A DNA stretch of 35,205 nucleotides from UHGV virus genome UHGV-0178511; one strand, written 5' to 3'. A program made the translations under genes and the position numbers. How positions within the stretch are numbered: the first letter of the stretch is position 1; each line of letters starts with the position of its first letter. Source of the stretch: a virus. This document shows positions 1-35,205 of this stretch, one piece after another. The notes beneath the pieces were generated by a model, which did no database searches, was not told the origin of the DNA, and saw nothing but the letters and a program-made list of their open reading frames with translations.

Positions 1-77
1 CACGGGAATATCTGCGGCAGCAGGCCAGTAATGGGTTAAGTGATAACAGGTGTCTGGAAATATAGGGGCAAATCCAC
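1..77. repeat. Terminal inverted repeat, left copy (exact reverse complement of 35128-35204)
   Basis: Reverse-complemented by hand base by base; identity stops at position 78 (t here versus g at 35127). Confidence 0.9.
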
Positions 78-465
78 TTGCAAAGCCTTTTGCTAGTGAT
101 TTTGAAACACTCATAAGTGTACTAATTCCCTCATCCTTAAAGTTTGTTTTTATAGCTTGCCAGACATCCTTTTGACGTAAGTCAGCAATAAAATCATGCC
201 CTCTTGCTGTCAACCTCAGTGGTACTTCGATCCAACTATATCCAACACCTTCCCCTAACGCTTTGGACAATATATGACCGAACCCAGGTTTTCCATCAAC
301 CCTGACTATTAATTCGTAGTCACATAATAATCGCATATGGAAAATAAAATCTTGGTCATATCTATTAAAGCCATTATCCTCTAGTTCACTAAGCATCGTG
401 TCAGGGCCACGAGTTTTTTCGAATGCGATAAGTAGATCTTTTAGATATTGCTGGTCTAATTTCAT
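1..465 (-). CDS. Hypothetical accessory protein, 3'-truncated by window edge; last 25 codons lie inside the terminal inverted repeat
   Basis: Not in ORF track because no stop in window. ATG at 465-463 with GGAGG about 7 nt upstream; open to position 1. Translation MKLDQQYLKDLLIAFEKTRGPDTMLSELEDNGF...[34 protein letters not shown]. Confidence 0.55.
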   Translation of the reverse strand, partial: MKLDQQYLKDLLIAFEKTRGPDTMLSELEDNGFNRYDQDFIFHMRLLCDYELIVRVDGKPGFGHILSKALGEGVGYSWIEVPLRLTARGHDFIADLRQKDVWQAIKTNFKDEGISTLMSVSKSLAKGFASGFAPIFPDTCYHLTHYWPAAADIPV

Positions 466-493
466 TGCCGCCTCCGTGACATGTCACAGAGAT

Positions 494-832
494 TTATATC
501 ATTAATTTTGTTTCGTGCCAGCCTTTGGTCACCCAGCATTGTGAGTCACCATTACACGGGCATGAATTAACAGGAACTCTCTCGCCGCACTTACCGCACC
601 GTTTTCTGCTGATCGATTTTATACGCCAGCGCACACGTGCATCATCCTGGCGGCTCAGTAACGCGATGTACTCACCAAACTCGCAAGGCGCACGCCTGAA
701 GCGACGCGTGGCACAGTTACGCTCCAGCATTTCAATTTCCTGAGCATCAAGTACAAGCTCCAGCTTACGCATACCGGATGATGCTTGCTTGGCTCTCTGA
801 TCGGCTTTGTGCTCTGTTGCTGATTTAGCCAT
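494..832 (-). CDS. Hypothetical Cys-rich protein (CxxC / CPC motifs), possible zinc ribbon
   Basis: 112-aa ORF in track; ends 28 bp upstream of the next minus-strand ORF start, operon-like. Function unknown. Confidence 0.45.
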   Translation of the reverse strand: MAKSATEHKADQRAKQASSGMRKLELVLDAQEIEMLERNCATRRFRRAPCEFGEYIALLSRQDDARVRWRIKSISRKRCGKCGERVPVNSCPCNGDSQCWVTKGWHETKLMI

Positions 833-1025
833 TCTGCTTTTCCTGCATCAGGAGAAAGACAATCATGGCGGCGCGGATACTTCCGGTATCTTTTTACGCG
901 ATATTCCCCTTCAATGGCACATACAAGAAGAGAGCCATCAACAGGAGTGATTGAGGAATCGACAACCAGCAACGCTTAATTATCTATAGTGTCGTATTTG
1001 CTTCATAAAATATGGCGAATAACAC

Positions 1026-1059
1026 AAAGCCCGCAGCAGCTCATTGTGCGGGCTTTTCT
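1026..1059. terminator. Candidate bidirectional intrinsic terminator
   Basis: Perfect 10-bp stem aaagcccgca/tgcgggcttt followed by a T-rich tract, just downstream of the minus-strand 1126-1740 gene. Confidence 0.4.
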
Positions 1060-1125
1060 TATACCTACTTCCTAGAGATAATTCTATGGAGGCATTAAAT
1101 CAATACTGTCATTGGTAATATCATA

Positions 1126-1740
1126 TTATCTAAAAGTCTTTCCACTTTTAACATCTAGGTATATTCTGTTCGACAACGTCATTCCTCCGCAATATGTGAA
1201 ATAGATGTTTTCACCCTTATTGCTTGATGCCATCCACCCTCCGATTTCCTTAAAATCGCTTTCCGTGCAGACCCCTTCATTTATTAACTTCCTAGCTGCC
1301 GAAGAAAACTCTTTTTTGTATATACGGTAGTCATCAGATCCTTTGATTAAAGTATCATCTCCGCTCGCATTTTCAGCAGGATCTGATGGCCTTTCACTGC
1401 TAAGATCACTAAGTTTAACCCATTCTGAAAACTTGCCATTAACGATTCCATTTTTTCTTGTGCAGGATTTATTACCTTCTTTAATATATTCGCTTTCCCC
1501 TCCAACACATGAGGCTGAATATGGCTCAGTTATACGAACCCATTCACCTTTTTTTTCTAGAAAATCTACGCCTTCCCTGAAAAATAGTTTCCCAGCCACT
1601 CCACATTTACTTGAAGGGCAGGTATGTCTTTCCGTTCGATCAACAACAACCCATAGTTTTGATTCATTTTTTGCCATTGCCGATGGTATTTGAGATGAGA
1701 CAATTAACGTAAGCCCTAAAATTAGTATTGATTTTTTCAT
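1126..1740 (-). CDS. Secreted Cys-rich protein with N-terminal signal peptide; moron-like accessory gene
   Basis: N-terminus MKKSILILGLTLIVSSQIPSAMA|KNE is a typical signal peptide with AxA site; visibly AT-rich relative to neighbours; AAGGA RBS; hairpin downstream. Confidence 0.6.
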   Translation of the reverse strand: MKKSILILGLTLIVSSQIPSAMAKNESKLWVVVDRTERHTCPSSKCGVAGKLFFREGVDFLEKKGEWVRITEPYSASCVGGESEYIKEGNKSCTRKNGIVNGKFSEWVKLSDLSSERPSDPAENASGDDTLIKGSDDYRIYKKEFSSAARKLINEGVCTESDFKEIGGWMASSNKGENIYFTYCGGMTLSNRIYLDVKSGKTFR

Positions 1741-2038
1741 TGTAATTTCCTTTTACTTTTTACAAAGCGTTTAATCATGGCTGATTATCTCTAAGTGTAG
1801 TAACAGCCTTGTGCGAAACATGTTACCAAATCGCCATTTCAGTGTATCCGCAGTTAGGCTGCCACTTCAAGGATTCCTAATTACATGGTACGTAAGCGTA
1901 AAATCCCGTTGGTTGGCGGGTAATAACTCTGATCAAATCTCCCTTGTCTTTTGCTCTTACGTATGCAGCTCTTGTGTATTCAACCCAGGCCTCCAGTTCA
2001 GCAATACGCTTACTTCCATCCGAGATAACACCTTCTAC

Positions 2039-2290
2039 TCACGCTGCTCGTTGAGTTTTGATTTTTGCTGTCTCCAGCTCAACACGCAGTTTCCCCACCG
2101 TTAGCGCAATATCCTCGTTCTCCTGGTCGCGGCGTTTGATGTATTGCTGGTTTCTTTCCCGTTCATCCAGCAGTGTCAGCACAATCGATGGTGTTACCAG
2201 CTCATGGAAAAGGTTCGCGTCAAATCCCCAGTTGTCAGGCATTGCCTGCTCTGCCGCTTCACGCAGTGCCTGAGAGTGAATTACGCTCAC
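2039..2290 (-). CDS. Hypothetical protein (ea-region)
   Basis: 83-aa ORF; stop overlaps the upstream gene start (ATGA coupling). Confidence 0.45.
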   Translation of the reverse strand: MSVIHSQALREAAEQAMPDNWGFDANLFHELVTPSIVLTLLDERERNQQYIKRRDQENEDIALTVGKLRVELETAKIKTQRAA

Positions 2291-2508
2291 TTCGAACCTC
2301 TCTGTTTACTGATAAGCTCCAGATCTTCCTGGCAACTTGCACAAGTCCGACAACCCTGAACGGCCAGGCGTCTTAGCTCATCTATGGGATCGCCACACTC
2401 ACAACAATGAGTGGCAGATACAGCCTGGTGGTTCAGGCGGCGCATTTTTATTGCTGTGTTGCGCTGTAATTCTTCAATTTCTGATGCTGAATCAATGATG
2501 TCTGCCAT
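2287..2508 (-). CDS. TraR/DksA-family C4 zinc-finger protein
   Basis: CxxC-x17-CxxC motif (CCECGD...CRTCASC) in a 73-aa ORF, typical of the phage TraR/DksA family. Confidence 0.6.
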   Translation of the reverse strand: MADIIDSASEIEELQRNTAIKMRRLNHQAVSATHCCECGDPIDELRRLAVQGCRTCASCQEDLELISKQRGSK

Positions 2509-2606
2509 CTTCCATTAATCCCTGAATTGTTGGTTAATACGCTTGGGGGTAAATGCGAGCAATAAAAAAGGAGCCTGTAGCTCCCTGATAATTTTGCTTT
2601 TCATGT

Positions 2607-2822
2607 TCATCGTTCCTTAAAGACGCCGTTTAACATGCCGATTGCCAGGCTTAAATGAGTCGGTGTGAATCCCATCAGCGTTACCGTTTCGCGGTGCTTC
2701 TTCAGTACGCTACGGCAAATGTCATCGACGTTTTTATCCGGAAACTGCTGTCTGGCTTTTTTGATTTCAGAATTAGCCTGACGGGCAATGCTGCGAAGGG
2801 CGTTTTCTTGCTGAGGTGTCAT
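2607..2822 (-). CDS. Lambda orf61-like small protein
   Basis: Start taken at internal Met (MTPQQENALRS...); position immediately left of the orf63/orf60a/exo block as in lambda. Confidence 0.5.
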   Translation of the reverse strand: MTPQQENALRSIARQANSEIKKARQQFPDKNVDDICRSVLKKHRETVTLMGFTPTHLSLAIGMLNGVFKER

Positions 2823-2898
2823 TGAACAAGCCCCATGTCGGCAAGCATAAGCACACAGAATATGAAGCCCGCTGCCAGAAAAATGCATTCAGTGGTTG

Positions 2899-3090
2899 TC
2901 ATACCTGGTCTCTCTCATCTGCTTCTGCTTTCGCCACCATCATTTCCAGCTTTTGTGAAAGGGATGCGGCTAACGTATGAAATTCTTCGTCTGTTTCTAC
3001 TGGTATTGGCACAAACCTGACTCCAATTTGAGCGAGGCTATGTGCCATCTCGATACTCGTTCTTAACTCAACGGGAGATGCTTTGTGCAT
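2899..3090 (-). CDS. Lambda orf63-like small protein
   Basis: 63-aa ORF; overlapping arrangement with neighbours as in lambda. Confidence 0.5.
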   Translation of the reverse strand: MHKASPVELRTSIEMAHSLAQIGVRFVPIPVETDEEFHTLAASLSQKLEMMVAKAEADERDQV

Positions 3091-3251
3091 ACAGCTCCCC
3101 GTTTATTATTTATCTCCTCAGCCAGCCGCTGTGCTTTCAGGGGATTTCTGATAACAGAAAGGCCGGGAAATACCCAGCCTCGCTTTGTAACGGAGTAGAC
3201 GAAAGTGATCGCACCTACCCGGATATTATCGTGAGGATGCTTCATCGCCAT
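3063..3251 (-). CDS. Lambda orf60a-like small protein
   Basis: 62-aa ORF overlapping the exo start by 10 bp, as in lambda. Confidence 0.45.
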
Positions 3252-3922
3252 TGCTCCCCAAATACAAAACCAATTTCAGCCAGTGCCTCGTCCATTTTTT
3301 CGATGAACTCCGGCACCATCTCGTCAAAACTCGCCATGTACTTTTCATCCCGCTCAACCACGACATAATGCAGGCCTTCACGCTTCATACGCGGGTCATA
3401 GTTGGCAAAGTACCAGGCATCTTTTCGCGTCACCCACATGCTGTACTGCACCTGGGCCATGTAAGCCGACTTTATGGCCTCGAAACCACCGAGCCGGAAC
3501 TTCATGAAATCCCGGGAGGTAAACGGGCATTTCAGCTCAAGGCCATTGCCGTCACTGCATAAACCATCGGGAGAGCAGGCGGTACGCATACTTTCGTCGC
3601 GATAGATGATCGGGGATTCAGTAACATTCACGCCGGAAGTGAATTCAAACAGAGTTCTGGCGTCGTTCTCGTACTGTTTTCCCCATGCCAGCGCCTTAGC
3701 ATTAACTTCCGGAGCCACACCGGTGCAAACCTCAGCCAGCAGGGTGTGGAAGTAGGACATTTTCATGTCAGGCCACTTTTTTCCGGAGCGGGGTTTTGCT
3801 ATCACATTGTGAACTTCTGAAGCGGTGATGACGCCGAGCCGTAATTTGTGCCACGCATCATCCCCCTGTTCGACAGCTCTCACGTCGATTCCGGTACGCT
3901 GCAGGATAATGTCCGGTGTCAT
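3242..3922 (-). CDS. exo: Lambda Exo (Red alpha) 5'-3' exonuclease
   Basis: 226 aa, [40 protein letters not shown]...; recalled as near-identical to lambda Exo. Confidence 0.95.
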
Positions 3923-4704
3923 GCAGCCACCTTCTGCTCAGTGGCTTTCTGTTTCAGGAATCCAAGAGCTTTCACTGCTTCGGCCTGTGTCAGTTCTGAC
4001 GATGCGCGAATGTCGCGGCGAAATATCTGGGAACAGAGCGGCAATAAGTCGTCATCCCATGTTTTATCCAGGGCAATCAGCAGAGTGTTAATCTCCTGCA
4101 TGGTTTCATCGTTAACCGGAGTGATGTCGCGTTCCGGCTGACGTTCTGCAGTGTATGCGGTATTTTCGACAATGCGCTCGGCTTCATCCTTGTCATAGAT
4201 ACCAGCAAATCCGAAGGCGAGACGGGCACACTGAATCATGGCTTTATGCCGTAACATCCGTTTGGGATGCGACTGCCACGGCCCCGTGATTTCTCTGCCT
4301 TCGCGGGTTTTGAATGGTTCGCGGCGGCATTCATCCATCCACTCGGTAACGCAGATCGGATGATTGCGGTCCTTGCGGTAAATCCGGCATGTGCAGGATT
4401 CATTGTCCTGCTCAAAGTCCATGCCATCAAACTGCTGGTTTTCATTGATGATACGGGACCAGCCATCAACGCCCACCACCGGAACGATGCCGTTCTGCTT
4501 GTCAGGGAAGGCGTAAATTTCTTTCGTCCACGGATTAAGGCCGTACTGGTTGGCGACGATCAGCAATGCGATGAACTGCGCATCGCTGGCATCACCTTTA
4601 AATGCCGTCTGGCGAAGAGTGGTGATCAGTTCCTGTGGGTCGACAGAATCCATGCCGACGCGTTCAGCCAGCTTCCCAGCCAGCGTTGCGAGTGCTGTAC
4701 TCAT
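3919..4704 (-). CDS. bet: Lambda Bet (Red beta) single-strand annealing protein
   Basis: 261 aa, [37 protein letters not shown]...; overlaps exo start by 4 bp. Confidence 0.95.
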
Positions 4705-4709
4705 CCGTT

Positions 4710-5126
4710 TTATACCTCTGAATCAATATCAACCTGGTGGTGAGCAATGGTTTCAACCATGTACCGGATGTGTTCTGCCATGCGCTCCTGAAACTCAACA
4801 TCGTCATCAAACGCACGGGTAATGGCTTTTTTGCTGGCCCCGTGGCGTTGTAAATGATCGATGCAGAGTGATTCAAACAGGTGCTGGGGCAGACCTTTTT
4901 CCATGTCGTCTGCCAGTTCTGCCTCTTTCTCTTCACGGGCGATCTGCTGGTAGTGACGCGTCCAGCTCTGAGCCTCAAGACGATCCTGAATGTAATAAGC
5001 GTTCATGGCTGAACTCCTGAAATAGCTGTGAAAATATCGCCCGCGAAATGCCGGGCTGATTAGGAAAACAGGAAAGGGGGTTAGTGAATGCTTTTGCTTG
5101 ATCTCAGTTTCAGTATTAATATCCAT
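4710..5126 (-). CDS. gam: Lambda Gam, RecBCD inhibitor
   Basis: 138 aa, [55 protein letters not shown]... Confidence 0.95.
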
Positions 5127-5224
5127 TTTTTATAAGCGTCGACGGCCTCACGAAACATCTTTTCATCGCCAATAAAAGTGGCGATAGTGAATTTAGTCTG
5201 GATAGCCATAAGTGTTTGATCCAT
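5081..5224 (-). CDS. kil: Kil (host cell division inhibitor)
   Basis: 47-aa product [47 protein letters not shown] from the internal Met of ORF 5081..5350; overlaps gam as in lambda. Confidence 0.8.
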
Positions 5225-5357
5225 TTTTTGGGACTCCTGGCTGATTAAGTATGTCGATAAGGCGTTTCCATCCGTCACGTAATTTACGGGTGATTCGTTC
5301 AAGTAAAGATTCGGAAGGGCAGCCAGCAACAGGCCACCCTGCAATGGCATATTGCAT
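5193..5357 (-). CDS. cIII: CIII (FtsH inhibitor, stabilises CII)
   Basis: 54-aa ORF below the track's 60-aa cutoff: [54 protein letters not shown]; ATG at 5357-5355, stop at 5195-5193, overlapping kil. Confidence 0.8.
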   Translation of the reverse strand: MQYAIAGWPVAGCPSESLLERITRKLRDGWKRLIDILNQPGVPKNGSNTYGYPD

Positions 5358-5429
5358 GGTGTGCTCCTTATTTATACATAACGAAAAACGCCTCGAGTGA
5401 AGCGTTATTGGTATGCGGTAACGCCGCGC

Positions 5430-5798
5430 TCAGGCGGCTTTGATAGTCATATCATCTGAATCAAATATTCCTGATGTATCGATATCGGTAATTCTTATTC
5501 CTTCGCTACCATCCATTGGAGGCCATCCTTCCTGACCATTTCCATCATTCCAGTCGAACTCACACACAACACCATATGCATTTAAGTCGCTTGAAATTGC
5601 TATAAGCAGAGCATGTTGCGCCAGCATGATTAATACAGCATTTAATACAGAGCCGTGTTTATTGAGTCGGTATTCAGAGTCTGACCAGAAATTATTAATC
5701 TGGTGAAGTTTTTCCTCTGTCATTACGTCATGGTCGATTTCAATTTCTATTGATGCTTTCCAGTCGTAATCAATGATGTATTTTTTGATGTTTGACAT
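5430..5798 (-). CDS. ea10: Ea10-like early protein
   Basis: 122-aa ORF immediately promoter-distal to cIII, same position and length as lambda ea10. Confidence 0.65.
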   Translation of the reverse strand: MSNIKKYIIDYDWKASIEIEIDHDVMTEEKLHQINNFWSDSEYRLNKHGSVLNAVLIMLAQHALLIAISSDLNAYGVVCEFDWNDGNGQEGWPPMDGSEGIRITDIDTSGIFDSDDMTIKAA

Positions 5799-5816
5799 CT
5801 ATTCATATCCTCACAG

Positions 5817-5844
5817 ATAAAAAATCGCCCTCACATTGGAGGGC
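5817..5844 (-). terminator. Intrinsic terminator in the pL operon (tL-like), upstream of ea10
   Basis: On minus strand, stem gccctc/gagggc with 6-nt loop followed by a T-run. Confidence 0.45.
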
Positions 5845-6058
5845 AAAGAAGATTTCCAATAATCAGAACAAGTCGGCTCCTGTTTAGTTACGAGCGACAT
5901 TGCTCAGTGTATTCACTCGTTGGAATGAATACACAGTGCAGTGTTTATTAGTATGCCTGTCTTTTAACCACATCAGGCTCGGTGGTTCTCGTGTACCCCT
6001 ACAGCGAGAAATCGGATAAACTCTATTCACCCCTACAGAGAGCAAAAGAGAAACGCCG

Positions 6059-6640
6059 ATGAACAACTCATGGTGGCAGGAACTAATGCATTTTTTCCTG
6101 CAAGGAATGACACTTAAACAGTTGATTCATATGCTAATCATCCTGATCATATTGATTATTATTATGCCTGTAAGCGTAAAAGAATGGATAAACCTGCATA
6201 ATCCAGAAATCCTTCCTCATTACTGGATGTATTACATCCTGTTGTTTTGCGTTAGCTATGTGCTTAACGGCGTTGTTAATTCCGCTTATCACGCTGTGAC
6301 TGAAAGAATTGAGATATTCGCTGCTCAGAAGCGCAAATCTAAAGAAGAGAAATACGTGCAAGATTTGTTTGATTCGTTAACTCTTGGAGAAAGAGCGTAT
6401 TTGGCATTCGCTGTAGCCGCTAATAACCAGCTAAAGACAGAAAAGGGAAGCCCTGAAGCAATCTCATTGCTCGAAAAAGGGCTTCTTATTCGGGTACCTT
6501 CTGCTACTGGATATCCTGAAATCGACCGTTTTGTTATCCCGGAACGCTATAGAAATGAGTGCTACATTAGGTTTGCTGGGAAGAAAGACAGTCTTATGGA
6601 TGAACTTATCGCTCAGGATAAGCATGGCAAAAACAAGTAA
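6059..6640 (+). CDS. sieB: Superinfection exclusion protein B
   Basis: 193 aa with strongly hydrophobic segment LIHMLIILIILIIIMPVSV; recalled as lambda/P22 SieB. Convergent with N. Confidence 0.85.
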   Translation: MNNSWWQELMHFFLQGMTLKQLIHMLIILIILIIIMPVSVKEWINLHNPEILPHYWMYYILLFCVSYVLNGVVNSAYHAVTERIEIFAAQKRKSKEEKYVQDLFDSLTLGERAYLAFAVAANNQLKTEKGSPEAISLLEKGLLIRVPSATGYPEIDRFVIPERYRNECYIRFAGKKDSLMDELIAQDKHGKNK

Positions 6641-6656
6641 TTAGCAAATTAATTTA

Positions 6657-6929
6657 TCATCTCGCCGTCAGTTGTTTTGATTTCCGGTAGCCTGCCGCGT
6701 AAATGGCTACGTTTGGCAGGCAAATACTTCCACTGCATTCATCTGCCTTCTTGCAGCGAAGGCTTCCGAGTGATGCTGCTTTGTCTGCTCTGACGCAACC
6801 AGAGAGCTTTAGCGCAATTTTTCGCGCCAGTGCTTCATTACTGCGTCGCTCGGCAATAAGTTCTGCTCTGCGAGCTTTGTAGCGGCTTTTTGCCGTACCT
6901 TTGGATTCTTTCCAGACAATGGTTACCAT
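6657..6929 (-). CDS. N: N-family transcription antiterminator with phage-21-type arginine-rich motif
   Basis: GTAKSRYKARRAELIAERR matches the phage 21 N boxB-binding peptide as I recall it; C-terminus resembles P22 gene 24. Start at the Met before VTIVWKE (ORF extends to 6959). Confidence 0.8.
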   Translation of the reverse strand: MVTIVWKESKGTAKSRYKARRAELIAERRSNEALARKIALKLSGCVRADKAASLGSLRCKKADECSGSICLPNVAIYAAGYRKSKQLTAR

Positions 6930-7039
6930 GATGGTCTCCTTTAAGTGGCTTTGGCGCATGACGCGTCGAGGTGCTTATCTTCTCGATCGCTGTCTTGCAG
7001 CTGCAATTCGCGCCATCCCCAAAACCACTCAAGTTCTGG

Positions 7040-7080
7040 TCTCAACGGTTAGGTTGAGAGTCCGTCGATGTTAAAGAGCC
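7040..7080 (-). promoter_or_regulatory. nutL (boxA plus phage-21-type boxB hairpin)
   Basis: Minus strand reads GGCTCTTTAACA (boxA-like) then tctcaac-ctaacc-gttgaga hairpin (boxB). Confidence 0.6.
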
Positions 7081-7125
7081 TGCCAATCTGTTCCGTTTGG
7101 CTTCCAGCGTCCTGCTGATGGCTTA

Positions 7126-7154
7126 AATTTAAGACTTCTTAATTTATTGGTCAA
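7126..7154 (-). promoter_or_regulatory. pL promoter with overlapping P22-type operator
   Basis: Minus strand TTGACC, 17-nt spacer, TAAATT; operator-like palindrome ATTTAAGActtCTTAATT overlaps. Confidence 0.5.
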
Positions 7155-7220
7155 GTGCATTTTTGAAGAAAACTTAATTTTATGGGCGTGAATTTAGTTT
7201 GTCTTTGATTTTTAACGGGA

Positions 7221-7243
7221 AATAAAAAAGGGGCGAAAGCCCC
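7221..7243 (-). terminator. Intrinsic terminator immediately downstream of c2
   Basis: ggggc-gaaa-gcccc hairpin followed by a T-run on the minus strand, directly after the c2 stop. Confidence 0.5.
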
Positions 7244-7894
7244 TTAAGGAAGGTTTGCTAGCTTGGCATCAACGACAACGCCAATGATTTTACAGTTCCC
7301 ATTGATTTCAATCATTGGGTATTGTGGATTGAGTGGTTTCAGGAATTTTCTACCGGCATCAATAACTAACTTTTTGAATGTCGCCTCGTTTTCCCCTTCA
7401 AGTTTGGCGACTACCAGCTTTCCATTACGTGGTTCGACTTCTGGGTCGACGAGAATAATCATCCCCTCAGGAATACTCAGTCCTGCCGGGGCAGTCATTG
7501 AATCGCCTTTAACGTCGAGCCAAAAAGAGTCTTCAGAACAATCTACCGTTGTGTCGTACCAGTTATCTATTGCACGCCTATGATATGGCTCTACAGCTTC
7601 CATCCAACATCCTGCGCTTACCCAACTAATTAGAGGATACGAACCTCTTGGATCATGCCTGCTGTGATAGGCAATGTTTGAAAGACTATCCTCTCCTTTC
7701 AACAGGTAATCAGGGGAGCACTGCAAAGCCTTGGCTAAGGCCAATAGGTTTTCGCCATTGGGCTCAGTTTCAGATCGCTCCCATTGGGAAATAGCAACAT
7801 TAGACACGCCAACCATCTTGCCAAGGGCAGCCTGCCTAATCTTGAGTTCTTTTCTGCGAGCGCGAATACGCTCACCCATCAGTTGTGTATTCAT
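7244..7894 (-). CDS. c2: P22 C2-type prophage repressor (HTH plus S24 autocleavage domain)
   Basis: 216 aa, MNTQLMGERIRARRKELKIRQAALGKMVGVSNVAISQWERSETEPNGENL...; recalled as near-identical to P22 C2. Confidence 0.95.
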   Translation of the reverse strand: MNTQLMGERIRARRKELKIRQAALGKMVGVSNVAISQWERSETEPNGENLLALAKALQCSPDYLLKGEDSLSNIAYHSRHDPRGSYPLISWVSAGCWMEAVEPYHRRAIDNWYDTTVDCSEDSFWLDVKGDSMTAPAGLSIPEGMIILVDPEVEPRNGKLVVAKLEGENEATFKKLVIDAGRKFLKPLNPQYPMIEINGNCKIIGVVVDAKLANLP

Positions 7895-7974
7895 AGTTAA
7901 GACATCTTAAATAAACTTGACTTAAGATTCCTTTGGTGGATAATTTAAGTGTTCTTTAATTTCGGAGCGAGTCT
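7895..7974. promoter_or_regulatory. OR operators with divergent pR/pRM
   Basis: P22-type operator palindromes (AGTTAAGacatCTTAAAT; ATTTAAGtgttCTTTAAT); pR -35 TTGACT and -10 GATAAT with 16-nt spacing. Confidence 0.6.
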
Positions 7975-8160
7975 ATGTACAAAAAAGATGTTATTGACCA
8001 CTTCGGAACCCAGCGTGCTGTTGCTAAAGCACTAGGCATTAGCGATGCAGCAGTCTCTCAGTGGAAAGAAGTTATCCCAGAGAAAGACGCCTATCGATTG
8101 GAAATCGTTACAGCTGGCGCCCTGAAGTATCAAGAAAGTGCTTACCGCCAAGCGGCATAA
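7975..8160 (+). CDS. cro: Cro repressor (P22 type)
   Basis: 61 aa, MYKKDVIDHFGTQRAVAKALGISDAAVSQWKEVIPEKDAYRLEIV... Confidence 0.9.
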   Translation: MYKKDVIDHFGTQRAVAKALGISDAAVSQWKEVIPEKDAYRLEIVTAGALKYQESAYRQAA

Positions 8161-8166
8161 GCAAAT

Positions 8167-8208
8167 TGCTCTTTAACAGTTCTGGCCTTTCACCTCTAAC
8201 CGGGTGAG
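8167..8208 (+). promoter_or_regulatory. nutR (boxA TGCTCTTTAACA plus boxB hairpin)
   Basis: boxA followed by ttCACCTCtaaccGGGTGAG, which I recall as phage-21-type nutR boxB. Confidence 0.6.
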
Positions 8209-8275
8209 CAAACATCAGCGGCAAATCCATTGGGTGTGCCGCTATAACTCAATATCAATATAGGAAAATTAACAA

Positions 8276-8572
8276 ATGGCACAAGCAAGCTACAGCAAGC
8301 CAACACAGCGAGAAATTGATCGCGCTGAAACTGATTTACTCATCAACCTGTCAACGCTTACCCAGCGCGGTCTGGCAAAGATGATTGGCTGTCATGAATC
8401 GAAGATAAGCAGAACGGACTGGAGATTTATTGCTTCGGTCTTGTGTGCTTTCGGAATGGCATCAGACATCAGTCCGATTAGCAGGGCTTTTAAGTATGCG
8501 CTTGATGAAATCACAAAGAAAAAATCCCCGGCCGCCACCGAGGATTTTAAGCAAATTGATATGCAATTCTGA
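8276..8572 (+). CDS. c1: CII-family transcriptional activator (P22 c1-like)
   Basis: 98 aa; C-terminus [18 protein letters not shown] parallels lambda CII KKRPAATERSEQIQMEF. Confidence 0.8.
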
Positions 8573-8595
8573 GGGAATTACTGGATCAATCCACA
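8517..8595 (-). ncRNA. Candidate OOP-like antisense RNA overlapping the 3' end of the cII-like gene
   Basis: On minus strand a hairpin plus T-run sits inside the last codons of the cII-like gene, as lambda OOP does; 5' end and promoter not confidently located. Confidence 0.35.
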
Positions 8596-8604
8596 GGAGT
8601 CATT

Positions 8605-8751
8605 ATGACAAAACAACTCAGTCCTTACCAGGACAAAATTCACAAACACATACTACGTGATCGCTTCCTGTCCAGCTTCAAGCAGCCTGGTCGATTCCGG
8701 GCTGAGTTGGAAAAAGTGAAGCTGATGCAGAAGGAGAAAGGTCATGAGTAA
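8605..8751 (+). CDS. Small ORF between cII-like gene and replication initiator (48 aa)
   Basis: ATG at 8605, stop overlapping the O-like start; P22 has a similar short ORF here. Confidence 0.35.
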
Positions 8752-9643
8752 CATATCTAATCTAGCCGAAGCCAGAGAGGCCAGAAGGCTACAACAACCG
8801 CATCAAAGCAGCGGTAAGGGGTATGCCTTGCTGCACCGTAAAATTATGGATGTGCCGTTTTACAAGGACGCAGAAGCAGCGCATCTGTGGGTTCACTTAA
8901 TCCTCAAAGCAAAGCATACGCCTGAGTATGTAATGACTGACGCAGGAGAAATTCTGGTAGGCAGAGGGAAGCTACTTGGCGGTAGAAACTCTCTGGCGTT
9001 TGAAACAGGACTCAAACCAGATCGCGTTCAGTACCTGCTTAGAAAGTTCAAAAAACTCGGCATGATTGACTGGGTTTCACACGGTAAATTCTCAGTTTTC
9101 TCGGTAGAGAAATATGACGATTATCAGTCAAATTTTGTACCAGCAGATTACCAGCAAATTACCACCTCAAAGCCAGCAATACCAATGCCTGCAAGCAATA
9201 CTGTACCAGCAGATTACCAGCAAATTACCACAGATAAAGAATATAATAATATTATCTCTAATACTGACGTATTAGAGAGTACCGCAGCAGACAAAAAGTC
9301 TGACAAGAAAAAACCTTCCGTTAGCTGTCAGGATGTTGTCGATGCTTACCACGAAATCCTTCCTGAAGCGCCAAGAATCCGCGCACTGAATGACAAGCGT
9401 AAAAACCAGATCCGAACGTTCTGGCGCAAAGCCGGAGTGATAACCCGCCAGCTTGACGGGCATGGGTTCACGATGCAGGACTGGAGAAATTATTTGAGCT
9501 ACGTAGGCGAAAATTGCCGATGGATGTTCGAAGAGCGCCCAAACCATCAACGCGGAACCGTCTGGCACAAAAAGGGATTTGATTTCCTGCTTAACGATAA
9601 TACCTACCTGAAAGTTCGTGAGGGTGAACACGATGACCGATAA
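8744..9643 (+). CDS. Replication initiator, lambda O family
   Basis: 299 aa; position after cII; internal iterons and AT-rich tract (see repeat feature). Confidence 0.8.
9138..9270 (+). repeat. Candidate replication origin: two exact ~29-bp iterons plus AT-rich tract inside the initiator gene
   Basis: gtaccagcagattaccagcaaattaccac occurs twice about 65 bp apart (encoding [10 protein letters not shown] twice), followed by aaagaatataataatattatctctaatactgac. Confidence 0.5.
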
Positions 9644-11069
9644 TTTTTATGCGCCGCCCCATAGTATCGAGGCAGAGCAGGCGGTGATTGGTGGATTGCT
9701 TCTGGATGATGACAGCAGTGAGCGCGTCCAGAAAGTTCTGGCGATGCTGAAGCCTGATTCATTTTACAGCCGACCACACAAAATCCTTTTCGAAGAAATA
9801 ACCAGAATGCACCGTGAGCAAAAGCCAGTAGATGGCCTGACGCTTTTCGATGAACTGGAGCGTAAATCGTTAACGGCGTCTGTTGGCGGTTTTGCTTATA
9901 TCGCTGAGATCGCAAAGAACACGCCAAGCGCAGCAAACATCGTTGCTTATGCAATGCAGGTTCGTGAAACCGCAATGGAACGCTACGCCATCAACCGCAT
10001 GACTGAAGCGACGGAATTGCTCTATTCCCGCAACGGAATGACTGCAACGCAGAAGTACGAAGCTATTCAGGCGATTTTCACGCAACTGACAGACCATGCA
10101 AAAACCGGATCGCGTCGCGGCCTTCGCTCATTTGGTGAGGTCATGGAAGACTGGGTTAGCGACCTTGAGAAGCGATTTGACCCGTCAGGCGAACAACGAG
10201 GAATGAGCACAGGGATCCCATCTCTGGACAGGATGCTGTCACCGAAAGGTCTGGTGAAAGGCTCTCTGTTCGTCATTGGCGCTCGCCCTAAGATGGGGAA
10301 AACGACGCTATACAGCCAGATGGCAATCAACTGCGCAGTGCATGAGAAAAAGCCCGCTCTGATGTTCAGTCTTGAAATGCCAGGCGACCAGATACTGGAA
10401 AAGCTGGTAGGACAGAAGTCAGGTGTTAACCCGAATATTTTTTACCTTCCGGCGACAAATGACGCTGATGACGGCTATCAGGGTGATTACGATGGTGACT
10501 TCAACAGGGCGATAGAAACAGCAAATCGCTTGAGTGAAATCGACATGCTTTACATCGACGACACGCCGGGATTATCTCTGGCTCAAATCGTCAGCGAAAG
10601 CCGTCGAATCAAGCGAGAAAAAGGATGTGTTGGCATGATTCTGGTCGATTACCTGACACTAATGACCGCTGAGAAGGCCGATCGCAACGACCTTGCTTAC
10701 GGCATGATCACCAAAGGACTGAAGAACCTTGCCAAAGAGCTTGATTGCGTTGTTGTGCTTCTGACGCAGCTTAACCGCGCACTGGAAAGCCGAACCAATA
10801 AACGCCCATTACCAAGTGACTCACGAGATACAGGGCAGATTGAACAGGATTGCGATTATTGGGTTGGGATCCATCGTGAAGGCGCTTTTGATGACAGTGT
10901 TCCACCTGGTGAAACTGAACTAATCCTTCGTCTCAATCGTCATGGCAATACCGGCACGGTGTATTGCATTCAGGCAAATGGCGCTATTTATGACACAGAC
11001 CAACAGTCTGCTGAAATGCGCCGCCGTGAACGCGAGGAACCGCAGTCCAAGAAGAAAGGAGGATTCTGA
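9633..11069 (+). CDS. DnaB-family replicative helicase (P22 gene 12-like)
   Basis: Walker A GARPKMGKT; N-terminal PHSIEAEQAVIGG; start at ATG 9633 overlapping the initiator stop (track ORF starts 9618). Confidence 0.9.
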   Translation: MTDNFYAPPHSIEAEQAVIGGLLLDDDSSERVQKVLAMLKPDSFYSRPHKILFEEITRMHREQKPVDGLTLFDELERKSLTASVGGFAYIAEIAKNTPSAANIVAYAMQVRETAMERYAINRMTEATELLYSRNGMTATQKYEAIQAIFTQLTDHAKTGSRRGLRSFGEVMEDWVSDLEKRFDPSGEQRGMSTGIPSLDRMLSPKGLVKGSLFVIGARPKMGKTTLYSQMAINCAVHEKKPALMFSLEMPGDQILEKLVGQKSGVNPNIFYLPATNDADDGYQGDYDGDFNRAIETANRLSEIDMLYIDDTPGLSLAQIVSESRRIKREKGCVGMILVDYLTLMTAEKADRNDLAYGMITKGLKNLAKELDCVVVLLTQLNRALESRTNKRPLPSDSRDTGQIEQDCDYWVGIHREGAFDDSVPPGETELILRLNRHGNTGTVYCIQANGAIYDTDQQSAEMRRREREEPQSKKKGGF

Positions 11070-11096
11070 TGACCATCTACATCACTGAGCTAATAA

Positions 11097-11128
11097 CAGG
11101 CCTGCTGGTAATCGCAGGCCTTTTTATT
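11097..11128 (+). terminator. Intrinsic terminator (lambda tR2-like)
   Basis: caggcctgc-tggtaatc-gcaggcct hairpin followed by tttttattt, between helicase and ninB. Confidence 0.6.
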
Positions 11129-11145
11129 TGGGGGAGAGGGAAGTC

Positions 11146-11586
11146 ATGAAAAAACTAACCTTTGAAATTCGATCTCCAGCACATCAGCAAAACGCTATTC
11201 ACGCAGTACAGCAAATCCTTCCAGACCCAACCAAACCAATCGTAGTAACCATTCAGGAACGCAACCGCAGCTTAGACCAAAACAGGAAGCTATGGGCTTG
11301 CCTTGGTGACGTCTCTAGTCAGGTTGAATGGCATGGTCGCTGGCTGGATGCAGAAAGCTGGAAGTGTGTGTTTACCGCAGCATTAAAGCAGCAGGATGTT
11401 GTTCCTAACCTTGCCGGGAATGGCTTTGTGGTAATAGGCCAGTCAACCAGCAGGATGCGTGTAAGCGAATTTGCGGAGCTATTAGAGCTTATACAGGCAT
11501 TCGGTACAGAGCGTGGCGTTAAGTGGTCAGACGAAGCGAGACTGGCTCTGGAGTGGAAAGCGAGATGGGGAGACAGTGCTGCATGA
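11146..11586 (+). CDS. ninB: NinB (Orf recombination mediator)
   Basis: MKKLTFEIRSPAHQQNAIHAVQQILPDPTKPIVVTIQERNRSLDQNRKLWACLGDV...; recalled as near-identical to lambda NinB. Confidence 0.9.
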   Translation: MKKLTFEIRSPAHQQNAIHAVQQILPDPTKPIVVTIQERNRSLDQNRKLWACLGDVSSQVEWHGRWLDAESWKCVFTAALKQQDVVPNLAGNGFVVIGQSTSRMRVSEFAELLELIQAFGTERGVKWSDEARLALEWKARWGDSAA

Positions 11587-12110
11587 CTATCAAATCAAAT
11601 ACGCCATCACACGACAAGGACTGCTGGCAAACGCCGCTCTGGCTTTTTGATGCGCTGGATATTGAGTTTGGATTCTGGCTGGATTCGGCAGCGAGCGACA
11701 AAAATGCTCTGTGCGCTCACTGGCTAACTGAGGCTGACGACGCGCTAAATTCTGAGTGGATAAGCCACGGTGCAATCTGGAATAACCCACCGTACAGCAA
11801 TATCAGGCCGTGGGTGGAAAAAGCCGCTGAGCAGAGCATACAACAGCGACAGACGGTAGTGATGCTTGTGCCAGAGGATATGTCAGTCGGATGGTTCAGC
11901 AAGGCTCTGGAGAGTGTTGACGAAGTTCGCATCATCACTGATGGACGGATTAATTTTATCGAACCATCGACAGGGCTGGAGAAGAAGGGAAACAGTAAAG
12001 GCTCAATGCTGCTGATTTGGCGACCGTTCATCAGTCCTCGACGGATGTTTACTACCGTATCCAAAGCGGCATTGATGGCGATCGGGCAGGGCGTCAGGAG
12101 GGCAGCATGA
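11583..12110 (+). CDS. Phage-type DNA N6-adenine methyltransferase (orphan, Dam-like)
   Basis: NPPY motif (IWNNPPYS); start ATG overlaps ninB stop (ATGA); no adjacent restriction endonuclease candidate. Confidence 0.8.
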
Positions 12111-12289
12111 GACGACAGCGACGAAGTATCACCGACATCATCTGCGAAAACTGCAAATACCTTCCAACGAAACGCTCCAGAAATAAACGCAAGCCAATCC
12201 CAAAAGAATCTGACGTAAAAACCTTCAATTACACGGCTCACCTGTGGGATATCCGGTGGCTTAGAGAACGTGCGAGGAAAACAAGGTGA
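12107..12289 (+). CDS. ninE: NinE
   Basis: 60-aa product [40 protein letters not shown]...; ATGA overlap with the methyltransferase stop. Confidence 0.7.
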
Positions 12290-12456
12290 TTGACCCAAAT
12301 CGAAGTTACGAACAAGAAAGCGTCGAGCGGGCTTTAACGTGCGCTAACTGCGGTCAGAAACTGCATGTGCTGGAAGTTCACGTGTGCTCCGATTGCTGCG
12401 CAGAACTGATGAGCGATCCGAATAGCTCAATGTACGAGGAAGAAGACGATGAATGA
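12286..12456 (+). CDS. ninF: NinF-like small Cys-containing protein
   Basis: Apparent GTG start overlapping ninE stop; [33 protein letters not shown]...; start codon uncertain. Confidence 0.5.
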
Positions 12457-13171
12457 GTTAATAAATGGCAATGCCATCAAAATGACAAGCATTGAAATCG
12501 CTGAGTTGGTGGGTAAGCGTCATGACAATGTGAAACGTACCATCGAAACGCTGGCTAAAAATGGTGTTATCCGGCTTCCTCAAATTGAGGTTTCCGAAAG
12601 AATCAATAACTTAGGGTTCAATGTTCAGTACGAGCATTACGTCTTCGAGGGCGAACAAGGTAAGCGAGACAGTATTGTCGTTGTTGCCCAGTTGTCGCCA
12701 GAGTTCACCGCTCGCCTTGTTGACCGCTGGCGAGAGCTTGAAGAAGCTGCGGTTAATATCCCCAAAACGCTACCGGAAGCGTTGCGCCTTGCTGCCGATC
12801 TTGCTGAGCAGAAAATGCAACTGGAAAACCAGCTCGCAATTGTCGCACCTAAAGTTGAGTTTGCCGATCGCGTTGGCGAGGCCAGCGGAATTTTGATTGG
12901 AAACTTTGCAAAGGTTGTTGGTATTGGTCAAAACAAACTGTTTGCGTGGATGCGTGATCACAAAATCCTTATTGCTTCAGGTTCCCGGCGCAATGTGCCA
13001 ATGCAGGAATATATGGATCGCGGCTATTTCACAGTGAAAGAAACAGCGGTCAACACAAATCACGGAATACAGATATCGTTCACCACAAAAATCACCGGGC
13101 GCGGTCAACAGTGGCTGACCAGAAAGTTGCTCGATAACGGAATGCTGAAAGTAACAGGGGAGGCTGCTTAA
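12449..13171 (+). CDS. Rha/Roi-like phage regulatory protein (antirepressor-type domains)
   Basis: 240 aa, [35 protein letters not shown]...; family assignment from memory, moderate. Confidence 0.6.
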   Translation: MNELINGNAIKMTSIEIAELVGKRHDNVKRTIETLAKNGVIRLPQIEVSERINNLGFNVQYEHYVFEGEQGKRDSIVVVAQLSPEFTARLVDRWRELEEAAVNIPKTLPEALRLAADLAEQKMQLENQLAIVAPKVEFADRVGEASGILIGNFAKVVGIGQNKLFAWMRDHKILIASGSRRNVPMQEYMDRGYFTVKETAVNTNHGIQISFTTKITGRGQQWLTRKLLDNGMLKVTGEAA

Positions 13172-13461
13172 TGGCTAACCTACGCAAAGAAGCACGCGGC
13201 AGAGAATGCCAGGTACGTATTTACGGCGTATGCAATGGCAATCCTGAAACTACAGTTCTGGCACATTACCGGATGGCTGGAATTTGCGGAACGGGAATGA
13301 AGCCTGACGACCTGATCGGTGCATGGGCTTGTAGTGCGTGTCACGATGAAATCGACCGACGCACCCATAATCTCGACAACAAAGACGCCAGACTTTACCA
13401 CCTCGAAGGCGTGATCAGAACGCAGGCGATACTGCTGAGGGAGGGGAAGATTAAGTCATGA
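13171..13461 (+). CDS. YbcO-like small Cys/His-rich protein adjacent to rusA
   Basis: 96 aa with CxVRIYGVC...CSACHDEID; same position and length as DLP12 ybcO as I recall. Confidence 0.55.
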   Translation: MANLRKEARGRECQVRIYGVCNGNPETTVLAHYRMAGICGTGMKPDDLIGAWACSACHDEIDRRTHNLDNKDARLYHLEGVIRTQAILLREGKIKS

Positions 13462-13820
13462 ACGAATATCAGTTTGTGCTTCCATACCCGCCGTCGGTGA
13501 ATACCTACTGGCGAAGACGGGGAAGCCAATATTACATAAGCGATAAAGGCCAGAAATACCGAAAAGACGTTCAGCAAATCATCCGCCAACTCAAGTTAGA
13601 CATTTTCACCAAATCACGACTCCGTATCAAAGTCATCGCAGACGTTCCAGACTCCCGCCGCCGCGACCTCGACAACATCCTGAAAGGTTTACTCGACTCC
13701 CTTATCCACGCCGGATTTGCGGAAGACGACGAGCAATTCGATGACATTCGCGTAATTCGTGGTGTGAAAGTACCAGGCGGACGGCTTGGAATAAAAATCA
13801 CCGAACTGGAGAACGCATGA
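13458..13820 (+). CDS. rusA: RusA Holliday-junction resolvase
   Basis: 120 aa; PDSRRRDLDNILKGLLDSLIHAGF parallels E. coli RusA [24 protein letters not shown]. Confidence 0.9.
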   Translation: MNEYQFVLPYPPSVNTYWRRRGSQYYISDKGQKYRKDVQQIIRQLKLDIFTKSRLRIKVIADVPDSRRRDLDNILKGLLDSLIHAGFAEDDEQFDDIRVIRGVKVPGGRLGIKITELENA

Positions 13821-14005
13821 ACGCCACAATTCAAACGATACCAGAGCTTCTTATCCAGACACGAGGCAATCAGACCGAAGTGGCAAGGATGCTTTCCTGC
13901 GCAAGAGGAACAGTGCTCAAGTACAACCGAGACAGCAAAGGCGAGCGTCACGTAATAGTTAACGGCGTCCTGATGGTCAAACAGGGCAAGAGGGGAAGAC
14001 GATGA
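13817..14005 (+). CDS. ninH: NinH-like small DNA-binding protein
   Basis: GNQTEVARMLSCARGTVLKY HTH; resembles lambda NinH. Confidence 0.65.
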   Translation: MNATIQTIPELLIQTRGNQTEVARMLSCARGTVLKYNRDSKGERHVIVNGVLMVKQGKRGRR

Positions 14006-14625
14006 GACTAGAAAGCGTAGCTAAATTTCATTCGCCAAAAAGCCCGATGATGAGCGACTCACCACGGGCTACGGCTTCTGACTCTCTTTCCGGTACTGAT
14101 GTGATGGCTGCTATGGGGATGGCGCAATCACAAGCCGGATTCGGCATGGCTGCATTCTGTGGTAAGCACGAACTCAGCCAGAACGACAAACAAAAGGCTA
14201 TCAACTATCTGATGCAATTTGCACACAAGGTATCGGGGAAATACCGTGGTGTGGCAAAGCTCGAAGGAAATACTAAGGCAAAGGTACTGCAAGTGCTCGC
14301 AACATTCGCTTATGCGGATTATTGCCGTAGTGCCGCGACGCCGGGCGCAAGATGCAGAGATTGCCACGGTACAGGCCGTGCGGTTGATATAGCAAAAACA
14401 GAGCAGTGGGGGAGAGTTGTCGAGAAAGAGTGCGGAAGATGCAAAGGCGTCGGCTATTCAAGGATGCCAGCAAGCGCCGCATATCGCGCTGTGACGATGC
14501 TAATCCCAAACCTTACCCAACCCACCTGGTCACGCACCGTTAAGCCGCTGTATGACGCTCTGGTGGTGCAATGCCACAAAGAAGAGTCAATCGCAGACAA
14601 CATTTTGAATGCGGTCACACGTTAG
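14002..14625 (+). CDS. Q: Late-gene antiterminator Q (lambda type)
   Basis: 207 aa, MRLESVAKFHSPKSPMMSDSPRATASDSLSGTDVMAAMGMAQSQAGF...; recalled as essentially lambda Q. Confidence 0.95.
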   Translation: MRLESVAKFHSPKSPMMSDSPRATASDSLSGTDVMAAMGMAQSQAGFGMAAFCGKHELSQNDKQKAINYLMQFAHKVSGKYRGVAKLEGNTKAKVLQVLATFAYADYCRSAATPGARCRDCHGTGRAVDIAKTEQWGRVVEKECGRCKGVGYSRMPASAAYRAVTMLIPNLTQPTWSRTVKPLYDALVVQCHKEESIADNILNAVTR

Positions 14626-14667
14626 CAGCATGATTGCCACGGATGGCAACATATTAACGGCATAATA

Positions 14668-14696
14668 TTGACTTTTTGAATAAAGTTGGGTAAATT
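14668..14696 (+). promoter_or_regulatory. Late promoter pR' (with Q-binding/qut region)
   Basis: TTGACT, 17-nt spacer, TAAATT; surrounding sequence matches my recollection of lambda pR'. Confidence 0.7.
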
Positions 14697-14702
14697 TGAC
14701 CC

Positions 14703-14896
14703 AACGATGGGTTAATTCGCTCGTTGTGGTAGTGAGATGAAAAGAGGCGGCGCTTACTACCGATTCCGCCTAGTTGGTCACTTCGACGTATCGTCTGGAA
14801 CTCCAACCATCGCAGGCTGAGAGGTCTGCAAAATGCAATCCCGAAACAGTTCGCAGGTAATAGTTAGAGCCTGCACAACGGTTTCGGGATTTTTTA
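14703..14896 (+). ncRNA. 6S-type short late transcript ending at tR'
   Basis: About 194 nt from the predicted pR' start to tR' (aatcccgaaac...gtttcgggat plus TTTTTTAT at 14837-14896), same length as lambda 6S RNA. Confidence 0.6.
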
Positions 14897-15447
14897 TATC
14901 TGCACAACAGGTAAGAGCATTAAAGAACTGGCAAAGAGCTTAACGGTCTGCGAAAGCATTTTTTAGTGGCACAGCTGGCCGGTACAACTGAGTGCTCTTT
15001 CCGGTGTGGTGAATGCGCAGGCTGATGCGCGCAGGAGAGCTTCGGAAGAACAAGGTGCCTGTATACAAGCCGGAGATCAGCGCCGGCCACCACAGCCAAA
15101 TCCACCCAGAGCAAAACCGTTGTTCATCCTTACCATTCCCTCAGTATTTTGGGCTACAACCCTCAGCCCATTTTTTAAAGCGTACTTCCACCAAGAACTA
15201 GACCTAACCAACTCATTGCTGACACTCTGTGGATACGGTTGTCTAGTGCGCTTTAAAAAAGAAAACCCAGCATCAATGGCTGGGCTTCGTGATATGACCG
15301 GCATGTATTGTTGGCGCAATCCACGCCTGATTTGCTCATGAATGCGGTCACGAACAAACCCGTTACAAATCAACCGTAACCCGGATTTGTTCAAGCGACC
15401 ATATCCATAATTCCTAATTTGAACAGATCCCCTTCTGGGGGTAAGAC

Positions 15448-15771
15448 ATGAAGATGCCAGAAAAACATGACCTGTTAGCTGCCATTCTCGCGGCAAAGGA
15501 ACAAGGCATCGGGGCAATCCTTGCGTTTGCAATGGCGTACCTTCGCGGCAGATATAATGGCGGTGCGTTTACAAAAACAGTAATCGACGCAACGATGTGC
15601 GCCATTATCGCCTGGTTCATTCGTGACCTTCTCGACTTCGCCGGACTAAGTAGCAATCTCGCTTATATAACGAGCGTGTTCATCGGCTACATCGGTACTG
15701 ACTCGATTGGTTCGCTTATCAAACGCTTCGCTGCTAAAAAAGCCGGAGTAGAAGATGGTGGAAATCAATAA
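15448..15771 (+). CDS. S: Class I holin S with dual-start motif
   Basis: 107 aa beginning [17 protein letters not shown] (Met1-Lys2-Met3 as in lambda S107/S105). Confidence 0.95.
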
Positions 15772-16231
15772 TCAACGTAAGGCGTTCCTCGATATGCTGG
15801 CGTGGTCAGAGGGAACTGATAACGGACGGCAGAAAACCAGAAATCATGGTTATGACGTCATTGTTGGCGGAGAGCTATTCACTGATTACTCCGATCACCC
15901 TCGCAAACTTGTCACGCTAAACCCCAAACTCAAATCAACAGCAGCCGGGCGTTACCAGCTTCTTTCCCGTTGGTGGGATGCCTATCGTAAGCAGCTTGGC
16001 CTGAAAGACTTCTCTCCGAAAAGCCAGGACGCCGTGGCACTGCAACAGATTAAAGAACGTGGCGCTTTACCGATGATTGATCGCGGTGATATTCGTCAGG
16101 CTATTGACCGTTGCAGCAATATCTGGGCTTCACTGCCGGGGGCTGGTTATGGTCAGTTCGAGCATAAGGCTGACAGTTTGATTGCAAAATTCAAAGAGGC
16201 TGGCGGAACGGTCAGAGAGATTGAGGTATGA
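15755..16231 (+). CDS. R: Endolysin R (lambda-type lytic transglycosylase)
   Basis: 158 aa, [51 protein letters not shown]... Confidence 0.95.
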
Positions 16232-16665
16232 GCAGAGTCACCGCGATTATCTCCGCTCTGGTTATCTGCATCATCGTCTGCCTGTCATGGGCTGTTAATC
16301 ATTACCGTGATAACGCCATCGACTACAAAGAGCAGCGCGATAAGGCCGCATCCACAATTGCTGACATGCAGAAGCGTCAACGTGATGTAGCAGAACTCGA
16401 CGCAATATACACAAAGGAGCTTGCTGATGCTAACGCGACTATCGAAAGTCTCCGTGCTGATGTTTCTGCTGGGCGTAAGCGCCTGCAAGTCGCCGCCACC
16501 TGTGCAAAGTCAACGACCGGAGCCAGCAGCATGGGCGATGGAGAAAGCCCAAGACTTACAGCAGATGCTGAACTCAATTATTACCGTCTCCGAAGTGGAA
16601 TCGACAAGATAACCGCGCAGGTTAACTACCTGCAGGAGTACATCAGGACTCAGTGCCTGAAATAA
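16228..16665 (+). CDS. Rz: Rz inner-membrane spanin
   Basis: N-terminal TM segment ([16 protein letters not shown]) and coiled-coil; follows R with ATGA overlap. Confidence 0.9.
16421..16612 (+). CDS. Rz1: Rz1 outer-membrane lipoprotein spanin embedded in Rz (+1 frame)
   Basis: Lipobox LLGVSAC then Pro-rich [13 protein letters not shown]; entirely within Rz in another frame. Confidence 0.7.
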
Positions 16666-16695
16666 TTTTTTTGCAAATCACAAAGTCCATTTAAT

Positions 16696-16751
16696 GAGCC
16701 TCGCGATGCGGGGCTTTTTGCAATAAATGCGTACCGCAACGCATGTTTTTT
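16696..16751 (+). terminator. Two tandem intrinsic terminators downstream of the lysis cassette
   Basis: gagcctcgc-gat-gcggggct plus TTTTT, then atgcgt-accgca-acgcat plus TTTTTT. Confidence 0.5.
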
Positions 16752-16866
16752 ACACCGAACCTGCCCCTTTGGAATGGGCCTTTGAGGATACCAGTTAGTG
16801 CTGGCGAGCCTCGGTGGGCTGGTTTCCTGTGCGGCAAAGGTTCATTTCAAATGGTAGGTAAACGTT

Positions 16867-17388
16867 ATGAATATCGTGCCACTTAATTACAAAGGTGAAA
16901 TTGTCAGTTTCAACACTGATGGTTGGATCAACGTCACAGGTGTTGCTGAGAGATTTGGGAAACGCATTGATAACTGGATGCGTTTGGCAGAAACGCTTGA
17001 ATACGTTCGTGCTTTAGACGAAGCGTTGACCGGGAAAGAATCTCAAATTTTACATCCCTCACAATCGAGGTATGTAAAAACCAGCAAGGCACGAAAGGAC
17101 AGGGGTGGTGGTACGTGGCTACATCCAAAACTTTCAGTTGCATTTGCCCGTTGGTGTGATGCTCGTTTTGCTGTGTGGTGCGACCTGCACATTGATAGTC
17201 TGCTTCGCGGTGAACTGACTGAGCAGCAGAAATATGAGCAAGCATGTCGCATTCGCGATGACCGTAAATCAAAAGCCAGCAATGGGGCAAGAGAGATGGC
17301 TCGCTGGCGATGGGATAAGCCGGTTATTGAAGCAAATGTCGAGTACTGGCGCGAGCAACTGCAGTTGACTCTCGATATCGCTTGCTGA
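16867..17388 (+). CDS. KilA-N domain protein
   Basis: N-terminal KilA-N-like pattern (FNTDGWINVTGVAERFGKRIDNWMRL...LHPKLSVAFARWCDARF). Confidence 0.65.
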   Translation: MNIVPLNYKGEIVSFNTDGWINVTGVAERFGKRIDNWMRLAETLEYVRALDEALTGKESQILHPSQSRYVKTSKARKDRGGGTWLHPKLSVAFARWCDARFAVWCDLHIDSLLRGELTEQQKYEQACRIRDDRKSKASNGAREMARWRWDKPVIEANVEYWREQLQLTLDIAC

Positions 17389-17734
17389 TGGCAAACGCAA
17401 AACTGCGTTATCGGAAAAATCAAAGCATTACGAGAACTGAGCAACAGCTATCCATTACAAAGCCCATCTACGGGTGGGCTTGATAATGAAACCGTGATTT
17501 ACATCCCCACAATCCGGGTATGTAAAAGATAGTTCAGGCGAGAACAGATTTAACTAAATCTGTGCACCACCAGTTGCGGCAGTACAGCGAAACAACCCAA
17601 GCCAGTAAGTGGGGAAATAACACTGGCAGCCACTGAAAGATGAACCTCCTGCCTTATGGCAAAAAAGATTCTTTGTGGTGGCGGACTGATGGAAAGACAT
17701 CCTAATCAAGCAACCACTCTACAGGGTCATAATT

Positions 17735-18106
17735 ATGAACGACCAGCAAATCGAAAAAGAAATCGTTGAGAAAGGCAAAACGGCACCGCGAGTTACGCCA
17801 GACCATATCGAAGGAATTATTGCTCAGGAGGCATATTTCACAGCAGAGGATGGTGCCTTTGGCAAAGCCATAAAAGCGAAACATACTGGCGGAGAGGTAA
17901 ACTACCAGCCGCACGAATCACTTTCTCTGCTGACGTTCTGCGTCCTGGTGCTGCGCAACGGCTTCACCGTCACCGGAGAGAGTGCCTGTGCAAGTCCGGA
18001 AAATTTTGATGCAGAAATTGGTCGGAAGATTGCCCGGCAGAATGCTGTAAACAAAATCTGGATGCTCGAAGGTTACTTGCTGAAGCAGAAGCTAAGCGAA
18101 CAGTAG
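17735..18106 (+). CDS. Hypothetical phage protein (possibly Sf6 gp66 / N4 gp49-like family)
   Basis: 123-aa ORF with RBS; family assignment is a weak recollection. Confidence 0.45.
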   Translation: MNDQQIEKEIVEKGKTAPRVTPDHIEGIIAQEAYFTAEDGAFGKAIKAKHTGGEVNYQPHESLSLLTFCVLVLRNGFTVTGESACASPENFDAEIGRKIARQNAVNKIWMLEGYLLKQKLSEQ

Positions 18107-18209
18107 TTATTACAAAAGCCATTCCTTACTGAGTGGCTTTGATAATGGCTTATACCCTACACGGGATAACTTAACTGATATCCCTTTTAACGGATAAACG
18201 GAGCCAACA

Positions 18210-18452
18210 ATGGCAGAGATTATTCCCATGACTGAAGAACAGAAATTCCAGTTAGAGATTTACAAACTGGTCATGAACCAGAACGCAGCCGCAGAAGAAG
18301 CATTTCAATTCATTGGCACTGACGAGCTGAAGCTTGAGCTATTCAAAATTCACTTCCAGTCAGGTGGCGCTAATTCAGATATCACGACCCGCACTATCGA
18401 AGCGGTGCGTAAATCGAAGGAAGCGTTAGACCTGTTCACTACCGGAGCATGA
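18210..18452 (+). CDS. Hypothetical protein
   Basis: 80-aa ORF with RBS (aacggag) upstream of ATG. Confidence 0.45.
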   Translation: MAEIIPMTEEQKFQLEIYKLVMNQNAAAEEAFQFIGTDELKLELFKIHFQSGGANSDITTRTIEAVRKSKEALDLFTTGA

Positions 18453-18487
18453 TGCTCAGCCTGAAATAACAACTAAGTGAGATGAAT

Positions 18488-18976
18488 ATGGCAGCACCAA
18501 AGGGCAACCGATTTTGGGAGGCCCGCAGTAGTCATGGGCGAAATCCTAAATTCGAATCGCCTGAGGCGCTGTGGGCAGCTTGTTGTGAATACTTCGAGTG
18601 GGCTGATGATAACCCGCTATGGGAGGGTAAGGTATTTTCATATCAGGGAGAAATAATTAAGGCTAATGTCCCTAAGATGCGAGCCATGACTATTTCAGGA
18701 TTGTGTACCTTCCTTGATATCACCAGGCAAACATGGGGAACCTTCCGGTCAATGGAAGGTTTTTCTGACGTCACATCACGAGCGGAAGACATCATCTACG
18801 ACCAGAAATTCTCTGGCGCAGCCGCTGACCTTCTCAACGCTAACATCATCGCCCGTGATTTGGGCCTCAAAGAGCAGTCGCAAGTTGAAGACGTGACACC
18901 TGATAAGGGAGATCGCGATAAGCGACGCTCTCGTATCAAGGAGCTATTCAACCGTGGAACTGGACGCGATTCTTGA
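18488..18976 (+). CDS. terS: Terminase small subunit (P22 gene 3-like)
   Basis: [46 protein letters not shown]...; 3' end overlaps terL. pac site expected inside but not confidently located. Confidence 0.85.
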
Positions 18977-20453
18977 TAACCTGAGCGACGAAGAGCAAAT
19001 AGAATTGCTCGAGCTACTCGAAGAAGAAGAGAACTACCGGAACACACACCTGCTATATGAATTTACGCCATACAGCAAACAGCGTGAGTTCATCGACGCC
19101 GGGCATGACTATCCAGAGCGCTGTTTTATGGCTGGTAACCAGCTTGGTAAGTCATTTACTGGTGCTGCTGAAGTCGCGTTTCACCTTACCGGGCGTTATC
19201 CGGGCACAAAAGGCTATCCTGCTGATGGTAAATATGGCGGGGAGTGGAAAGGTAAGCGTTTCTATGAGCCTGTTGTCTTCTGGATTGGTGGCGAGACAAA
19301 CGAGACTGTAACCAAAACGACTCAACGCATCCTGTGCGGTCGTATCGAAGAGAATGATGAACCTGGCTACGGTTCCATACCGAAAGAAGACATCATTAGC
19401 TGGAAGAAGTCTCCTTTCTTTCCGAACCTTGTTGATCATCTTCTGGTTAAGCATCACACGGCTGATGGCGTTGAAGATGGCATTTCAATCTGCTACTTCA
19501 AACCATACTCGCAAGGCCGTGCTCGCTGGCAGGGTGACACAATCCACGGCGTGTGGTTTGACGAAGAGCCACCATACAGCATTTATGGCGAAGGTCTTAC
19601 CCGTACCAACAAATACGGGCAATTCTCAATTCTGACGTTTACCCCGCTGATGGGGATGTCTGACGTTGTTACCAAGTTCCTGAAGAACCCCAGCAAGTCG
19701 CAGAAAGTGGTCAACATGACCATCTATGACGCTGAGCACTATACCGACGAGCAGAAAGAGCAAATCATCGCATCCTATCCAGAGCATGAGAGAGAGGCGC
19801 GTGCTCGCGGTATTCCTACGATGGGTAGCGGTCGAATCTTCCAGATACCGGAAGAGACGATTAAGTGTCAGCCGTTCGAGTGTCCGGATCACTTCTACGT
19901 AATTGGCGGGATGGATTTCGGATGGGATCACCCGCAGGCGCAGGTTCAGCTTTGGTGGGATAAGGACGCAGACACAATCTACGTTTCACGCGTGTGGAAG
20001 GCGAAAGAAAAGACAGCCGTTCAGGCGTGGGGAGCTGTTAAATCATGGGCGCATAAAGTGCCAACCGCATGGCCTCATGACGGAAACCAGCATGAGAAGG
20101 GCGGCGGTGAGCAGCTCAAAGGGCAGTATGCAGACGCTGGATTTATGATGTTGCAGGAGCATGCGACATGGCCTGATGGCGGTAACGCTGTGGAGCCTGG
20201 CATCACTGAATTGCGCGACATGATGCTCGATGGTCGCTTCAAAGTATTCAACACCTGTGAGCCATTCTTTGAGGAGTTCCGCCTCTATCACCGTGATGAA
20301 AACGGGAAAATCGTCAAGCTTAACGACGACGTTCTCTCAGCCGTTCGCTATGCATACATGATGCGCCGCTTCGCCAAAATGATGCGCGACATCAAAAAAC
20401 CAAAAGAGAAAAAGATACCAGCCCCAATCAGGCCCATCGCACGGAGAACTTAA
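18954..20453 (+). CDS. terL: Terminase large subunit (P22 gene 2-like)
   Basis: 499 aa, [58 protein letters not shown]... Confidence 0.95.
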
Positions 20454-22619
20454 ATGGCCGACGAAAACAGACTCAATTCCATTCTGTGTAAGTTTGACGC
20501 GGACTGGATGGCGAGCGATGAAGCCAGAACCGAGGCGACAAATGACCTGTATTTTAGCCGAGTGTCGCAATGGGATGACTGGCTATCAAACTACACTACC
20601 CTGCAATATCGCGGACAATTCGATGTTGTTCGCCCGGTGGTCAGGAAACTGGTAGCAGAGATGCGCCGGAACCCTATCGACGTTCTCTTCCGACCCAAAG
20701 ACGGCGCTAATCCTGATGCTGCCGATGTGTTGATGGGAATGTATCGTACTGATATGCGCCATAACACGGCAAAGATTGCCGTTAACGTTGGCGTTCGTGA
20801 GCAGATAGAGTCCGGCGTTGGTGCATGGCGTCTGGTCACCCAGTACGAAGACAACGACCCAACAAGCAACAATCAGGTAATCCGACGCCTGCCAATCCAT
20901 GAAGCCTGCTCGCACGTCATATGGGACGCCAACAGCAAGCAGATGGATAAGAGCGACGCTAAGCACTGCACGGTGATTAACGCTTTGTCACGCAATGGCT
21001 GGAAAGAGTTCGCAGAGGATTACGGTATTGATCCTGATACCTTGCCATCTTTCCAGAATCCGAACGATACATGGCTGTTTCCGTGGGTATCGAATGATGT
21101 CGTCTACGTCGCTGAGTATTACGAGGTCGAAGAGAAGAAAGAGAAAGTCTTCATCTACCGCGACCCGCTGACAGGTGAGCCGGTCAGCTATTACCAGCAG
21201 GATATCAAAGACGTCATCGACGACCTGGCTAATCGTGGATTCATTAAGGTAGCAGAGCGTAAGGTCAAGCGTCGGCGTGTGTATAAGTCGATCATCACCT
21301 GCACGCAGATACTGAAAGACCGCGAGAAGATAGCCGGAGAGCATATCCCAATCGTTCCTGTGTACGGCGAATGGTCATTCGCTGGTGACAAGGAGTGCTA
21401 CGAGGGCGTGGTAAGGCTGACGAAAGACGGTCAACGCCTTCGTAACATGATCATGTCGTTCAACGCCGATATTGTTGCTCGTTCACCGAAGAAGAAACCG
21501 ACCTTCTTCCCTGAGCAAATCGAAGGCTACGAATACATGTACGGTGGAAATGATGACTATCCGTACTATCTGCAGAACAGGACCGATGAAAACGGTAACG
21601 ACCTGCCGATTGGTCCAATCTCCTACATGGAAAACCCTGAAGTGCCGCAAGCCAACGCTTACATGCTTGAGGCTGCCACCAACGCAGTGAAAGAGGTGGC
21701 TAGTCTTGGTGTGGATGCGCAGGCAGCAAATTCTCAGGTCGCTTTCGATACCGTCAATCAACTGAACATGCGGGCAGACCTTGAGACATACGTGTTTCAG
21801 GATAACCTTGCTACCGCAATGCGACGTGATGGCGAGATTTATGCCTCAATGGTCAATGATATTTATGACGTTCCTCGTCATGTAACGCTGACACTTGAAG
21901 ATGGTAGCGAGAAAGACGTTCAACTCTACGCGCAAGTTGTAGATTACCAGTCCGGTAATGTGGTCACACTCAACGACATTCGCGGTCGCTATGAGTGCTA
22001 TACCGACGTTGGACCATCCTTCCAGAGTATGAAGGAACAGAACCGCGCAGAGATTCAGGAGTTACTCACCAAGGTTCCGCAAGGTACTCCAGAGTTCCAG
22101 ATGCTGATGTTGCAATACTTCACGCTGCTTGACGGTAAAGGCGTCGAGATGATGCGAGAGTATGCGAACAAGCAACTGGTGATGATGGGGCTGAAGAAAC
22201 CAGAAACACCTGAAGAGATGGAGATGGTACAACAGGCGCAACAGCAGCCGCAGCAGCCATCAGCAGAGCAAATTCAGGCGCAGGGTATCCTTCTGCAAGG
22301 TCAGGCTGAATTGCTCAAGGCAGAGAACCAACAGGCGCAGATTCAGGTTGAAGCTGCCAAGGTTGAAGCTCAAAACCAACTCAACGCCGCGAAGATTGCA
22401 GAAATCTTCAACAATATGGACCTCGACAAGCAGGCAGAACTGCGTGAGTACCTCAAGCTCGTAGGTCAATTCCAGCAACAGCGCAGCAAAGATGCTCGTG
22501 CTAACGCTGAGCTGCTTCTTAAAGATGCAGACCAGACTCATTCACAACGCATGGATTTCGCGAATCTTATGCGTCAAGTTCAAATCCCCTCCGGCGGAGT
22601 AGCCGAGACACCTCAATAA
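20454..22619 (+). CDS. Portal protein (P22 gene 1-like)
   Basis: 721 aa with C-terminal Gln-rich coiled-coil barrel ([50 protein letters not shown]). Confidence 0.95.
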
Positions 22620-22632
22620 GAGAGAGTTAATC

Positions 22633-23544
22633 ATGGACCAAACCACCGACATTCAGGCTTCTGAAGAATTAACCCTGCCCGGCAATCATGCAGCGGCATC
22701 TGCTGATGGCTTAGTTGTCGATAATGCCAACGACAGCGCAGGTCAGGAAGAAGGCTTCGAGATTGTCCTGAAAGACGATGAGAAACCAAAACAAGACCCG
22801 GCAACTAATGCTGAATTTGCCCGTCGCCGCATCGAACGCAAACGCCAGCGTGAGCTTGAGCAGCAGATGGAAGCGGTTAAGCGTGGAGAATTGCCGGAGC
22901 ACCTGCGGGTGAACCCTGAGTTACCAAAACAACCAGACCCTAACGATTATCTTTCCGAAGATGCACTGGCTAAGTACGACTATGACCAGAGCCGCGCACT
23001 GGCCGCCTTCCAGCAGGCAAACAGTGAATGGCAGATCAAGGCTATGGACGCACGAAGCCAGGCTGTCGCCGAGCAGGGTCGCAAAACTCAGGAGTTCACC
23101 CAGCAATCAGCGCAATACGTCGAGGCAGCCCGTAAGCACTACGACGCAGCGGAAAAGCTCAATATCCCTGACTATCAGGAGAAAGAGGATGCATTCATGC
23201 AACTGGTGCCGCCAGCAGTCGGTGCCGACATCATGCGCCTCTTCCCGGAGAAATCTGCCGCTCTCATGTATCACCTTGGTGCTAATCCTGAGAAAACACG
23301 CCAGTTGCTGGCGATGGACGGGCAATCCGCGCTGATTGAAATCACTCGACTGTCAGAACGTTTAACTCTCAAGCCTCGAGCTAAGCCTGTTTCAGAAGCC
23401 CCGTTACCTGATGAACCCATTCAGGGACACGCTGTTGCTGCAAATATATCTGCGATTGAAAAGCAGATGGAAGCGGCAGCAAACAAAGGGGATGTAGAGG
23501 CATACCGCAAGCTTAAGGCGCAACTGAATAAAGGAATTCGATAA
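22633..23544 (+). CDS. Scaffolding protein (P22 gene 8-like)
   Basis: 303 aa; long stretches match my recollection of P22 gp8 ([68 protein letters not shown]). Confidence 0.9.
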
Positions 23545-24839
23545 TGGCATTAAATGAAGGTCAACTGGTCACGTATGCTCTGGATGAAATCATCGAAACC
23601 GTCCAGAACCTGACGCCAATGGCGTCCAAAGTGACAAAATACACCCCTCCGGCAGAATCCATGCAGCGTTCAAGCAACACCGTGTGGATGCCTGTTGAGC
23701 AGGAAGCGCCAACCCAGACTGGCTGGGATTTAACTGGCAACGCAACCGGGATTCTGGAACTCTCCGTGAAGTGCAACATGGGCGATCCGGATAACGATTT
23801 CTTCGAGCTTCGTGCAGATGACCTGCGTGATGAGCGTTCTTACCGTCGCCGCATCCAGGCATCCGCCAAAAAACTGGCGAATAACATTGAGTCAGCGATT
23901 GCCAAACAGGCAACTGAAATGGGCTCGCTTGTTGTTCACGATACCCGCGCAATTGGTCCATCTACTGGCCTGTCTGGCTGGGATTTTGTGTCTGATGCAG
24001 AGCGCCTGATGTTCTCCCGCGAGCTAAACCGCGATATGGGCATCAGTTACTTCCTGAACCCTGACGATTACCGCAAAGCAGGCCGCAACCTGGTAGATGG
24101 TGACATCTTCGGGCGCGTTCCTGAAGAAGCGTATCGCAACGGTACCATTCAGCGTCAGATTGCTGGCTTTGATGAAATTCTTCGCTCACCGAAACTTCCG
24201 GCTGTTACCAAGTCAACCGCTACTGGTGTAACTGTTTCTGGTGCGCAGAAGTTTAAGCCGCAGGCATACACCCTTGATACCGATGGTAACAAAGAGAACG
24301 TCGACAACCGTGTTGCAACGGTGATCGTATCCTCCACCACCGGATTTAAGCGCGGCGACAAAATCAGCTTCACTGGTGTGAAATTCCTGTCTCAGATGGC
24401 GAAGAACGTGCTGACTGATGATGCGACTTTCTCAATCACCCGTGTGATCGATGATACTCACATCGAAATCACGCCGAAGCCGATTGCGCTTGATGACTCT
24501 TCACTGACAAAAGAAGAGAAGGCTTACGCTAACGTAAACACCTCTCTTGCTGATTCCACTCCGGTAAACGTTCTGAACGTGGCAACAACCACCGCTAACG
24601 TGTTCTGGGCTGATGACTCAATCCGCCTGCTGTCTCAGCCGATTCCGGTAACCCATGAACTGTTTGCTGGCATGAAAACGTCTTCCTTCAGCATTCCTGG
24701 TATTGGTGTTAACGGCATCTTCGCAACGCAGGGTGATATCAATACTCTGTCTGGTAAGTGCCGTATTGCTGTGTGGTATTCAGCATGTGCTGTACGGCCA
24801 GAGGCAATTGGTATTGGTCTGCCTAACCAGACCGCGTGA
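23544..24839 (+). CDS. Major coat protein (P22 gene 5-like)
   Basis: 431-aa ORF starting [23 protein letters not shown], in P22 gene 5 position. Confidence 0.95.
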
Positions 24840-24847
24840 TAACCAGA

Positions 24848-24870
24848 GGGAGCTTCGGCTCCCGTTTTTA
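24848..24870 (+). terminator. Intrinsic terminator/attenuator after the coat gene
   Basis: gggagc-ttcg-gctccc hairpin followed by gTTTTTa, 9 bp after the coat stop. Confidence 0.6.
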
Positions 24871-24883
24871 TCTGGAGACAAGC

Positions 24884-25108
24884 ATGACACACATGATCTT
24901 TCGTCATGGCGACATGAAGAAGTGGAAAGGCGTTGGCTACGACTTTGAAATCGTGAAAGCCGAAGAGCTTCAGGAATATCTGGATGCTGGTTGGTTTTCA
25001 CATCCTGATGACCTTTTGAAGGATGTTGCAGAGCCAGAAGAAAAACAGCGTAAAAAGCCTGGTCGAAAACCTAAGGCGGCAGCAGATGAACCTGACAACG
25101 AAGGGTGA
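24884..25108 (+). CDS. Small acidic/basic-tailed ORF between coat and gp4
   Basis: 74 aa ([34 protein letters not shown]...[10 protein letters not shown]); P22 has a short ORF here. Confidence 0.4.
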
Positions 25109-25586
25109 TTTAGTCCTTGCGGCATTACGTAAGCTCGGTGTGGCATCAAATGCCACGTTAACCGATGTCGAACCGCAGTCTATGGAAGACGGCGTCAACG
25201 ACCTTGAAATGATGATGGCTGAATGGCTTGGAGGTGATGCGTCACCTGGTATCAACGTTGGCTACATTTTCGCTGATGCAGATGTCGCTCCGGATCCTGG
25301 CGATGAGCACGGTTTGTCAAATAACGCTATCAATGCCGTCATTTTCAACCTTGCCTGCCGCATTGCTCCAGATTATGCGCTGGAAGCGTCTGCAAAACTT
25401 ATAACCACTGCCAGATACGGGAAAGAGCGACTCGTCAAACTGTCTGCAATGGACAGAGCAAAAGCCGCTAAATGTAAGTCCGGTTATCCAAACCGTATGC
25501 CTGTTGGTAGCGGTAATCAGTTGGCGAAGTGGAACGGTTGGAATTACTTCCACCGGAAGGAACCTTGCGATAACGGGAGCGAATAA
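25086..25586 (+). CDS. Head-completion/tail-adaptor protein (P22 gene 4-like)
   Basis: Start at internal Met ([33 protein letters not shown]...) giving about 166 aa like P22 gp4. Confidence 0.85.
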
Positions 25587-27005
25587 ATGCCGATTCAGCA
25601 ACTTCCGCTTATGAAAGGTGTCGGCAAAGACTTTCGAAACGCCGACTATATCGACTATCTGCCAGTGAATATGCTGGCAACCCCCAAAGAAATCCTCAAC
25701 AGCAGTGGATATCTTCGCTCATTCCCTGGCATTGCCAAACGCTCTGATGTGAACGGTGTATCTCGCGGCGTCGAGTACAACATGGCGCAGAGTGCTGTTT
25801 ATCGCGTGTGTGGTGGGAAGCTTTACAAAGGCGAAAGCGAAGTCGGTGACGTCTCCGGAAGTGGTCGCGTATCAATGGCGCATGGTCGGACATCTCAGGC
25901 TGTAGGCGTTAATGGTCAACTGGTAGAGTATCGTTATGATGGCACGGTTAAAACCGTCTCAAACTGGCCTACAAACAGCGGATTCACGCAGTATGAGTTA
26001 GGCTCGGTCCGCGACATTACGCGCTTACGTGGGCGTTATGCGTGGTCAAAAGACGGAACTGATTCATGGTTTATCACTGACCTTGAAGACGAATCGCATC
26101 CTGACCGCTACAGCGCACAATATCGTGCCGAGTCGCAGCCTGACGGCATCATCGGAATCGGAACATGGCGAGACTTCATCGTCTGCTTTGGTTCATCGAC
26201 GATTGAATATTTTTCCCTGACAGGTGCAACCACCGTTGGTGCCGCTTTGTATGTCGCCCAGCCATCACTGATGGTGCAGAAAGGCATTGCCGGAACCTAC
26301 TGCAAAACGCCGTTTGCTGACTCGTATGCGTTCATCAGCAATCCGGCAACAGGCGCGCCGTCTGTGTACATCATCGGCTCCGGTCAGGTATCACCAATCG
26401 CCAGCGCGAGCATTGAGAAAATCCTCCGCTCCTACACTGCTGATGAACTGGCTGATGGCGTGATGGAGTCTCTGCGATTTGATGCGCATGAGCTGCTGAT
26501 TATCCACCTGCCGCGCCATGTTCTTGTTTACGACGCATCTTCAAGCGCCAATGGTCCGCAATGGTGTGTGTTGAAAACAGGCCTGTATGACGATGTGTAC
26601 CGCGCTATCGACTTCATTTACGAAGGCAATCAGATAACGTGCGGCGATAAGCTGGAGTCCGTGACCGGGAAATTGCAATTCGACATCAGCAGCCAGTACG
26701 ACAAGCAACAGGAACACCTGCTGTTTACTCCACTGTTCAAAGCGGATAACGCCAGAGTGTTCGACCTTGAGGTTGAATCGTCAACTGGCGTTGCGCAGTA
26801 TGCTGACCGCCTTTTTCTCTCTGCAACCACTGACGGCATCAATTACGGGCGTGAGCAGATGATTGAGCAGAATGAACCGTTCGTTTACGACAAACGCGTT
26901 TTGTGGAAGCGAGTAGGGCGCATCAGGAAAAATGTCGGCTTCAAATTGCGCGTTATCACGAAGTCACCTGTCACTCTGTCTGGCTGCCAGATAAGGATTG
27001 AGTAA
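25587..27005 (+). CDS. Tail hub protein (P22 gene 10-like)
   Basis: 472 aa, [49 protein letters not shown]... Confidence 0.9.
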
Positions 27006-27853
27006 TGGCGGATTCGAATCTCAATGTGCCGGTAATCATCCAGGCTACGCGGCTCGACACATCAGTCCTTCCACGCAATATCTTCTCGCAGTCATATCTG
27101 CTGTACGTTATCGCACAGGGCACTGATGTTGGTAACGTGGCTAACAAAGCCAACGAGGCCGGACAGGGCGCTTATGATGCACAGGTCAGGAACGATGAGC
27201 AGGATGTGATTCTCGCTGACCATGAGCAGCGAATTTCTGCTGCGGAAGCAACGCTTGTTAATCATGAGGAGCGAATCAGCCAGGCAGAATCAACTCTTCA
27301 GGACCATGAAACACGAATAGCTCAGAATGAAAGCGATATTTCGTCGCTTGACACAAGAGTTCAGTCGCTGGAGTCGCAGGTTTCAGACCATGAAACGCGC
27401 ATCGATGCTCTGGAGTATGCCACTACTCGCAAGAAGTCGGAGGTTGTTTACTCTGGCGTATCTGTAACCATCCCGACAGCGCCGACCAACCTTGTTAGCC
27501 TACTGAAAACGCTCACGCCGTCATCCGGCACGTTGGCACCATTCTTCGACACCGTTAACAACAAGATGGTTGTGTTCAACGAGAACAAAACCTTGTTCTT
27601 CAAGCTGTCGATCGTCGGGACGTGGCCCAGCGGAACCGCAAACAGGTCAATGCAGCTAACCTTTTCCGGCTCTGTTCCTGACACACTGGTCAGCAGTCGT
27701 AATGCGGCGACAACAACCGACAACATCCTGTTAGCTACGTTCTTCAGCGTGGATAAAGACGGCTTTCTTGCCACAAATGGCAGTACGTTAACCATTCAGT
27801 CAAATGGGGCGGCGTTTACTGCCACAACCATCAAGATAATCGCGGAGCAGTAA
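27005..27853 (+). CDS. Tail needle protein with trimeric coiled-coil and C-terminal knob (Sf6-type rather than P22 gp26)
   Basis: 282 aa; heptad-like repeats ([64 protein letters not shown]) then about 140 aa globular C-terminus. Confidence 0.8.
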
Positions 27854-28308
27854 TGATTCAGTTCAAACCAACGCGAAACATCGACCTGATCGAAGCAGTC
27901 GGAAATCACCCTGACATTATTGCCGGAAGCAACAACGGTGATGGATACGACTACAAGCCTGAATGCCGTTACTTTGAGGTGAACGTGCACGGTCAGTTTG
28001 GCGGCATTGTTTACTATCAGGAGATTCAGCCGATGACCTTTGATTGCCACGCCATGTACCTGCCAGAGATTCGCGGCTTCAGCAAGGAAATCGGGCTGGC
28101 GTTCTGGCGATACATTCTGACTAACACCACCGTTCAGTGCATCACATCGTTCGCTGCACGCAAATTCCGCCACGGGCAGATGTACTGCGCAATGATTGGC
28201 CTTAAGCGTGTAGGAACCATCAAGAAATACTTCAAAGGCGTGGATGACGTGACGTTTTACAGCGCCACACGCGAAGAATTAATCGACTTCCTGAATCACG
28301 GGAGATAG
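27853..28308 (+). CDS. Virion-associated protein in the P22 gene 14 position
   Basis: 151-aa ORF between tail needle and ejection proteins; assignment by synteny only. Confidence 0.45.
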   Translation: MIQFKPTRNIDLIEAVGNHPDIIAGSNNGDGYDYKPECRYFEVNVHGQFGGIVYYQEIQPMTFDCHAMYLPEIRGFSKEIGLAFWRYILTNTTVQCITSFAARKFRHGQMYCAMIGLKRVGTIKKYFKGVDDVTFYSATREELIDFLNHGR

Positions 28309-28310
28309 CC

Positions 28311-29003
28311 ATGTTATATGCATTTAAGCTGGGCAGAAAACTGCGCGGCGAGGAACCTTATTGCCCTGAAAAAGGCGGGAAAGGTGGCAGCTCTGATAAA
28401 AGCGCAAAGTATGCAGCAGAAGCTCAGAAGTATGCCGCAGACCTGCAAAATCAGCAGTGGCAGACGATCATGAAAAACCTTGCTCCGTTCACGCCGCTTG
28501 CGGAGCAGTATGTTAACCAGCTTCAGAATCTTTCCAGTTTAGAAGGTCAGGGGCAGGCACTTAATCAGTATTACAACTCTCAGCAGTATAAAGACCTTGC
28601 AGGGCAGGCGCGTTACCAGAGTCTTGCTGCTGCGGAGGCGACGGGTGGACTTGGTTCGACAGCCACAAGCAATCAACTGGCTACGATCGCGCCGACACTC
28701 GGTCAGTCTTGGTTATCAAATCAGATGAGCAATTACAACAATCTAGCAAACGTTGGGCTTGGTGCGCTGCAAGGTCAGGCAAACGCCGGGCAGACGTACG
28801 CCAACAACATGAGCAGCATTGCACAGCAAAGCGCAGCTCTTGCCGCTGCTAATGCCAATAAACCATCAAGTCTTCAGACTGCAATTAGCGGTGGCACGTC
28901 TGGTGCGATTGCCGGTGCAGGTCTTGCCAGCCTTTTGGGAACATCAACTCCTTGGGGCGCTGGCATTGGTGCTGGTATCGGATTGCTTGGCTCGTTGTTT
29001 TAA
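28311..29003 (+). CDS. Ejection/internal virion protein (P22 gene 7-like)
   Basis: 230 aa, Gly/Ala/Gln-rich with C-terminal hydrophobic Gly-zipper tail; synteny. Confidence 0.7.
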   Translation: MLYAFKLGRKLRGEEPYCPEKGGKGGSSDKSAKYAAEAQKYAADLQNQQWQTIMKNLAPFTPLAEQYVNQLQNLSSLEGQGQALNQYYNSQQYKDLAGQARYQSLAAAEATGGLGSTATSNQLATIAPTLGQSWLSNQMSNYNNLANVGLGALQGQANAGQTYANNMSSIAQQSAALAAANANKPSSLQTAISGGTSGAIAGAGLASLLGTSTPWGAGIGAGIGLLGSLF

Positions 29004-29012
29004 GGGGTAATC

Positions 29013-30344
29013 ATGGCTACTTGGCAAGGAACAAACGGCGGATTGTTGGCTGGTATCGGCGGCGTCAACTCAAACGCTCCGAGCGTAAATGACATCGGCA
29101 ATACGCTTCAGCTTATCAGGCAGAACAATGATATTGAGCGTTCAGGCGCTAACAATGTTGGGCTGACTGCTTTGCAAGGTCTTTCAGGTATTGCGGGTGT
29201 TTTTCAGCAGGAAAAGCAGGCTCAGCGGCAGAAAGAATTTCAGCAGGCGTACGCTAATGCTTATGCGTCTGGTGATCGCGGTGCTTTGCGTCAGTTGGCT
29301 ACTCAATATCCAGACCAGATTGAATCCGTTCGTAAAGGCATGGGATTCATTGATGAAGAGCAGCGTAATTCTATCGGCACCTTAGCGGCTGGCGCACGCC
29401 TTGCGTCATCGTCTCCAGAAGCAATGCAATCATGGCTGCAAAACAACGCCGGTGAGTTAGCTCGTGTTGGCGTTAATCCTCATGACGTCGCTCAGATGTA
29501 CCAACAGAACCCGCGGCAGTTCGGCGAATTTGTCGATCATCTGGGGATGAACAGTCTCGGGCCCGAAAAATACTTTGACCTACAGGATAAAATGCAGGGT
29601 CGCCAGGTTACCATGCGCGGTCAGGATCTGGATTCGCAAACCGCCGCTCGGAATCAGGCAATCACAATGCGCGGACAAGATATCCAGGCGAATTTAGGTC
29701 AGCAGCGCATTAATCTGGACGCAGAAACAAACCGCATTAACAACGAAAATAAGCGCCTTGACCGGATGCTATCAGCAGAAACTAACGACCTGAAGCGCCA
29801 GGAAATACAGAGCCGCATAGCAGCCAACAACCAGCAGTTGCAGCAGAAGCAGCAAGCGCTAAATGATGGCTACAAAGACGGCATCAACACCCTCACAACC
29901 AGCATGTTCACTCTGAACGATATCGTTAGTTCTCCTTCACTTAAGAGCATTACAGGCTTACGTGGAGTAATCCCCAACGTTCCAGGCTCACAGGCTGCAG
30001 ACACTCAGGCACGACTTGATACCTTTAAATCACAAGCATACCTGACAGCAGTTCAGGCCATGCGAGGCATGGGCGCACTTTCTGATGCCGAGGGCAAAAA
30101 GCTCGACCAGGCTGTTGGTTCGCTGCAGAACTCGCAGAGCGAGGAGTCCTTTCGTCGCAACGCTGGCGTCATCCTGAACACGCTCAACCAGAAGCGTAAT
30201 GAGGCGGTTGGTAAGTACGTTCAGCAAAACGGTATCAAGCGAGTGGAAGCGCCTCAGGCTTCTATAGATTACCTGAAGCAGCACCCAGAGCTGTCAATCG
30301 ACTTCATTAATCGCTACGGATATCTTCCATCTTTGGGGCAGTAA
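29013..30344 (+). CDS. Ejection protein (P22 gene 20-like)
   Basis: 443 aa, Gln/Asn-rich; synteny. Confidence 0.7.
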   Translation: MATWQGTNGGLLAGIGGVNSNAPSVNDIGNTLQLIRQNNDIERSGANNVGLTALQGLSGIAGVFQQEKQAQRQKEFQQAYANAYASGDRGALRQLATQYPDQIESVRKGMGFIDEEQRNSIGTLAAGARLASSSPEAMQSWLQNNAGELARVGVNPHDVAQMYQQNPRQFGEFVDHLGMNSLGPEKYFDLQDKMQGRQVTMRGQDLDSQTAARNQAITMRGQDIQANLGQQRINLDAETNRINNENKRLDRMLSAETNDLKRQEIQSRIAANNQQLQQKQQALNDGYKDGINTLTTSMFTLNDIVSSPSLKSITGLRGVIPNVPGSQAADTQARLDTFKSQAYLTAVQAMRGMGALSDAEGKKLDQAVGSLQNSQSEESFRRNAGVILNTLNQKRNEAVGKYVQQNGIKRVEAPQASIDYLKQHPELSIDFINRYGYLPSLGQ

Positions 30345-33113
30345 ATGGCTAATTACCGTGATTTGTTAGAGCAGGCTGGCGCACGTTACGGTGTGCCAGA
30401 AGGGTTGATGACTGCACTGGGTGCCAAGGAGTCTTCTTACAACCCTGCCGCAGTAAGCTCCGCCGGGGCTGTAGGATTGACTCAGGTCATGCCTGGGACA
30501 TGGCGTGATATGGGTTATACCGATGAGCAAATGCAAAACCCCGAATATCAGGCTGACGCTGGCGCGCGCTATCTGGCAAAGATGTACCAGCAGTTTGGTA
30601 ACTGGCGTGATGCTCTTCAGGCTTATCACGACGGTCCCGGCAACGTTATGAAGGCAAAGCGTGGTGAATATACGCCAGGACCTGAAGGCCGCGGTTACGT
30701 TGATGATCGCTTTGCTCAATGGGCGGGTGACCCGGTGACAGACTCAACAGTCGAACAGCGCGCCACCTCTGCAAAGGTACATCCTCAGCAAGACCCTAAC
30801 AACCCGTTTGCACAACTGGAAGCACAGTCATCCGAACAAGTATCGGCATCAGGTGTGCAGTCAGACCCAAATAATCCATTTGCTCAGATTGAGCAGCAGG
30901 CAGCCAGTCAGCAGCCACCTCAACCCGTAAGTTCTGTCGCACCGAAACCTGTTCAGCAACAAACAGTTAATCAGGCCAATAATGAACCAGCACGTGAAGA
31001 ACCATCATTGATGCAACAAGCTGGCGATTGGCTCACAGGTGGTCAAAGTGCAGGGCAAATTACAGAGCAGGCTGGTCGTGGTCTGGTAAACATACCATTT
31101 GACGTATTGCAGGGTGGCGCAAGTCTGATTAATGCAATCAGCCAGGGGCTTGGTGGGCCAAAAGTATTGGATGATGTCTATCGTCCAGTCGACCGACCGA
31201 CAGATCCTTACGCGCAAGCTGGAGAGTCAATAGGCGGTTATCTTGTTCCTGGAGCAGGTGTAACTGGAAACATGGTCATTGGTTCTCTCGCTGACGCGGC
31301 GAATCAACGGGGTGATTTTGCCGAAAATGCCGCTATTAATGCCGGACTTAACATTGCTACGCATGGCCTGATAAATGGCGTTACCCATGGTGTTCGTGGT
31401 GCATCAAATATAATTAGTGGCAATAAAACATCTGCACAGAGAGCGACCACTGCGGCAACAGAAACATCACCATTCTCCGGTACTGCGCCAACAGAAACAT
31501 CACCATTCTCCGGTGATGCCGCTGCAGCAACAAATCCTGCGGTTCATGCCGCAGAGGCAAGAGCAGCACAAGGTGTACCAATGACGCCTGCGACGAGGGA
31601 CCCAGAGGAGGTCGTCCGCACAGTAGCAGCACAAAAAAGGCCAAATCTCGCTTCATCGCTTGATGAACTAGATATCAATCCTCAGGCTGAAGTTCTGGAG
31701 TCTGCTGAAAGGCTTAATGTTGATTCATTACTCCCTTCACACTTTTCCGGGAACGAGCAATACAAGGCAGTTGAGCAAGCAATCAAGTCCCGTGCGGGTT
31801 CCGCTCTACGGGTGCAGGAAAATGAAGCAATCAGGCAACTAGCACAGGGCGCGGGGGAGATAATTGATCGCGTTTCCGGTGCAAAAGATGCTCTTGGTAT
31901 GAGCGACAAGTTTATTGATACGATCAATGGAAGAATGTCTGCGCTGATGAAACGAAGCGACCAGCTTTATCGCAATGTTGAAAAGGCGATGCCTGCAGGT
32001 GCAAAAATTGATGCGCCATCAACAAGGTCAATGCTCAAACAGGTGGCAGAAGATCTTGGCGGGATGAAAAACCTTGACCCTATTGAAAAGAGAGTCTTTC
32101 GGGCAGTTAATCCAGGCAAGAACGGCGCATTAACTTATGCAAATCTCAATAAGCAACGACGACTTGTTGGTGATGCACTTCATAAGAATTCTGGACCATA
32201 TAAAGATGCTGATCGCGCTGCTTTATCGAGGCTTTACGGTTCGCTCGCCGATGATCAAAAGGCGGCGCTGTCAGAGACAAATGCATTACGTGATTTTGAA
32301 GTTGCTCAGAGGCTTGTTCAGATGCGAAAAAGCATGGAAGAGCAAATGATTAATCTAACTGGCAGAACGCTGAACGGTGATGTTTCTCGCAAAGCAACTA
32401 CAGCACTACAGGCAATGTCGAAAGGCGATGCCAAAGGATTTCGTGAATTGATGCAAAACACGCCGTCCAGGAAGCTAAGAACCGAGCTACTGGGAACAGG
32501 TCTTCGGGATATGCTTTCGAACGGAAAACGTGGCGCTGATTTTAATCCTGCAGGGTTTGCTGACTGGTATCAAAACATGTTAGCAAACGGGCAGATGCGC
32601 AATCTTGCCCGACATTTACCAAAAGAGACTATGTCAGGTCTGAACGATGTATATAAGGTCGCAAAGGCTATCAAAGATGCAAAATCTTACGAGATAACTA
32701 CAGGAAGACTAAACGAGTTCGTCAAACGGTTTAATCGCGTCACTGCGGCAAATGAATTTGTTGCTAACCATGCCCAACGCATTGGCACTGCGGTTGGTTC
32801 AACTGTGTCAGGACCGTTCAGTGCAGTAGGTGCTGTTGCTGGGTCAGAAATTGGGGCAAAAGTCGCCAGCAAAATCAGGGCGATGGGCGGCGCTGAATCA
32901 ATTGAATCTGCAGAAAAGCTAATTAGCTCACCAGAATTCCAGAAAGCAGCAAGGCTGGCAGTAAAACAAGCACCAGAAAGCATCGTTGATACAACTGTAA
33001 GACGCTCTTCTGCTTGGCGCTCGTTTTACAACTCACTTCCAGAATCAGATAAGAAAACCATATCAAGGCTAGGCATCATGTACTGGATGAACAGTGATGA
33101 TAACCAGAAGTAA
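30345..33113 (+). CDS. Large ejection protein with N-terminal lytic transglycosylase (SLT) domain (P22 gene 16 position)
   Basis: 922 aa; SLT motifs [27 protein letters not shown] in the first ~120 aa; internal peptide repeats. Confidence 0.8.
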
Positions 33114-33130
33114 CGGAAAGCCACGGATGG

Positions 33131-33391
33131 TTAGCTGCTGTCTTTTTTATATAGCTCTTTGAGAGTATCAAAGACAATTTTCTTAACCATATCAGATTGT
33201 TGTTCTGCCATACGCTCTGCATCGTCAATGTAAACTGATGTAGAGCTTTGTTTATCCAATGATTCTTCAATCGCTGCAATTATCTCTGAGTTCAGCGACC
33301 TGTTATTCATCTTCGCACGCAGCTTAATTTTCGCGTGGAGTTCATGCGGAAGTCTCAAGTGAAACTGCGCCTCGTCGTATTTGCTGTACAT
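33131..33391 (-). CDS. mnt: Mnt-like ribbon-helix-helix repressor
   Basis: From the internal Met: FHLRLPHELHAKIKLRAKMNNRSLNSEIIAAIEESL...DDAERMAEQQSDMVKKIVFDTLKELYKK parallels P22 Mnt FNFRMPMEVREKLKFRAEANGRSMNSELLQIVQDAL...NDAERLADEQSELVKKMVFDTLKDLYKK. Confidence 0.8.
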   Translation of the reverse strand: MYSKYDEAQFHLRLPHELHAKIKLRAKMNNRSLNSEIIAAIEESLDKQSSTSVYIDDAERMAEQQSDMVKKIVFDTLKELYKKDSS

Positions 33392-33512
33392 CCTTGATGC
33401 CTCACCAGTTGGGTGGAATGGCATCGTAACCTACTGGATAAATACTCAATAGTACCATTTCGGTATGCAATCACATCATGGTTGCATCATATCATTCGTC
33501 TGGAGCAATGAA
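33392..33512. promoter_or_regulatory. Divergent mnt/tailspike intergenic region with candidate operator palindrome
   Basis: ATGCAA-N11-TTGCAT inverted repeat at 33465-33487, followed by TATCAT (-10-like) and GGAG RBS before the tailspike ATG. Confidence 0.4.
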
Positions 33513-35205
33513 ATGTCAGATATCACCGCAAATGTTGTGGTAAGCATGCCTTCGCAACTCTTCACTATGGCTCGTTCTTTTAAAGCCGTAGCCAATGGCA
33601 AAATTTATATCGGTAAAATTGACACTGACCCGGTAAATCCAGAAAACCAGATTCAGGTTTATGTGGAAAACGAAGACGGTTCTCACGTTCCTGTTTCGCA
33701 ACCAATCATCATTAACGCTGCTGGTTACCCTGTATATAACGGACAGATTGCCAAGTTCGTAACTGTGCAAGGCCATTCTATGGCTGTTTATGATGCATAC
33801 GGTGCGCAGCAGTTCTATTTTCCGAATGTGCTAAAGTATGATCCAGATCAGTTTAAGGGCAATCTCCTGAGCGAAGATCACTCACTTGGCGACTCTCTAG
33901 TCATGCATAACCCACAGTTTGTCGATAGCACATCGACCATTCTCTCAAAAAAGCTAACTATCGACCTGAGGACGCTTACAGACTACGGGTTTGCTGAGGG
34001 AAACACCGGTGCTCAGAACAAAGCTGCATTTCAGAAGGCTATTGATGATGCTACGTTGCCAACTGAGATTGTTATACCAGAGGGGGCGTTCATTGTTGAC
34101 CCTGGTATTACGATTAAGAATACTGTCACCATGATACGAGGTGCTGGCGCATATCAGTCCAGAATTTTCTCTACGGGTACAGCGGCACCGATAATCACGC
34201 AACAAGATGGGGTAATTACGTTCTGCGAGTTCAGGGACTTTGGTCTTGACGGAAATGGCTACGCAGCTAACGGCATCAGTCTTACTGAAGCCAACCACAT
34301 TAAAATAGAAAATATTGACGTGGTTAATACTAATAACAACGCAATATTAGTTAACGGTTACTCCATTGACATCATTGGGTGCCGGTTGTTTCAAAACGCC
34401 GGTAACGGTATTAATGTTGGTGGTTACTGCAATAATATTAATATAATCAACAGCCGTATCTATGGTAACGGAGCCGGTGGAGTTTTACTTACGCCAGCTT
34501 ACGCTGAGGGCGGTATGAGCGTCAGAGTTAATGGCAACAATATAGAGCAAAATAAGTTCTACGGACTTTTGGCTTACGGGGTTAAAGGCCTTAACCTTGA
34601 TGATAACTATTGGGAACGCAACGGTGAGATTGGTTACCAGTATAGTGTACCTGAGTCTATTACAGTACGTGCGGATATCCACCTTATCGCGAACAATTTT
34701 ACATTAATTCCTGACCTTTCAAAAATTAATGATACCGTATCTATTCGCGGGAATCAGCAGACCGCGATTGGCTACGCCAGCGCGCTACCTAACCAAGACG
34801 GATTTATTTTCACGAACTATGCGAAAAACCTGACGATTGAAAATAATCAGTTATTAGACGCATCGAAAGTGAATAATTTATTAGCAATGTACCACAATAA
34901 TCTTTCGTCCAAAGTTACTGACAGGCTATATCTTGCCAACAACACAGTGAACTCCATCGGATACGTTGGTAGTTATGACCCGGCGACACAAAACCCTGAC
35001 ACTGCGCATTTAATAGATATTGCGAACAGAGAGTTAACTGCTAACTATCTTGATCGAAATATGTTGCTCTGGACTGCGGCATCTGGAACTACAGGAACAT
35101 TGATAAAAACTCAAAACATCTATGCTGGTGGATTTGCCCCTATATTTCCAGACACCTGTTATCACTTAACCCATTACTGGCCTGCTGCCGCAGATATTCC
35201 CGTGG
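33513..35205 (+). CDS. Tailspike protein, 3'-truncated: P22 gp9-like N-terminal head-binding domain plus non-P22 parallel beta-helix receptor-binding domain
   Basis: N-terminus [59 protein letters not shown] matches P22 gp9; remainder has beta-helix repeats ([51 protein letters not shown]). No stop in window; last 25 codons lie in the terminal inverted repeat. Confidence 0.9.
35128..35204. repeat. Terminal inverted repeat, right copy (exact reverse complement of 1-77)
   Basis: 77/77 identity by manual reverse complement; base 35205 (g) is beyond what can be compared. Confidence 0.9.

Follow-up and report, generated by a model that had tools for sequence, protein, structure and literature searches.

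The described proteins with which the gene product considered here can be compared carry, or are predicted to carry, a ribbon-helix-helix (RHH) domain. Mnt and Arc, the immI repressors of phage P22, are small RHH proteins that act at promoters, and Mnt has an additional C-terminal domain through which it assembles into higher-order complexes on one palindromic operator. NikR joins an N-terminal RHH domain to a C-terminal metal-binding domain with a nickel-sensing, ACT-like fold. In Escherichia coli, the LexA-regulated protein YbfE belongs to Pfam RHH_1, and further RHH regulators are found in the CopB/RepA2-type proteins of IncFII. Closest of all are N15 gp46, epsilon15 gp49, TL-2011b gp20 and ZF40 gp22, whose family carries the label 'transcriptional regulator' as annotation by similarity only, none of its members having been characterised; a literature search covering epsilon15 gp49, the palindrome described below, DUF2513, phage RHH proteins with a zinc ribbon and the RHH domain of YbfE returned nothing relevant.

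The present analysis concerns one member of this family in the window, that is, the whole 35,205-nucleotide stretch of viral DNA (UHGV virus genome UHGV-0178511) that was analysed. Its product, a 112-aa protein with predicted RHH domain and C4 zinc motif, is referred to by the working label RHH-Zn. The four named phage proteins are its true homologues, sharing its length, basic arm, RHH region, C4 motif and a palindrome at the stop codon. Their genes lie within early operons, which in epsilon15 and TL-2011b end with this gene, ahead of the terminase genes, and further palindrome copies are present; the window copy, by contrast, appears to have been transplanted into the lambda b region, where it has one site and is under relaxed selection. 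Mnt and Arc resemble RHH-Zn in being small phage RHH proteins but have no detectable sequence similarity to it, and the palindrome associated with RHH-Zn lies at gene 3' ends, next to terminators, rather than at promoters. NikR is similar in layout, although its C-terminal domain is not a Cys4 knuckle and no search detected homology. YbfE and the CopB/RepA2-type proteins, the former aligned by profile with the basic arm, strand and two helices and the latter reflected in weak RepB/RepA matches, lack the C-terminal Cys4 domain, and the inter-helix loop of RHH-Zn is five residues longer. The predicted architecture, together with its putative stop-codon operator, is a new variation on the RHH regulator theme.

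The gene and its family

The open reading frame occupies positions 494-832 on the minus strand, begins with ATG and comprises 112 codons; its cysteines include the motifs C79-G-K-C82 and C91-P-C93, with C99 and C40 in addition, and a 28-bp spacer (466-493) separates it from the next minus-strand ORF, whose ATG lies at 465. Coordinates and translation bear out the earlier note, in which a small protein containing CxxC and CPC was placed 28 bp ahead of the left-end ORF. The features of this end of the window are as follows.

1-76, no strand assigned: end of IS2 (IS3 family), matching thousands of IS2/IS3-family transposase ends in E. coli
77-465, minus strand: DUF2513 (winged-helix-like) gene, Pfam PF10711 (E 1.2e-10), RefSeq WP_000762731.1 in intact relatives, first 129 codons intact
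476-487, no strand assigned: palindrome GTGACATGTCAC, 6 nt past the RHH-Zn stop and abutting GGAGG (471-475, minus strand), the DUF2513 ribosome-binding site
494-832, minus strand: RHH-Zn coding sequence, assigned from the ORF, PHROG 536, RefSeq WP_001129736.1, the hhalign match to YbfE, the AlphaFold2 model and the conserved cysteines
833-879, minus strand: remnant of the 3' end of NinX, from DNA alignment with the NinX-context prophages L013 and TL-2011b; includes the AGGA that serves RHH-Zn as its ribosome-binding site
880-972, minus strand: pseudogene consisting of an internal piece of a UmuD-like (peptidase S24) gene, from phrog_811 and phrog_10470 ('UmuD-like'), Pfam Peptidase_S24 and the PGAP label 'DNA repair protein, incomplete'
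1027-1057, no single strand: G+C-rich hairpin, terminator-like on both strands, which closes the upstream 204-aa lipoprotein-like moron (1126-1740)

The PHROG 536 profile covers residues 1-111 of the protein (profile positions 2-114 of 115; E 7.3e-48), no Pfam family reached threshold in a scan of the protein, and N15 gp46 matches the family profile with E 2e-31. By these comparisons the 112-aa protein is a member of the uncharacterised N15 gp46 / epsilon15 gp49 family. An identical protein is listed in RefSeq as WP_001129736.1, a 'hypothetical protein' of many E. coli prophages. In a large protein database its relatives fall into 394 clusters when grouped at 90% identity, and grouping at 50% leaves 181 representatives; tblastn located homologues in 55 phage records from Escherichia, Salmonella, Klebsiella, Yersinia, Pectobacterium, Pantoea and Aeromonas; named carriers are epsilon15 (gp49), phiV10, TL-2011b (gp20), ZF40 (gp22), N15 (gp46) and phages of Klebsiella, Pantoea, Yersinia (P2-like) and Aeromonas. 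Among gene copies in native phage contexts dN/dS is 0.08-0.13. The earlier reading depended on conservation in related prophages, and on the strength of the profile match, the number of clusters and the low dN/dS the gene proves to be conserved. Judged from this distribution and constraint, the ORF is a real, widely conserved and unstudied phage gene.

Predicted domain architecture

The AlphaFold2 model and the family alignment divide the protein into the following parts.

Residues 5-19: basic arm
Residues 22-28, approximately: putative beta-strand
Residues 30-43: helix A
Residues 52-74: helix B
Residues 79, 82, 91 and 99: cysteines
Residues 100-107: helix

The remote-homology search and structure prediction proposed in the earlier note point to an N-terminal RHH domain that the note itself had missed. 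Aligned by hhalign, a profile of 59 family members matches E. coli YbfE with a probability of 93.8% (E 1.7e-7), residues 7-70 falling on YbfE residues 36-94, and YbfE residues 52-89 are themselves a Pfam RHH_1 match (E 1.7e-10). Scanned singly, 22 of the 59 members matched the YbfE model. Direct Pfam RHH matches of the family are all sub-threshold, those of a few members being to RHH_5, RHH_1 and RepB/RepA (CopB-type) regulators, and hhalign of the family against a single Arc-like repressor gave no match.

The AlphaFold2 monomer built from the 59 diverse members reached a pLDDT of 93.7, with helices at 5-19, 30-43, 52-74 and 100-107, an extended segment at 20-29 and a loop-rich cysteine region; it replaced a model from 28 close homologues, which was discarded at pLDDT 59. 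A single chain rather than a dimer was modelled, and for this reason no strand is assigned in the extended segment 20-29. The model fits a basic arm followed by a ribbon-helix-helix, with an inter-helix loop five residues longer than that of YbfE. Searches of PDB sequences with the single protein and with the family profile gave no match at E values up to 10, a Foldseek search of the pLDDT 93.7 model against the PDB gave nothing significant, and against BFVD Foldseek recovered only a 46-residue fragment sequence-identical to the RHH-Zn C-terminus. Taken on the profile and model evidence, RHH-Zn is probably a DNA-binding RHH protein of the CopG/Arc type.

The C-terminal part follows the family consensus C-x2-C-x7/8-C-x7/9-C. 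C79 and C82 do not vary across the family, at least 90% of its members have C99, and the third cysteine lies 7-8 residues past C82; here it is C91, which aligns with the third cysteine of N15 gp46 and others. Since four cysteines are conserved as a C4 motif, a zinc site in this region is likely. The possible zinc ribbon of the earlier note is therefore plausible in its C4 form, given the four conserved cysteines and the few weak TraR/DksA matches, but its CPC motif does not hold across the family, the second cysteine (C93) being confined to an enterobacterial subgroup. Matches to TraR/DksA zinc fingers were seen in only 2-3 of the 59 members and were weak (best E 3e-4). A further cysteine, C50, is a recent Tyr-to-Cys change in the window allele.

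Genomic neighbourhood and the proposed pair

The left-end ORF that the earlier note called chimeric is a DUF2513 gene whose last 40 nt have been replaced by an IS2 end; the DUF2513-IS2 junction itself was found in no complete E. coli genome. In E. coli prophages of RefSeq the order is 204-aa ORF, incomplete 'DNA repair protein' pseudogene, RHH-Zn, DUF2513, 55-aa ORF, xis and int. The region is accessory cargo between the Red genes and xis/int, in line with the note, which had placed the pair beyond the Red genes. Co-transcription of RHH-Zn and DUF2513, also proposed there, is plausible because the two genes lie on the same strand, 28 bp apart, and no terminator-like site was found between them. 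From the hairpin at 1027-1057 to the RHH-Zn gene, a promoter scan of the minus strand detected no sigma-70-like sequence, and by analogy with lambda the window gene would be transcribed by read-through from PL.

RHH-Zn gene DNA occurs in 634 of 5426 complete E. coli genomes and DUF2513 DNA in 177 of the same 5426, in every case at 95% identity or more. About 450 RHH-Zn copies, at 90-95% identity, belong to epsilon15-like prophages with the order [NinX or ASCH] - gene - (Y11B-like) - TerS, another 145 or so, with identities of 95% and above, show the lambdoid arrangement of the window, and in the other phages carrying the gene the neighbours differ again. DUF2513 thus accompanies RHH-Zn in a single lambdoid block (~145-177 of 634), and a functional pair, as the earlier note had envisaged, is not borne out. 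The suggestion of defence or anti-defence cargo is likewise unsupported, PADLOC models giving no match to RHH-Zn, DUF2513 or the 204-aa neighbour at E values up to 1.

Origin of the window copy

Homology to the NinX-context prophages begins about 44 nt upstream of the RHH-Zn ATG. Because this NinX tail of about 44 nt remains, fused to the UmuD-like fragment, the gene is read as a transplant: the alignments indicate that illegitimate recombination brought the RHH-Zn gene and its palindrome here out of the early operon of an epsilon15-like phage. The same junction accounts for the overlapping ORF at 655-972 (105 aa), which the earlier note had held out as a possible better gene. Only its residues 1-35 match Pfam Peptidase_S24 (profile positions 54-87 of 116, E 0.037), the remainder being NinX tail and RHH-Zn sequence out of frame, and the ORF is accordingly a chimeric read-through of UmuD-like fragment and NinX tail rather than a gene.

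UmuD-like genes are adjacent to the RHH-Zn gene in the window and in the Klebsiella phage and lie nearby in AH07. A functional link to UmuD-like genes was considered and set aside: in the Klebsiella phage the UmuD-like gene is served by a separate SOS-box promoter, recombination left the fragment in the window as a scar, and most contexts contain no UmuD-like gene.

A palindrome at the stop codon

Missed by the earlier note, and the new element here, is a palindrome that travels with the RHH-Zn gene. In the window, GTGACATGTCAC is a perfect 12-bp palindrome at 476-487 (14-mer at 475-488), present in exact form once in the 35 kb, and its general form is GTGAC-N2-GTCAC. When the window, the epsilon15-like prophages, TL-2011b and the Klebsiella phage are aligned, homology ends directly after an invariant TGTGACATGTCACG, of which GTGACATGTCAC is the core, and the palindrome is constant across contexts whose flanks diverge. 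Its position relative to the RHH-Zn gene elsewhere is as follows.

epsilon15, TL-2011b and Klebsiella phage: site GTGACATGTCAC, overlapping the stop codon
ZF40: site GTGACATGTCAC, immediately past the stop codon
AH07: site GTGACCTGTCAC, overlapping the stop codon
N15 (gp46): site GTGACTGGTCAC, overlapping the stop codon
L222, a metagenomic homologue (40% identical): site GTAACGCGTCAC, immediately past the stop codon

Of 90 gene copies left after removal of redundancy, 83 have the palindrome between -4 and +6 relative to the stop; the set includes many close relatives and is not one of independent samples, the loci L100-L219 having been fetched by the palindrome itself. Gene and palindrome are linked in at least seven phage lineages that have diverged from one another, with protein identity as low as 40%. 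The C-terminal residues of the homologues differ between lineages, and coding constraint therefore does not explain the palindrome. Where the putative DNA-reading beta-strand differs from RKLELVL the centre or half-site differs as well, N15 (TRRDWVL) having a TG centre and L222 (TELRVKL) GTAAC-GC; in so small a sample this covariation of strand and site is suggestive. The stop-codon palindrome is absent from the homologues in Yersinia and L221, and Aeromonas has only a degenerate version; the Yersinia P2-like phage carries none at the stop but has two palindromes elsewhere, spaced by 33 bp and close to a G-rich region resembling cos.

On balance we regard the palindrome as a candidate operator of the RHH-Zn protein, with confidence leaning modestly towards that assignment, which is made from the linkage of gene and site. 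Several other readings of the sequence were rejected. An RNA hairpin over the ribosome-binding site of the next gene would have a stem of just 4-5 bp, the self-complementary centre points to a DNA site for a dimer, and in epsilon15 and TL-2011b no gene directly follows the palindrome. A packaging site would suit those phages, several in number, in which terminase genes or a cos-like region are close by, but the window, ZF40, AH07 and N15 do not share this proximity. As a CRP site it is wrongly spaced, with 4 nt between TGTGA and TCACA half-sites where CRP half-sites are separated by 6 nt.

Recurrence of the palindrome near terminators

Epsilon15, TL-2011b and ZF40 carry the palindrome more than once, although chance would yield an exact 12-mer only about 0.002 times per 40 kb. 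The 39.7-kb genome of epsilon15 contains three exact copies, one at the gp49 stop and about 20 nt before the early terminator, one 27 nt past the TerL stop directly after a terminator hairpin, and one overlapping the gp18 stop 3 nt before a terminator; the terminators concerned are at 39646, about 2120 and 19531. TL-2011b has two, the second directly before the terminator that follows ant, and in the Klebsiella phage GTGACGTGTCAC stands right behind the TerL terminator. ZF40 also has three exact copies, two of which lie inside coding regions flanking the immunity region and not at terminators.

In IMG/VR, 128 occurrences of the 14-mer were recovered, 44 of them gene-linked. Among the 84 that are not, 29 (35%) fall within 45 nt of a terminator-like hairpin, compared with 1.7% of random positions in the same loci. 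Many of the IMG/VR occurrences are in stretches without an RHH-Zn gene, and some chance hits are to be expected. The simplest reading would have RHH-Zn bind these sites and influence transcription where units meet. A role of the protein at terminator boundaries is put forward with reserve, as rather unlikely.

Proposed function and competing explanations

The explanation we prefer, at somewhat better than even confidence, is that RHH-Zn is a DNA-binding protein with an RHH domain and a C4 zinc motif, that GTGACATGTCAC is its operator, and that the window holds a transplanted cassette of this kind under relaxed selection. The protein would dimerise through its RHH domain and bind zinc through its four cysteines, and the dimer would recognise the GTGAC-N2-GTCAC palindrome. 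Because palindromes recur two to three times per native genome and abut terminators in the podoviruses, RHH-Zn would most likely sit on the DNA as a boundary factor or roadblock and tune read-through, either strengthening termination or lifting it; action as a classic promoter repressor is less probable. In the window, the one site lies between the RHH-Zn gene and the DUF2513 ribosome-binding site, and the protein, if active, would influence transcripts that read through from PL into DUF2513, xis and int. A wider formulation, which we consider speculative and quite unlikely as it stands, is that of an undescribed phage transcription-boundary system in which a zinc-containing RHH protein, its gene bearing one site at the stop codon, and palindromes at operon-end terminators and convergent moron junctions would set RNA polymerase read-through by roadblock-assisted termination or its relief, and would thereby govern the timing of the early-to-late switch, or the insulation of morons, in temperate phages including the epsilon15-like ones.

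An improbable alternative is that the palindrome is not the target of RHH-Zn at all but a junction or terminator element of another factor, or a recombination hotspot at module boundaries, RHH-Zn working chiefly through contacts that its zinc domain makes with other proteins, such as RNA polymerase in the manner of TraR/DksA-type zinc fingers. This would accommodate the end of inter-context homology right behind the palindrome, its location at module boundaries beside minus-strand morons in epsilon15 and TL-2011b, the many copies with no RHH-Zn gene nearby, the arrays of GTGAC half-sites in other phages and the weak TraR/DksA matches of a few family members. Linkage of gene and site in seven lineages whose other neighbours all differ argues against it, as do the dedicated DNA-binding character of the RHH fold and the suitability of a perfect 12-bp palindrome for a symmetric dimer; downstream of TerL, moreover, homology runs on beyond the palindrome, which is therefore not always a breakpoint. 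Less probable still is a defence, anti-defence or toxin-antitoxin-like module formed by RHH-Zn and DUF2513 as lambdoid cargo. Such a module would suit the shared strand, the 28-bp distance, the lack of a terminator between the genes and the accessory region between Red and xis/int, RHH proteins are common as antitoxins, and the homologue of a Yersinia P2-like phage is situated upstream of a gene for a large SMC-like ATPase, at a genomic location that P2-type phages use for defence cargo. The pairing is, however, restricted to one synteny block (177 genomes for DUF2513 against 634 for RHH-Zn, with other neighbours in other contexts), neither protein matches PADLOC, the junction arose by recombination that left NinX and UmuD scars, and RHH-Zn nonsense alleles persist beside an intact DUF2513 gene, which speaks against an antitoxin role.

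The preferred reading of a DNA-binding cassette concerns the family, and whether the window copy still acts is a separate question on which the indications are evenly balanced. On the lambdoid branch dN/dS is 0.25-0.27, two- to three-fold above the native values, and against a sister nonsense allele it is 0.97, a pattern which shows the lambdoid lineage to be, on these rates, under relaxed selection. The sister allele, labelled 'internal stop' by PGAP, carries a TGT-to-TGA change at the Cys40 codon and was found in 9 of about 24 lambdoid IMG/VR loci as well as in RefSeq genomes, and the window allele has itself changed at two near-invariant positions (R8H and Y50C). Under this relaxed constraint the window copy may be partly or wholly non-functional. 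A reading that is conceivable, if on the unlikely side, makes it a passenger without function, a piece of an epsilon15-like early operon that illegitimate recombination fixed in the lambda b region and whose frame is still open but decaying. The scars on the upstream side of the gene, the raised dN/dS, the circulating TGA allele, the altered R8 and Y50, the single palindrome left in 35 kb and the lack of an own promoter in our search all fit this view. The frame is nevertheless intact, a ribosome-binding site is present, the four cysteine ligands and the palindrome are kept, the same or a near-identical allele (at least 99% DNA identity) occurs in 79 complete-genome records, and a dN/dS of 0.25 points to some constraint since the transfer. 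The passenger reading is compatible with the family-level explanation.

Implications

In the window itself, the feature is ordinary cargo, probably a decaying transplant and no defence module, and the weight of the finding lies in the family-level pattern that joins palindrome and terminator. Complete E. coli genomes in which RefSeq lists the gene as 'hypothetical' number more than 600, and many temperate phages (N15, epsilon15, phiV10, TL-2011b and ZF40) carry it as well. The analysis gives it a testable identity as a DNA-binding protein with RHH and zinc parts and a defined candidate operator. Epsilon15-like phages have no annotated Q- or N-type antiterminator. If binding of RHH-Zn to the palindrome proves true, it would provide a new handle on the control of read-through between the transcription units of epsilon15-like phages.

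Rearrangement and possible decay around the RHH-Zn gene

Three features frame the RHH-Zn gene (a 112-aa ribbon-helix-helix protein with a putative C4 zinc motif; window 494-832, minus strand) and the DUF2513 gene directly downstream of it.

1-76 (to about 88): end of an IS2 (IS3-family) element
833-972, minus strand: recombination scar
1126-1740, minus strand: 204-aa ORF, phrog_8310 (unknown function), weak SH3_3 match

The scar consists of an internal UmuD-like (peptidase S24) fragment and the final ~44 nt of a NinX gene, joined out of frame, and the 105-aa ORF at 655-972 is a spurious product of this fusion. In the deposited annotation of phage Chlobot (PP925838; L004, 3861-4339), the chimeric ORF is labelled 'UmuD-like protein', while the RHH-Zn gene is cut to its final 46 codons and labelled 'transcriptional regulator'; these labels are an annotation error that spreads the spurious ORF. 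Further upstream, the 204-aa ORF, whose N-terminus resembles a signal peptide or lipobox, is followed by a G+C-rich hairpin (1027-1057) that is terminator-like on both strands, and together the two look like a self-contained moron.

At the left edge, IS2 has entered the DUF2513 gene 40 nt ahead of its stop codon, creating a junction that is absent from all 5426 complete E. coli genomes. Strain PSS-16 has a prophage of this type with a copy of the same IS in its int gene. Among sister lambdoid prophages (IMG/VR loci L035-L043 and E. coli FORC_081, L224:1525-1863), the RHH-Zn gene carries a TGT-to-TGA nonsense mutation at Cys40, labelled 'internal stop' by PGAP, with DUF2513, xis and int intact.

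Settings of the palindrome in other phages

The palindrome beside the RHH-Zn stop codon (GTGAC-N2-GTCAC), a candidate operator, recurs as two to three exact copies of GTGACATGTCAC per genome in epsilon15, ZF40 and TL-2011b.

Exact copies of GTGACATGTCAC, by genome position
epsilon15 (L225): 2142, 19517, 39612
ZF40 (L226): 5125, 7622, 14944
TL-2011b (L227): 501, 21283

In the podoviruses these copies directly adjoin intrinsic terminators, at operon ends or beside minus-strand morons, and in ZF40 two lie inside genes, flanking the immunity region on both sides. Five IMG/VR contigs (L118, L137, L147, L166, L204) carry iteron-like arrays of GTGAC/GTCAC half-sites around a copy of the 14-mer, and no RHH-Zn homologue is present in the stretches covered.

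Aeromonas phage 13AhydR10PP bears a variant motif, GTGACCGGACAC, ahead of two genes (L010, 116-127 and 2563-2574), where it immediately precedes each ribosome-binding site (GA[AG][GA]GGTTAAAT); one of the two is its own RHH-Zn homologue, so that in the Aeromonas lineage the site lies upstream, not downstream, of the gene.

In Yersinia phage vB_YenM_42.18 (L008, 7196-7240), two copies of the palindrome lie 33 bp apart, and a third half-site occurs close by. A G-rich cos-like region is ~200 bp away from them, and the RHH-Zn homologue lies 3.4 kb upstream; this homologue is followed by a gene for an 872-aa SMC-like ATPase that may be defence cargo. In Klebsiella phage ST11-OXA245phi3.2 (L011, 3836-3915), the palindrome is directly followed by a TTGACT-N17-TACTGT promoter overlapping a perfect LexA box, CTGTTTAAATATACAG. 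A 109-aa UmuD-like gene comes next; lying between the RHH-Zn gene and TerS, it would represent a moron under SOS control.

Follow-up and report, generated by a model that had tools for sequence, protein, structure and literature searches.

A 204-codon open reading frame on the minus strand runs from ATG to TAA and fills exactly positions 1126 to 1740, stop codon included, of the 35,205-nt stretch of viral DNA that we analyzed as a whole (hereafter, the window). As estimated from base composition, the chance of an open frame of 204 codons in DNA of 38% GC is about 1e-6. Full-length homologues, nearly every one of which is exactly 204 aa long, were found at 99% identity in E. coli (a cluster of 406 sequences), at 90% in E. 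fergusonii, and at 60% to 69% in Pseudomonas and Aeromonas. Compared with the copy on a P1-like element of E. fergusonii, nucleotide identity is 91.7%, 95.1%, and 70.2% at codon positions 1, 2, and 3, respectively. A second E. coli allele differs by 9 synonymous and 5 nonsynonymous changes (dN/dS of 0.14), and its reading frame is intact in a decaying prophage in which 3 nearby genes have internal stops or frameshifts. On the basis of the ORF list, the full-length homologues, the identities by codon position, and dN/dS, we annotate the frame as the coding sequence of a 204-aa precursor; it is a genuine gene on which purifying selection acts. Databases name its product “hypothetical protein” throughout, except for a single UniProt entry that reads “SH3 domain-containing protein”, and our literature searches found no paper on this protein. 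It matches the protein family phrog_8310 of PHROG end to end (E = 1.8e-136), which carries no annotation and thus provides a name and no function.

The sequence-only reading of this locus had described an AT-rich gene that is compositionally distinct from its neighbors, has its own ribosome binding site, and is followed by a hairpin terminator, and this description holds. GC content of the ORF is 38.0% (29.8% at third codon positions) versus a mean of 48.4% across the window, equally low values occur in only 0.6% of 615-bp windows, and the 1,015-bp block from 976 to 1990 is the GC minimum of the entire 35 kb. The Shine–Dalgarno sequence AAGGA (1748 to 1752, minus strand) lies 7 nt 5′ of the ATG and is unchanged in the P1-like copies. 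Downstream of the gene, RNA folding, the sequence itself, and a plus-strand scan match point to an intrinsic-terminator-like hairpin with a T-tract (1018 to 1056, minus strand). It begins 70 nt past the stop codon with a GC-rich stem of 10 to 12 bp (hairpin at 1056 to 1026), followed by TTTGTGTTATT down to position 1018; a simple terminator scan reported this stem on the plus strand only. At the equivalent place, the P1-like copy has a different, nonhomologous hairpin and T-run, so that in both contexts such a structure follows no more than about 100 nt after the stop codon.

Window positions 1124 to 1882 are 84.8% identical to the E. fergusonii P1-like phage-plasmid, an 88-kb replicon with pacA, pacB, lpa, a C1-type repressor, a Cre-like recombinase, hot, and humD of P1 type, and identity beyond both ends of this segment collapses to the random level of 35% to 39%. 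This sharp loss of identity on both sides indicates that the traveling unit consists of the ORF together with the 142 nt upstream of it. The latter region (1741 to 1882, minus strand), delimited by its identity to the P1-like copy and comprising the candidate promoter and a leader of about 94 nt, travels with the gene and is 80.6% identical between the 2 contexts, which exceeds the value at third codon positions (70.2%), and identity drops to 35% directly upstream of position 1882. The unit of promoter region, leader, and ORF is therefore a mobile cassette that is found on at least 2 unrelated phage-type replicons. We initially also considered 17 plasmid matches as independent signs of mobility and rejected them as fragments of the same prophage arm captured by IS26 or IS5.

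A consensus promoter scan reported no minus-strand promoter for the 204-aa gene, and a lenient scan listed TTGAAG-N18-TACACT among its best-scoring pairs of hexamers, a weak match with 4 of 6 consensus positions in each element. This candidate sigma-70 promoter (1841 to 1870, minus strand) has its −35 element TTGAAG at 1870 to 1865 and its −10 element TACACT at 1846 to 1841, separated by an 18-nt spacer. The lambdoid and the P1-like copy agree in both hexamers and differ at 6 of the 18 spacer positions, and this is the pattern expected of a promoter, so that we regard the pair as a candidate for the promoter of the gene. A second candidate, GATACA-N17-TGgTAACAT, was not preferred, since the P1-like copy has lost the −10 element of this pair. 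With no coding-strand promoter in the consensus scan, the gene may also be transcribed solely by read-through from pL during lytic growth. An RNA element in the conserved 5′ leader was considered and rejected, since its folding is unexceptional (z = −1.4) and a comparison with Rfam gave no family match; the main stem of the leader is kept only partly in the P1-like copy.

An identical stretch of DNA in E. coli AMSHJX01 is part of a lambdoid prophage integrated beside ybhC. The order on the strand of the gene is cIII, kil, gam, bet, exo, DUF1317, DUF1382, a TraR/DksA-like gene, a truncated ead/Ea22-like pseudogene, the 204-aa gene, an S24/HumD-like pseudogene, two small genes, xis, and int. The remainder of the window resembles P22-type morphogenesis genes as judged from ORF sizes and order only. 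The ead/Ea22-like pseudogene (1991 to 2242, minus strand, from the RefSeq annotation of the identical prophage) bounds the inserted block, and thousands of E. coli prophages match the window only from about position 1991 rightwards. Some E. coli prophages share both outer flanks and carry other genes (DUF551, NinX, and ASCH) between them, which identifies this position as a variable cargo slot. Two mosaic joints were recognized at the edges of the block. On the 3′ side of the cassette, RefSeq and blastn revealed a fragment of a humD/umuD-like (S24 peptidase) gene (872 to 975, minus strand), a pseudogene of 36 codons that RefSeq calls “DNA repair protein” and that shares 86% identity with humD of the E. 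coli plasmid pEcFELIX526.1 and 74.5% with that of the P1-like plasmid. The other is a 69-bp fragment (1919 to 1987, strand not assigned) that matches part of the gene upstream of humD in pEcFELIX526.1 (90% identity by blastn), and this plasmid has an unrelated AT-rich spacer of 800 bp at the place of the cassette. Since both pieces match the surroundings of humD, the block from 976 to 1990 is a mosaic of at least 3 origins. The region is found in 127 to 130 of 5,426 complete E. coli genomes (about 2.4%), with isolates from humans and other animals among the carriers, and, of 50,697 phage genomes deposited, only in that of Escherichia phage Chlobot (PP925838).

Morons in the sense of Hendrix and Juhala are exemplified by bor and lom of phage lambda. 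The 204-aa locus shares with them a foreign composition, an RBS and terminator of its own (the hairpin at 1056 to 1026 with its T-tract), a candidate promoter, a variable slot between rearranged phage genes of a prophage, and an envelope protein as predicted product. Unlike them, it is co-oriented with the early-left (pL) operon, which blurs the definition, its promoter is weak and putative, and its cassette is also found on a P1-like phage-plasmid with relatives in integrase islands. The earlier proposal of a moron that encodes an exported protein can thus be retained as far as a self-contained foreign cassette in a prophage is concerned, and its own promoter is only a weak candidate. Overall, the locus is a fairly ordinary cargo cassette of the moron type.

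The first 23 residues of the precursor (1672 to 1740, minus strand) read as a signal peptide with a basic n-region (MKK), the 13-residue hydrophobic core SILILGLTLIVSS, and the c-region QIPSAMA, followed by KNESK at the start of the predicted mature protein. By inspection, A-M-A occupies positions −3 to −1 of a predicted signal peptidase I site, and homologues have leaders of either the AxA type or the lipobox type at the same place, which bears out the signal peptide that had been noticed from the sequence alone. There is no lipobox in the window protein, in which no cysteine precedes residue 41 of 204, and its match to Pfam LPAM_1 (E = 0.067) is below the cut-off. Without a cysteine at the cleavage site, it is not a lipoprotein, and the mature form of 181 aa (20.2 kDa, pI of 8.2) would reside in the periplasm. 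“Cys-rich”, as the protein had been called, is apt insofar as it has 6 cysteines that are all conserved and occur in pairs, and modest in that they make up 6 of 181 mature residues. We counted the co-occurrence of these pairs across 229 family sequences: C41 and C46 are both present in 108, both absent in 25, and never found one without the other; for C78 and C93, the respective numbers are 115, 23, and 2, and for C158 and C184, they are 226, 1, and 1. Two family members keep the C41/C46 pair without the C78/C93 pair. Together with the export signal, this co-occurrence argues for 3 disulfides that would link C41 to C46, C78 to C93, and C158 to C184.

An AlphaFold2 model computed from an alignment of 37 sequences has a mean pLDDT of 90, with values of 93 to 98 from residue 30 to the C-terminus, and predicts 2 domains. 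The first, approximately residues 28 to 112 (1405 to 1659, minus strand), adopts the beta-barrel fold of SH3b domains in the predicted structure, with an RT loop closed by C41–C46 and an insertion of about 30 residues clamped by C78–C93. The best fold matches of the protein are bacterial wall-binding SH3b domains, cell-wall hydrolases dominate the fold matches overall, and a search of a viral structure library returned only SH3b endolysins. At the sequence level, the window protein scores 16.2 bits against Pfam SH3_3 (PF08239; E = 0.012) and does not reach the gathering cut-off of 27 bits. Relatives with the same architecture do pass it (P0133 with 32.8, P0098 with 30.8, and P0175 with 27.8 bits), and PF08239 is recorded among the precomputed annotations of several homologues. 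SH3b folds can have ligands other than peptidoglycan, and in the present case the modeled fold and its closest neighbors suggest that peptidoglycan is what the domain would bind. Compared with the SH3b domains of lysostaphin, phage endolysins, and NlpC/P60 peptidases, this one differs in that its RT loop appears closed by a disulfide, most family members have the disulfide-clamped 30-residue insertion, the partner domain is no known hydrolase, and the host is a diderm, so that the domain would act in the periplasm.

The second domain, approximately residues 125 to 204 (1129 to 1368, minus strand), is an alpha/beta domain without a family name (hereafter, the C-domain). It is predicted to form two helices followed by a three-stranded sheet, contains the invariant pair C158–C184, and is recognized by the motifs GSDDY...F..AA..LI..G.C..DF.E.GGW.(A/K)S...YFTYCGG...N(R/K)IYL...G. 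It has no match in Pfam, NCBIfam, or PADLOC, and Pfam searches with 26 C-domain sequences at E ≤ 10 returned no consistent family. For the 204-aa protein, PADLOC-DB contains no defense-protein family at E ≤ 1, and a direct phmmer search of the PDB returned nothing significant. Profile matches of the C-domain in the PDB were limited to de novo designed TIM barrels and are spurious, because their small whole-sequence E-values arise from 4 weak repeats being summed while single stretches have E-values of 24 to 61. Kinship with BamE, an idea suggested by the alpha-alpha-beta-beta-beta topology, was likewise rejected after hhalign of the C-domain profile with E. coli BamE gave a probability of 0.1%.

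Among solved structures, the best neighbor of the C-domain is extracellular subdomain 2 of MapZ (PDB 2NDA), at a similarity that is at noise level for a domain of 80 residues. In Streptococcus pneumoniae, this C-terminal extracytoplasmic domain binds peptidoglycan via a polar patch of Tyr and Asn residues (PMC4931243). Both domains are C-terminal and extracytoplasmic, with helices followed by a small antiparallel sheet and a conserved polar surface rich in Tyr and Asn, and we treat this likeness between a model and a structure as a lead and not as evidence of homology.

One might instead suspect a small enzyme that modifies or cleaves peptidoglycan, with the SH3b domain for targeting and the C-domain as a new catalytic module. 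An SH3b domain joined to an effector domain is the standard layout of the cell-wall hydrolases that prevail among the fold matches, polar residues of the C-domain (S135, D136, D137, W169, S172, Y180, T182, N191, and Y194) are nearly invariant across phyla, and the domain is also found alone behind a signal peptide and in tandem. Against catalysis, no more than about 70 residues of the C-domain are structured, no His is conserved in it, and it lacks a Cys-His or Glu-Asp pair of the sort that known wall hydrolases have; both of its conserved cysteines behave as a disulfide pair, and it convincingly resembles no enzyme fold. An unregulated hydrolase in the periplasm would moreover be risky for the host without an immunity partner, and no such partner is seen at about 60 genomic loci (see below). 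Taken together, we consider an enzymatic role quite unlikely.

A profile of the C-domain retrieved 538 representatives of 50%-identity clusters from 1.84 billion proteins, with E-values under 1e-10 for 405, so that the family comprises at least 538 clusters. Almost always, the domain is found at the extreme C-terminus, be it as the sole domain after a signal peptide or lipobox (about 100 aa), in tandem copies, or behind an SH3b domain (about 200 aa); in longer forms, the SH3b domain and the C-domain follow either ankyrin repeats or a transmembrane helix that has a zinc ribbon or coiled coil on its cytoplasmic side. In a crude screen, 97 of 146 representatives had a lipobox or hydrophobic N-terminal segment, and most of the others look like fragments. 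Judged from these sequences, the C-domain is extracytoplasmic wherever the N-terminus is informative, i.e., complete and with an evident targeting signal. By analogy with cell-wall hydrolases, the SH3b domain looks like a targeting module for the C-domain, which is the constant element of these proteins.

Marine Rhodobacteraceae, Vibrio, soil Pseudomonas, and uncultured environmental lineages account for the bulk of the family. Its distant members (30% to 55% identity) come from Rhodobacteraceae, Rhizobiales, Vibrio, Shewanella, Marinobacter, and Burkholderiales and further from Acidobacteriota, Campylobacterota, and Vampirovibrionales. Members from Alpha- and Gammaproteobacteria share about 50% identity, a level that would fit an enzyme too. 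No housekeeping paralogue was found in E. coli and all Escherichia matches are copies of the cassette, so that the earlier reading is not contradicted by homology to a housekeeping protein of the host. The 204-aa homologue of Pseudomonas immediately follows a tyrosine integrase gene in islands of about 5 kb with a few unannotated genes, among which a PHROG scan recognized only a family of transcriptional regulators. The homologue of Aeromonas hydrophila is part of a prophage and located between a Q-like antiterminator and holin/lysis genes, with an R-M system and a Gp49/HTH pair among the accessory genes around it. One distant member, a lipoprotein form, has core genes such as pheST and rplT around it. 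The GC content of the gene is below that of the surrounding locus in 17 of 17 loci, the gap being larger than 5 points at 10 loci and about 1 point or less at 4 (Celeribacter, P. violetae, a Vibrio, and a Shewanella). Clustering of neighbors over about 60 genome loci uncovered no conserved partner gene beyond synteny internal to Vibrio.

We also considered and rejected a polymorphic toxin/immunity pair: none of the best 150 of the 538 representatives exceeds 514 aa, i.e., there are no large toxins among them and the C-domain is not a polymorphic-toxin tip, and no neighbor is conserved over the approximately 60 loci. The sequence-only reading had listed an effector beside an exclusion factor and an inhibitor, a list that is narrowed and not settled by the SH3b domain. 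As a secreted effector, the protein would serve classical lysogenic conversion by promoting virulence or other interactions with an animal host, as might be suspected from the moron position in a prophage, the signal peptide, and the human and other animal isolates among the carriers. Yet the family is mostly environmental, a Sec signal alone gets a protein only to the periplasm of a diderm, and lipoprotein and membrane-anchored relatives favor a role inside the envelope. An SH3b domain that targets the cell wall likewise points to periplasmic peptidoglycan rather than to a secreted effector, and we view this explanation as highly improbable.

If the SH3b-like domain were a module for protein–protein interactions, the protein could bind or modulate a conserved host protein of the periplasm, e.g., a lytic transglycosylase, Tol-Pal, or an outer-membrane biogenesis factor. 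The folds that match best, however, are specifically those of SH3b domains that bind bacterial walls, and a family that spans Proteobacteria, Acidobacteriota, Campylobacterota, and Vampirovibrionales would find few shared periplasmic proteins beyond the wall machinery. This makes such a binder very unlikely in our eyes.

Small exported single-gene proteins that occur without partners and in both soluble and lipoprotein forms are familiar from the lysozyme inhibitors Ivy, PliC/MliC, and PliG, whose folds differ from the one predicted for the 204-aa protein. None of them appeared among its fold-search matches, and the 204-aa protein differs from them by its SH3b domain and by the lack of a sequence match in Pfam, where families of lysozyme or protease inhibitors (Ivy, MliC/PliC, PepSY, and cystatin) gave no hit. 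An inhibitor of another kind could be anchored to peptidoglycan by its SH3b domain while the C-domain blocks an incoming peptidoglycan hydrolase, for instance lysozyme, an amidase or muramidase delivered by a T6SS, or the lysin that a superinfecting phage carries in its virion. Protection of this kind, conferred on the host by the mobile element, would amount to superinfection exclusion or envelope immunity. This possibility has to contend with the absence of any PADLOC or Pfam lysozyme-inhibitor match, with a family that is very conserved when inhibitors of fast-evolving phage proteins usually diverge quickly, with a gene that never adjoins an effector gene at the approximately 60 loci, and with fold similarities at noise level; it seems unlikely to us, if worth keeping in mind. 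At its most far-reaching, the C-domain would be a new extracytoplasmic wall module, widespread in diderms and spread by mobile elements as single-gene envelope protection, that is anchored by SH3b domains and blocks wall-degrading enzymes of phages, T6SS, or lysozyme type, i.e., represents a new class of prophage-encoded exclusion or immunity at the step of peptidoglycan penetration. As a joint claim, this is a tentative idea that we would not expect to hold in all its parts.

Our best reading is that the gene encodes a periplasmic accessory protein that would dock onto peptidoglycan and act alone. A wall-binding or wall-shielding role is the most likely one, held with middling confidence, and the detail of shielding is less likely than the role as a whole. 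Under this model, a cassette of weak promoter, leader, RBS, ORF, and terminator would have entered, through illegitimate or mosaic recombination, the variable arm between ea22 and xis of a P22-like lambdoid E. coli prophage, from which the gene would presumably be expressed, with a possible benefit to the lysogen. The precursor would be exported via Sec and cleaved after Ala23, its mature form would be oxidized in the periplasm by the Dsb system to form the disulfides C41–C46, C78–C93, and C158–C184, and the SH3b domain would then dock the protein onto peptidoglycan so that the C-domain is presented to the cell wall. The C-domain itself is probably a second polar wall-binding surface that may shield or mark the sacculus. 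The protein would thereby work without a partner gene and on a target that is common to diderm bacteria.

The real novelty at this locus is the unnamed yet widespread C-domain, and the remainder is of a well-known kind, i.e., prophage cargo that encodes an envelope protein. Whether a lysogen withstands other phages, competitors, or host defenses often depends on such cargo, and the gene described here or its relatives ride on lambdoid prophages, P1-like phage-plasmids, an Aeromonas prophage, and Pseudomonas integrase islands. Should the C-domain turn out to bind or protect peptidoglycan, a function would be assigned to a large number of exported proteins now called “hypothetical”, and a simple one-gene envelope trait that is spread by mobile elements would be defined.

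In the E. coli PSS-13 copy of this prophage arm (L095), which is 95.7% identical, three small neighbouring genes (L095:688-855, 1395-1733 and 3803-3993) carry internal stops or a frameshift. Despite this damage around it, the 204-aa gene is intact, which suggests that it is retained while the prophage decays. Between the candidate promoter and the ribosome-binding site of the gene lies a leader of around 94 nt (window 1741-1834, minus strand), and its identity between the lambdoid copy and the P1-like copy from the E. fergusonii phage-plasmid exceeds that of synonymous sites (80.6% across the conserved 5' region that includes the leader vs. 70.2% at third codon positions). A search of the leader against Rfam gave no match, its predicted folding is unexceptional, and the main stem is only partly kept between the two copies.

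Relative to the cassette, humD sequences lie on different sides in the lambdoid prophage and the P1-like plasmid: downstream of the 204-aa gene, the former has a humD-like fragment (window 872-975), whereas the latter has an intact humD upstream of the gene (counterpart region L096:3820-3921). In the E. coli plasmid pEcFELIX526.1, humD is instead preceded, at the position of the cassette, by an unannotated AT-rich spacer (800 bp, 39% GC; L099:5239-6041), and the humD-proximal end of this spacer, TACTGTATGTATATACAGT, looks like a LexA (SOS) box. On the E. fergusonii plasmid itself (NZ_CP099330.1), accessory genes adjoin the cassette on the opposite strand (L096:4956-7774, also L098:3634-6452) and encode a Tad2-like (DUF2829) protein, a dUTPase, and three unannotated products. 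This block, flanked by humD and a Cre-like recombinase, appears to serve the phage-plasmid as a region for cargo or counter-defence.

The window contains another AT-rich block at 5300-6700 (GC about 0.40), in which ORFs of 122 aa (window 5430-5798, minus strand) and 193 aa (window 6059-6640, plus strand) are annotated in the identical prophage of E. coli AMSHJX01 as a DUF2528 protein and superinfection exclusion protein B, respectively.

Homologues in Pseudomonas reside on small islands of around 5 kb (L002:6402-12411, L007:537-6065 and L011:6411-11788), always with a tyrosine integrase of 424-499 aa immediately upstream. Unannotated genes of around 105, 130, and 335 aa recur in these islands, and the slot just after the homologue is variable, encoding a 208-aa, a 236-aa, or an HNH protein. 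Among the island genes, a transcriptional regulator was the sole family recognised using PHROGs; the islands may be satellites or minimal integrative elements. The Aeromonas hydrophila homologue is located within a late-region accessory cluster of a prophage (L005:13705-15705 and 11087-11751) that also carries an Eco29kI-like restriction enzyme with a cytosine methylase as well as a Gp49/HTH (HigB/HigA-like) pair.

Some members of the family sharing the unnamed C-terminal domain of the 204-aa protein show variant architectures (P0100, P0114, P0135 and P0143). One subfamily of 185-211 aa has neither signal peptide nor SH3b domain; in their place, a charged coiled-coil segment at the N-terminus and a single transmembrane helix precede the C-terminal domain. 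In another, a zinc ribbon is followed by a transmembrane helix and then by SH3b and the C-terminal domain. These subfamilies may represent signalling or anchoring variants of one extracytoplasmic module.

Follow-up and report, generated by a model that had tools for sequence, protein, structure and literature searches.

A co-varying repeat at the sieB promoter of viral genome UHGV-0178511 and a possible antisense docking hairpin in the pL transcript

Genes of the sieB locus

Analysis of the window (the whole stretch of 35,205 nucleotides from UHGV virus genome UHGV-0178511) showed that sieB is located on the plus strand at 6059-6640 and codes for a protein of 193 amino acids that is 84% identical to SieB of P22. 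The protein passed the Pfam profile PF14163 (score 89.7 bits, cut-off 26, E=1.8e-25, residues 24-164) and matched phrog_1301 (E=8.7e-124). The N antiterminator gene was found on the minus strand at 6657-6929, with a match to the Pfam family N_peptide (E=4.8e-17), and is annotated as N in VT1-Sakai. The convergent arrangement of a plus-strand sieB with N, given in the original prediction, was confirmed, while the distance of 17 bp that it placed between the end of sieB and the N stop codon (6657-6659, minus strand) was not, as 16 nt lie between the two genes. The N protein was 38% identical overall to gp24 of P22 and nearly the same in the last ~20 residues (LP.VA.YAAG.RKSKQ.TAR), a pattern of residues that suggests a mosaic protein with a shared C-terminal module.

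A pL-like promoter was obtained from a consensus scan of the minus strand (7126-7154, TTGACC-17-TAAATT) and is the same as the 'putative major leftward promoter' of VT1-Sakai. It would be the source of a minus-strand transcript that passes through N, runs antisense to sieB and continues into the module upstream of sieB. The layout was that of an early-left operon, with sieB antisense within the operon and early-left genes upstream on the minus strand. Over 5800-6660, lambda-like phages and the Stx1 prophage VT1-Sakai, in which the genes are annotated as sieB and N, were 99.7-99.8% identical to the window.

An in-frame internal start for esc (6131-6640, plus strand) was recognised at Met25 of sieB, the codon at which esc of P22 starts. 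Both the methionine and its context HMLIIL were kept at 6131 and matched the annotated P22 esc start, so the earlier suggestion that an internal methionine may serve as a P22-type Esc start holds as far as homology can tell. Judged by its sequence, the locus is the P22/lambda sieB-esc-sas control system, which is already known, and as an annotation the original prediction is an ordinary and correct sighting of the known sieB promoter and sas region. In that system SieB acts in superinfection exclusion by aborting infection by incoming phages, and Esc and sas provide the escape from it.

Upstream of sieB, a block of ~85 bp, from TGCCTG through the second copy of the repeat ACCCCTACAG, was common to the window, lambda and P22-like phages. 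In both lambda and P22, ral (and orf28) separates ea10 from this conserved block; ral was absent at 5850-5954 of the window, and the ea10-side sequence joined the block directly at ~5953/5954 (GTTTATTAGTA followed by TGCCTG), a junction that was common in HK629, VT1-Sakai and many viral contigs. Just past the module, when read in the pL direction, lay a long imperfect inverted repeat at 5897-5944, with 22-nt arms, 82% complementary, and a 4-nt loop. Conservation over the initial ~100 nt of this region was 97-99% in many Stx phages, HK97-like phages and other lambdoids, with no feature annotated there; the inverted repeat may serve in RNA processing or form a further structured RNA. On the pL strand, a hairpin with a U-tract resembling an intrinsic terminator (5825-5846, minus strand) stood just upstream of ea10/ssb and, by its position, looks like one of the lambda tL2 terminators. 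The sole Rfam match nearby was a full-length match to the lambda cIII thermoregulator at 5312-5370 on the minus strand (88.5 bits, E=1.4e-21).

Promoter and repeat copies upstream of sieB

The P22 record BK000583 annotates a sieB promoter, a 'sieB RNA start site', sieB and esc (codon 25). The P22 promoter feature aligned without gaps to 5991-6022 of the window and by homology placed the -10 hexamer, TAAACT, at 6017-6022 on the plus strand. After a 1-nt deletion in the leader of the window had been allowed for, the P22 RNA start corresponded to A6029, which would be the base at which the sieB transcript begins. The consensus promoter scan missed this promoter, the -35 of which is a poor match to TTGACA.

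Pattern search and a repeat finder showed that ACCCCTACAG followed by C or A and then GAG occurs twice upstream of sieB. Copy 1, ACCCCTACAGCGAG, was located at 5995-6008 on the plus strand, corresponding to -34 to -21 of the sieB promoter, and copy 2, ACCCCTACAGAGAG, at 6029-6042 on the plus strand, corresponding to nucleotides 1-14 of the 30-nt leader, with the putative start as its first base. The two copies were 34 bp apart from start to start and, when extended to 17 nt, identical at 15 of 17 bases. The repeat reported in the original prediction was therefore recovered, with its coordinates moved by 2-3 nt and the spacing of about 30 bp replaced by 34. Its view of the repeats as part of the sieB promoter or a regulatory site also agrees with these positions, as copy 1 overlaps the -35 and spacer and copy 2 begins at +1. 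What it did not contain is that the repeats appear to be mainly an RNA-level feature of the opposite (pL) strand, and that they belong to a conserved cassette found in many lambdoid phages ahead of differing genes.

There were no further matches in the 35-kb window on either strand when up to 2 mismatches were allowed. Shuffles of the window gave a mean of 0.21 matches, and two matches were reached in 4 of 100; chance is thus excluded weakly from the window alone. The comparison with lambda and P22 upstream regions, which had been proposed as a check, showed that the 10-nt core was invariant at both positions while the flanks were variable (lambda, P22, Klebsiella, HK629 and 606R2 relatives), and that the homology to lambda stops exactly after the second core. 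The question of chance is settled by comparison, because the core is invariant amid variable flanks and because the copies co-vary across types, as given below.

In relatives, the -10 was TAAAAT, TATAAT or TAATAT, conserved or improved, in the same place and always 6 nt ahead of copy 2, the register of which was the same in all variants. All modules with the right half had a common layout, namely a stem beginning with TTCT, a C-run, a stem ending with AGAA, 5-6 nt, the -10, 6 nt and copy 2.

Hairpin and pseudoknot on the pL strand

Copy 1 was held within an inverted repeat at 5986-6010, which on the minus strand gives the hairpin H1 (UUCUCG-C-UGUA-GGGG-UACA-CGAGAA) with a GGGG tetraloop. The loop and the upper 5' arm of H1 are the complement of copy 1. 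Across the relatives, 91.7% of the cells of H1 were paired (slid controls at most 66%), and 5 of the 10 pairs were changed on both sides. Cells changed on both sides numbered 18 against 6.1 in shuffles, a value reached in 0 of 500, although these shuffles ignore phylogeny.

The sense of the hairpin was visible in the divergent types, in which the minus-strand RNA formed a stem of 10-11 bp with G.U pairs and the plus strand did not fold (-6.6 to -12.8 kcal/mol in the minus sense against -0.4 to -8.2 in the plus sense). Minus-sense and plus-sense values were -9.1 and -0.4 kcal/mol for locus L031, -9.1 and -1.3 for L016, -9.3 and -2.4 for L262, and -6.6 and -1.3 for L063. Extra minus-sense G.U pairs were present in the Yersinia and L359 variants, and a few variants (L017, L270) had the opposite folding sense. 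A hairpin on the plus strand was ruled out, as the divergent types have no fold in that sense. Copy 1 is probably the DNA image of the minus-strand RNA hairpin H1.

Beyond H1 in the pL direction, the left element of the module (5955-5985, minus strand) was predicted to form an H-type pseudoknot in the pL-strand RNA. Stem A pairs CCAC (complement of 5982-5985) with GUGG (complement of 5968-5971), and stem B pairs GCCUG (complement of 5974-5978) with CAGGC (complement of 5955-5959). Both stems were kept in 14 representative variants with compensatory changes; they were tabulated by script, as MAFFT misaligned the 3' strand. The versions of stem A were CCAC/GUGG, CCACG/CGUGG, CCUC/GAGG and CCGC/GUGG, the last with a minus-sense G.U, and those of stem B were GCCUG/CAGGC, GCCGGG/CCCGGC and GCCUA/UAGGC. 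In the minus sense, loop 1 had 0-3 nt and loop 3 had 5-9 nt and was A-rich, and such loop lengths are the usual geometry of H-type pseudoknots. Within this element, TTAACCACA at 5964-5972 was an 8/9 match to the DnaA-box consensus TTATCCACA, and a Klebsiella relative has TTATCCAC; the likeness may be due to chance, since the same bases build stem A.

Neither H1 nor the pseudoknot matched any Rfam 15 family at E<=1 in a scan of 5000-8000. Neither has the form of an intrinsic terminator, as the sequences after them (CCACCGAGCC for H1, AUACUAAUAA for the pseudoknot) contain no U-tract, and neither was reported by the terminator scan.

Covariation of the two copies

A scan of viral contigs anchored on the left part of the block, and not on the repeats, gave 128 modules with 63 distinct sequences, and further scans added more; about 60 distinct relatives stand behind the comparative results. 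A scan of genome contigs with a 14-base anchor gave chance matches only (loci L130-L249), and a search for related loci with a SieB alignment gave only relatives of >91% identity.

Seven co-varying types of the two copies were found, each with its sequence present in both copies. The type ACCCCTACAG accounted for the majority of modules. The other types were ACCCCTACAA (L260), CCCCAACA (L016, as TCCCCAACA), CCCCAACGCAA (L031, L125, L252 and L254), CCCCAACATAA (L063 and others), TCCCCAGCAA (L262) grouped with CCCCAACAACA (E. coli C5 and L363), and ACCACAACG from a Providencia phage, in which the otherwise invariant CCCC is CCAC in both copies.

Among 28 distinct modules, 327 cells were identical between the copies against 286±4.7 in shuffles (0/2000), and 24 cells shared a non-consensus base against 7.6±2.2 (0/2000), with shuffles that ignore relatedness; slid registers gave at most 181 identical cells. 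The copies have probably co-changed independently ~6-8 times, by estimate. The match was not absolute, with mismatches in L017, L029, L045, L064 and L269. Internal changes between copy 1 and copy 2 were wobble-compatible in ~3 cases and incompatible in ~3, with no preference for wobble in their direction.

These results bear on whether the repeat has a function at all. Were it a chance match or a relic duplication, kept by conservation of the surrounding promoter, the shuffled windows that held two matches and the near identity of most database copies would be expected. Such an origin is nevertheless very improbable in view of the invariant core with variable flanks, the concerted change in divergent phages (Escherichia, Providencia and uncultured viral contigs) and the far lower values in the slid-register and shuffle controls. 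The concerted change of the copies across phages suggests that they recognise each other as RNA.

Covariation of direct repeats can also arise from co-evolving binding sites, and one sequence-specific protein might bind both DNA copies, acting at -34 as an activator of a promoter with a poor -35 and at +1 in repression or as a roadblock, with the types tracking its specificity. The copies stand at classic regulatory positions relative to the mapped start, and the mismatch of the -35 to TTGACA and the failure of the consensus scan to report the promoter are in its favour. However, no candidate protein was linked to the types, the spacing of 34 bp places the copies on different faces of the helix, and the minus-strand-only G.U pairs in the stem-loop of copy 1 would be left unexplained. 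The commonest type occurred with unrelated N and immunity types and type 4 with two N types, and a factor linked to N, CI or Cro is unlikely because the repeat types do not follow the N and immunity types. We consider binding of a protein to both copies quite unlikely as the explanation.

Antisense RNA sas

A homologue of P22 sas was located on the minus strand at 5954-6063, where 107 of the first 111 nt of the published P22A-sas were identical (PMC13397905). That report (2026) obtained the P22 sas sequence from small-RNA sequencing, with both repeats present in antisense form (PMC13397905). The homologue spans the sieB start codon, the Shine-Dalgarno region and the leader, followed by H1 and the pseudoknot, and the reported end of P22 sas lies 16 nt past the alignable block. 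The homologue would stop 68 nt short of the Esc ATG and leave the Esc start uncovered. According to the original work and reviews, sas reportedly blocks synthesis of SieB, and not of Esc, during the lytic growth of P22.

No convincing promoter was seen by eye upstream of the reported 5' end of sas (a U). Because no promoter was seen there, sas was treated as processed from the pL transcript, which is our inference from the sequence. A minus-strand match of the promoter scan inside sieB (6174-6146) was rejected as a sas promoter, being at chance level, and its RNA would cover the Esc start. Folding of the whole sas was not unusual (z -0.69), nor was that of H1 with the pseudoknot (z -1.05). Because these z-scores are unremarkable, support for the structures is drawn from covariation and not from energy.

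Distribution and cargo of the cassette

The same cassette was found ahead of SieB (several subtypes) and of at least five unrelated families, and it was present in 991 of 5426 complete E. coli genomes (about 18%). The cargo families included phrog_1244, phrog_25023, phrog_3983, phrog_5286 and others, of which phrog_1244 (as in HK629 and HK620) codes for a coiled coil with a CxxC...CxxC zinc ribbon. Loci with families other than SieB in the sieB slot were L009, L008, L025, L254, L260, L016 and L063. PADLOC gave no credible match for any cargo. From the slot and the prophage-type promoter, the genes of the slot are candidate prophage exclusion or defence genes.

In every divergent locus that was inspected, the cargo was the only plus-strand gene, flanked by minus-strand genes and followed by a convergent N-like gene and a repressor. 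From this arrangement, the minus strand carries the early-left transcript in these loci as well.

Two kinds of reduced module were observed. In L021, L036, L092 and relatives, a minus-strand gene of 120-148 amino acids stood between N and the module in place of the plus-strand cargo; the -10 was retained along with H1 and the pseudoknot, and copy 2 was cut to ACCCCC, as an arm of a CCCCC/GGGGG hairpin. In L012, L015, L091, L118, L124 and relatives, the module kept only the pseudoknot element. In modules of the L015 type, the hairpin, promoter and repeats had given way to another sequence that contains an inverted repeat, AAAGTAATAGTGGGTAC / GTACCTTTAGTTACTTT, before a small gene (MPDEHPALEMN...), and this slot looks like one with a different control logic.

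Since H1 and the pseudoknot are kept in loci without a plus-strand cargo (L021 type), and the pseudoknot alone in the L015 type, a role independent of the cargo must also be allowed for. This raises the alternative that H1 and the pseudoknot serve the pL transcript structurally, by stabilising its 3' end, by marking a site of processing or by contributing to the first leftward terminator after N, and that the likeness of copy 2 results from recombination that joined the cargo, with no recognition between sense and antisense. The homology of lambda-type, P22-type and other cargo stops exactly past the 10-nt core, like a recombination junction, and the published sas has H1 and the pseudoknot in its 3' part (PMC13397905). 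A passive junction does not, however, predict the joint change of the copies in seven types, including CCCC to CCAC, or the placement of copy 2 always exactly at +1, and with no U-tract past H1 or the pseudoknot there is no intrinsic terminator. As the full explanation, a purely structural element is unlikely. In part, H1 and the pseudoknot are likely to act in the pL transcript whatever the cargo (in its stability, processing or termination); such a role can be compatible with antisense docking at H1 and can be true for the pseudoknot.

Proposed role of H1 in antisense pairing

The explanation that we favour, with slightly better than even confidence in it as a whole, is the known sieB module with H1 as a docking site for the antisense RNA. 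The promoter, the transcript start, Esc and the identity of sas would follow from homology to mapped P22 features, and docking is the step that we infer. In the prophage, sieB would be transcribed from its own promoter from A6029, with copy 2 as the first 14 nt of the mRNA, and translation would give SieB when begun at 6059 and its in-frame inhibitor, Esc, when begun at Met25 (6131). The pL strand read through N would give sas (~6063 to 5954), which would cover the ribosome-binding site of SieB and not the Esc start; as in P22, sas would then turn translation from SieB to Esc in lytic growth. H1 would duplicate the anti-leader in a structured and exposed form. The 5' end of the mRNA, which is C-rich and accessible, could dock on the G-loop of H1 and then invade the stem; pairing with the antisense RNA, in which the true cis-complementary G-run is buried in secondary structure, would thereby be initiated or accelerated. 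The copy may plausibly be displaced because the -10 region, on which the true complement of the 5' end borders, could not encode a stem as well.

The loop and 5' arm of H1, CUGUAGGGGU, are complementary to nucleotides 1-10 of the sieB mRNA, ACCCCUACAG, because copy 1 equals copy 2, and this complementarity was kept across the seven co-varying types. The G-run of the H1 loop was predicted to be open in 49/49 variants with a mean opening cost of 0.33 kcal/mol, whereas the G-run at the true antisense site was predicted to be sequestered (mean 5.8 kcal/mol, 49 variants), mostly by the pyrimidine-rich complement of the Shine-Dalgarno sequence. Opening of mRNA nucleotides 1-10 cost 1.6 against 2.7 in shuffled controls, and 0.54 against 2.78 for the type of the window. 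Cofolding of mRNA nucleotides 1-40 with an RNA made up of H1 and the pseudoknot alone reproduced the proposed pairing with a ddG of -12.4 kcal/mol. The full cis-duplex has 35 bp and a ddG of -54 and, kinetics allowing, would form without H1. Also counting against docking, the loop offers a small target (4 nt, on a stem of 10 bp), and invasion of the stem is costly. The loci with mismatches between the copies, the absence of a preference for wobble-compatible changes and the persistence of H1 and the pseudoknot in loci without a plus-strand cargo weigh in the same direction.

The cassette (pseudoknot, H1, -10 and the 10-nt leader start) would be portable, and would drive and counter-regulate different prophage-expressed genes that lie antisense in the pL operon. 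In a more general and more tentative form, to which we give rather less than an even chance, lambdoid phages including lambda would carry an undescribed RNA cassette in the pL transcript, made up of a G-rich tetraloop hairpin and an H-type pseudoknot beyond a slot for oppositely oriented prophage genes. The hairpin would be a displaced, exposed complement of the first ~10 nt of the slot mRNA and a fast docking site for silencing SieB or other cargo, and the seven or more types would be specificity groups. If this were true, the specificity groups would decide which superinfecting phages switch off the gene of a resident prophage.

The comparative result accounts for the two short repeats that flank the sieB -10, and it predicts an RNA hairpin and a pseudoknot, both outside Rfam, in an operon that ranks among the best studied. 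It also points to a general and portable means by which temperate phages may express their own genes of the abortive-infection type and then disarm them at lytic growth. In the literature searched, which stands apart from the original 1993 sas papers (Ranade & Poteete, J Bacteriol 175:4712 and Genes Dev 7:1498) that may already treat, or speak against, the structure and origin of sas given here, no description of the co-varying relation between hairpin and leader, of the hairpin or of the pseudoknot was found. What the hairpin, the pseudoknot and the co-varying repeat add to a known system is modest and testable.

Comparison with known systems

The closest likeness was to P22, which shares the promoter block, the -10 and the start base, the Met25 start, SieB (84% identical), sas (107/111) and the genome position in the early-left operon, convergent with an N-type gene. 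The window differs from P22 in being of the E. coli lambda/Stx1 prophage type, with an N that is only 38% identical to gp24, a leader 1 nt shorter and no ral upstream. Lambda has sieB in the same place, between N and ral, with the Pfam SieB family in common and a module that is identical from the pseudoknot up to and including nucleotide 10 of the transcript. The homology ends right after ACCCCTACAG, with a different leader and N-terminus, and identity between the proteins is only 22%.

Two antisense systems outside this locus are also comparable. In P1 and P7, the c4 antisense RNA and its targets share a strand within a single transcript, through which synthesis of the antirepressor is controlled. 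The short complementary segments of c4 vary between phages with matched changes and give specificity types, as the two copies do here, but the strand arrangement is different and there is no sequence relation to the sieB cassette. In IS10/Tn10, the 5' end of RNA-IN nucleates on the loop of the antisense RNA-OUT, from where pairing proceeds along the 5' side of the stem. The predicted loop and 5' arm of H1 are likewise complementary to the extreme 5' end of the mRNA. The stem-loop of RNA-OUT is a true cis-complement, whereas H1 is a duplicate displaced by 34 nt, is encoded by promoter DNA that is left untranscribed, and has a loop of only 4 nt, so the relation of H1 to IS10 is one of analogy and not of membership.

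Follow-up and report, generated by a model that had tools for sequence, protein, structure and literature searches.

The window, by which we mean the whole 35,205-nucleotide stretch of viral DNA analysed here (UHGV-0178511), carries at positions 6657-8208 an antitermination gene N, a prophage repressor gene, cro, and the operators, promoters and nut sites of two early transcripts (Table 1). The N protein scores 63.3 bits over residues 4-90 against the Pfam profile PF25694 (N_peptide; cut-off 27.9 bits) and matches PHROG 271, 'anti-termination protein N-like', with an E-value of 5.5e-34. Having passed a curated profile threshold, and being encoded by the first gene after pL in a locus with nut sites in both early transcripts, it belongs with the lambdoid N antiterminators; it is 99% identical to N of HK629 and 88% identical to N of phage 21. 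We note that a 100-aa open reading frame starting at 6959 was set aside as a candidate for N, being a mechanical extension of the 90-aa coding sequence.

Table 1. Coordinates of the N, immunity and flanking features in the window, with the basis of each assignment
Feature	Position	Strand	Description	Basis
sieB	6059-6640	+	193 aa, convergent with N; inside P22-like block 5954-6719, also the source of the N tail	Pfam SieB, PHROG 1301
N antiterminator gene	6657-6929	-	90 aa plus stop (MVTIV...); first gene of the pL operon	ORF, Pfam PF25694, PHROG 271
N codons 65-90 plus stop	6657-6737	-	P22/gp24-type C-terminal tail, CSGSICLPNVAIYAAGYRKSKQLTAR; presumed RNA polymerase-binding part	
N codons 33-64	6738-6833	-	central module, LARKIALKLSGCVRADKAASLGSLRCKKADE; presumed NusA-binding part	nucleotide comparison with phage 21 and JEP4
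N codons 1-32	6834-6929	-	arginine-rich motif (ARM) module, phi21 specificity	PDB 1NYB match; nucleotide identity to phage 21
N Shine-Dalgarno	6936-6941	-	AAGGAG	read from the sequence; agrees with the RBS annotated in OL657228
nutL boxB hairpin	7040-7059	-	UCUCAAC-CUAACC-GUUGAGA	identical to the annotated phage 21 nutL stem-loop
nutL boxA	7069-7080	-	GGCUCUUUAACA	pattern scan
pL promoter	7126-7154	-	TTGACC, 17-nt spacer, TAAATT; overlaps OL1	consensus scan
OL operators	7127-7208		OL1 7127-7144, OL2 7162-7179, OL3 7191-7208	mapped from the OL657228 annotation
Intrinsic terminator	7228-7245	-	directly after the repressor gene	terminator scan; annotated terminator in OL657228
Prophage repressor	7244-7894	-	216 aa; phage 21 cI, P22 C2-like; HTH plus S24 peptidase	Pfam HTH_3 and Peptidase_S24
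OR operators	7895-7960		OR3 7895-7912, OR2 7920-7937, OR1 7943-7960; with pR and pRM	
pR promoter	7917-7944	+	TTGACT 7917-7922, GATAAT 7939-7944	consensus scan
cro	7975-8160	+	61 aa, P22_Cro family	Pfam PF14549, 96.9 bits
nutR boxA	8167-8178	+	UGCUCUUUAACA	pattern scan
nutR boxB hairpin	8190-8207	+	UCACCU-CUAACC-GGGUGA	identical to annotated phage 21 nutR
cII	8276-8572	+	98 aa; right end of the imm21-like block	Pfam Phage_CII, 114.5 bits
Phage 21-identical block	6738-8300		N codons 1-64, nutL, pL/OL, repressor, OR, cro, nutR, start of cII	

The N protein and its nut sites

The three parts of N differ in their relatives. Residues 8-29 (ESKGTAKSRYKARRAELIAERR) coincide at 22 of 22 positions with the phi21 N peptide of PDB entry 1NYB (E = 6e-7), the only match in a PDB search with N, and differ from the P22 ARM, GNAKTRRHERRRKLAIER; over codons 1-32 nucleotide identity is 100% to phage 21, 44% to JEP4 and 37% to P22. 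Codons 33-64 are 97.9% identical to phage 21 and 94.8% identical to JEP4, and this central module occurs behind the CUS-3-type ARM too. The last 26 residues are similar to those of P22 gp24 (GGSVLLPGVALYAAGHRKSKQITAR), and the DNA that encodes them (6657-6737) is 97.5% identical to HK629 and only 34% identical, that is unrelated, to phage 21. The assignments made in a first-pass annotation of this DNA, of a phage 21-type ARM followed by a C-terminus resembling P22 gene 24, are thus both borne out.

In lambda N a central part contacts NusA and a C-terminal part binds RNA polymerase. By analogy with lambda N, the central module of the window N is presumed to be the NusA-binding part and the tail is presumed to engage RNA polymerase. 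Deletion of residues 73-107 renders lambda N defective (PMC3526286). The point at which the window N parts from that of phage 21 corresponds to the start of this C-terminal region of lambda N, which is of the type found in phage 21 N and not of the type found in the window.

Each boxB lies 10-12 nt downstream of its boxA, and both nut regions agree with those of phage 21 base for base. The hexaloop of phi21 boxB is CUAACC (PMC12550061), as in both hairpins of the window, and the P22 boxB sequences GCGCUGACAAAGCGC and CCGCCGACAACGCGG differ from both. Minimum free energy folding of nut segments of 56-61 nt gave unremarkable z-scores (-0.2 to -0.8); the 61-nt nutL segment favoured another pairing, of UCGACGG with CCGUUGA, and the canonical nutL stem forms when a shorter segment is folded. 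As short boxB hairpins are thermodynamically unexceptional, the case for them rests on identity with phage 21 and on the known hexaloop. The ARM and both boxB hairpins are all of the phi21 type, as the first reading had it, and are therefore cognate to each other. We note that an Rfam scan of the whole window at gathering thresholds found no described RNA family within 6657-8208, its only match anywhere in the window being the lambda cIII thermoregulator at 5312-5370; it seems that Rfam contains no boxB or nut model reaching threshold here.

An immunity region of the phage 21 type

The repressor is identical in protein sequence to that of phage 21 (100%) and shares 202 of its 216 residues (93.5%) with P22 C2, with no differences in residues 17-53. 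Cro shares 60 of 61 residues with P22 Cro, and the cro gene is 100% identical to that of phage 21 at the nucleotide level. The operators differ from their P22 counterparts by 0 (OL1), 1 (OL2), 4 (OL3), 0 (OR1), 2 (OR2) and 1 nt (OR3), and the OL and OR regions match phage 21 at 100% identity; the annotated pL start of phage 21 (OL657228) falls at about position 7119 of the window. Repressor, Cro and operators are thus indeed P22-like, as had been claimed, at 81-95% DNA identity for c2, cro and the operators, which is homology rather than identity.

Their likeness to P22 is, however, a native property of imm21, and so it does not serve as evidence of recombination, the use to which it had first been put. 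Coliphage 21 is 99.7% identical to the window over 6738-8300, as are lambda imm21 and DE3, and HK629 is 99.6% identical over 6661-8300; these are near-identities, not chance likeness. The blastn block shared with phage 21 runs from 6738 to 8612. Those shared with P22 are 5954-6719 (sieB and the N tail, 86.8% identity), 7065-8178 (83.6%) and 8580-8751. Since P22-like c2 and cro combined with 21-type N and boxB are equally true of phage 21, the arrangement is simply imm21, and the proposal of a new P22/phage 21 hybrid circuit falls away.

We conclude, with a probability of about 0.93, that region 6657-8208 is coliphage 21's imm21 module for immunity and early regulation, that its N is modular with a gp24-type tail, and that its carrier is an E. 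coli phage or prophage of the P22-like (Lederbergvirus) type. On these alignments, the sole departure from phage 21 in the imm21 stretch is a common, previously sequenced N variant whose last 26 residues are P22-type. The region is ordinary lambdoid mosaicism and is already known.

Several known systems help to place it. With coliphage 21 the window shares an identical ARM, both boxB and both boxA elements and all six operators, the N leader lies in a stretch of 99.7-100% identity, and cII is homologous up to 8612. The full-length 99-aa phage 21 N is, however, absent from the window: the two genes diverge after codon 64, that of phage 21 ending in a lambda-type 35-aa tail with ral downstream, and that of the window in 26 gp24-type codons with sieB downstream. 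HK629 (JQ182735) shares the whole N, P22-type tail included, together with the immunity region, but its homology ends exactly at the N stop codon (6661), where it continues with HK620-like genes rather than sieB; the loop of its boxB-R is CUAACA and not CUAACC, and its classification is Lambdavirus, in contrast to the P22-like virion genes of the window. P22 has the same gene order (sieB, gene 24/N, nutL, pL/OL, c2, OR, cro, nutR), a conserved boxA core (GCUCUUUA), and the gp24-type tail and sieB in common. C2, Cro and the operators accord with P22 immC, but the ARM and boxB do not: P22 has another specificity, with its own ARM and GACAA-type pentaloop boxB, codons 1-64 of N and the N leader are without nucleotide similarity to it, and its cII/c1 region is unrelated. 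The likeness to lambda lies in an ARM acting on boxB, in boxA, in N as first gene of the pL operon and in a three-part N, and the mechanism is presumed to be shared; lambda N has 107 residues, however, a different ARM, and GAAAA/GAAGA boxB.

Over 75 aa the gene 24 proteins of phage L and P22 share 96% identity; their C-termini are unrelated, and the two proteins can substitute for each other in function (PMC8022706). That pair resembles the present one in its near-identical N-terminal parts, identical boxB and unrelated C-terminal 25-35 aa, but belongs to the P22 ARM class and has a different alternative tail.

If the module works as in lambda, 21 and P22, the C2-like repressor would bind OL1-3 and OR1-3 and so keep pL and pR off, and Cro would act at the same operators. 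On induction, transcripts from pL and pR would each carry a nut site made up of boxA and a boxB with a CUAACC hexaloop, to which the phi21-type ARM of N would bind; N, together with host NusA, NusB, NusE and NusG, would then render RNA polymerase resistant to termination, allowing it to pass the early terminators into recombination genes leftward and into cII and replication genes rightward. We infer the binding of N to boxB, its contacts with NusA and RNA polymerase, and the immunity specificity from homology. No data contradict the imm21 assignment.

As for the rest of the window, sieB and the replication and virion genes that flank the region resemble those of P22 and not those of lambda. 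Among phage records and complete E. coli genomes, none covers at least 80% of the first 25 kb; the best matches are a prophage of strain NMBU_W05E18 (71% coverage) and IME10 (57%). Taken at its full length, the window is, on these matches, a distinct mosaic built from known modules.

Junctions and the origin of the N tail

Relative to phage 21 the only junction lies within N, after codon 64, at about 6737/6738. The imm21-like block ends on the left at this exchange point, and past it lies the P22-like block of N tail and sieB, with P22 homology resuming within N at 6719. The first-pass annotation had proposed a recombination junction inside N, and alignment with gp24 and phage 21 N shows that there is one; that it marks an import of P22 sequence into a phage 21 gene cannot, however, be called with confidence, since colinearity with gp24 extends through the whole of the window N. 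The window N can be aligned with gp24 along its entire length (E = 1e-14) and fits the gp24-based Pfam profile throughout; phage 21 N matches that profile at positions 4-81 only and falls below the cut-off. The phage 21 gene may thus be the recombinant form. We would give even odds to a history in which the window N, gp24-like throughout, is the unrecombined form of the lineage and phage 21 N gained a lambda-type tail and the lambda-like ral that follows it, the opposite history being that the window gained a P22-type tail and sieB. Consistent with the former, phage 21 N shares 59% identity with residues 72-107 of lambda N over its last 37 aa, and the sieB/N-tail block has diverged from P22 about as far as the immunity core has. 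Against it, both tail types are found behind both the 21-type and the CUS-3-type ARM, so that several exchanges, in either direction, must have occurred; moreover, a lambda/21-type block (5001-5949, 97.8%) lies directly to the left of sieB, and the sieB block could therefore itself be an insertion.

It is very improbable, by comparison, that the region is a recent recombinant in which a P22 immunity core (c2, cro and operators) was joined to phage 21 N and nut by crossovers between N and c2 and inside N. The identity of that core to P22 DNA would fit such an origin, as would the lack of blastn similarity to P22 in N codons 1-64, the N leader and both boxB elements, which in forced alignment are 23-50% identical, about the level of unrelated DNA. 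Phage 21, however, has the same P22-like core at 99.7-100% identity, and 6738-8300 as a whole resembles phage 21 much more closely than it does P22 (84%), with no shift in identity from N to the repressor. The junction that had been placed between N and c2 exists relative to P22 only: homology to P22 stops on the left at 7064/7065, between boxB-L and boxA-L, and at a twin position on the right, 8178/8179, between boxA-R and boxB-R. Both boundaries are old and common to phage 21, HK629, mEp235 and lambda imm21/DE3, and every imm21 phage has this boundary with P22 at boxA/boxB.

Finally, we give almost no credence to the N C-terminus being an artefact of frameshift, sequencing error or contamination with a laboratory construct: DE3 and lambda imm21 are common laboratory sequences with the 99.7% match described above, but the tail DNA is unrelated to that of phage 21 rather than frame-shifted, the same N recurs in HK629 and in complete E. 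coli genomes (below), and the flanks are P22-like; on these grounds frameshift and laboratory-construct origins were rejected.

Immunity and the reassortment of N modules

Because repressor and operators are identical, homoimmunity is expected between the phage and lysogens of phage 21, lambda imm21 and DE3; because they are near-identical to those of P22, it may extend to P22 immC. The literature searched contained no report of a common immunity specificity of phage 21 and P22. Botstein and Herskowitz (1974) are said to have found lambda immP22 hybrids homoimmune with phage 21. Lazinski et al. (1989) reportedly transferred nut specificity by ARM swaps, and the N genes of lambda, 21 and P22 were reportedly compared by Franklin in 1985.

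At all 10 of the 10 loci read, the boxB type matches the ARM type. All four pairings of a 21-type or CUS-3-type ARM with a lambda-type or P22-type tail were found, and the P22 ARM was observed with no tail but the P22 type. RNA specificity, comprising the ARM and both boxB elements, thus behaves as a matched set, and the N tail reassorts independently of it. At least 80% of the window N gene is present in 105 of 5,426 complete E. coli genomes, in some at 100% identity, and the phage 21 form of N in 242 of the 5,426; N genes with the P22-type tail are present in 252 phage records. About 1,400 E. coli genomes match the N gene, and the partial matches point to breakpoints that recur around positions 66, 82-91, 129 and 178 of the query gene. 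Compared with JEP4-type phages, the window has three short unrelated patches, namely the ARM codons (6834-6929), boxB-L (7037-7062) and boxB-R (8188-8209), between which homology persists (N leader 74%, immunity core 84-99% by block).

The region is best labelled an immunity and N/nut module of the imm21 type whose N has a gp24-type tail, rather than a new P22 x 21 hybrid, and beyond correct annotation its importance is small. It provides a clean textbook example of RNA recognition (ARM plus both boxB) being inherited as a matched set, and of the N C-terminal tail and flanking accessory genes (sieB or ral) reassorting at a domain boundary. A more speculative idea, which we consider unlikely although the JEP4 comparison points towards it, is that N/nut specificity is switched through very small coordinated patches (ARM, boxB-L and boxB-R) and that exchange of the tail, at a fixed position following codon 64, is independent of this. 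We know of no systematic analysis of such patch-wise switching or of tail interchangeability. If the idea were true, changes of antitermination specificity in lambdoid phages would come about through repeated micro-recombination at three sites that need to match, and either tail type, lambda or P22, would fully replace the other as a means of engaging RNA polymerase.

The early-control region and its closest relatives

We have found that the early-control layout at 6657-8208, from sequence and ORF reading, is classical lambdoid, and the assignments of N, repressor, cro, cII and sieB are all backed by Pfam and PHROG scans (see table). A 100-aa ORF from 6959 is a mere mechanical extension of the N ORF. 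The first-pass annotation had taken this region for a hybrid of P22 and phage 21; the observations behind that reading were confirmed and its interpretation stood in part. When 6600-8300 was compared by megablast with 50,697 phage records, Escherichia phage 21 (OL657228) proved 99.7% identical over 6738-8300, lambda imm21 and DE3 match equally well over that span, mEp235 reaches 99.5%, and HK629 is 99.6% identical from 6661 onward. Since phage 21 and the window also have identical repressor ORFs (100%), phage 21 natively carries a P22-like repressor, Cro and operators beside its own N and nut sites. Judged by sequence, the supposed hybrid is not a novel one but the canonical imm21 module (the immunity and N/nut module of coliphage 21), a feature already known and found in public phage and bacterial genomes.

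The resemblance of repressor, Cro and operators to P22 is close. The window repressor shares 202 of 216 residues with P22 C2, with residues 17-53 unchanged, Cro shares 60 of 61, and the operators differ by 0-4 nt (OL1 and OR1 are the same, OL2, OR2 and OR3 are 1-2 nt off, and OL3 is 4 nt off). We note that the OL657228 annotation starts the phage 21 repressor late, giving 190 aa (3007-3579 of our phage 21 locus, L001); because the ORF extends upstream to 216 aa (within 3007-3660), equals the window's and is colinear with C2, the start has probably been annotated too far downstream.

Features of the early-control region, with percent identity of blocks to four phages
Feature	Position	Strand	Description	Phage 21	HK629	JEP4	P22
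sieB	6059-6640		convergent with N
N-like gene	6657-6929	minus	90 aa; starts MVTIV; AAGGAG 7 nt upstream
N tail	6657-6737			34	97.5	96	62
N central part	6738-6833			98	98	95	42
ARM codons	6834-6929			100	100	44	37
N leader	6930-7036			99	100	74	40
boxB-L block	7037-7062			100	100	46	23
nutL boxB	7040-7059	minus	UCUCAAC-CUAACC-GUUGAGA
boxA-L block	7063-7085			100	100	87	70
nutL boxA	7069-7080	minus	GGCUCUUUAACA
OL	7086-7243			100	99	84	80
Repressor	7244-7894	minus	216 aa; HTH and S24 peptidase domains	99.8	99.8	84	81
OR	7895-7974			100	100	99	95
cro	7975-8160	plus	61 aa; P22_Cro family	100	100	93.5	90
boxA-R block	8161-8187			100	100	89	63
nutR boxA	8167-8178	plus	UGCUCUUUAACA
boxB-R block	8188-8209			100	95.5	36	50
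nutR boxB	8190-8207	plus	UCACCU-CUAACC-GGGUGA
cII	8276-8572	plus

As a whole, the window represents a phage or prophage of E. coli that is P22-like (Lederbergvirus-type). Its sieB is P22-like, and it has virion genes of the P22 type, a DnaB-like helicase and an O-like initiator, together with a lambda/21-type block of gam, kil, cIII and ea10-like genes at 5001-5949 (97.8% to phage 21). No record covering at least 80% of its first 25 kb was found, so known modules are combined here in a new way. At about 5950 the mosaic changes sharply from the lambda/21-type block on the left to a P22-like sieB block on the right (5954-6719, 86.8% to P22, extending into the N tail), which places lambda-type Red/Gam functions inside an otherwise P22-like genome. 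The Rfam scan of the 35-kb window returned nothing besides RF01804, the lambda cIII thermoregulator element, matched at full length at 5312-5370 on the minus strand (88.5 bits; gathering score 50), where it overlaps the start of a cIII-like ORF (5193-5357). Within the 3' end of cII, a strong terminator-like hairpin on the minus strand (8521-8548) occupies the place that the oop terminator has in lambda. Adjoining it is a 48-aa ORF (8605-8751, plus), and the block 8580-8751, covering P22 orf48, has 90% DNA identity to P22; the PHROG label of this ORF's family, 'tail protein', looks wrong. The O-like replication gene contains two 35-nt direct repeats (9131-9165 and 9197-9231, 94% identical) that encode a repeated peptide and are probably origin iterons.

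The arginine-rich motif and its boxB partners

The assignment of the N arginine-rich motif (ARM) and both boxB hairpins to the phage 21 type held up. Residues 8-29 of the window N (ESKGTAKSRYKARRAELIAERR) match the φ21 N peptide at 22 of 22 positions in PDB 1NYB, the solved complex of that peptide with boxB RNA and the sole PDB match to this N (E = 6e-7), whereas gp24, the P22 counterpart of N, has GNAKTRRHERRRKLAIER at the equivalent place. Both boxB loops are CUAACC, the φ21 hexaloop (PMC12550061), and nutL and nutR agree with those of phage 21 base for base, while the P22 hairpins, GCGCUGACAAAGCGC and CCGCCGACAACGCGG, differ. On these matches, the window's ARM and both boxB hairpins make up a cognate φ21 pair. 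The nutR boxB loop of HK629 (locus L003, about 4020-4045) is CUAACA, a naturally occurring variant of the final loop position, where 1NYB has a C-C pair.

All cis and trans elements of an imm21-type circuit are identified and positioned. By analogy with lambda, 21 and P22, repressor and Cro would act on OL and OR, N would bind boxB of the pL and pR transcripts, a Nus-factor- and boxA-dependent complex would assemble on RNA polymerase, and the polymerase would then read through early terminators.

The junction within N

Recombination junctions had been proposed both inside N and between N and c2. By blastn, homology to P22 falls into a left stretch, 5954-6719 (sieB and the N 3' end), and a right stretch, 7065-8178 (83.6%), ending between boxA and boxB at nutL and nutR alike; these boundaries are old and common to every imm21 phage. 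The junction between N and c2 therefore exists relative to P22 but not relative to phage 21, against which the single break within 6657-8208 is the one inside N, at 6737/6738, after codon 64. Left of this point the N of phage 21 ends in a tail of the lambda type (VERKQNRIYYSKPRSEMGVTCVGRQKIKLGSKPLI), which shares 59% identity with residues 72-107 of lambda N, and ral follows, whereas the window has a gp24-type tail and then sieB. The tails of window N and gp24 (CSGSICLPNVAIYAAGYRKSKQLTAR and GGSVLLPGVALYAAGHRKSKQITAR, respectively) are similar on alignment, as had been suggested for the N C-terminus. A frameshift as the cause of the differing tail is ruled out, as the DNA of 6657-6737 is unrelated to that of phage 21 (34% identity).

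Lambda N has a three-part map: ARM, NusA-binding and RNA polymerase-binding. The break corresponds to a domain boundary, the start of the C-terminal region of lambda N, and lambda N with residues 73-107 deleted is antitermination-defective (PMC3526286). The window N is colinear with gp24 over its full length (E = 1e-14) and matches the whole of the gp24-based Pfam model above threshold (63.3 bits), whereas phage 21 N matches that model at positions 4-81 only, with 22.4 bits, below threshold; on this comparison, phage 21 N is at least as likely to be the recombinant form.

Modularity of N among phages and E. coli genomes

A protein search found 21-type ARMs joined to either tail; it also found exactly the central and tail sequence of the window behind two other ARMs, DDNARNRRRARRQAQREQA and that of P22. 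For two ARMs (21-type and CUS-3-type) and two tails, all four combinations are present in sequenced phages: phage 21 joins the 21-type ARM to the lambda-type tail, the window and HK629 join it to the P22-type tail, CUS-3, N7 and Gally combine the CUS-3-type ARM with the lambda-type tail, and JEP4 combines it with the P22-type tail. Whatever the tail, boxB type tracks ARM type in all ten loci read (window, phage 21, HK629, P22, lambda, JEP4, CUS-3, N7, Gally and, for nut sites only, IME10): CUAACC hairpins go with the 21-type ARM, CCCGCCGAAAUGCGGG at both nut sites with the CUS-3-type, GACAA-type loops with the P22 ARM, and GAAGA at nutL with the lambda ARM, lambda nutR having been missed by the scan. 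The pairing of DDNARNRRRARRQAQREQA with CCCGCCGAAAUGCGGG represents a third N specificity class, in JEP4 (L005, 1497-3060), CUS-3 (L006), IME10 (L007), N7 (L008) and Gally (L009), with the N gene read in all of these except IME10; its boxB hairpins follow the same boxA, and its immunity core is P22-like.

The window's combination of ARM and tail is common: at least 80% of its N gene is present in 105 of 5,426 complete E. coli genomes, in some at 100% identity, and the phage 21 form in 242, many of them BL21(DE3) derivatives. In 252 phage records, among them those of Stx1 and Stx2 phages, mEp213, HK140, HK106 and P22, an N gene has the P22-type tail. Partial matches suggest recurrent breakpoints near N-gene query positions 66, 82-91, 129 and 178. 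A precedent has been published: the gp24 proteins of phage L and P22 are 96% identical over 75 aa with unrelated C-termini, their boxB are identical and the proteins interchangeable (PMC8022706). We also note that window and JEP4 form a patchwork finer than 100 bp across 6834-7062, in which the N leader is 74% alike, yet the flanking ARM codons (44%) and boxB-L (46%) are unrelated. From this pattern, the specificity determinants seem to be replaced as small separate patches.

Follow-up and report, generated by a model that had tools for sequence, protein, structure and literature searches.

The lambdoid-phage micro-gene ninA as a probably translated 26-codon reading frame across terminator tR2, between a DnaB-type helicase gene and ninB

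The micro-gene ninA has been recorded in the lambdoid phages 21 (CAB39987), P22 (YP_063725), HK620, mEp234 (AFM76324), Sf6 (as gene 45), and lambda, where it is listed as 'orf26' in an annotation note of phage 434. A literature search on 'orf26' returned nothing relevant. In P22, HK620, and epsilon34 the annotated gene has the same location, which in Sf6 is taken up by gene 45, tR2, and the boundary sequence bsq6. N-modified polymerase reads through tR2 in lambda. The nin region is described as a chain of ATGA-linked genes in those passages of PMC8022706 and PMC4824070 that cite Kroger and Hobom (1982), and ninA is the only link of the lambda ninR chain whose coding sequence holds a terminator. 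The lambda tR2 sequence terminates transcription in vivo with an efficiency of ~0.9 (PMC4824070). Two other described systems bear on this arrangement. Boundary sequences such as bsq6 of Sf6 are likewise short near-identical blocks between otherwise unrelated modules. The pyrBI leader resembles ninA as a short ORF that runs through an intrinsic terminator, whose hairpin could in principle be masked by translation.

The ORF analyzed here is located in the virus genome UHGV-0178511, of which a stretch of 35,205 nucleotides (the window) was examined. The ORF starts with ATG on the + strand, encodes the 26-residue peptide MTIYITELITGLLVIAGLFIWGRGKS, and lies in the early right operon with the DnaB helicase gene directly 5' and ninB directly 3'. 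One base is common to the helicase stop and the ORF start (tcTGATGa), and four bases are common to the ORF stop and the ninB start (tcATGAa). The coordinates of all features are presented in Table 1.

Table 1. Coordinates of the features at the ninA locus (positions in the window).
Feature	Coordinates	Strand	Basis or remark
DnaB-type replicative helicase gene	9633..11069	+	Pfam DnaB and DnaB_C; final base of TGA 11067-11069 is the A of the ninA ATG
Shine-Dalgarno AGGAGG	11057..11062	+	6 nt ahead of the ninA start, within the final codons of the helicase gene; read from sequence
ninA micro-ORF, 26 codons and stop	11069..11149	+	ORF list, peptide identity, phrog_5907; stop TGA 11147-11149
ninA codons 1-10 (MTIYITELIT), conserved 5' cassette edge	11069..11098	+	lambda homology starts at 11068
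tR2 intrinsic terminator	11098..11129	+	arms 11098-11105 and 11114-11121, loop 11106-11113, T-run 11122-11129
G/A-rich run GGGGGAGAGGGAAG, probable ribosome-binding region (SD) for ninB	11130..11143	+	coding for NinA residues 21-25 as well
ninB (orf) recombination mediator gene	11146..11586	+	Pfam NinB; ATG 11146-11148 overlaps the ninA TGA (ATGA)

The encoded peptide is identical to AFM76324.1, the 'NinA protein' of mEp234 (UniRef K7PHM1), and matches phrog_5907 over its full length with an E-value of 1.6e-19. No model for the peptide was found in Pfam or NCBIfam, and no Rfam family was detected for the ninA/tR2 region at E-values up to 1. The Pfam models DnaB and DnaB_C were matched by the translation of 9618-11066; the helicase start at ATG 9633 was adopted from the 1437-nt annotation in mEp234, the ORF list giving 9618..11069. 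Pfam NinB was matched over 11146-11583 with an E-value of 3.4e-54, and ninB is identical to lambda ninB at 435 of 441 nucleotides. The gene order of the window (replication or ren genes, ninA, and then ninB or another nin gene) is also that of mEp234, P22, epsilon34, and 434. The upstream neighbor is a DnaB-type helicase gene here and in mEp234, HK106, and Sf6, and ren in lambda, 434, and 21. The position, the terminator, and the stop/start overlaps are those of the known ninA genes, from which nothing substantive differs. Judged from the peptide and its position, the ORF is the already named micro-gene ninA; it is not new, and is an ordinary link in the chain of overlapping genes.

In the window, this chain comprises nine consecutive overlapping junctions between 11069 and 14625. 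The probability that one such gap would be bridged by chance (start on stop, open frame, and stop on start) is ~0.002, which is a rough order-of-magnitude estimate only. Because of this low probability, a chance origin is unlikely, and the layout also recurs in hundreds of phages.

The hairpin enclosed by the ORF has an 8-bp stem with 6 G-C pairs and a loop of 8, and is followed by TTTTATTT at 11122-11129. A folding energy of -16.7 kcal/mol (z of -2.7) was calculated. A G+C-rich hairpin with a U-run immediately after it is the pattern of an intrinsic terminator, and the same sequence is annotated as tR2 in Sf6 and HK620, and in P22 as a terminator 'similar to phage lambda'. The window region is 98% identical to lambda 40566-40848, where ninA occupies 40567-40647, and no difference was detected from lambda tR2 in the hairpin/T-run sequence or its place in the pR operon; on this comparison, the element is identified as lambda tR2. 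The pattern GGCCTGC-N8-GCAGGCC-T5 was rejected as a marker for ninA, being a generic terminator hairpin that matched more than 120 unrelated bacteria when used against bacterial genome contigs.

The preliminary description of the window had placed a 26-codon ORF across a tR2-like terminator, overlapping the helicase stop and the ninB start. The ORF and its overlaps are confirmed by the sequence and the ORF list, the flanking genes by their Pfam matches, and the terminator by its hairpin and T-run and by the annotations in Sf6 and HK620. The suggestion that the overlaps resemble translational coupling is supported, and fits both the published ATGA-linked chain and the nine junctions seen here. 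The ORF was not recognized there as the named gene ninA.

A 101-nt query spanning 11060-11160 gave matches in 421 phage records and at 3016 places in 2060 of 5426 complete E. coli genomes (38%). A search for related loci with NinB returned only 99%-identical copies. Six non-homologous gene ends were found upstream of ninA, encoding the window-type DnaB helicase, a P22 gp12-type helicase, a Ren family member, a primase-helicase, a 102-aa protein, and a 93-aa protein, and the stop lies on or adjoins the ninA ATG in each. At least eight different genes were found downstream, with start codons that overlap the ninA stop or lie no more than ~25 nt from it. The run GGGGGAG(A/G)G is retained ahead of at least eight different genes in this position, with their starts at SD-like spacing. 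A short near-identical block in six unrelated upstream and at least eight downstream contexts has the character of a lambdoid boundary sequence. The same first 30 nt (codons 1-10) lead into three different continuations, and insertions of an HNH endonuclease and of HK97 gp60 occur right after codon 10. In HK022-type phages, tR2 and the ribosome site precede ninB with no ORF across them. Since the cassette has its own ribosome site and this site stands before ninB in HK022-type phages without the ORF, ninB does not need coupling.

The ORF could be a passive by-product, with selection acting only on tR2, on the next ribosome site, and on a short patch of recombination homology, and with the peptide as noise. 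Such an origin would be in keeping with the tR2 of HK022-type loci, with the annotation of the same 81 nt as bsq6 in Sf6, and with inter-phage homology that begins exactly at the ninA start codon and stops where the next gene starts. The gene is also not called by PGAP/RefSeq in the E. coli genomes. The block differs from a mere patch of homology in that a terminator and a ribosome site are included, as is an ORF for which each upstream gene supplies an SD-like run.

These upstream SD-like runs bear directly on the by-product explanation. The motif GGAG, GAGG, AGGAGG, or AAGGGG is located 6-9 nt before the ninA ATG in all six unrelated upstream genes, against a background of 5% for such motifs; the combined P for six runs is ~1e-6 to 1e-7 by our own arithmetic from the background values. 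The duplex of the AGGAGG in the window with the anti-SD has an energy of -11.6 kcal/mol, and no control position among 10,050 in the window forms as strong a duplex. In a published reporter, mutation of the NinA RBS or AUG restored expression of the upstream RFP, and the start site was described as 'not weak' (PMC4824070). A lambda ribosome-profiling study is cited for the NinA start in the same paper (PMC4824070).

Sequence variation was analyzed in 270 copies of ninA that were sampled independently of frame. In codons 2-10, none of 9 second positions is variable, compared with 12 of the 18 other positions (Fisher P of 0.001). The alleles of these codons comprise 9 synonymous, 7 conservative missense, and 1 nonsense change. 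The synonymous excess is modest (P of 0.016) and loses significance when only transitions are counted, and a shifted-frame control gave a similar synonymous count (8 vs 9). Because of this control, the coding argument rests on the invariance of the second positions and on the other frames being closed; over the ninA region only the ninA frame is open. Between P22 and the window, the first 30 nt differ at 5 sites, of which 4 are synonymous, and nucleotides 31-75 are identical. The second-position variants T2I and E7G are present in a larger protein collection. The first ten codons appear to be under mild constraint at the protein level.

The rest of the peptide presents a different picture. L12Q, a non-conservative replacement in the hairpin loop, is common, and the tail codons 21-26 are radically variable (W21L/C, G22E/W, and K25E) while the hairpin, T-run, and SD are invariant. 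Selection on the hydrophobic residues 11-20 is weakly suggested. The preliminary description had doubted the hydrophobic stretch as a possible reflection of the terminator stem, and with good reason: these residues are encoded by the bases of the hairpin arms and T-run. Its reading had also been made to depend on the frame being kept in relatives, and 259 of the 270 copies retain the start codon and have an ORF of normal length. With divergence this low, 96% intact ORFs are also expected without selection. The other 11 copies are broken or of atypical length, and 7 of them are clearly destroyed: a lineage of 5 with a 1-nt deletion, one with a nonsense change, and one with a stop at W21. Lambda remains viable with the nin5 deletion, in which ren-ninA-ninI are lost (PMC3349717). 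In view of the broken copies and of this deletion, the NinA peptide is dispensable.

The persistence of broken copies, the invariant nucleotide elements beside a radically varying tail, and hydrophobic residues dictated by the terminator would all suit a by-product. A noncoding spacer would yield neither the invariant second positions of codons 2-10 nor the mostly synonymous P22/lambda-type differences, and the SD-like runs at the right spacing in six unrelated genes and the activity of the NinA start in the reporter (PMC4824070) also count against it. The by-product explanation is therefore disfavored, and we consider it unlikely. Translation of ninA is indirectly supported by the SD-like runs, the variety of downstream genes that start at or near its stop, the codon-position pattern, and the published reporter.

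If ninA is translated, its product might be a functional small membrane protein, the terminator being accommodated within the coding sequence so that the bases serve a dual purpose. Residues 3-21 are hydrophobic and of transmembrane length (the best 17-residue Kyte-Doolittle mean is 2.08) and are followed by R/K, the replacements in codons 2-10 are only conservative, and the NinA family is large enough for a PHROG of its own. The HK97 gp56-type and HK022-type continuations are also hydrophobic in frame, the latter without a hairpin (z of +0.34). The HK022-type 34-aa variant was initially regarded as strong evidence for a membrane peptide, and this was mostly withdrawn: the continuation is the AT-rich edge of the inserted HNH endonuclease gene, and composition may account for its hydrophobicity. 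In the other two continuations, the residues are dictated by the T-run and hairpin. The common L12Q, the circulation of loss-of-function copies, and the deletability of the region also speak against a membrane protein, and no function, partner, or phenotype of NinA is reported in the literature examined. A membrane function is doubtful, though somewhat less so than a by-product origin. In a further proposal, which is about as improbable as that origin, full-length NinA as a membrane peptide may report antitermination, with 24 bases selected both as hairpin and as membrane segment and with the cassette as a preferred landing site for mobile genes. If this were true, only read-through transcripts would carry the NinA stop, and the stop-less product of terminated ones would be subject to rescue and degradation.

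The remaining alternative is that ninA acts as a pyrBI-type attenuator leader, with read-through tuned by a ribosome that follows the polymerase closely and occludes the 5' arm of tR2. Like the pyrBI leader, the ORF extends across the terminator, and with the hairpin starting at codon 10, a ribosome at codons 6-9 would by geometry cover the 5' arm. The codons CTA and ATA occupy positions 8-9, and both are rare in E. coli. Stalling at this pair was rejected as a mechanism since the codons are not conserved, being TTG GTA in P22 and CTG, CTT, ATC, or ATG in other copies. A short ORF over an intrinsic terminator is present, and the alternative antiterminator structure of an attenuator is absent: the best alternative has an energy of -3.4 to -4.1 kcal/mol, compared with -15.4 kcal/mol for the hairpin. 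When 60 nt of upstream window sequence were included and the 3' arm was blocked, the best fold changed from -31.5 to -18.6 kcal/mol, with no stable pairing of the 5' arm. In lambda, moreover, it is N that brings about read-through. A nearby ribosome masks tR2 strongly, and silencing of NinA translation in the reporter changed the efficiency of tR2 by only ~10%, translation being the condition that lowered it (PMC4824070). ninA is unlike pyrBI in this small effect and in having no conserved pause or regulatory codons; it ends on the start of the next gene and is not upstream of a structural gene's own leader. Attenuation of this type is very improbable.

The reading we prefer and consider probable is that ninA is translated and that its micro-ORF coincides with a portable cassette of ~80 bp, completing the chain of translation; any role of the peptide as such is putative. 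The parts of the cassette would be a start overlapping the preceding stop, ten spacer codons, tR2, and the ribosome-binding run of the next gene. tR2 is masked when it lies few bp after a stop codon, and its efficiency is maximal beyond ~30 bp (PMC4824070). Codons 1-10 form a 28-nt spacer from the upstream stop codon to the hairpin, so that ribosomes stopping at the end of the helicase gene would be too far away to mask tR2. Restarting or loading of ribosomes at the AUG that overlaps the stop would be aided by the AGGAGG. Where transcription continues past tR2, ribosomes would cross the hairpin and stop on the ninB AUG, and the overlapping chain from the helicase to the nin genes would thereby be translated without a break. 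Transcripts ending at tR2 would carry an ORF without a stop codon, from whose 3' end ribosomes would run off and need rescue; in the reporter, such an ORF on tR2-ended transcripts halved expression of the upstream gene (PMC4824070). The predicted product is a 26-residue hydrophobic peptide, the hydrophobic half of which would be largely dictated by the hairpin and T-run.

As a discovery, the locus carries little weight, the gene, the terminator, the gene chain, and the boundary-sequence idea being already in the literature or database records. ninA illustrates clearly how a conserved micro-ORF can be skipped by annotation pipelines. As a natural intrinsic terminator within an ORF that is probably translated, it would be useful for the study of ribosome-polymerase interplay and of the fate of stop-less transcripts. 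The cassette gives a base-pair view of how lambdoid modules are joined, with mobile genes inserting at one point.

The micro-ORF between the DnaB-type helicase gene and ninB was analyzed by ORF prediction, Pfam search, pattern scan, and folding. All elements of the preliminary description (the micro-ORF, its overlaps with the helicase stop and the ninB start, and the terminator inside it) were found to be correct. At the upstream junction (TGATG) the last base of the helicase stop codon is the A of the ninA start codon. The tR2 hairpin has a folding energy of –16.7 kcal/mol (z –2.7). The ninB gene of the window is identical to lambda ninB at 435 of 441 nt.

Coordinates of the ninA region in the window and of two loci with other arrangements
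Feature	Position	Strand	Remarks
Helicase ORF, 3' end	TGA 11067-11069	+	Pfam DnaB and DnaB_C
ninA micro-ORF	11069-11149	+	encodes MTIYITELITGLLVIAGLFIWGRGKS
Terminator-like site	arms 11098-11105 and 11114-11121	+	single one in the ORF (pattern scan); 8-nt loop, then TTTTATTT
ninB start	ATG 11146-11148	+	Pfam NinB domain; overlaps ninA TGA 11147-11149
HK97 gp56/gp60 segment	L406 401..698 (HK97 32059..32356)		second kind of insertion/replacement at the same point of ninA
HK022-type locus	L428 759..1504 (IMGVR_UViG_2690315742_000008)		

A megablast search with positions 10900-11350 matched 414 phage records. Lambda, 434, and 21 are homologous to the window from position 11068 onward; there, the upstream gene of those phages is ren and not the helicase. 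The identical 81 nt are annotated in the mEp234 record as "NinA protein, similar to phage 21 NinA". The ninA gene is also annotated in the records of P22, with an internal terminator "similar to phage lambda", of HK620, together with tR2, and of epsilon34. In the Sf6 record the same bases are covered by gene 45 ("similar to phage 21 NinA"), by tR2, and by a misc_feature entitled "bsq6; boundary sequence"; the phage 434 record gives a hypothetical protein resembling lambda Orf26 and places a terminator inside it. The exact peptide is deposited as NinA in NCBI and UniRef and matches phrog_5907 (unknown function) with an E value of 1.6e-19; searches of Pfam, NCBIfam, and Rfam with ninA returned no family. 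Because the sequence is identical and the position and terminator are the same, the micro-ORF is, at the level of sequence, a member of ninA and not a mere look-alike.

A 101-nt query (11060-11160) matches 421 phage records and is present in 2060 of 5426 complete E. coli genomes, at up to six places per genome, with 21 places on plasmids. At the E. coli matches, RefSeq/PGAP annotation covers NinB and the helicase only, and ninA is unannotated. More than 120 unrelated bacterial genomes, ranging from Bacteroidota to Alphaproteobacteria (loci L153-L272), contain the tR2 stem motif GGCCTGC-N8-GCAGGCC-T5, so the hairpin alone is a generic terminator and is not diagnostic of lambdoid phages.

Approximately 280 copies of the cassette, the block of about 80 bp that holds ninA and tR2, were gathered from IMG/VR and a phage collection. 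The conserved block begins at the ninA ATG and reaches the start codon of the following gene. It is preceded by six unrelated gene ends: the window-type DnaB helicase, the P22 gp12-type helicase, the Ren family (including two diverged relatives), a large primase-helicase, a 102-aa protein, and a 93-aa protein. At least eight different genes follow the block, and their first plausible start overlaps the ninA stop or lies within ~25 nt, in the forms ATGA, GTGA, GTGGCTGA, TAAATG, and ATGATG. The sequence GGGGGAG(A/G)G after the T-run is retained in most downstream contexts at a Shine–Dalgarno-like spacing and is therefore read as the probable ribosome site of the next gene.

A putative ribosome site for ninA itself is supplied by all six upstream genes, as GGAG, GAGG, GGGAG, AGGAGG, or AAGGGG located 6-9 nt before the ATG. 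Pairing of the window AGGAGG with the anti-Shine–Dalgarno sequence (–11.6 kcal/mol) exceeds that at all 10,050 control positions, and a core motif is found at 5% of these positions. The presence of the core motif in five of the six contexts gives P ~2e-6 and the Fisher combination of the six energies ~1e-7, both calculated by hand from the control-position values with the Ren relatives counted as one context. The ninA frame is the only open one, with stops in both other plus-strand frames and, in the first 30 nt, in all three minus-strand frames (reverse complement read by hand).

Previously, the NinA start was included in a reporter of Li et al. in which tR2 was preceded by 48 nt of native lambda sequence (PMC4824070). 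Upstream RFP was approximately halved with the NinA start and was restored by mutation of the NinA RBS or AUG; the decrease was attributed to stop-less translation on tR2-terminated RNA, and the NinA site, active in this reporter, was termed "not weak" (PMC4824070). Kroger and Hobom 1982 and a lambda ribosome-profiling study are credited there for the NinA start. In the window, ninA opens a series of nine consecutive overlapping or abutting stop/start junctions of plus-strand genes from 11069 to 14625 (TGATG, six ATGA, GTGA, ATGAATGA, and TAATG). The proposal that the micro-ORF is a coupling-like bridge is supported and agrees with this chain, in which the 77 nt holding tR2 would be the sole untranslated gap if the ninA ORF were removed. 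A Dam-type methyltransferase gene (Pfam Dam, 11583..12110) is part of the chain, and its own ATG overlaps the ninB stop. A 299-aa ORF (8744..9643) upstream of the helicase sits where relatives annotate replication protein O; no Pfam-A match to it was obtained at E up to 0.001.

Masking of tR2 in the lambda reporter series was almost complete a few bp from a stop codon; tR2 efficiency was ~0.8 with 18 bp of natural sequence in between and maximal (~0.9) beyond 30 bp (PMC4824070). The distance from the upstream stop to the hairpin is 28 nt in the window. The ten 5' codons of ninA may thus serve as a spacer that holds the terminating ribosome off tR2, with ribosomes restarting at the overlapping AUG. 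On read-through transcripts these ribosomes would translate through the hairpin and terminate on the start codon of the next gene, closing the translation chain, and on terminated transcripts they would run off the stop-less 3' end.

The codons CTA and ATA, which precede the hairpin, are rare in E. coli. A pyrBI-like attenuator role for ninA is unlikely because these two codons are not conserved, no alternative fold competes with the hairpin (–3.4 to –4.1 versus –15.4 kcal/mol), and translation from the NinA start lowers tR2 efficiency by only ~10% (PMC4824070).

The ninA frame encodes a hydrophobic run of 17-19 residues (Kyte–Doolittle mean 2.08), after which come R and K. Of the two further frames compared for hydrophobicity, one is interrupted by stops and the other encodes a polar sequence. 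The hairpin arms (GGC CTG CTG ... GCA GGC) and the T-run (CTT TTT ATT) directly specify residues 11-20, and the earlier caution that the hydrophobicity could merely reflect the terminator stem stands. It appears doubtful that NinA functions as a membrane peptide and that its synthesis to full length requires antitermination.

Selection on the peptide was assessed in codons 2-10, outside the hairpin, using 270 anchor-sampled copies. The 12 variable sites comprise seven first, five third, and no second positions (Fisher P 0.0011); the second-position variants T2I and E7G are present in a much larger protein collection. The alleles are nine synonymous, seven missense (T2A, I3V, I5V, L8I, I9V, I9M, and T10A, all conservative), and one nonsense, a synonymous excess with P 0.016 that lacks significance when only transitions are counted. 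Changes in the tail codons are radical (W21L/C/stop, G22E/W, K25E), and the hairpin-loop change L12Q is common. Within the first 30 nt, P22 shows five differences from the window (ACC>ACT, ATC>ATT, CTA>TTG, ATA>GTA), four of them synonymous, versus none in nt 31-75, the pattern expected if selection acted on the codons of the 5' part and, in the middle, on the RNA and the ribosome site. These comparisons suggest an only moderate signal of peptide-level selection in codons 2-10.

Conservation of the frame in relatives had been named as the check that could refute the micro-ORF, and 259 of the 270 copies retain an ORF of the usual length. This 96% is not in itself evidence of selection because the divergence is so low. 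Four copies have frameshifts near the 3' end, and seven, which may represent real lineages or assembly errors, are destroyed: five by a common 1-nt codon-2 deletion (ATGACC to ATGAC) in the IMG/VR prophage-like contigs L320, L324, L359, L363, and L382, one by an E7 stop (L329), and one by a W21 stop (L091).

Two other continuations share the first ten codons of ninA. In the HK97 gp56 type these codons lead into another hairpin, of 10 bp and with a T6 run, whose register is exactly that of the lambda-type one (–17.4 kcal/mol, z –5.3); gp56 is followed by gp60, for which no Pfam match was found, then by the last 16 nt of the lambda-type cassette and ninB. Many NCBI names for the gp56-like 32-aa variant are "histone H1", which looks like a propagated misannotation. 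In a further locus (L066, IMGVR_UViG_2778261297_000006) an ORF from 993 fuses the ninA N-terminus (MTIYITELITGATYTVAF...) in frame to at least 86 aa, and the HK97-type variant hairpin appears altered.

The HK022 type is a 34-aa hydrophobic peptide without a hairpin (z +0.34). In L428, a 203-aa gene (Pfam HNH_3 and AP2, 841..1452) is inserted just after ninA codon 10, and the ninA frame continues 24 codons into the insert. This variant was rejected as evidence for a selected membrane segment since its continuation is the AT-rich edge of the inserted HNH gene, and its hydrophobicity may be compositional. The tR2 hairpin of this locus (1451..1478) starts right at the HNH stop codon, directly before ninB, with no ORF across it; terminator and ORF are therefore separable. 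By the published distance rule this tR2 should be masked by the terminating ribosome.

Both ninA and its terminator are known from earlier work, as are the ATGA chain and the concept of boundary sequences. The gene is among the non-essential nin genes, and the nin region is described as tightly packed genes linked by ATGA motifs, credited to Kroger and Hobom 1982 (PMC8022706; PMC3349717; PMC2629481). Three minor refinements are added here: the independent supply of the ribosome site by six upstream genes, the codon-position pattern in ninA codons 2-10, and a common insertion point just after codon 10 for the HNH endonuclease gene and the HK97 gp56/gp60 segment.

Follow-up and report, generated by a model that had tools for sequence, protein, structure and literature searches.

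Tuerk et al. (PNAS, 1988) reportedly described C(UUCG)G hairpins in the intercistronic regions of phage T4, and Newbury et al. (1987) are said to have described intercistronic stabilisers of mRNA, as between malE and malF. Phage T7 carries RNase III processing signals, R1.1 and others. The linker idea for the boundary sequences of lambdoid phages is reportedly that of Susskind and Botstein, and boundary sequences are said to have been described for HK620 by Clark et al. (2001). The boundary-sequence concept has been treated for lambdoid phages (PMC3029335), and the GenBank record of Sf6 annotates boundary sequences as the features bsq1-7.

The locus analysed here lies between the lysis genes and the terminase in a window of 35,205 bp, the whole stretch of viral DNA that was analysed, which comes from a P22-like phage. 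Two related hairpins, named A and B, sit inside the late operon, between co-oriented late genes. The hairpin is real, has a conserved structure and was so far uncatalogued, but in kind it is ordinary, a stable stem-loop that lies between genes within one long transcript; comparison of related loci shows it also to be a patch of homology at which recombination appears to join different genes. Like the T4 hairpins, members of the family are very stable, in many cases UNCG-capped, and placed between the cistrons of presumably polycistronic mRNAs, hairpin A having C(UACG)G; unlike them, the family adds a base of invariant sequence, and hairpin B has a 6-nt loop other than UNCG. As in stabilisers of the REP/BIME type, a stable stem-loop stands directly after a stop codon and could shield the upstream message from 3' exonucleases. 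The copy in Xenorhabdus, 3' of the abundantly needed major tail protein gene, resembles such stabilisers in its placement. In contrast to REP/BIME elements, the hairpins are confined to the late regions of prophages, each phage carrying one or two, and have no relation to REP in sequence, and their effect on mRNA is putative. With the RNase III targets of T7 and E. coli they share an intercistronic position and upper and lower stems split by an internal loop, but the helix falls short of about 22 bp in hairpin A (16 positions) and is borderline in hairpin B and many relatives (19-21). Like lambdoid boundary sequences, they form short, nearly identical islands at gene boundaries, with unrelated flanks and mosaic joints on the island; unlike a plain lambdoid linker, the island is structured and its stems covary.

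Organization of the region between the lysis genes and the terminase

The genes from Rz to the terminase are KilA-N, Gp49-like and DUF2560, and a 346-bp gap noted earlier 3' of the KilA-N gene was confirmed at 17389-17734. As direct repeats, hairpins A and B bracket an optional spacer, a conserved block (block C) and an optional cassette with the Gp49-like gene. The features are as follows.

16867-17388, + strand: KilA-N gene, the variable gene 5' of hairpin A
17048-17079, + strand: motif 2, copy inside the KilA-N gene; encodes ILHPSQSRYVKT; 13-nt inverted repeat, 92% complementary
17449-17492, + strand: hairpin A, from its fold, covariance-model match and covariation
About 17489-17567: optional spacer between hairpin A and block C, carrying a motif 2 copy and a third small hairpin
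17498-17527, + strand: motif 2, intergenic copy; a small hairpin 10 nt 3' of hairpin A, in the optional spacer
17544-17563, + strand: third small hairpin, ACAGAUUU-AACU-AAAUCUGU, in the optional spacer, from the sequence and the fold of 17449-17570
17568-17701, + strand: block C, conserved and apparently non-coding
17702-18104, + strand: optional cassette, a leader and a gene of the Gp49/Sf6-gp66 family (CDS 17735-18106)
18105-18150, + strand: hairpin B, starting within the stop codon of the Gp49-like gene, from its fold and covariance-model match
18147-18198, + strand: conserved tail of hairpin B, non-coding, which travels with the hairpin
18210-18452, + strand: DUF2560 gene, the conserved gene 3' of hairpin B and its tail

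The KilA-N gene was found in only 6 of the 122 compared loci. The optional spacer is carried by a minority of relatives and is missing from HK544 and Emek. Block C shares 95-100% identity with P22, epsilon34, HK97, ST64T and many prophages, and its 3' end is a recurrent mosaic junction. It was judged non-coding because 'orf118' of ST64T, which would make the block a gene start, extends a DUF2560 gene upstream by 38 aa, and because that ORF has a 1-nt insertion in one relative. The Gp49-like gene forms an optional cassette whose insertion point lies immediately 5' of hairpin B; Emek, HK544, HK97, P22 and epsilon34 lack it, and there the position equivalent to 17701 is joined straight to the hairpin at 18106. 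The paper on deletions in experimental evolution of Sf6 mentions none at gene 66. The tail of hairpin B (fold z -3.8) contains repeats of the GGGATAA/TTATCCC type in alternating orientation, together with a 6-bp hairpin (18163-18168/18179-18184) followed by UUUU. The region from lysis genes to terminase is also an insertion site of anti-CRISPR, KilA-N, Rha and other accessory (moron) genes.

Structure of hairpins A and B

The initial annotation had pointed to two related elements, each with an internal stem-loop, and they prove to be members of one hairpin family. In hairpin A, a lower stem (17453-17457/17484-17488, CAUUA/UAAUG) is separated by an internal loop (CA 17458-17459 / GA 17482-17483) from an upper stem (17460-17468/17473-17481), which is capped by a UACG loop (17469-17472) with a C-G closing pair. 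The corresponding inverted repeat spans 17453-17488 with 14-nt arms that are 86% complementary, and the RNA folds at -20.6 kcal/mol (z -6.5; 0 of 200 shuffles as good). Hairpin B is built alike, with a lower stem at 18105-18112/18143-18150, an internal loop of CA (18113-18114) and GA (18141-18142), and an upper stem at 18115-18124/18131-18140 closed by the loop CUUACU (18125-18130). Its inverted repeat at 18109-18146 has 16-nt arms with 81% complementarity, and its RNA fold reaches -19.9 kcal/mol (z -5.2), again matched by 0 of 200 shuffles. Both elements had been placed right after a gene end. This holds for hairpin B, whose lower stem takes in the AG of the TAG stop (18104-18106), but not for hairpin A, which lies 65 nt past the KilA-N stop.

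A covariance model trained on A-type relatives only, with the B-type sequences excluded, scored hairpin A at 69.8 bits and hairpin B at 38.2 bits (E 8.8e-7). These were the only two matches of the model in the 35,205-bp window, both on the + strand; on the - strand the score at hairpin A was 15.7 bits. A suspected third family member after the Rz stop (repeat family D2 at 16677-16690, suspected span 16677-16730) was rejected by the model.

The second motif of the initial annotation, present once between genes and once inside the KilA-N gene, is real and was located at 17499-17527 and 17050-17079, respectively: its core CACAATCSRGGTATGTAAAA matches twice, against 0.00 matches expected from 100 shuffles. 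The two copies differ by one 1-nt indel and two substitutions. The residues encoded in KilA-N are homologous in distant KilA-N proteins, so that this copy is genuine coding sequence, and no similarity past 30 nt was found that would mark the intergenic copy as a relic of a second KilA-N gene. As a second boundary element the motif was not borne out, and it is a 30-nt patch of KilA-N coding sequence copied into the optional spacer.

Conservation and covariation of the hairpin family

Hairpins of the family measure about 45-50 nt. Their lower stem has 5-10 pairs, always with AUUA/UAAU among them, and is followed by an invariant 2x2 internal loop (5'-CA / 5'-GA) and a G+C-rich upper stem of 9-10 bp, and the terminal loops are mostly 4-6 nt long (3-8 nt overall), UNCG being the commonest. 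The hairpin usually begins 1-6 nt past the stop codon of whichever gene lies upstream. In the family alignment, 87.9% of the cells are paired, against at most 48% in slid controls, and 9 of 18 pairs vary on both sides; a wider alignment fitted to the model gave 88.1% paired cells, 11 pairs varying on both sides and at most 52% in the slid controls. The covariation score of the first alignment, 0.310 compared with 0.151 in shuffles, was reached by 0 of 500 shuffles. The internal-loop positions C13, A14, G47 and A48 are invariant across 49 distinct sequences. G-U pairing is frequent, with U-G at pair 22-29 in 27 of 38 sequences; 23 of the 38 distinct family sequences carry UNCG loops, on different stems and in different genera; and all 95 matches in 92 related sources lie on the late-gene strand. 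Covarying stems, common G-U pairs and an enrichment of UNCG loops together indicate that the fold is selected in the sense RNA.

Most of the distant members were found by a DNA pattern fixing ATTACAAA...TTGATAATG, so part of the flank conservation stems from the pattern itself. As a check of this ascertainment, 27 of 120 genome matches to the flank pattern fold canonically at -11.9 kcal/mol or better, and the remaining ones are unstructured and come from unrelated taxa. A loose DNA pattern (TTACAAA N18-34 YTTGATAATG) over viral contigs returned mostly chance matches, with about 25 of 120 being real.

Searches of Rfam 15 found nothing at the hairpins up to an E of 10, and over the whole window only Lambda_thermo (5312-5370) reached its gathering threshold. 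None of the annotated bsq features of Sf6 and no feature in the records of HK620, P22, HK97, epsilon34, Emek and HK544 covers the hairpins, and literature searches with the hairpin sequence strings returned unrelated papers only. Compared by eye with the hairpin flanks and motif 2, none of the consensus sequences for IHF, the Fur box, CRP, LexA, the DnaA box and the sigma-70 promoter fits.

Distribution and mosaic junctions

The family belongs to the late operons of temperate phages of Enterobacterales. P22-like, HK97-like and Stx phages carry it, as do prophages of Salmonella, Shigella, Enterobacter, Siccibacter, Morganella and Xenorhabdus, and of 5426 complete E. coli genomes, 2676 have matches to pieces of the region. 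In Xenorhabdus and Morganella, the hairpin is flanked by the major tail protein gene on one side and a DUF6246 gene on the other. Other non-homologous sites are directly 5' of two different small-terminase families and after Rz, Rha-like and KilA-N genes. In K-12, the prophages DLP12 and Qin were searched and hold no copy; the published RNase maps of K-12 are thus inapplicable to the hairpin.

The 122 loci compared for breakpoints were picked via DUF2560 or the hairpin itself, so that the counts are biased: among 317 HSPs in these loci, starts cluster at 17442-17453 (65) and at 18106-18109 (73), and ends at 17488-17501 (47). In Stx phages, 2B8, mEp043 and Oslo, the match is limited to the block of hairpin A (17449/17453-17488), and many phages and E. 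coli prophages have 18109-18198 as an isolated block. Hybrid hairpins, which combine an A stem with the downstream flank of B, are present in Stx2a_F349, L158 and L192. Because homology blocks begin and stop at the hairpin edges and because hybrids exist, the hairpins are read as mosaic junctions. The comparison with relatives, in which the hairpins are conserved and mark mosaic joints, supports the earlier suggestion of cassette-exchange junctions through the pile-up of breakpoints at the hairpin edges, the optional Gp49-like cassette and the hybrid hairpins. Since a sequence of about 36-50 nt is retained in many otherwise unrelated phages, the hairpin also works as a boundary sequence.

Proposed function and rival explanations

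From sequence comparison, we consider the hairpins most likely to be stable intercistronic mRNA hairpins, acting as a decay barrier or a processing site, that also provide shared homology for cassette exchange; we give this reading of their function about an even chance. Once the Q-antiterminated late transcript is made, the hairpin would fold very stably between cistrons and exert its effect after transcription. Exonucleases working 3' to 5' would be stopped by the UNCG-capped upper stem, and the A/U-rich base with its internal loop would be a likely target of an endonuclease (RNase III or RNase E). Through the proposed exonuclease block and endonuclease cut, neighbouring cistrons would each receive their own mRNA ends and stabilities. 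Within transcripts, RNase III preferentially cuts between genes, and the enzyme accommodates some 22 bp of coaxial double helix (PMC6212723); the hairpin helices, with 16 positions in A (5+2+9) and 20 in B (8+2+10), are shorter than this typical length. Of the earlier term 'regulatory hairpins', the structural part stands, the fold being kept by compensatory changes on the sense strand, and a regulatory effect goes beyond this support.

A simple exonuclease barrier would need neither the invariant CA/GA loop nor the AUUA/UAAU base, and base and loop together are kept around wholly different stems in phages of Escherichia, Morganella and Xenorhabdus. It is conceivable, though doubtful, that a dedicated factor of host or phage recognizes this invariant part; the family would then be a natural RNA 'insulator' or processing signal by which every late-operon cassette obtains mRNA ends of its own and genes become freely exchangeable between phages.

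The hairpins could instead be weak factor-independent terminators or attenuators that end moron transcripts in the lysogen and are read through by Q-modified polymerase in lytic growth. Such a role would suit a G+C-rich stem that directly follows gene ends and whose flanks are A-rich on the 5' side and partly U-rich on the 3' side (UUUGAUAAU in B, UUGAUAAU in A), and true terminators are close by, after Rz (16698-16722, 16727-16752) and after the coat gene of the same operon (GGGAGC-UUCG-GCUCCC followed by UUUUU, starting near 24850, with a C(UUCG)G loop). These resemble the hairpins in their G+C-rich stem-loop after a gene and their use of UNCG loops, but hairpins A and B lack the U-run: no such run, the mark of an intrinsic terminator, stands directly 3' of the G+C stem (tails UUGAUAAUG in A and UUUGAUAAUG in B), only 2-3 consecutive U are found past it, and a terminator scan reports neither hairpin. 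The conserved part is the specific GAUAAUG rather than U-richness, the flanks farther out pair and covary as a lower stem, and the Xenorhabdus copy, with a tail gene on either side, is located 4 nt upstream of a Shine-Dalgarno sequence; termination is therefore unlikely. A linker acting at the DNA level only, as a recently spread patch of homology whose hairpin shape has no function of its own, would account for the clustered breakpoints and the hybrids, fits the lambdoid boundary-sequence concept, and is in line with the 95-100% identity of the adjacent non-coding blocks, which suggests recent spread. We regard it as rather improbable, because a neutral linker would not preserve pairing by compensatory changes across genera, would not recur between the tail genes of unrelated phages, and predicts neither the UNCG enrichment nor the tolerance of G-U on one strand only.

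Several stable hairpins in a row over 17449-17566 (z -5.6) and a weak match of block C to Proteo-phage-1 (RF03044, 17568-17631) might suggest that the gap encodes an independent small regulatory RNA including the hairpins. However, the match reaches 18.7 bits against a gathering score of 42, includes several non-canonical pairs, and was rejected; 11 related loci gave no Proteo-phage-1 match at E up to 1, and a literature search for the name returned nothing. The spacer bearing two of the hairpins is optional, and a consensus scan found no + strand promoter-like or terminator-like sites in 17389-17734 or beside hairpin B that would bracket the hairpins; it reported two terminator-like sites on the - strand (17666-17645, 17800-17781) and a promoter-like site inside the Gp49-like gene (17859-17887). 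With no bracketing sites and no Rfam match, and with the hairpins inside the late operon, the 'small structured RNA' of the initial annotation is not supported, and we hold such an RNA to be very improbable. The prophage sRNAs AgvB/AsxR and Pas map between Q and the lysis genes, not here. The least probable reading, which we would hardly credit, takes the hairpins for sites of a dedicated cassette-capture recombinase, either as folded single-stranded DNA or as a palindrome bound by protein. Like integron attC sites, they are imperfect inverted repeats, located at the 3' end of exchangeable genes and containing unpaired bases that do not vary, and their strand bias would agree. Unlike attC sites, they have no R''/R' core (RYYYAAC...GTTRRRY) in the family sequences read and no accompanying integrase, no recombinase gene being present between the lysis genes and the terminase in the window; they also lie between essential tail genes that are not cassettes. 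The UNCG enrichment points to RNA, and the varying half-site spacing (3-8 nt loops) is unfavourable for an operator in duplex DNA.

Implications for lambdoid phages

If the proposed role as intercistronic mRNA hairpins is true, the family would be a widespread, uncatalogued RNA motif that links the exchange of genes at sharp joints in lambdoid phages with differential expression along one long late transcript, and it would offer a concrete, testable case in which a boundary sequence is conserved for a functional reason. A covariance model of the hairpin would allow better annotation of the accessory region between the lysis genes and the terminase.

Gene order between the lysis and packaging genes

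The window is a nearly complete genome of a P22-like (Lederbergvirus-type) temperate phage. The genes and elements considered here are arranged as follows.

Features from the Q-like gene to the portal gene
14002-14625, + strand, Q-like antiterminator
15448-15771, + strand, holin
15755-16231, + strand, endolysin
16228-16665, + strand, Rz
16867-17388, + strand, KilA-N gene
17389-17734, 346-bp gap
17449-17492, + strand, hairpin A
17489-17567, spacer
17568-17701, block C
17735-18106, + strand, N4-Gp49/Sf6-gp66-family gene
18105-18150, + strand, hairpin B
18210-18452, + strand, DUF2560 gene
18482-18976, + strand, small terminase
18954-20453, + strand, large terminase
from 20454, + strand, portal

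The lysis-to-packaging interval is strongly mosaic: pieces of 16600-18500 are matched by 236 phage records, none of which covers 80% of it. Between the Q-like and holin genes, 822 bp (14626-15447) contain no convincing ORF and, on the minus strand, a strong terminator-like hairpin (15288-15262; 10 pairs and a T-run). Convergent sRNA pairs of the AgvB/AsxR type have been reported between these two genes in EHEC prophages (PMC4104026); no Rfam family reaches threshold in 14626-15447. Over the whole window, the lambda cIII thermoregulator element (RF01804; 5312-5370, minus strand, 88.5 bits) is the sole family above its gathering score. Farther along the same operon, a terminator-like hairpin with a C(UUCG)G cap (GGGAGC-UUCG-GCUCCC plus UUUUU, about 24850-24875) lies 3' of the coat gene and is the equivalent of the 't coat' annotated in Sf6.

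Two members of one hairpin family

The two related elements described in the initial annotation were recovered by repeat search as inverted repeats at 17453-17466/17475-17488 (A) and 18109-18124/18131-18146 (B), with their common outer parts also scored as direct repeats. Both are predicted to fold stably as RNA (A, -20.6 kcal/mol, z -6.5; B, -19.9 kcal/mol, z -5.2) with an identical architecture, in which a 2x2 internal loop (5'-CA facing 5'-GA) separates an A/U-rich lower stem with AUUA/UAAU from a G+C-rich upper stem of 9-10 bp. Hairpin A is capped by UACG with a closing C-G pair, hairpin B by CUUACU. When trained on A-type relatives only, a covariance model scored A at 69.8 bits and B at 38.2 bits (E 8.8e-7), matched nothing else over the 35 kb, and gave 15.7 bits to the reverse strand of A. 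The placement of each element right after a gene end holds for B, which starts within the stop codon of the upstream gene, and fails for A, which lies 65 nt past the KilA-N stop codon.

In BLAST against phage records, similarity to Stx phages and several siphoviruses is confined to the A block (17449/17453-17488), and the block 18106/18109-18198 recurs in 106 records. Pieces of 17389-18225 are matched by 2676 of 5426 complete E. coli genomes, most commonly, among short matches, by 18109-18198. One genome of each species was scanned with a sequence pattern; together with DUF2560-linked viral loci, this yielded 41 distinct hairpin variants. The genome matches are bimodal, and selection by fold therefore scarcely biased the set: 27 have the canonical fold at -11.9 kcal/mol or better, one Enterobacter copy carries a single mismatch, and the other approximately 90 are unstructured chance matches in unrelated taxa. 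In the prophage of Enterobacter sp. kpr-6, two members lie 660 nt apart (locus coordinates 5060-5109 and 5724-5773); one has ATTCC, not ATTAC, in its base, so the flank pattern of the genome scan overlooks real members.

The stems are unlike between lineages and retain complementarity, with arms AAGCCCAUC/GGUGGGCUU in E. coli/Salmonella, AAGGGUGCU/AGUGCCCUU in Xenorhabdus, AAGGGUAUC/GGAUGCCCUU in Morganella and AAGCGCCUC/GGGGCGCUU in Siccibacter. Across 38 distinct ungapped sequences, 87.9% of cells are paired, against at most 48% with slid partners; 9 of 18 pairs changed on both sides, and the covariation score exceeds all 500 shuffles. A wider, model-fitted alignment that adds B-type and divergent P22/epsilon34/HK97 variants (AUUGCAGAGGCC...GGCCUCGAUAAU) is 88.1% paired, with 11 pairs changed on both sides. 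Within this alignment, none of the 49 distinct sequences departs from the four internal-loop bases, not even those obtained otherwise than by the flank pattern; this invariance suggests a specific partner. The near-invariance of the flanks is partly imposed, because the pattern through which most of the distant members were obtained fixed ATTACAAA...TTGATAATG. We consider the finding real and beyond chance, and the conserved, covarying fold bears out the hairpin interpretation as far as structure is concerned.

Strand and gene contexts

All 95 model matches (92 sources) lie on the late-gene strand. G-U pairs, which would become C-A mismatches on the opposite strand, are frequent (for example, U-G at pair 22-29 in 27 of 38 sequences), and UNCG loops cap 23 of the 38 distinct sequences on various stems and in various genera. 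Strand bias, G-U pairs and loops together point to a hairpin that works as sense-strand RNA rather than as DNA.

The hairpin usually starts 1-6 nt past a stop codon, and the neighboring genes are non-homologous between contexts. The Xenorhabdus and Morganella copies separate the major tail protein gene (phrog_853, Big_2) from a DUF6246 gene and have a Shine-Dalgarno sequence 4 nt past them; those of Siccibacter, Enterobacter and one viral contig directly precede small-terminase genes, which belong to two different families. Other copies follow Rz, Rha-like, KilA-N or small unknown genes. Such contexts would hardly be expected of a mere relic or of a recombination linker alone; they fit an element acting between cistrons on a long mRNA.

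Mosaic junctions at the hairpins

Alignment breakpoints were counted in 317 HSPs between 16600-18500 and 122 related loci; as the loci were picked via DUF2560 or via the hairpin itself, the counts are indicative only.

HSP edges in the interval (indicative counts)
17442-17453, 5' edge of A: 65 starts
17559-17579, start of block C: 62 starts
18106-18109, 5' edge of B: 73 starts
17488-17501, 3' edge of A: 47 ends
17701-17706, end of block C: 60 ends

Pairwise comparisons gave the same pattern. In Sf6 and IME10, which lack KilA-N, homology starts precisely with hairpin A; the Gp49-like gene is missing from Emek, HK544, HK97, P22 and epsilon34, where sequence matching 17701 directly abuts the hairpin at 18106. 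The hairpin type stays linked to the sequence downstream of it and is combined with varying upstream genes. Stx2a_F349 and two further loci (L158, L192) join an A-type stem to a B-type downstream flank, the arrangement that recombination between the two direct repeats should produce. These edges, joints and hybrids support the earlier suggestion of cassette junctions. Such behavior has been proposed for lambdoid 'boundary sequences' (PMC3029335), which the Sf6 record annotates as bsq; no bsq feature covers these hairpins, and the HK620, P22, HK97, epsilon34, Emek and HK544 records carry no annotation over them.

Sequences around the hairpins

The KilA-N 3' flank (17389-17452) has no significant structure (fold z -0.3). 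The spacer is optional and occurs, never annotated, in about 14 phage records (Louie, JEP4, Gally, IME10, Sf6, HK620, HK106 and others); relative to HK544, it forms an approximately 57-bp indel. It contains a perfect 8-bp hairpin (17544-17563) and one of two copies of a 30-nt, hairpin-forming motif (17498-17527; the other, 17048-17079, lies within KilA-N). This second motif of the initial annotation is genuine, its core occurring twice against zero expected. The coding copy encodes ILHPSQSRYVKT and is taken as the original because distant KilA-N homologues keep the stretch I-L-x-x-R-x-S-G-Y-V-K-T. Sf6 has no KilA-N gene, and its spacer copy (locus coordinates 1766-1795) is identical to the coding copy at 29 of 30 positions. 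The motif has only three sequence variants, in two contexts. We regard it as a patch probably left by recombination.

Block C (125-135 bp) is 95-100% identical in P22, epsilon34, HK97, ST64T, BTP1 and many prophages, and is flanked by recurrent mosaic joints. An ORF starting in it, 'orf118' of ST64T, was rejected as a gene of its own, being merely an upstream extension of a DUF2560 gene: in ST64T (AY052766; locus coordinates 2151-2507), the DUF2560 gene starts at Met39 (MAEITALTE...) after 38 extra codons, and annotation probably places the start too far upstream. A 1-nt insertion is present in one relative, no codon periodicity was seen in the variation, and block C is probably non-coding. 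Its fold is unremarkable on the plus strand (z -0.6) and somewhat better on the minus strand (z -2.8), which has a terminator-like hairpin at 17666-17645. A weak match to Proteo-phage-1 (RF03044; 18.7 bits, 42 required) was not reproduced in relatives.

The conserved tail after hairpin B (18147-18198) carries GGGATAA/TTATCCC-type half-sites in alternating orientation and, in the window, a 6-bp hairpin with UUUU (18163-18188). Three relatives (L311, L323, L221) have tandem palindromes downstream of their hairpins, such as TTATCCCCTTGCGGGGATAA and TATCCCCGCAAGGGGATA; these elements might form alternative RNA hairpins or be bound by a protein. Two successive terminator-like hairpins follow Rz (16698-16752): GAGCCTCGC-GAT-GCGGGGCTT with T5, which Emek and HK544 have marked as a rho-independent terminator, and ATGCGT-ACCGCA-ACGCAT with T6. 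In many relatives, a B-type hairpin lies directly 3' of the first.

Proposed function and alternatives

At the sequence level, a conserved, covarying family of sense-strand hairpins at intercistronic positions is established, and its members coincide with mosaic joints. We propose that, within the late transcript antiterminated by Q, the hairpin acts post-transcriptionally. Its upper stem with the UNCG cap would block 3' exonucleases, and the A/U-rich base with the internal loop would be a site of endonuclease attack; adjacent cistrons would thereby gain separate ends and stabilities. The endonuclease may be RNase III, which prefers intergenic regions within transcripts and a helix of about 22 bp (PMC6212723); the helices here, spanning 16 positions in A, 20 in B and 19-21 in many relatives, are borderline in this respect. 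Alternatively, RNase E might cut the AU-rich flanks.

The main rival, a weak intrinsic terminator, seems unlikely, as neither A nor B has a U-run. A pure DNA linker would account for the mosaic joints but leaves the covariation unexplained, and we consider it improbable. The small RNA raised in the initial annotation is not supported, since a consensus scan detected neither a promoter-like nor a terminator-like site around the hairpins on the plus strand, and an independent sRNA is very improbable; an attC-like site, for which core motifs and integrase are missing, has hardly any claim. The preferred reading, an intercistronic mRNA element, makes this a previously undescribed family of a familiar kind: stable intercistronic hairpins of phage mRNA, whose function we infer, that double as boundary sequences.

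Follow-up and report, generated by a model that had tools for sequence, protein, structure and literature searches.

What is a peptidoglycan-cutting domain doing at the start of an enlarged ejection protein in a P22-like phage, and do the internal repeats of that protein matter? Both questions are raised by an open reading frame (ORF) at 30345..33113 (plus strand) of the virus genome UHGV-0178511, from which we analyzed a stretch of 35,205 nucleotides (the window). The ORF starts with ATG and encodes 922 amino acids (the stop codon is counted in the coordinates), and the TAA of the upstream gene abuts its start codon (TAAATG). We are fairly confident that its product is the gp16-type ejection protein, or pilot protein, of a temperate, P22-like E. 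coli/Shigella phage, built from exchangeable modules and cutting murein as the DNA is delivered. The modules follow one another as an SLT leader cassette (about 206 residues), the conserved gp16 N-domain, a disordered linker in which minisatellites can expand in frame, and a helical carboxyl-terminal body.

Gene position, size and body of the ORF

The virion operon is complete within the window. Upstream of the ORF lie homologues of the tail accessory factor gp4 (25023..25586, plus strand; Pfam P22_Tail-4, E = 1.5e-58) and of gp10 (25587-27005), a tail needle with an Sf6-type knob (27005-27853), gp14/DUF2824 (27853-28308), the first ejection protein gp7 (28311..29003, plus strand; Pfam P22_gp7, E = 1.8e-134), and the 443-residue gp20 homologue, the upstream ejection protein (29013..30344, plus strand; Pfam Inj_translocase, E = 1e-67). 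The gene order 10, 26, 14, 7, 20, 16 is P22-like and places the ORF in the gene 16 slot, directly 3' of gene 20, as in P22, HK620, Sf6 and Sf101. The region at 33425-35205 was considered as ORF-poor, a reading that we rejected, given that the tailspike gene runs past the window end. The product matches PHROG 770, 'DNA transfer protein' (E = 1e-158, aa 108-875), and PHROG 21143 (E = 0).

Synteny and sequence identity together uphold the gp16 position that a reading of the sequence alone had proposed. The conserved, Gly/Ala-rich and moderately hydrophobic gp16 N-domain (30996..31379, plus strand; aa 218-345) is 84% identical to P22 gp16 aa 53-177 (E = 4e-65), and a match to HK620 gp16 begins at aa 217 here (HK620 aa 60) and spans aa 217-833 at 33% identity. 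The Pfam set with which we searched the protein lacks the model PF26808 (Phage_P22_gp16), which is among the precomputed assignments of its close homologues. The unusual size is equally real (922 residues versus 609 for P22 gp16), the leader being 217 residues long here versus 52 in P22. The SLT module accounts for only about half of the extra length, and the remainder reflects a longer body type, which measures 754-777 residues even without SLT.

Of the four strongest hydropathy peaks, three fall within the N-domain, all below the threshold for a transmembrane segment, and no transmembrane helix is predicted anywhere in the protein (maximum 19-residue Kyte-Doolittle mean of 1.18, versus a threshold of 1.6); an inner-membrane role for the protein outside the SLT domain is therefore drawn solely from the biochemistry of P22 gp16. 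The carboxyl-terminal body (31644..33110, plus strand; aa 434-922), with a Gly/Ala-rich segment at aa 813-831, is modeled as helical by AF2 (pLDDT 73-95 over aa 441-720, 65 over aa 721-730 and 85-95 over aa 731-780), and a structure search returned no credible PDB fold match for it.

The SLT domain and its proposed role in DNA delivery

The SLT/GH23 lytic transglycosylase domain occupies 30345..30734 (plus strand; aa 1 to about 130). The domain search that the sequence-only reading had suggested as a check bears out its claim of an SLT fold: Pfam PF01464 (SLT) matches aa 7-110 (E = 3.4e-25, 88.3 bits versus a gathering cutoff of 21.3, reaching from position 2 to position 110 of the 117-position profile), and a sequence match in the PDB to Slt70 (E = 5.5e-10) pairs the catalytic Glu478-Ser479 of that enzyme with Glu29-Ser30. 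The alignment to the amino-terminal part of T7 gp16 (E = 2e-10) sets T7 E37 (in the motif 'TESRF') opposite the same glutamate, so that both alignments point to the codons GAG TCT at 30429..30434 (plus strand) as those of the predicted catalytic residues. In alignment A2, the Glu-Ser pair is invariant in all 31 SLT-bearing homologues, which are about 40-60% identical overall, and the motif GL(T/x)Q(V/L)(M/L)P (GLTQVMP here) is likewise kept in 31 of 31; the third SLT motif reads AYHDG (AYHDGPG), versus the common AYNxG. The fold is alpha-helical and goose-lysozyme-like, superposing at 2.1-2.3 A on active lytic transglycosylases, and the domain stands at the amino terminus of the last ejection protein, as in T7 gp16. 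From its sequence, the domain looks like an active lytic transglycosylase. The protein is not the endolysin of the phage, because holin, a lambda-R-like endolysin and Rz form a separate lysis cassette at 15448-16665.

A podovirus tail is too short to span the envelope, and the DNA must cross the murein layer; T7 solves this passage partly by means of an SLT domain on its gp16. By analogy, local peptidoglycan cleavage during DNA delivery is the most likely function of the domain, and we infer from the genes that the protein is present in the virion, is enzymatically active and acts at that stage. About a dozen copies (the number is that of P22 itself) would be packaged in the head and, after adsorption, expelled through the tail together with gp7 and gp20. 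The SLT domain would pass the tail channel unfolded and refold in the periplasm (assumed from T7), where Glu29, as the sole acid/base catalyst, would cleave MurNAc-GlcNAc bonds locally. The opened murein mesh would allow the gp20 trans-periplasmic tube and the inner-membrane end formed by gp16 to assemble and the DNA to pass. The benefit is probably conditional and may show, for example, when walls are highly cross-linked or belong to stationary-phase cells, as has been demonstrated for T7 gp16.

This proposal has to be weighed against the fact that P22 infects with no SLT domain on its gp16, as P22-type phages in general function without one. According to a review (PMC5380687), gp4 is a virion-associated lysin to which the muralytic activity of the P22 virion is credited. 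Since P22 infects without SLT and the window too encodes a gp4 homologue, the SLT domain may be redundant with that homologue. A stronger form of this argument would make the domain inert, or a mere peptidoglycan-binding anchor that gives the ejectosome its place in the periplasm, with any cutting left to gp4 or to host autolysins, and the replacement of AYNxG by AYHDG could be read in its favor. We regard it as unlikely: homologues whose identity has otherwise dropped to about 40% all keep the Glu-Ser pair and the GLxQ(V/L)(M/L)P motif unchanged, as one would expect of a working active site, and the close superposition on active enzymes argues in the same direction.

Repeats, modules and exchange

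The protein contains two predicted disordered linkers, each carrying a repeat, and the two repeats are of different kinds. The first linker, rich in Gln, Pro and Ser and mostly predicted to be disordered (30735..30995, plus strand; aa ~131-217), follows the SLT domain, with AF2 pLDDT falling from 83 to 62 across aa 121-140 and staying mostly below 50 from aa 144. The two DPNNPFAQ motifs reported earlier are present at aa 150-157 (30792..30815, plus strand) and aa 174-181 (30864..30887, plus strand); by our own arithmetic, an identical pair of eight residues is expected by chance about 2e-5 times in 922 residues. The copies differ at six of 24 nucleotides. Because all six differences are synonymous (every one at a third codon position), the motifs look ancient and maintained by selection as part of the SLT module, and a pair of DP(N/D/S)NPFAQ motifs is also kept in SLT1-type homologues from E. 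coli, Cronobacter, Klebsiella aerogenes and Shimwellia.

The second linker (31380..31643, plus strand; aa 346-433; pLDDT 25-44 over aa 341-430) holds minisatellites, and its length differs among near-identical alleles. Here a tandem repeat finder (TRF) and a repeat search located a 33-bp tandem duplication at 31449..31514 (plus strand; 2.0 copies, 32 of 33 positions identical, TRF score 125), encoding TA(A/P)TETSPFSG twice (aa 369-390). The 26-bp exact direct repeat noted previously (31456-31481 and 31489-31514, encoding TETSPFSG twice) is confirmed as the core of this duplication, and such an exact pair is expected about 1e-9 times by chance in 2769 bp (again our own arithmetic). Copy number, which the same reading had proposed to compare among related phages, does vary: relatives have one or two TETSPFSG units, and one to three copies of an adjacent 30-bp unit (ATNPAVH). 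Sf101 and APC_JM3.2 have exactly one 33-bp unit, leaving a clean 33-bp alignment gap, and the E. coli locus lengths of 2132, 2162, 2165 and 2192 bp fit increments of 30, 33 and 60 bp. The TETSPFSG duplication is thus recent, in frame and polymorphic, and it lies in a linker predicted to be disordered.

Could such repeats be functional? That the two adjacent units vary independently in proteins otherwise 93-98% identical, and that SieA exclusion targets gp16 and gp20 (PMC10883804), would suit the idea that TETSPFSG copy number adjusts how long the linker is, or a site of binding or modification, and thereby host range or resistance to SieA-like exclusion. We consider this idea distinctly unlikely. 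The identity of the units at the DNA level over the 26-bp core (32 of 33 positions overall) indicates that the duplication is very recent, the region is predicted to be disordered, the motif is missing entirely from more distant homologues (P0024-P0028), and the known sites of SieA escape lie in the carboxyl-terminal region of gp16, not at the repeat (PMC10883804). The duplication is most likely a neutral polymorphism of a flexible linker, arising by replication slippage or unequal exchange.

Exchange on a larger scale is seen at the SLT cassette, which ends at a mosaic junction near aa 206 (nt ~30962): DNA identity to IME10 and phiKp_30 stops at nt 618 of the gene, and identity to gene 16 of HK620, CUS-3 and epsilon34 starts at nt 605-652. 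Several distinct bodies follow the cassette (WIN/Sf101, IME10, Dewey, and Cronobacter P0065 and P0055), and the WIN-type body recurs at 93-98% identity in SLT-less proteins with P22-type (MKVTANGKTF) or HK620-type (MAKAWKDV) leaders. The circulation of one gp16 body behind leaders that lack SLT makes the cassette look accessory and exchangeable rather than essential. Of 5426 complete E. coli genomes, 70 carry the SLT module (aa 1-206) at 99% identity or more; homologues of gp7 are present in 812-1204 genomes, indicating that only a minority of P22-like prophages carry the module. Many matches confined to nt 605-2769 are named 'lytic transglycosylase domain-containing protein' and had suggested that E. 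coli holds another SLT variant, diverged at the DNA level; we dropped this idea, because in the one match inspected, XH992, the gene so named has no SLT and is called as a pseudogene, which we read as a naming artefact.

The intact fusion is present in the isolated phages Sf101, APC_JM3.2, IME10, Dewey and Huey and in prophages of at least six genera (for example, Klebsiella, Serratia and Cronobacter) with unchanged gene order, and the exact 922-residue sequence occurs on 12 contigs under the NCBI name 'transglycosylase SLT domain-containing protein'. Some E. coli copies do lie in deleted prophages and are flagged by PGAP as incomplete pseudogenes (FDN-24, XH992 and possibly PSJ-23), but these uninterrupted occurrences, several of them in independently isolated plaque-forming phages, and the complete virion operon of the window make it highly improbable that the long ORF is no functional single protein, only a stand-alone transglycosylase gene fused to gene 16 by prophage decay or assembly.

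The cassette does not travel alone. The carboxyl-terminal half of gp20 is found in 69 E. coli genomes, versus 70 for the cassette, and the two are co-inherited; the gp20 tail '...DFINRYGYLPSLGQ' stands beside every SLT1 leader examined. Among 13 phages and prophages examined, five leader types are each paired with a distinct gp20 tail, and the SLT-type leaders carry paired motifs of their own: DPNNPFAQ twice (SLT1), GPWxKY twice plus QPWAQ (SLT2) and SWAxKRQQF twice (SLT3). One speculative possibility, which we would put forward only tentatively, is that the leader of gp16 and the final residues of gp20 have co-adapted to dock with each other, the paired aromatic motifs then acting as a bivalent 'tape' that would fasten gp16 to the periplasmic tube of gp20. 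The likeness would be to the 'molecular tape' of T7 gp16, to which sequence comparison finds no similarity in aa 120-217. Linkage of adjacent DNA accounts equally well for the co-variation of tail and leader. If such docking takes place, the SLT-gp16 proteins would correspond, in P22-like phages, to the T7 gp15:gp16-N tunnel, and naturally occurring proteins that share one identical body but differ in having SLT would provide a ready means of finding out genetically when a podovirus depends on a murein cutter of its own.

Relation to known systems

The SLT domain is real but fairly ordinary, because public databases already annotate it and T7 gp16 has one likewise; SLT-gp16 is no new kind of system. 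Proteins of this type are variously named 'transglycosylase', 'lytic tail fiber protein' and 'transglycosylase SLT domain-containing protein'. We found no open-access paper on an SLT domain on a P22-like gp16, and no published functional framework for the fusion in the literature searched; Casjens & Thuman-Commike 2011, the key comparative paper, lay outside the search and may list SLT-bearing gene 16 types. P22-like phages are described in a review as lacking a T7-style SLT on an ejection protein (PMC8954989). This locus and its many relatives correct that generalization, in that among P22-like phages a sizeable minority has SLT, as a swappable amino-terminal cassette. Hybrids with swapped E-protein genes have been built in P22 (PMC10883804); together with the natural occurrence of one gp16 body with and without the enzyme, they would offer a clean way to test when virion-borne peptidoglycan cleavage matters.

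With the family-1 lytic transglycosylases of bacteria (Slt70, MltC and MltE/EmtA of E. coli, and Slt of P. aeruginosa) the SLT domain has in common its fold and catalytic Glu-Ser motif. Enzymes of this family cut MurNAc-GlcNAc bonds non-hydrolytically and leave 1,6-anhydroMurNAc. Unlike them, the window protein lacks a signal peptide, a lipobox and the superhelical U and L domains, and judging from the genes its SLT domain is presumably delivered by the virion, not by Sec.

T7 gp16 (internal virion protein D, 1318 residues) also begins with an SLT domain; the window protein is 400 residues shorter. Beyond that domain BLAST finds no significant similarity between the two, including the tape region and carboxyl-terminal hub. 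With the whole chain, Foldseek gives a weak match (E = 5.6e-3, probability 0.69) to the T7 core structure 7eyb_I, which we take to be gp16. The ejection proteins of P22-like phages are reported to lack the T7-type core stack (PMC8954989).

P22 gp16 (609 residues), HK620 gp16 (722) and Sf6 gp16 (665) occupy the same operon slot but have short, non-enzymatic leaders of about 50-80 residues with no SLT. The conserved N-domain is common to the window protein and P22 (84%, its aa 53-177), and to HK620 at 33% from its aa 60 to 618, whereas Sf6 gp16 gives only a marginal match (E = 0.66). Like these gp16 proteins, the window protein is presumably packaged and ejected, and its role would lie where the conduit ends at the inner membrane (PMC10883804).

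Near-identical or identical proteins occur in E. coli prophages (for example, EEW0969869.1), and the closest known system is gp13 of Shigella phage Sf101 (YP_009153087.1; RefSeq NC_027398, GenBank KJ832078), 97.9% identical over its full length. The paper on Sf101 treats ORF11-13 only as a variable injection module, with the SLT domain unmentioned. The two phages differ elsewhere: the tail needle gene measures 639 bp in Sf101 versus 849 bp here (Sf6-type knob), and the rest of the window phage is unlike Sf101, most of its genome being IME10-like. Sf101 and APC_JM3.2 have one TA(A/P)TETSPFSG unit and 911 residues, versus two units and 922 residues in the window protein; SLT cassette, N-domain, body and gene position are all common to Sf101 gp13 and the protein described here.

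Setting of the gene and its annotation

The open reading frame at 30345-33113 (+) encodes 922 aa, and its ATG abuts the TAA of the upstream gene. We recovered the upstream order 10-needle-14-7-20 that its proposed gp16 position implies: a gp10 homologue (25587-27005), a tail needle with an Sf6-type knob (27005-27853; Pfam Phage_tail_NK, E=1e-117), gp14/DUF2824 (27853-28308), P22_gp7 (28311-29003) and gp20/Inj_translocase (29013-30344), with a Mnt/Arc-like repressor (33131-33424, minus strand) and a tailspike gene (start near 33513, continuing past the window end) downstream. This is the gene-16 slot at a canonical P22-like late-operon end, in a genome that is overall a P22-like (Lederbergvirus-type) mosaic with IME10 nearest across the early and head regions. 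The needle gene of Sf101 is just 639 bp, unlike the needle here with its Sf6-type knob, indicating that needle tip, ejection proteins and tailspike assort independently.

The exact 922-aa sequence is present in 12 NCBI contigs under the name 'transglycosylase SLT domain-containing protein', Sf101 gp13 is named 'transglycosylase', and PHROG 21143 covers the family; the domain call is already in databases and hence not new. The biology of an SLT (lytic transglycosylase) domain on a P22-like gp16 is under-appreciated: the Sf101 paper makes no mention of the domain, and the literature searched, with Casjens & Thuman-Commike 2011 outside its reach, holds no discussion of it. In Escherichia coli FDN-24 (NZ_CP158147.1; 5773-8769 of locus L008) and FDN-9 the gene is 100% identical and lies inside a deleted prophage, where the early-region genes DUF1317 and DUF1382 directly precede it in place of gene 20, indicating a large internal deletion, adjoining argW/intS. 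PGAP calls this copy an incomplete pseudogene, though the ORF is intact.

Catalytic domain, body and repeats

The sequence-only reading placed an SLT catalytic domain at the N-terminus, a claim that a failed domain search could have overturned; the searches bore it out. Pfam matches SLT (PF01464) at aa 7-110 (E=3.4e-25), E. coli Slt70 is the top PDB sequence match (E=5.5e-10; catalytic Glu478-Ser479 opposite Glu29-Ser30), and T7 gp16 can be aligned over its aa 10-139 (28% identity, E=2e-10), its catalytic Glu37 falling on Glu29. The E-S pair and the motif GLxQ(V/L)(M/L)P are kept in 31/31 SLT-bearing homologues in a 43-sequence alignment, at an overall identity of only about 40-60%, and aa 1-130 are modeled by AlphaFold2 at pLDDT >90. 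Because a separate cassette of holin, lambda-R-like endolysin and Rz lies at 15448-16665, the SLT domain of gp16 is not the endolysin. The endolysin itself (15755-16231, 158 aa) had no match at E<=0.001 in the Pfam library searched; we take its sequence to be essentially that of the lambda R transglycosylase, in which case the phage would encode one lytic transglycosylase for entry and an unrelated one for exit.

Beyond the enzyme come a Q/P/S-rich region that the AlphaFold2 model predicts to be disordered (aa ~140-217), the conserved gp16 N-domain (aa 218-345; 84% identical to P22 gp16 aa 53-177), at which the 33%-identity match of HK620 gp16 also begins, a linker also predicted disordered (aa 346-433, pLDDT 25-44) and a confidently predicted helical body (aa 434-922; pLDDT mostly 80-95 up to aa 780). 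A PDB fold search with this body gave no credible match, and a hydropathy scan of the protein found no segment at a transmembrane-like level, the most hydrophobic stretches being Gly/Ala-rich.

Both repeats noticed earlier are present. The two DPNNPFAQ motifs, in the Q/P/S-rich region, lie at 30792-30815 and 30864-30887; the copies differ at 6/24 nt, every one a synonymous third position, and DP(N/D/S)NPFAQ is kept twice in SLT-bearing homologues of Cronobacter, Klebsiella aerogenes and Shimwellia, which together argue that the pair is old in the SLT cassette (aa 1-206) and its peptide under selection. The 26-bp exact repeat (31456-31481 and 31489-31514, encoding TETSPFSG twice) makes up the core of a longer tandem duplication in the linker, with a 33-bp unit (31449-31514, 32/33 identity). 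Its copy number, suggested earlier as a point for comparison among relatives, varies from one to two among near-identical proteins: Sf101 and APC_JM3.2 carry exactly one unit, with a clean 33-bp alignment gap against the window, and the motif is absent from more distant homologues. Directly after it lies a second, 30-bp minisatellite, AAATNPAVH(A/S) (31515-31560), single-copy here and in one to three copies among near-identical proteins (two or three in E. coli proteins P0003-P0012 and P0022). Locus lengths of 2132, 2162, 2165 and 2192 bp over one query span in complete E. coli genomes fit additions of 30, 33 and 60 bp. The TETSPFSG duplication is thus a minisatellite of recent origin within a flexible linker, its copy-number polymorphism most likely neutral, and two varying minisatellites mark the linker as a hot spot of in-frame tandem duplication.

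Modularity of the cassette and co-variation with gp20

IME10 and phiKp_30 share the first 618 nt of the gene (aa 1-206) at 99.5% identity, beyond which their gene 16 diverges completely; Dewey and Huey have nt 1-899 in common with the window, and gene 16 of HK620, CUS-3 and epsilon34 matches only from about nt 605-652 on. In protein comparisons the cassette is joined to the WIN/Sf101 (911-922 aa; WIN, the window's own type), IME10 (797 aa), Dewey (875 aa) and Cronobacter P0065 (813 aa) and P0055 (927 aa) bodies, and a WIN-type body (93-98% identical) also follows leaders that lack SLT, of P22 type (MKVTANGKTF..., 753-759 aa) or HK620 type (MAKAWKDV..., 764-777 aa). Divergent SLT leaders occur in Serratia, Pluralibacter and K. 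variicola (SLT2) and in K. electrica (SLT3), and the Serratia, K. electrica, K. aerogenes and Cronobacter prophages examined have P22-like gene order around SLT-gp16. In a Serratia P22-like prophage, a gene of the Rap1a family (PF18602; L012 5158-5526), which is a type VI immunity protein family, lies on the opposite strand directly after SLT-gp16, the position of sieA in P22.

Among 5426 complete E. coli genomes, 70 carry the cassette, each at >=99% identity, excluding matches that span only nt 605-2769 and bear the name 'lytic transglycosylase domain-containing' (in XH992, the one inspected, the name sits on an SLT-less pseudogene). As a gp7 homologue occurs in 812-1204 of these genomes, roughly 6-9% of P22-like prophages have the cassette. 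In E. coli PSJ-23 (NZ_AP027637.1; matches H146 and H206) 8 bp separate the gp20 C-terminus (2821135-2821779) from a gene-16 match whose first aligned position is query nt 1530, which suggests an internal deletion of the cassette, N-domain and linker. P0021 (730 aa) is a chimeric ORF in which an unrelated ~185-aa N-terminal region joins the gene-16 body exactly at the start of the repeat-bearing linker; P0001 has a recombination junction at the same point, and these sequences suggest that recombination favours it.

In 13/13 phages and prophages spanning five leader types, the final ~10-15 residues of gp20 vary in step with the gp16 leader type (last 70 residues compared; window 29700-30344 with 30345-30962, and loci L001-L007 and L010-L014). 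SLT1 leaders follow ...DFINRYGYLP... (the window, Sf101, APC_JM3.2, IME10, Dewey, Cronobacter P0055, K. aerogenes P0058), P22-type leaders ...SYTSKSGI(K/Q)FTVE (P22, E. coli XH992), HK620-type leaders ...FSSLWGD (HK620, Sf6), SLT2 ...GGDPSNPNSWRKN (Serratia P0048) and SLT3 ...YIRAHGYLPESYYQAQLKGAN (K. electrica P0035). The co-variation may come simply from linkage between neighbouring stretches of DNA, or it may mark an interface of co-adapted partners, which would agree with genetic evidence that the two proteins have to match (PMC10883804). The gp20 tails of P22 and XH992, and of HK620 and Sf6, differ visibly outside the last residues, and the gp20 C-terminal half occurs in 69 complete E. 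coli genomes beside the 70 with the cassette. In each SLT leader type the disordered sequence holds a distinctive pair of short aromatic motifs (P0027-P0051, P0035): DPNNPFAQ twice in SLT1 (window 30792-30887), GPWxKY twice plus QPW(A/T)Q in SLT2, and SWA(A/Q)KRQQF twice in SLT3. We hypothesize from these motifs that the leaders could act as a 'molecular tape'.

Proposed role and known systems

The best-supported role, by analogy, would be that of a packaged ejection protein with local murein cutting at delivery. Released into the periplasm, the protein would presumably refold, and its N-terminal enzyme would cut glycan strands locally, so that a gp20/gp16 conduit could form. SLT-less siblings of the same body, together with a gp4 homologue encoded in the window (gp4 being the reported virion lysin of P22; PMC5380687), point to an accessory role for the cassette, with conditional benefit. 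For the N-terminal domain of T7 gp16 such local cutting at DNA delivery is established, and it matters in highly cross-linked peptidoglycan (PMC8954989). The SLT region here would probably work in the same mode. The family resemblance to T7 gp16 is limited to the SLT domain; the protein is an uncharacterised member of the P22 gp16 family and of the SLT family alike.

Follow-up and report, generated by a model that had tools for sequence, protein, structure and literature searches.

In phage P22, the tailspike gene is transcribed via read-through of the antiterminated late operon. The slot between gene 16 and the tailspike gene, gene 9, is occupied by the immI region, which carries arc, ant, sar, sieA and orf59a as well as a leftward mnt gene, with arc and ant located 3' of the Mnt operator (Omnt) and a strong rightward antirepressor promoter (Pant). 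P22 Mnt acts as a tetramer on a symmetric site with the half-site GTGGACC (PMC2726951). The 16-9 region was described by Villafane et al. (2008) as a variable 'ant moron', with ten types found in sixteen genomes and those of ST64T, ST104 and Para1 holding only mnt and one unknown gene, and the same authors raised the speculation that the frequency with which late transcription enters the tailspike gene may be influenced by Mnt and Arc (PMC2629481). For the mnt-like gene of phage L, Zaworski et al. asked whether it has a new function or is a remnant (PMC8022706). The mnt-only arrangement is a common one and has already been described.

The sequence examined here, the whole 35,205 nt stretch of virus genome UHGV-0178511 (hereafter the window), belongs to a temperate, P22-like (Lederbergvirus) phage with a mosaic genome that infects E. 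coli/Shigella, and the nearest sequenced phage was found to be IME10 (97% identity across 72% of 25 kb). In the window, a mnt cassette occupies the slot of P22 immI. The final late-operon gene ahead of the cassette (coordinates 30345 to 33113, plus strand) encodes a 922 aa gene 16-type ejection protein with an N-terminal SLT transglycosylase domain (Pfam SLT, E 3.4e-25), and is syntenic with the gene for Sf101 gp13. The mnt gene (33131 to 33391, minus strand), separated from it by a stop-to-stop gap of 17 nt, encodes an 86-aa Mnt-family repressor, and the tailspike gene (33513 to 35205, plus strand) starts at an ATG at 33513 and extends past the end of the window. In the tailspike product, a beta-helix (Pfam Beta_helix) follows a P22-type head-binding domain (Pfam Head_binding, E 1.4e-67), and the gene is named tailspike in the annotations of Sf101 and of E. 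coli genomes. A GGAG Shine-Dalgarno sequence (33502 to 33505, plus strand), 7 nt 5' of the ATG, is kept across all leaders compared. An earlier note on this DNA had described a Mnt homologue divergent from the tailspike gene across a 121-bp intergenic region, and this was borne out by the coordinates (mnt start at 33391, tailspike ATG at 33513) and by the Pfam domains and P22 Mnt identity reported below. A 32-aa open reading frame across the spacer (33413 to 33511) was dismissed as spurious, as its product is not Arc-like and it is impossible in the other leader type.

The window is without all five of the elements that accompany mnt in P22 immI. Homologues of P22 Arc, Ant, SieA and orf59a were not detected in the window by tblastn (best E 0.8–1.6; best for Arc and Ant 0.9–1.1), and positions 32900 to 33700 gave no Rfam match to the sar antisense RNA at or near the gathering score; the 5' end of ant, which sar overlaps, is also missing. 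Neither arc and ant 3' of the operator, nor sar, nor a strong Pant (see below) was therefore found. As regards ant, the earlier statement of its absence holds only for the immI position and for homologues of P22 Ant, as an ANT/KilAC+Rha protein (12449 to 13171) and a KilA-N protein (16867 to 17388) are encoded elsewhere in the window. The window also encodes a Q-type late antiterminator.

The minus-strand open reading frame at 33131 to 33424 (97 aa) matched both Pfam Arc (PF03869, E 3.9e-14) and Repressor_Mnt (PF11423, E 3.3e-14, residues 68–93), and the protein shares 48.8% aa identity with P22 Mnt over 80 aa. Residues 6–79 aligned with PDB entry 1mnt (E 1.6e-19), indicating an N-terminal Arc-like ribbon-helix-helix domain, and a match to the tetramerisation peptide of PDB entry 1qey (E 1.5e-8) indicated that the C-terminal helix, the feature separating Mnt from Arc, is present. 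The DNA-reading strand is ..EAQFHLRL.., the counterpart of ..DPHFNFRM.. in P22 Mnt. The 97-aa start at ATG 33424, used in the Sf101 annotation, is unlikely, because this ATG and the conserved mnt promoter -10 overlap. The 86-aa start (ATG 33391) is favoured because of this overlap and because it agrees with the N-terminus of P22 Mnt, is immediately preceded by a stop codon in a relative with 85% identity (L088), and is the start called by PGAP (86 aa) in E. coli FDN-24. In the database records, the gene is unannotated in IME10, while in Sf101, where it is given the 97-aa start, it appears as a 'partition protein ATPase' or 'chromosome segregation ATPase', and mnt is mentioned nowhere in the text of the Sf101 paper.

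The same cassette is present in Sf101 (accession number NC_027398) and IME10 (accession number NC_019501), with 97–98% nucleotide identity over mnt, the spacer and the tailspike start and Mnt proteins that are 95–96.5% identical; over the longer segment 33050 to 33650 the identity is 97.8% for Sf101 and 97.3% for IME10. The segment 33100 to 33530 was found in 286 of 5426 complete E. coli genomes, with 100% identity in FDN-24, where mnt persists inside a heavily deleted prophage remnant. In 77 relatives from IMG/VR, mnt is located 17 or 89 nt past the gene 16 homologue with no intervening gene, and mnt genes divergent from a tailspike gene with neither arc nor ant were also found in ST160/SE1, Gally, VSe13 and JEP4. 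A scan of GTDB genomes yielded 6 loci, which were used for diversity and are too few for statistics. In APC_JM3.2, mnt has been replaced and its last ~25 nt are left.

The Salmonella mnt-only 'ant morons' (ST64T, ST104, L, SE1 and ST160) are like the window in holding mnt without arc or ant and divergent from the tailspike gene (PMC2629481, PMC8022706). The operator and Pmnt are also retained while Pant is gone, as seen on comparison of the ST160 and SE1 sequences. However, these morons carry a second gene between gene 16 and mnt (PMC2629481, PMC8022706), whereas in the window mnt stands alone, 17 nt from gene 16. The window locus is a mnt-only insert between homologues of genes 16 and 9, and a promoter-like site suggests that it would be independently transcribed.

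When the P22 and window spacers were aligned in the orientation of the annotated P22 region, the P22 operator AGGTCCACGGTGGACCT aligned with AGTACCATTTCGGTATG at 33450 to 33466. The sequence CTCAATAG at the junction of the -35 and the operator is common to P22 and the window and precedes the operator in both, and in the window, as in P22 Omnt, the dyad is centred on nucleotide 9 past the CAAT of the -35 region. The two regions have in common the slot, the leftward mnt, a homologous two-domain Mnt and a dyad operator that adjoins the Pmnt -35 in an identical register. The predicted operator in the window, GTACCATTTCGGTAT (33452 to 33466), contains the dyad TACC-N5-GGTA, which occurs once in the window, and the tailspike gene begins 47 nt past it. 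Conservation over 57 distinct upstream regions reaches 100% for TACC and 99% for GGTA, compared with 66% for the ten bases beyond the site, and the symmetric variants GTACC..GGTAC and ATACC..GGTAT were found.

The pairing of the protein strand with the dyad was exceptionless over 252 distinct combinations of Mnt and upstream DNA context, which fall into three specificity classes. The strand ..PHFNFRM.. is paired with GGTCCAC-N-GTGGACC, and ..PQFNLRL.. with AGACCAC-N-GTGGTC, while in the class of the window (class C) ..AQFHLRL.. or ..TQFHLRL.. is paired with GTACC-N5-GGTA(T/C). The recognition residues H/N/R of P22 Mnt are thus Q/H/R in the window, and the operator is TACC-N5-GGTA in place of GTCCAC-G-GTGGAC. 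ST160 and SE1 belong to a different one of these classes (PQFNLRL with AGACCAC-N-GTGGTCT) and have a P22-type tailspike leader, whereas the window is class C. A single Phlomobacter sequence has the strand ..PQFNFRM.. with ATATCAC-G-GTGATAT. From the register shared with P22 Omnt, the conservation and the co-variation with the recognition strand, we conclude that 33452 to 33466 is the predicted operator of the window Mnt, and we infer that the protein binds there. A pattern scan of IMG/VR for CAATNGTACCNTTTNGGTA identified at least 120 loci, and among those listed, 108 adjoin a class-C mnt, 3 adjoin a MEELETQFHLRL variant and the remaining 9 match by chance, lying in unrelated DNA; a tailspike-type start was present within 260 nt in 98 of the 120 matches listed.

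Promoters were scored using a simple log-odds of -35, spacer and -10, which recovered the annotated Pant (16.8) and Pmnt (14.4) of P22 as clear maxima. Background was taken from random 151-bp windows of the UHGV-0178511 phage, for which the best score had a median of 6.8, a 90th percentile of 9.6 and a 95th percentile of 10.7. The candidate mnt promoter, equivalent to Pmnt (33423 to 33449, minus strand; -35 TTGAGT at 33449–33444, -10 TACGAT at 33428–33423), scored 8.2, which is below the background 90th percentile. Its spacer is 15 bp, compared with 17 bp in VSe13, JEP4 and L089-type relatives, and its -10 is 97.5% conserved. This Pmnt-homologous position, abutting the operator, holds the highest-scoring leftward site, or one close to it, in all orphan classes (8.2–12.8, with 11.8 in Gally, 10.7 in ST160, 9.4 in VSe13 and 8.2 in the window), and at the sequence level the window Mnt has a symmetric operator beside its own leftward promoter, as in the Mnt family. 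However, two other leftward sites have comparable scores (33519–33491, 8.9; 33514–33486, 8.1), and the true start of mnt transcription is therefore uncertain. An inverted repeat, GATGCC(tCACC)...(GGTG gaat)GGCATC (33396 to 33425), covers both the ribosome-binding region of mnt and the -10 of its promoter, and is also found in Gally, ST160, VSe13, JEP4 and Serratia relatives with 95–98% column conservation.

No strong rightward Pant over Mnt/Arc operators was found in the window. At the position of the P22 antirepressor promoter there is a vestige, ATGGCA-17-AATACT (33418 to 33446, plus strand), with a score of 7.0, which is at background level and compares with 16.8 for Pant in P22. Best rightward scores were 14.4–16.8 in 47 distinct arc-containing contexts and 2.5–7.0 in about 190 orphan contexts, which argues that orphan cassettes keep mnt, the operator and the Pmnt-position site, and that Pant was lost with arc and ant. 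A consensus scan of the spacer region for a rightward promoter also found none, and the 'plausible promoter for the tailspike' that the earlier note had placed over a palindrome scored 4.9, where the best rightward score in the region is 7.0, the random median 6.8 and P22 Pant 16.8. As no terminator-like site was found between gene 16 and the tailspike ATG either (33000 to 33700 scanned), the tailspike gene is presumably read from the late operon, without a promoter of its own.

The palindrome in question, first described as ATGCAA-N11-TTGCAT, does exist and is slightly longer, ATGCAATCA-CATCA-TGGTTGCAT (33465 to 33487, plus strand; 8/9 complementary, N5 loop), but it does not exceed chance, as 31% of shuffles, and 105 of 290 real 121-bp tiles, contained a 6-nt perfect inverted repeat, and a 9-nt version was found in 9–10%. 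Its occurrence is limited to tailspike leaders of the Sf101 type, and VSe13/JEP4-type leaders lack it, though the Mnt DNA-reading surface is the same there. The palindrome as the Mnt operator, as it had been proposed to be, is rejected given this absence and its falling within chance, and the comparison with P22 Omnt and Pant places the operator at 33452 to 33466 instead. An intrinsic terminator is also ruled out, as the stem has three G-C pairs and one G.U in nine and is followed by CATATCATTCG, and no terminator-like site was found in 33000 to 33700. A C2/Cro site is ruled out as well, as the immC operators of the window are P22-type (ATTTAAGT...) and unrelated, and the spacer had no Rfam match that would make it a member of a known RNA family.

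Variants of the palindrome retain pairing on the plus strand. Pair 7 is U.G in 13, U-A in 3 and C-G in 2 cases, C-to-U and A-to-G changes elsewhere yield G.U pairs, and in L088 the palindrome is ATTCAAT...ATTGAAT, with a compensating change of G:C to U:A. In all, 97.5% of stem cells are paired, a value reached by 9 of 500 shuffles, for 18 closely related sequences in which one pair has changed on both sides. P22-type leaders, including the VSe13/JEP4 type, have at a comparable position the stem CCGTAGC-CAY-GCTGCGG (87.6% of cells paired, reached by 0 of 500 shuffles, with 3 pairs changed on both sides), which lies within the 'boundary sequence' of the CUS-3 record (bsq1). RNAalifold did not give this CCGTAGC/GCTGCGG hairpin for the P22-type leaders, an alignment with three divergent rows misaligned. 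The stem ATGCAATCA/TGGTTGCAT is unrelated in sequence to that of the P22-type leader, but both are short stem-loops 20–45 nt 5' of the tailspike start and directly after the moron. These features are suggestive of a 9-bp plus-strand RNA hairpin in the tailspike leader, a local counterpart of the P22-type leader hairpin, with a role perhaps in mRNA stability or processing.

The earlier note had further proposed that Mnt may control the tailspike through the palindrome and an overlapping promoter, a proposal not upheld here, as the palindrome and the protein are not conserved together, the site that co-varies with it is 33452 to 33466, and there is no credible rightward promoter. More broadly, Mnt might control the tailspike directly, either by repressing a spacer promoter (via 33465 to 33487 or 33452 to 33466) or as a roadblock to rightward transcription into the gene. 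The operator is always 45–60 nt 5' of a tailspike-type start where the genes abut, 111 of the 120 IMG/VR matches listed adjoin a class-C or variant mnt, and the Pant vestige would initiate inside the operator, all consistent with direct control, as is the speculation on late transcription reaching the tailspike by Villafane et al. (2008) (PMC2629481). However, no orphan class has a rightward promoter above background (at most 7.0, versus 14.4–16.8 with arc), and the palindrome does not travel with Mnt. In ~10 relatives, an HNH endonuclease gene of 550–600 bp lies between the cassette and the real tailspike start, and the cassette is unaltered, and descent from immI fully explains the adjacency of mnt to the tailspike gene. 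Direct control of the tailspike by Mnt is therefore unlikely.

Selection on mnt was assessed in 79 copies representing 55 alleles, with the ratio normalised for site numbers. Variant codons included 40 synonymous and 35 nonsynonymous, corresponding to a nonsynonymous-to-synonymous ratio of about 0.21, and dN/dS against L088 was 0.22. Only synonymous variants were found in codons 1–14, nonsynonymous changes were concentrated in the linker (codons 46–55), and mnt was full-length in 78 of the 79 copies. An identical AQFHLRL strand is shared by 65 distinct class-C Mnt proteins, the remainder of which diverges down to 60% identity. With a ratio of about 0.21, mnt is under purifying selection and therefore is not a decaying remnant. 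The alternative that mnt is an inert relic awaiting deletion, a possibility considered for phage L by Zaworski et al. (PMC8022706), could draw on the replaced mnt of APC_JM3.2 and on a Citrobacter copy (L090) with a premature stop, in which the operator is mutated as well. However, it is highly improbable given these ratios, the invariant AQFHLRL strand, an operator core that is 99–100% conserved while neighbouring bases vary, and the conserved promoter -10. The suggestion in the earlier note of a remnant after ant loss was thus right as to origin, which is supported by the immI slot, the dyad in the register of Omnt and the lack of arc, ant and Pant, but not as to present state, given the ratio and the 78 of 79 intact copies.

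A cassette regulating only itself does not account for purifying selection, which implies an additional target or role. However, a second Mnt-type site was found neither in the 35-kb window, including near the ANT/KilAC+Rha and KilA-N genes, nor in the right-hand arm of the E. coli FDN-24 prophage, beyond the tailspike. JEP4-type relatives carry antirepressor operons upstream of mnt, yet no second class-C site was present at their control region. In addition, none of the 120 IMG/VR matches listed places the class-C operator beside arc or ant, and of the two mnt genes in CUS-3, which were checked for a class-C Mnt accompanied by ant, neither is class C.

These searches bear on the possibility that Mnt provides immunity in trans, silencing the antirepressor promoter in relatives with the same operator, whether superinfecting or co-resident, and so protecting the lysogen from forced induction. 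Purifying selection without a target in cis would fit such a role, action of antirepressors in trans, from one prophage to another, is a known phenomenon (reviewed in PMC7380047), and mnt survives in the heavily deleted prophage remnant of FDN-24. Nevertheless, this role is quite unlikely, as the 120 matches listed consist of 111 orphan cassettes and 9 chance occurrences with arc or ant beside none of them, the JEP4-type antirepressor operons have no second class-C site at the control region, and the ANT/KilA genes of the window have none nearby.

From the sequence comparisons, the window locus is probably a still-functional, compact mnt-only version of the P22 immI/'ant moron', regulating itself, with the tailspike expressed by late-operon read-through. 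An ancestral module, in which mnt and arc-ant diverged from Omnt/Pant, would have lost arc, ant and the strong Pant through a loss that began immediately to the right of the operator and reached the tailspike leader. This would leave a self-contained cassette of mnt, its leftward promoter and one dyad operator (33452 to 33466) abutting the promoter -35. By homology with P22 Mnt, the repressor would be produced in the lysogen from its own promoter, tetramerise via its C-terminal helix and contact the TACC-N5-GGTA dyad through the Gln, His and Arg of its beta-strand. Bound Mnt would, again as predicted from P22 Mnt, regulate its own promoter and block residual rightward initiation at the Pant vestige. 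The tailspike would be expressed as the last gene of a Q/gp23-antiterminated late operon reading across mnt in antisense, and the palindrome at 33465 to 33487 would be a plus-strand RNA hairpin in the tailspike leader, unrelated to Mnt.

A more speculative reading is that the orphan Mnt has been repurposed as a prophage-encoded weapon or lock on the tailspike junction, which could bind the genomes of kin, incoming or co-resident, that share its operator class and lower their tailspike expression, or silence unsampled antirepressor promoters. We consider this very unlikely, though if true it would represent inter-phage interference independent of the main immunity region. This reading builds on the single operator within the late operon just 5' of the tailspike in thousands of related phages.

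The comparison also corrects to Mnt a 'partition protein ATPase' misannotation that has spread across database records. For a Mnt specificity class so far uncharacterised, AQFHLRL with TACC-N5-GGTA, it provides a predicted operator that can be tested, together with a comparative rule for orphan cassettes, which retain the gene, operator and Pmnt but have lost Pant, and evidence of purifying selection. The operator prediction, the comparative rule and the selection together make the question of remnant or function experimentally approachable, and the three natural protein/operator classes represent a small natural data set on how recognition by ribbon-helix-helix proteins has diversified.

An inverted repeat, GATGCC...GGCATC with CACC/GGTG as its inner part, is located beside mnt (window 33396-33425), where it covers the ribosome-binding region of mnt as well as the -10 of the promoter, and is kept across all Mnt classes, including those of the Serratia relatives. 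The repeat could be a structure at the 5' end of the mRNA, or two conserved signals that coincide by chance. In the window from 30300 to 33200, which covers the entire gene 16 region, no sigma-70-like promoter match was found on either strand, against 3.3 expected from shuffled sequences. The phage does possess antirepressor-like genes, one in the nin region for an ANT/KilAC+Rha protein (window 12449-13171, + strand) and one 3' of the lysis genes for a KilA-N protein (window 16867-17388, + strand), and no Mnt-type dyad was found near either of them.

The P22-type gene 9 leader, seen in P22 (L004:2040-2290, reverse strand) and as type-2 leaders in comparison loci L094-L173, includes a small hairpin, CCGTAGC-CAY-GCTGCGG, that shows compensating changes from phage to phage. 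P22 also has two direct copies of AAAATTCACCGTAGCCAYGCT, located either side of the stretch 3' of the ant terminator, and arc-ant may plausibly have been lost by recombination at these copies.

In about 10 of 80 close relatives, the tailspike gene is interrupted directly 3' of codon 5 (MSDIT|), corresponding to the position immediately 3' of 33527 in the window, by a leftward ORF (for example L015:2327-2869, L020:2330-2869 and L059:2361-2855). The product of the inserted ORF is 164-180 aa long, has HNH_3 (and AP2) domains and looks like a homing endonuclease. The old tailspike start is reduced to a stub in these relatives, and the true start, which has a new ribosome-binding site, is found 550-600 bp downstream.

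The mnt gene itself has been replaced in phage APC_JM3.2 (L003, 4064-4343), leaving the final ~25 nt as its sole trace. In this phage and in JEP4-type phages (L027 and JEP4 itself, L005:3174-3498), an in-frame upstream ORF enters the tailspike start codon, and the N-terminus of this ORF (MKRRTLLKSLL.. or MNRRLFFKTIA..) resembles a twin-arginine signal peptide. In a Citrobacter sp. locus (L090:2414-2752), the fifth codon of mnt is a stop (MYSK*), the operator is mutated too, with GTACT in place of GTACC, and the Mnt protein and its operator appear to be decaying jointly. An intact mnt was found in a heavily deleted prophage remnant in the argW region of the E. coli FDN-24 chromosome, which also retains a truncated gene 16 and genes for the tailspike, an O-antigen acyltransferase and an integrase.

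The Mnt homologue of Sf101, gp14 (KJ832078/NC_027398), is labelled 'putative chromosome segregation ATPase' or 'partition protein ATPase', and mnt carries the same ATPase label in many RefSeq records of P22-like phages, while the homologue in the IME10 record has no annotation. The ATPase naming is a misannotation that has been propagated from record to record. Phage CUS-3 (L294, 1453-1982) carries two mnt-like genes in tandem, one of the P22 class and the other encoding a divergent ribbon-helix-helix protein. As ant and a small Arc-like ORF lie downstream of both, this layout is a further alternative wiring of the mnt region.

Follow-up and report, generated by a model that had tools for sequence, protein, structure and literature searches.

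The window analyzed here is UHGV virus genome UHGV-0178511 at its full length of 35,205 nt, one strand, 5′ to 3′. Its two extremities carry the same short sequence in opposite orientations, and the 35,050 nt of unique DNA between them form the body of a temperate phage genome, for which phage database matches gave IME10 and HZ41 as the closest isolated phages. Gene and Pfam content was taken from a locus matching window positions 20345–35205 (L012) and from two loci syntenic with the left arm (L032 and L034). These loci contain a lambda-like early region, DnaB-type replication genes and lysis genes, together with P22-type portal, coat, needle and ejection proteins. In a search for an IS-free version of the whole prophage, the best complete genome covered 83% of the query at 97% identity, which is typical mosaicism. 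The coordinates of the features discussed below are collected in Table 1.

Table 1. Features at the two ends of the window and the core that they enclose
Feature	Position	Strand	Details
IS2-type copy A, last 76 nt	1..76	+	Element body lies to the left of the window; ends AAATCCA
Copy A, end of orfB	3-65		Last 20 codons plus stop TAG at 63-65 (frame translation)
Copy A, IRR (41 bp)	36-76		40/41 to published IS2 IRR
Predicted 5-bp target site, copy A	77-81		CTTGC
DUF2513 gene, 5′ part	77..465	-	ATG at 465-463; 129 native codons; Pfam DUF2513, E=6e-11
Unique core between the IS tips	78..35127	.	Almost whole P22-like (IME10/HZ41-like) prophage, early-left to tailspike
P22-type tailspike, 5′ part	33513..35128	+	538/707 codons; head-binding domain and beta-helix
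Predicted 5-bp target site, copy B	35124-35128		GCTGG
IS2-type copy B, last 77 nt	35129..35205	-	Element body to the right of the window, in the opposite orientation to copy A
Copy B, IRR	35169-35129	-	
Copy B, end of orfB	35202-35140	-	Stop at 35140-35142 (mirrors 63-65)

Several features inside the core deserve mention in their own right. A full-length match to the Rfam family Lambda_thermo (RF01804), the cIII thermoregulator element, lies at 5312–5370 on the minus strand (88.5 bits), as expected for a lambdoid early-left region. Two 35-nt direct repeats (9131–9165 and 9197–9231; 94% identical, 66 nt apart) fall inside a 299-aa gene overlapping the beginning of the DnaB-type helicase gene; they look like the origin iterons of a lambdoid replication gene. 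Further to the right, the plus-strand gene at 30345–33113 encodes a 922-aa protein that combines an SLT lytic transglycosylase domain with a P22 gp16-type ejection domain in the precomputed Pfam annotation. Within it, a 33-nt tandem duplication (31449–31514, 97% identity) would give an in-frame repeat of 11 residues. The 922-aa protein is rare, with 24 blocks in the contig index. In four loci (L003 54–2197, L008 7428–10588, L011 9609–12769 and L014 8773–11933), the early-left genes DUF1382/DUF1317 directly adjoin the gp16-like gene. Compared with the window, these remnants lack ~27 kb comprising the replication, lysis and head genes, and their tailspike gene is either intact or reaches the contig end.

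By direct comparison, positions 1–77 are the reverse complement of 35128–35204 with zero mismatches; the chance expectation of such a perfect 77-nt inverted pair in 35 kb is ~3e-38. The inverted match stops at 78/35127, and the last base of the window, 35205, has no counterpart on the left. A repeat search found no other inverted repeat of at least 25 nt, and no part of the 77-mer recurs elsewhere in the window. The arms of 85 nt at 96% identity that this search reported consist of the 77 perfect bases and eight ungapped positions beyond them, five of which match by chance. Both the minus-strand ORF that runs from 465 to 1 and the plus-strand tailspike ORF remain open across the repeat, where they read the same 25-residue peptide. 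A sequence-only reading of this DNA had described exactly this: a perfect 77-bp terminal inverted repeat with a sharp inner boundary at 78/35127, traversed in frame by two ORFs that acquire an identical peptide. Each of these observations holds.

We then compared the repeat with complete genomes. Of 5426 complete E. coli genomes, 3113 contained the 77-mer, at 8444 places on both chromosomes and plasmids, with up to 39 places per genome. Features annotated at the matches were "IS3 family transposase" or "IS3-like element IS2 family transposase." In E. coli ML35, the 77-mer spans the final 65 nt of a transposase CDS with a frameshift, together with the element terminus. The complete ML35 copy (L001, 1246–2576) is 1331 bp long and has CACTA as its flanking 5-bp target duplication; it shares 95.8% identity with the annotated K-12 IS2A, which is also 1331 bp long and has the duplication ATTAC. 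The ML35 copy matches both window ends at 100% identity: its last 76 nt match positions 1–76, and its last 77 nt match 35129–35205 read as the reverse complement. K-12 IS2A differs from the terminal 76 nt at four positions. Read on the transposase strand, the repeat gives a 20-residue C terminus, the stop codon and then ...GGGGCAAATCCA. These last 20 codons and the stop are identical to those of the full ML35 copy, whose OrfB contains rve, rve_3 and HTH_21 domains (Pfam) and for which a programmed frameshift is annotated. The published 41-bp IRR sequence of IS2 (PMC3299598) served as a reference, and in our own comparison with it positions 36–76 of the window matched at 40 of 41 nucleotides. 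The window end thus has the 41-bp length and the CA-3′ terminus of an IS2 IRR, and it occurs dispersed in many copies.

By its sequence, then, the repeat is the IRR end of a 1331-bp insertion sequence of the IS2 type (IS3 family). The resemblance to IS2 of Escherichia coli (IS3 family, IS2 group) extends to the length and the OrfA/OrfB programmed frameshift of the full copy, to the 19-residue end of OrfB followed by a 41-bp IRR that ends in AAATCCA, to the 5-bp target duplication seen in the reference copies and to the large number of copies per genome. The variant found here differs from K-12 IS2A at four of 76 terminal nucleotides, and 76 and 77 nt of it lie within the window at the two ends.

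This identification changes how the two open frames should be understood. The shared 25-residue peptide is an antisense reading of the 3′ end of the transposase gene. Two of the three antisense frames of the IS tip are open, so the fact that both neighboring genes stay open through it is unremarkable. The earlier description of the repeat as coding is right in that both ORFs cross it, but the real coding content lies on the other strand and is the C terminus of the transposase. Likewise, 77 bases do match, but only 76 of them belong to the mobile element. The base at 77/35128 is present in the uninterrupted versions of both genes and is target DNA; hence the IS contributes 76 nt. The 77th matching base is, as judged from those uninterrupted genes, a one-in-four coincidence between two target sites that are complementary at this position by chance.

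At the left end, the gene entered by copy A encodes a DUF2513 protein and is broken 41 nt short of its natural end. An intact 142-aa gene is present in L002 (2960–3388) and is 100% identical to the window from position 77 on. Downstream of it in L002 lie a small ORF, xis, int and the chromosomal gene ybhC. The DUF2513 fusion would be 186 aa long if its frame continued into a full IS copy, compared with 142 aa for the intact protein. Beyond the window itself, the left junction is implied by the lengths of the sister contigs described below. Other transposase insertions were found in the vicinity of DUF2513 genes. In L023 (848–1299; GCA_002110065.1), the DUF2513 protein is reduced to 78 aa by a transposase gene with rve_3/rve_2 domains. 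In strain PSS-16 (H71; NZ_AP027713.1, 1423005–1423920), the 77-mer lies ~0.6 kb from a piece of DUF2513, within a stretch where the listed features begin with DUF2513, include xis and end with a phage integrase arm-binding domain protein; that insertion differs from the one in the window. These independent events may reflect a recurrent target or chance.

At the right end, copy B breaks the tailspike gene 509 nt short of its natural end. Pfam identifies both Head_binding (E=1e-67) and Beta_helix in the part that remains. Intact tailspike genes of 2124 nt (707 aa) are found in L003 (3614–5737) and in L004, with 100% and 99.9% identity, respectively, to the window up to position 35129. Past this position, the intact gene continues with TAATTATTC..., an unrelated sequence that runs for 509 nt; the sequence of the uninterrupted site is GCTGGTAATTATTC. 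An acyltransferase gene, intS and tRNA-Arg follow the intact tailspike. If the fusion is read into a full IS copy, it ends after 595 aa, compared with 707 aa for the intact protein, and both fusions, if translated, would finish with an identical nonsense tail of 57 residues. In a separate 494-kb contig that carries the same 922-aa gene (L007, 13048–15031), ~2 kb without a called gene extends from Arc/Mnt to the acyltransferase gene; this gap, located where the tailspike is expected, may contain a decayed tailspike.

Sister assemblies bear on the tailspike junction. Among the matches listed are two such loci, with eight and one further similar places, respectively. The ENA contig k141_4173 (L012; 35,330 nt) comes from another sample. 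It matches window 20345–35205 at 100% identity over 14.8 kb, shares the tailspike junction and then has a G and 137 nt of IS that agree with the full copy throughout. The NCBI contig L013 (35,138 nt) is 99.993% identical and ends 2 nt before the junction. The sequence-only reading had proposed asking whether the repeat goes beyond 77 bp. It does: past the shared tailspike junction, L012 contains 137 nt of the element. The repeat is therefore longer than 77 nt, and the amount kept depends on the assembly. The length retained at this end is 78 nt in the window, 138 nt in the k141 contig and −2 nt in the NCBI contig.

The particular length of 77 nt was examined with a model genome. Its window core was joined at either end to a complete IS element with a 5-bp duplication and, beyond that, to the native flanks of L002 and L003; zero or four extra IS copies were added. 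At k=77, the unbranched de Bruijn path through this model is exactly window 1–35204; at k=55, 99, 127 and 141, the path has other ends. At k=141, the model yields 35,332 nt, compared with the 35,330 nt observed for the k141-named contig. Most likely, then, the repeat measures 77 nt because the assembler used a k of 77. The path predicted at this k has 35,204 nt as against 35,205 nt in the window, whose right end holds exactly 77 nt of IS. The extra base, 35205, would come from path extension or overlap trimming. Multicopy IS elements are known to complicate short-read assembly, and contigs stop beside them (PMC4558774). The window behaves like a de Bruijn contig that ends at collapsed repeats: the repeat length would equal k, its inner edge is sharp and its outer edge undefined, and the kept length varies from one assembly to another. 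Unlike such ends, it has the additional base 35205, which falls outside the plain unitig model.

Taken together, these data lead us to propose that the source genome contains a P22-like prophage struck by two 1331-bp IS2-type copies in opposite orientations. Copy A would have inserted in the DUF2513 gene with 41 nt left to its end and copy B in the tailspike gene with 509 nt left, and the two copies, near the edges of the prophage, each present their IRR to the core. Since the two IS copies are identical to each other and E. coli usually has several copies of the element, the assembler would stop at both; the contig would end one k-mer into the IS on either side, and the window would be this contig. 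The 77-nt repeat would then be composed of 76 nt of IS and one flanking base that is complementary by chance, with one more IS base at the right end. Directly outside the window would lie the complete bodies of both IS elements, as well as the gene pieces of 41 and 509 nt that are missing from it. We put the probability of this joint explanation, two inverted IS2-type insertions in a P22-like prophage and a contig break at k=77, at roughly 0.93, and consider both IS junctions to be real. Scans for exact patterns found the left junction in none of the viral, genome and metagenome contigs and the right junction in none of the genome and viral contigs, and junction-spanning BLAST found neither in any record of the 5426 complete E. 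coli genomes. The far-side junctions predicted from the target duplications CTTGC and GCTGG were absent from all 45 loci fetched.

The sequence-only reading had offered two explanations for the repeat, an invertible segment and an assembly-graph or foldback artefact. The tail-fiber segments of Mu (G/Gin), P1 (C/Cin) and p15B (Min) have short crossover sites, a serine invertase and alternative 3′ gene parts, and in a programmed switch of this type an invertase would flip the stretch outside the window that lies between the repeats and so exchange the 3′ ends of the tailspike and DUF2513 genes. The window does resemble these systems in having inverted repeats in a host-range gene of a temperate phage, with both frames open through the repeat. 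Unlike them, its repeat is the end of an IS2 element with a transposase stop codon on the other strand, and the two genes are merely truncated. The intact tailspike and DUF2513 genes run colinearly to their own ends, and the window ends do not have the form of inverted crossover sites at which a constant 5′ part of a gene is joined to one or another 3′ part. The peptide on which the idea was built is antisense to a transposase, both fusions stop after the same 57 nonsense residues, and two of three antisense frames would be open anyway. Moreover, neither a serine invertase nor any other member of a resolvase/invertase family was seen among the precomputed Pfam hits to called genes in the loci syntenic with the window arms. 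Programmed inversion therefore has next to no chance of being correct. The same proposal had placed int and att in the missing stretch; in relatives these functions do lie outside the window, but this is merely the usual prophage location. As for the second explanation, the contig was indeed broken at a repeat, as the multicopy IS tip, the L012 extension and the k=77 model all indicate, but not by foldback. The exact reverse complementarity of the ends and a length equal to a common assembler k-mer size would fit a foldback or chimera, in which the two ends had been joined to one sequence by error and the real genome had no IS at either site. A foldback would, however, duplicate adjacent unique sequence and not the end of a dispersed IS. 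In addition, an identical tailspike–IS junction followed by more IS is found in L012, which comes from another sample and whose name suggests a different assembler, and a third assembly (L013) breaks at the same spot. We regard foldback as extremely improbable. Terminal repeats of a linear phage genome were also considered and were rejected, as thousands of scattered sites on chromosomes and plasmids contain the 77-mer.

The remaining alternatives accept the two IS2-type copies and assign them a further role. Identical inverted repeats are the substrate required for RecA-dependent recombination, which could leave the 35-kb core in both orientations within the population without any program, and since the inner junctions would be unaltered, the contig would be the same in either state. 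We consider such recombination unlikely; it would supplement the explanation by two insertions and a k=77 break without replacing it, it would achieve no useful exchange of gene ends, as both genes are truncated, and as an IS-mediated rearrangement it would in any case be ordinary. In Tn5 and Tn10, inverted IS copies flank a segment, and the layout of the window invites the thought that the IS2 pair and the prophage core move as one composite transposon. This unit would have to use two inward-facing IRR ends, it was not found in another context in any collection searched, and two independent hits in one prophage provide a simple account; the odds of a composite transposon are accordingly minute. 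A broader version, in which the IS2 pair brackets an inverting or composite-mobile core in a lineage represented by several assemblies and the truncated tailspike is kept for a host function, strikes us as very unlikely. If it were true, the protein kept would consist of the head-binding domain, most of the beta-helix and a 57-aa tail encoded by the IS.

We conclude that the cause of the terminal repeat is an already known and ordinary one, IS2 insertions in a prophage combined with an assembly boundary. The locus resembles IS-disrupted, immobilized prophages of E. coli and Shigella in that a multicopy IS3-family element sits in a prophage structural gene, here the tailspike gene; against such prophages in general, nothing about it is distinctive. 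It also carries a caution, since a perfect terminal inverted repeat of k-mer size with open frames can mimic an invertible host-range switch. For the phage, the consequence of the IS2 insertion is that the P22-like prophage found here is without the last 170 residues of its tailspike, and for tailspikes of the P22 type such a loss should prevent the formation of infectious particles.
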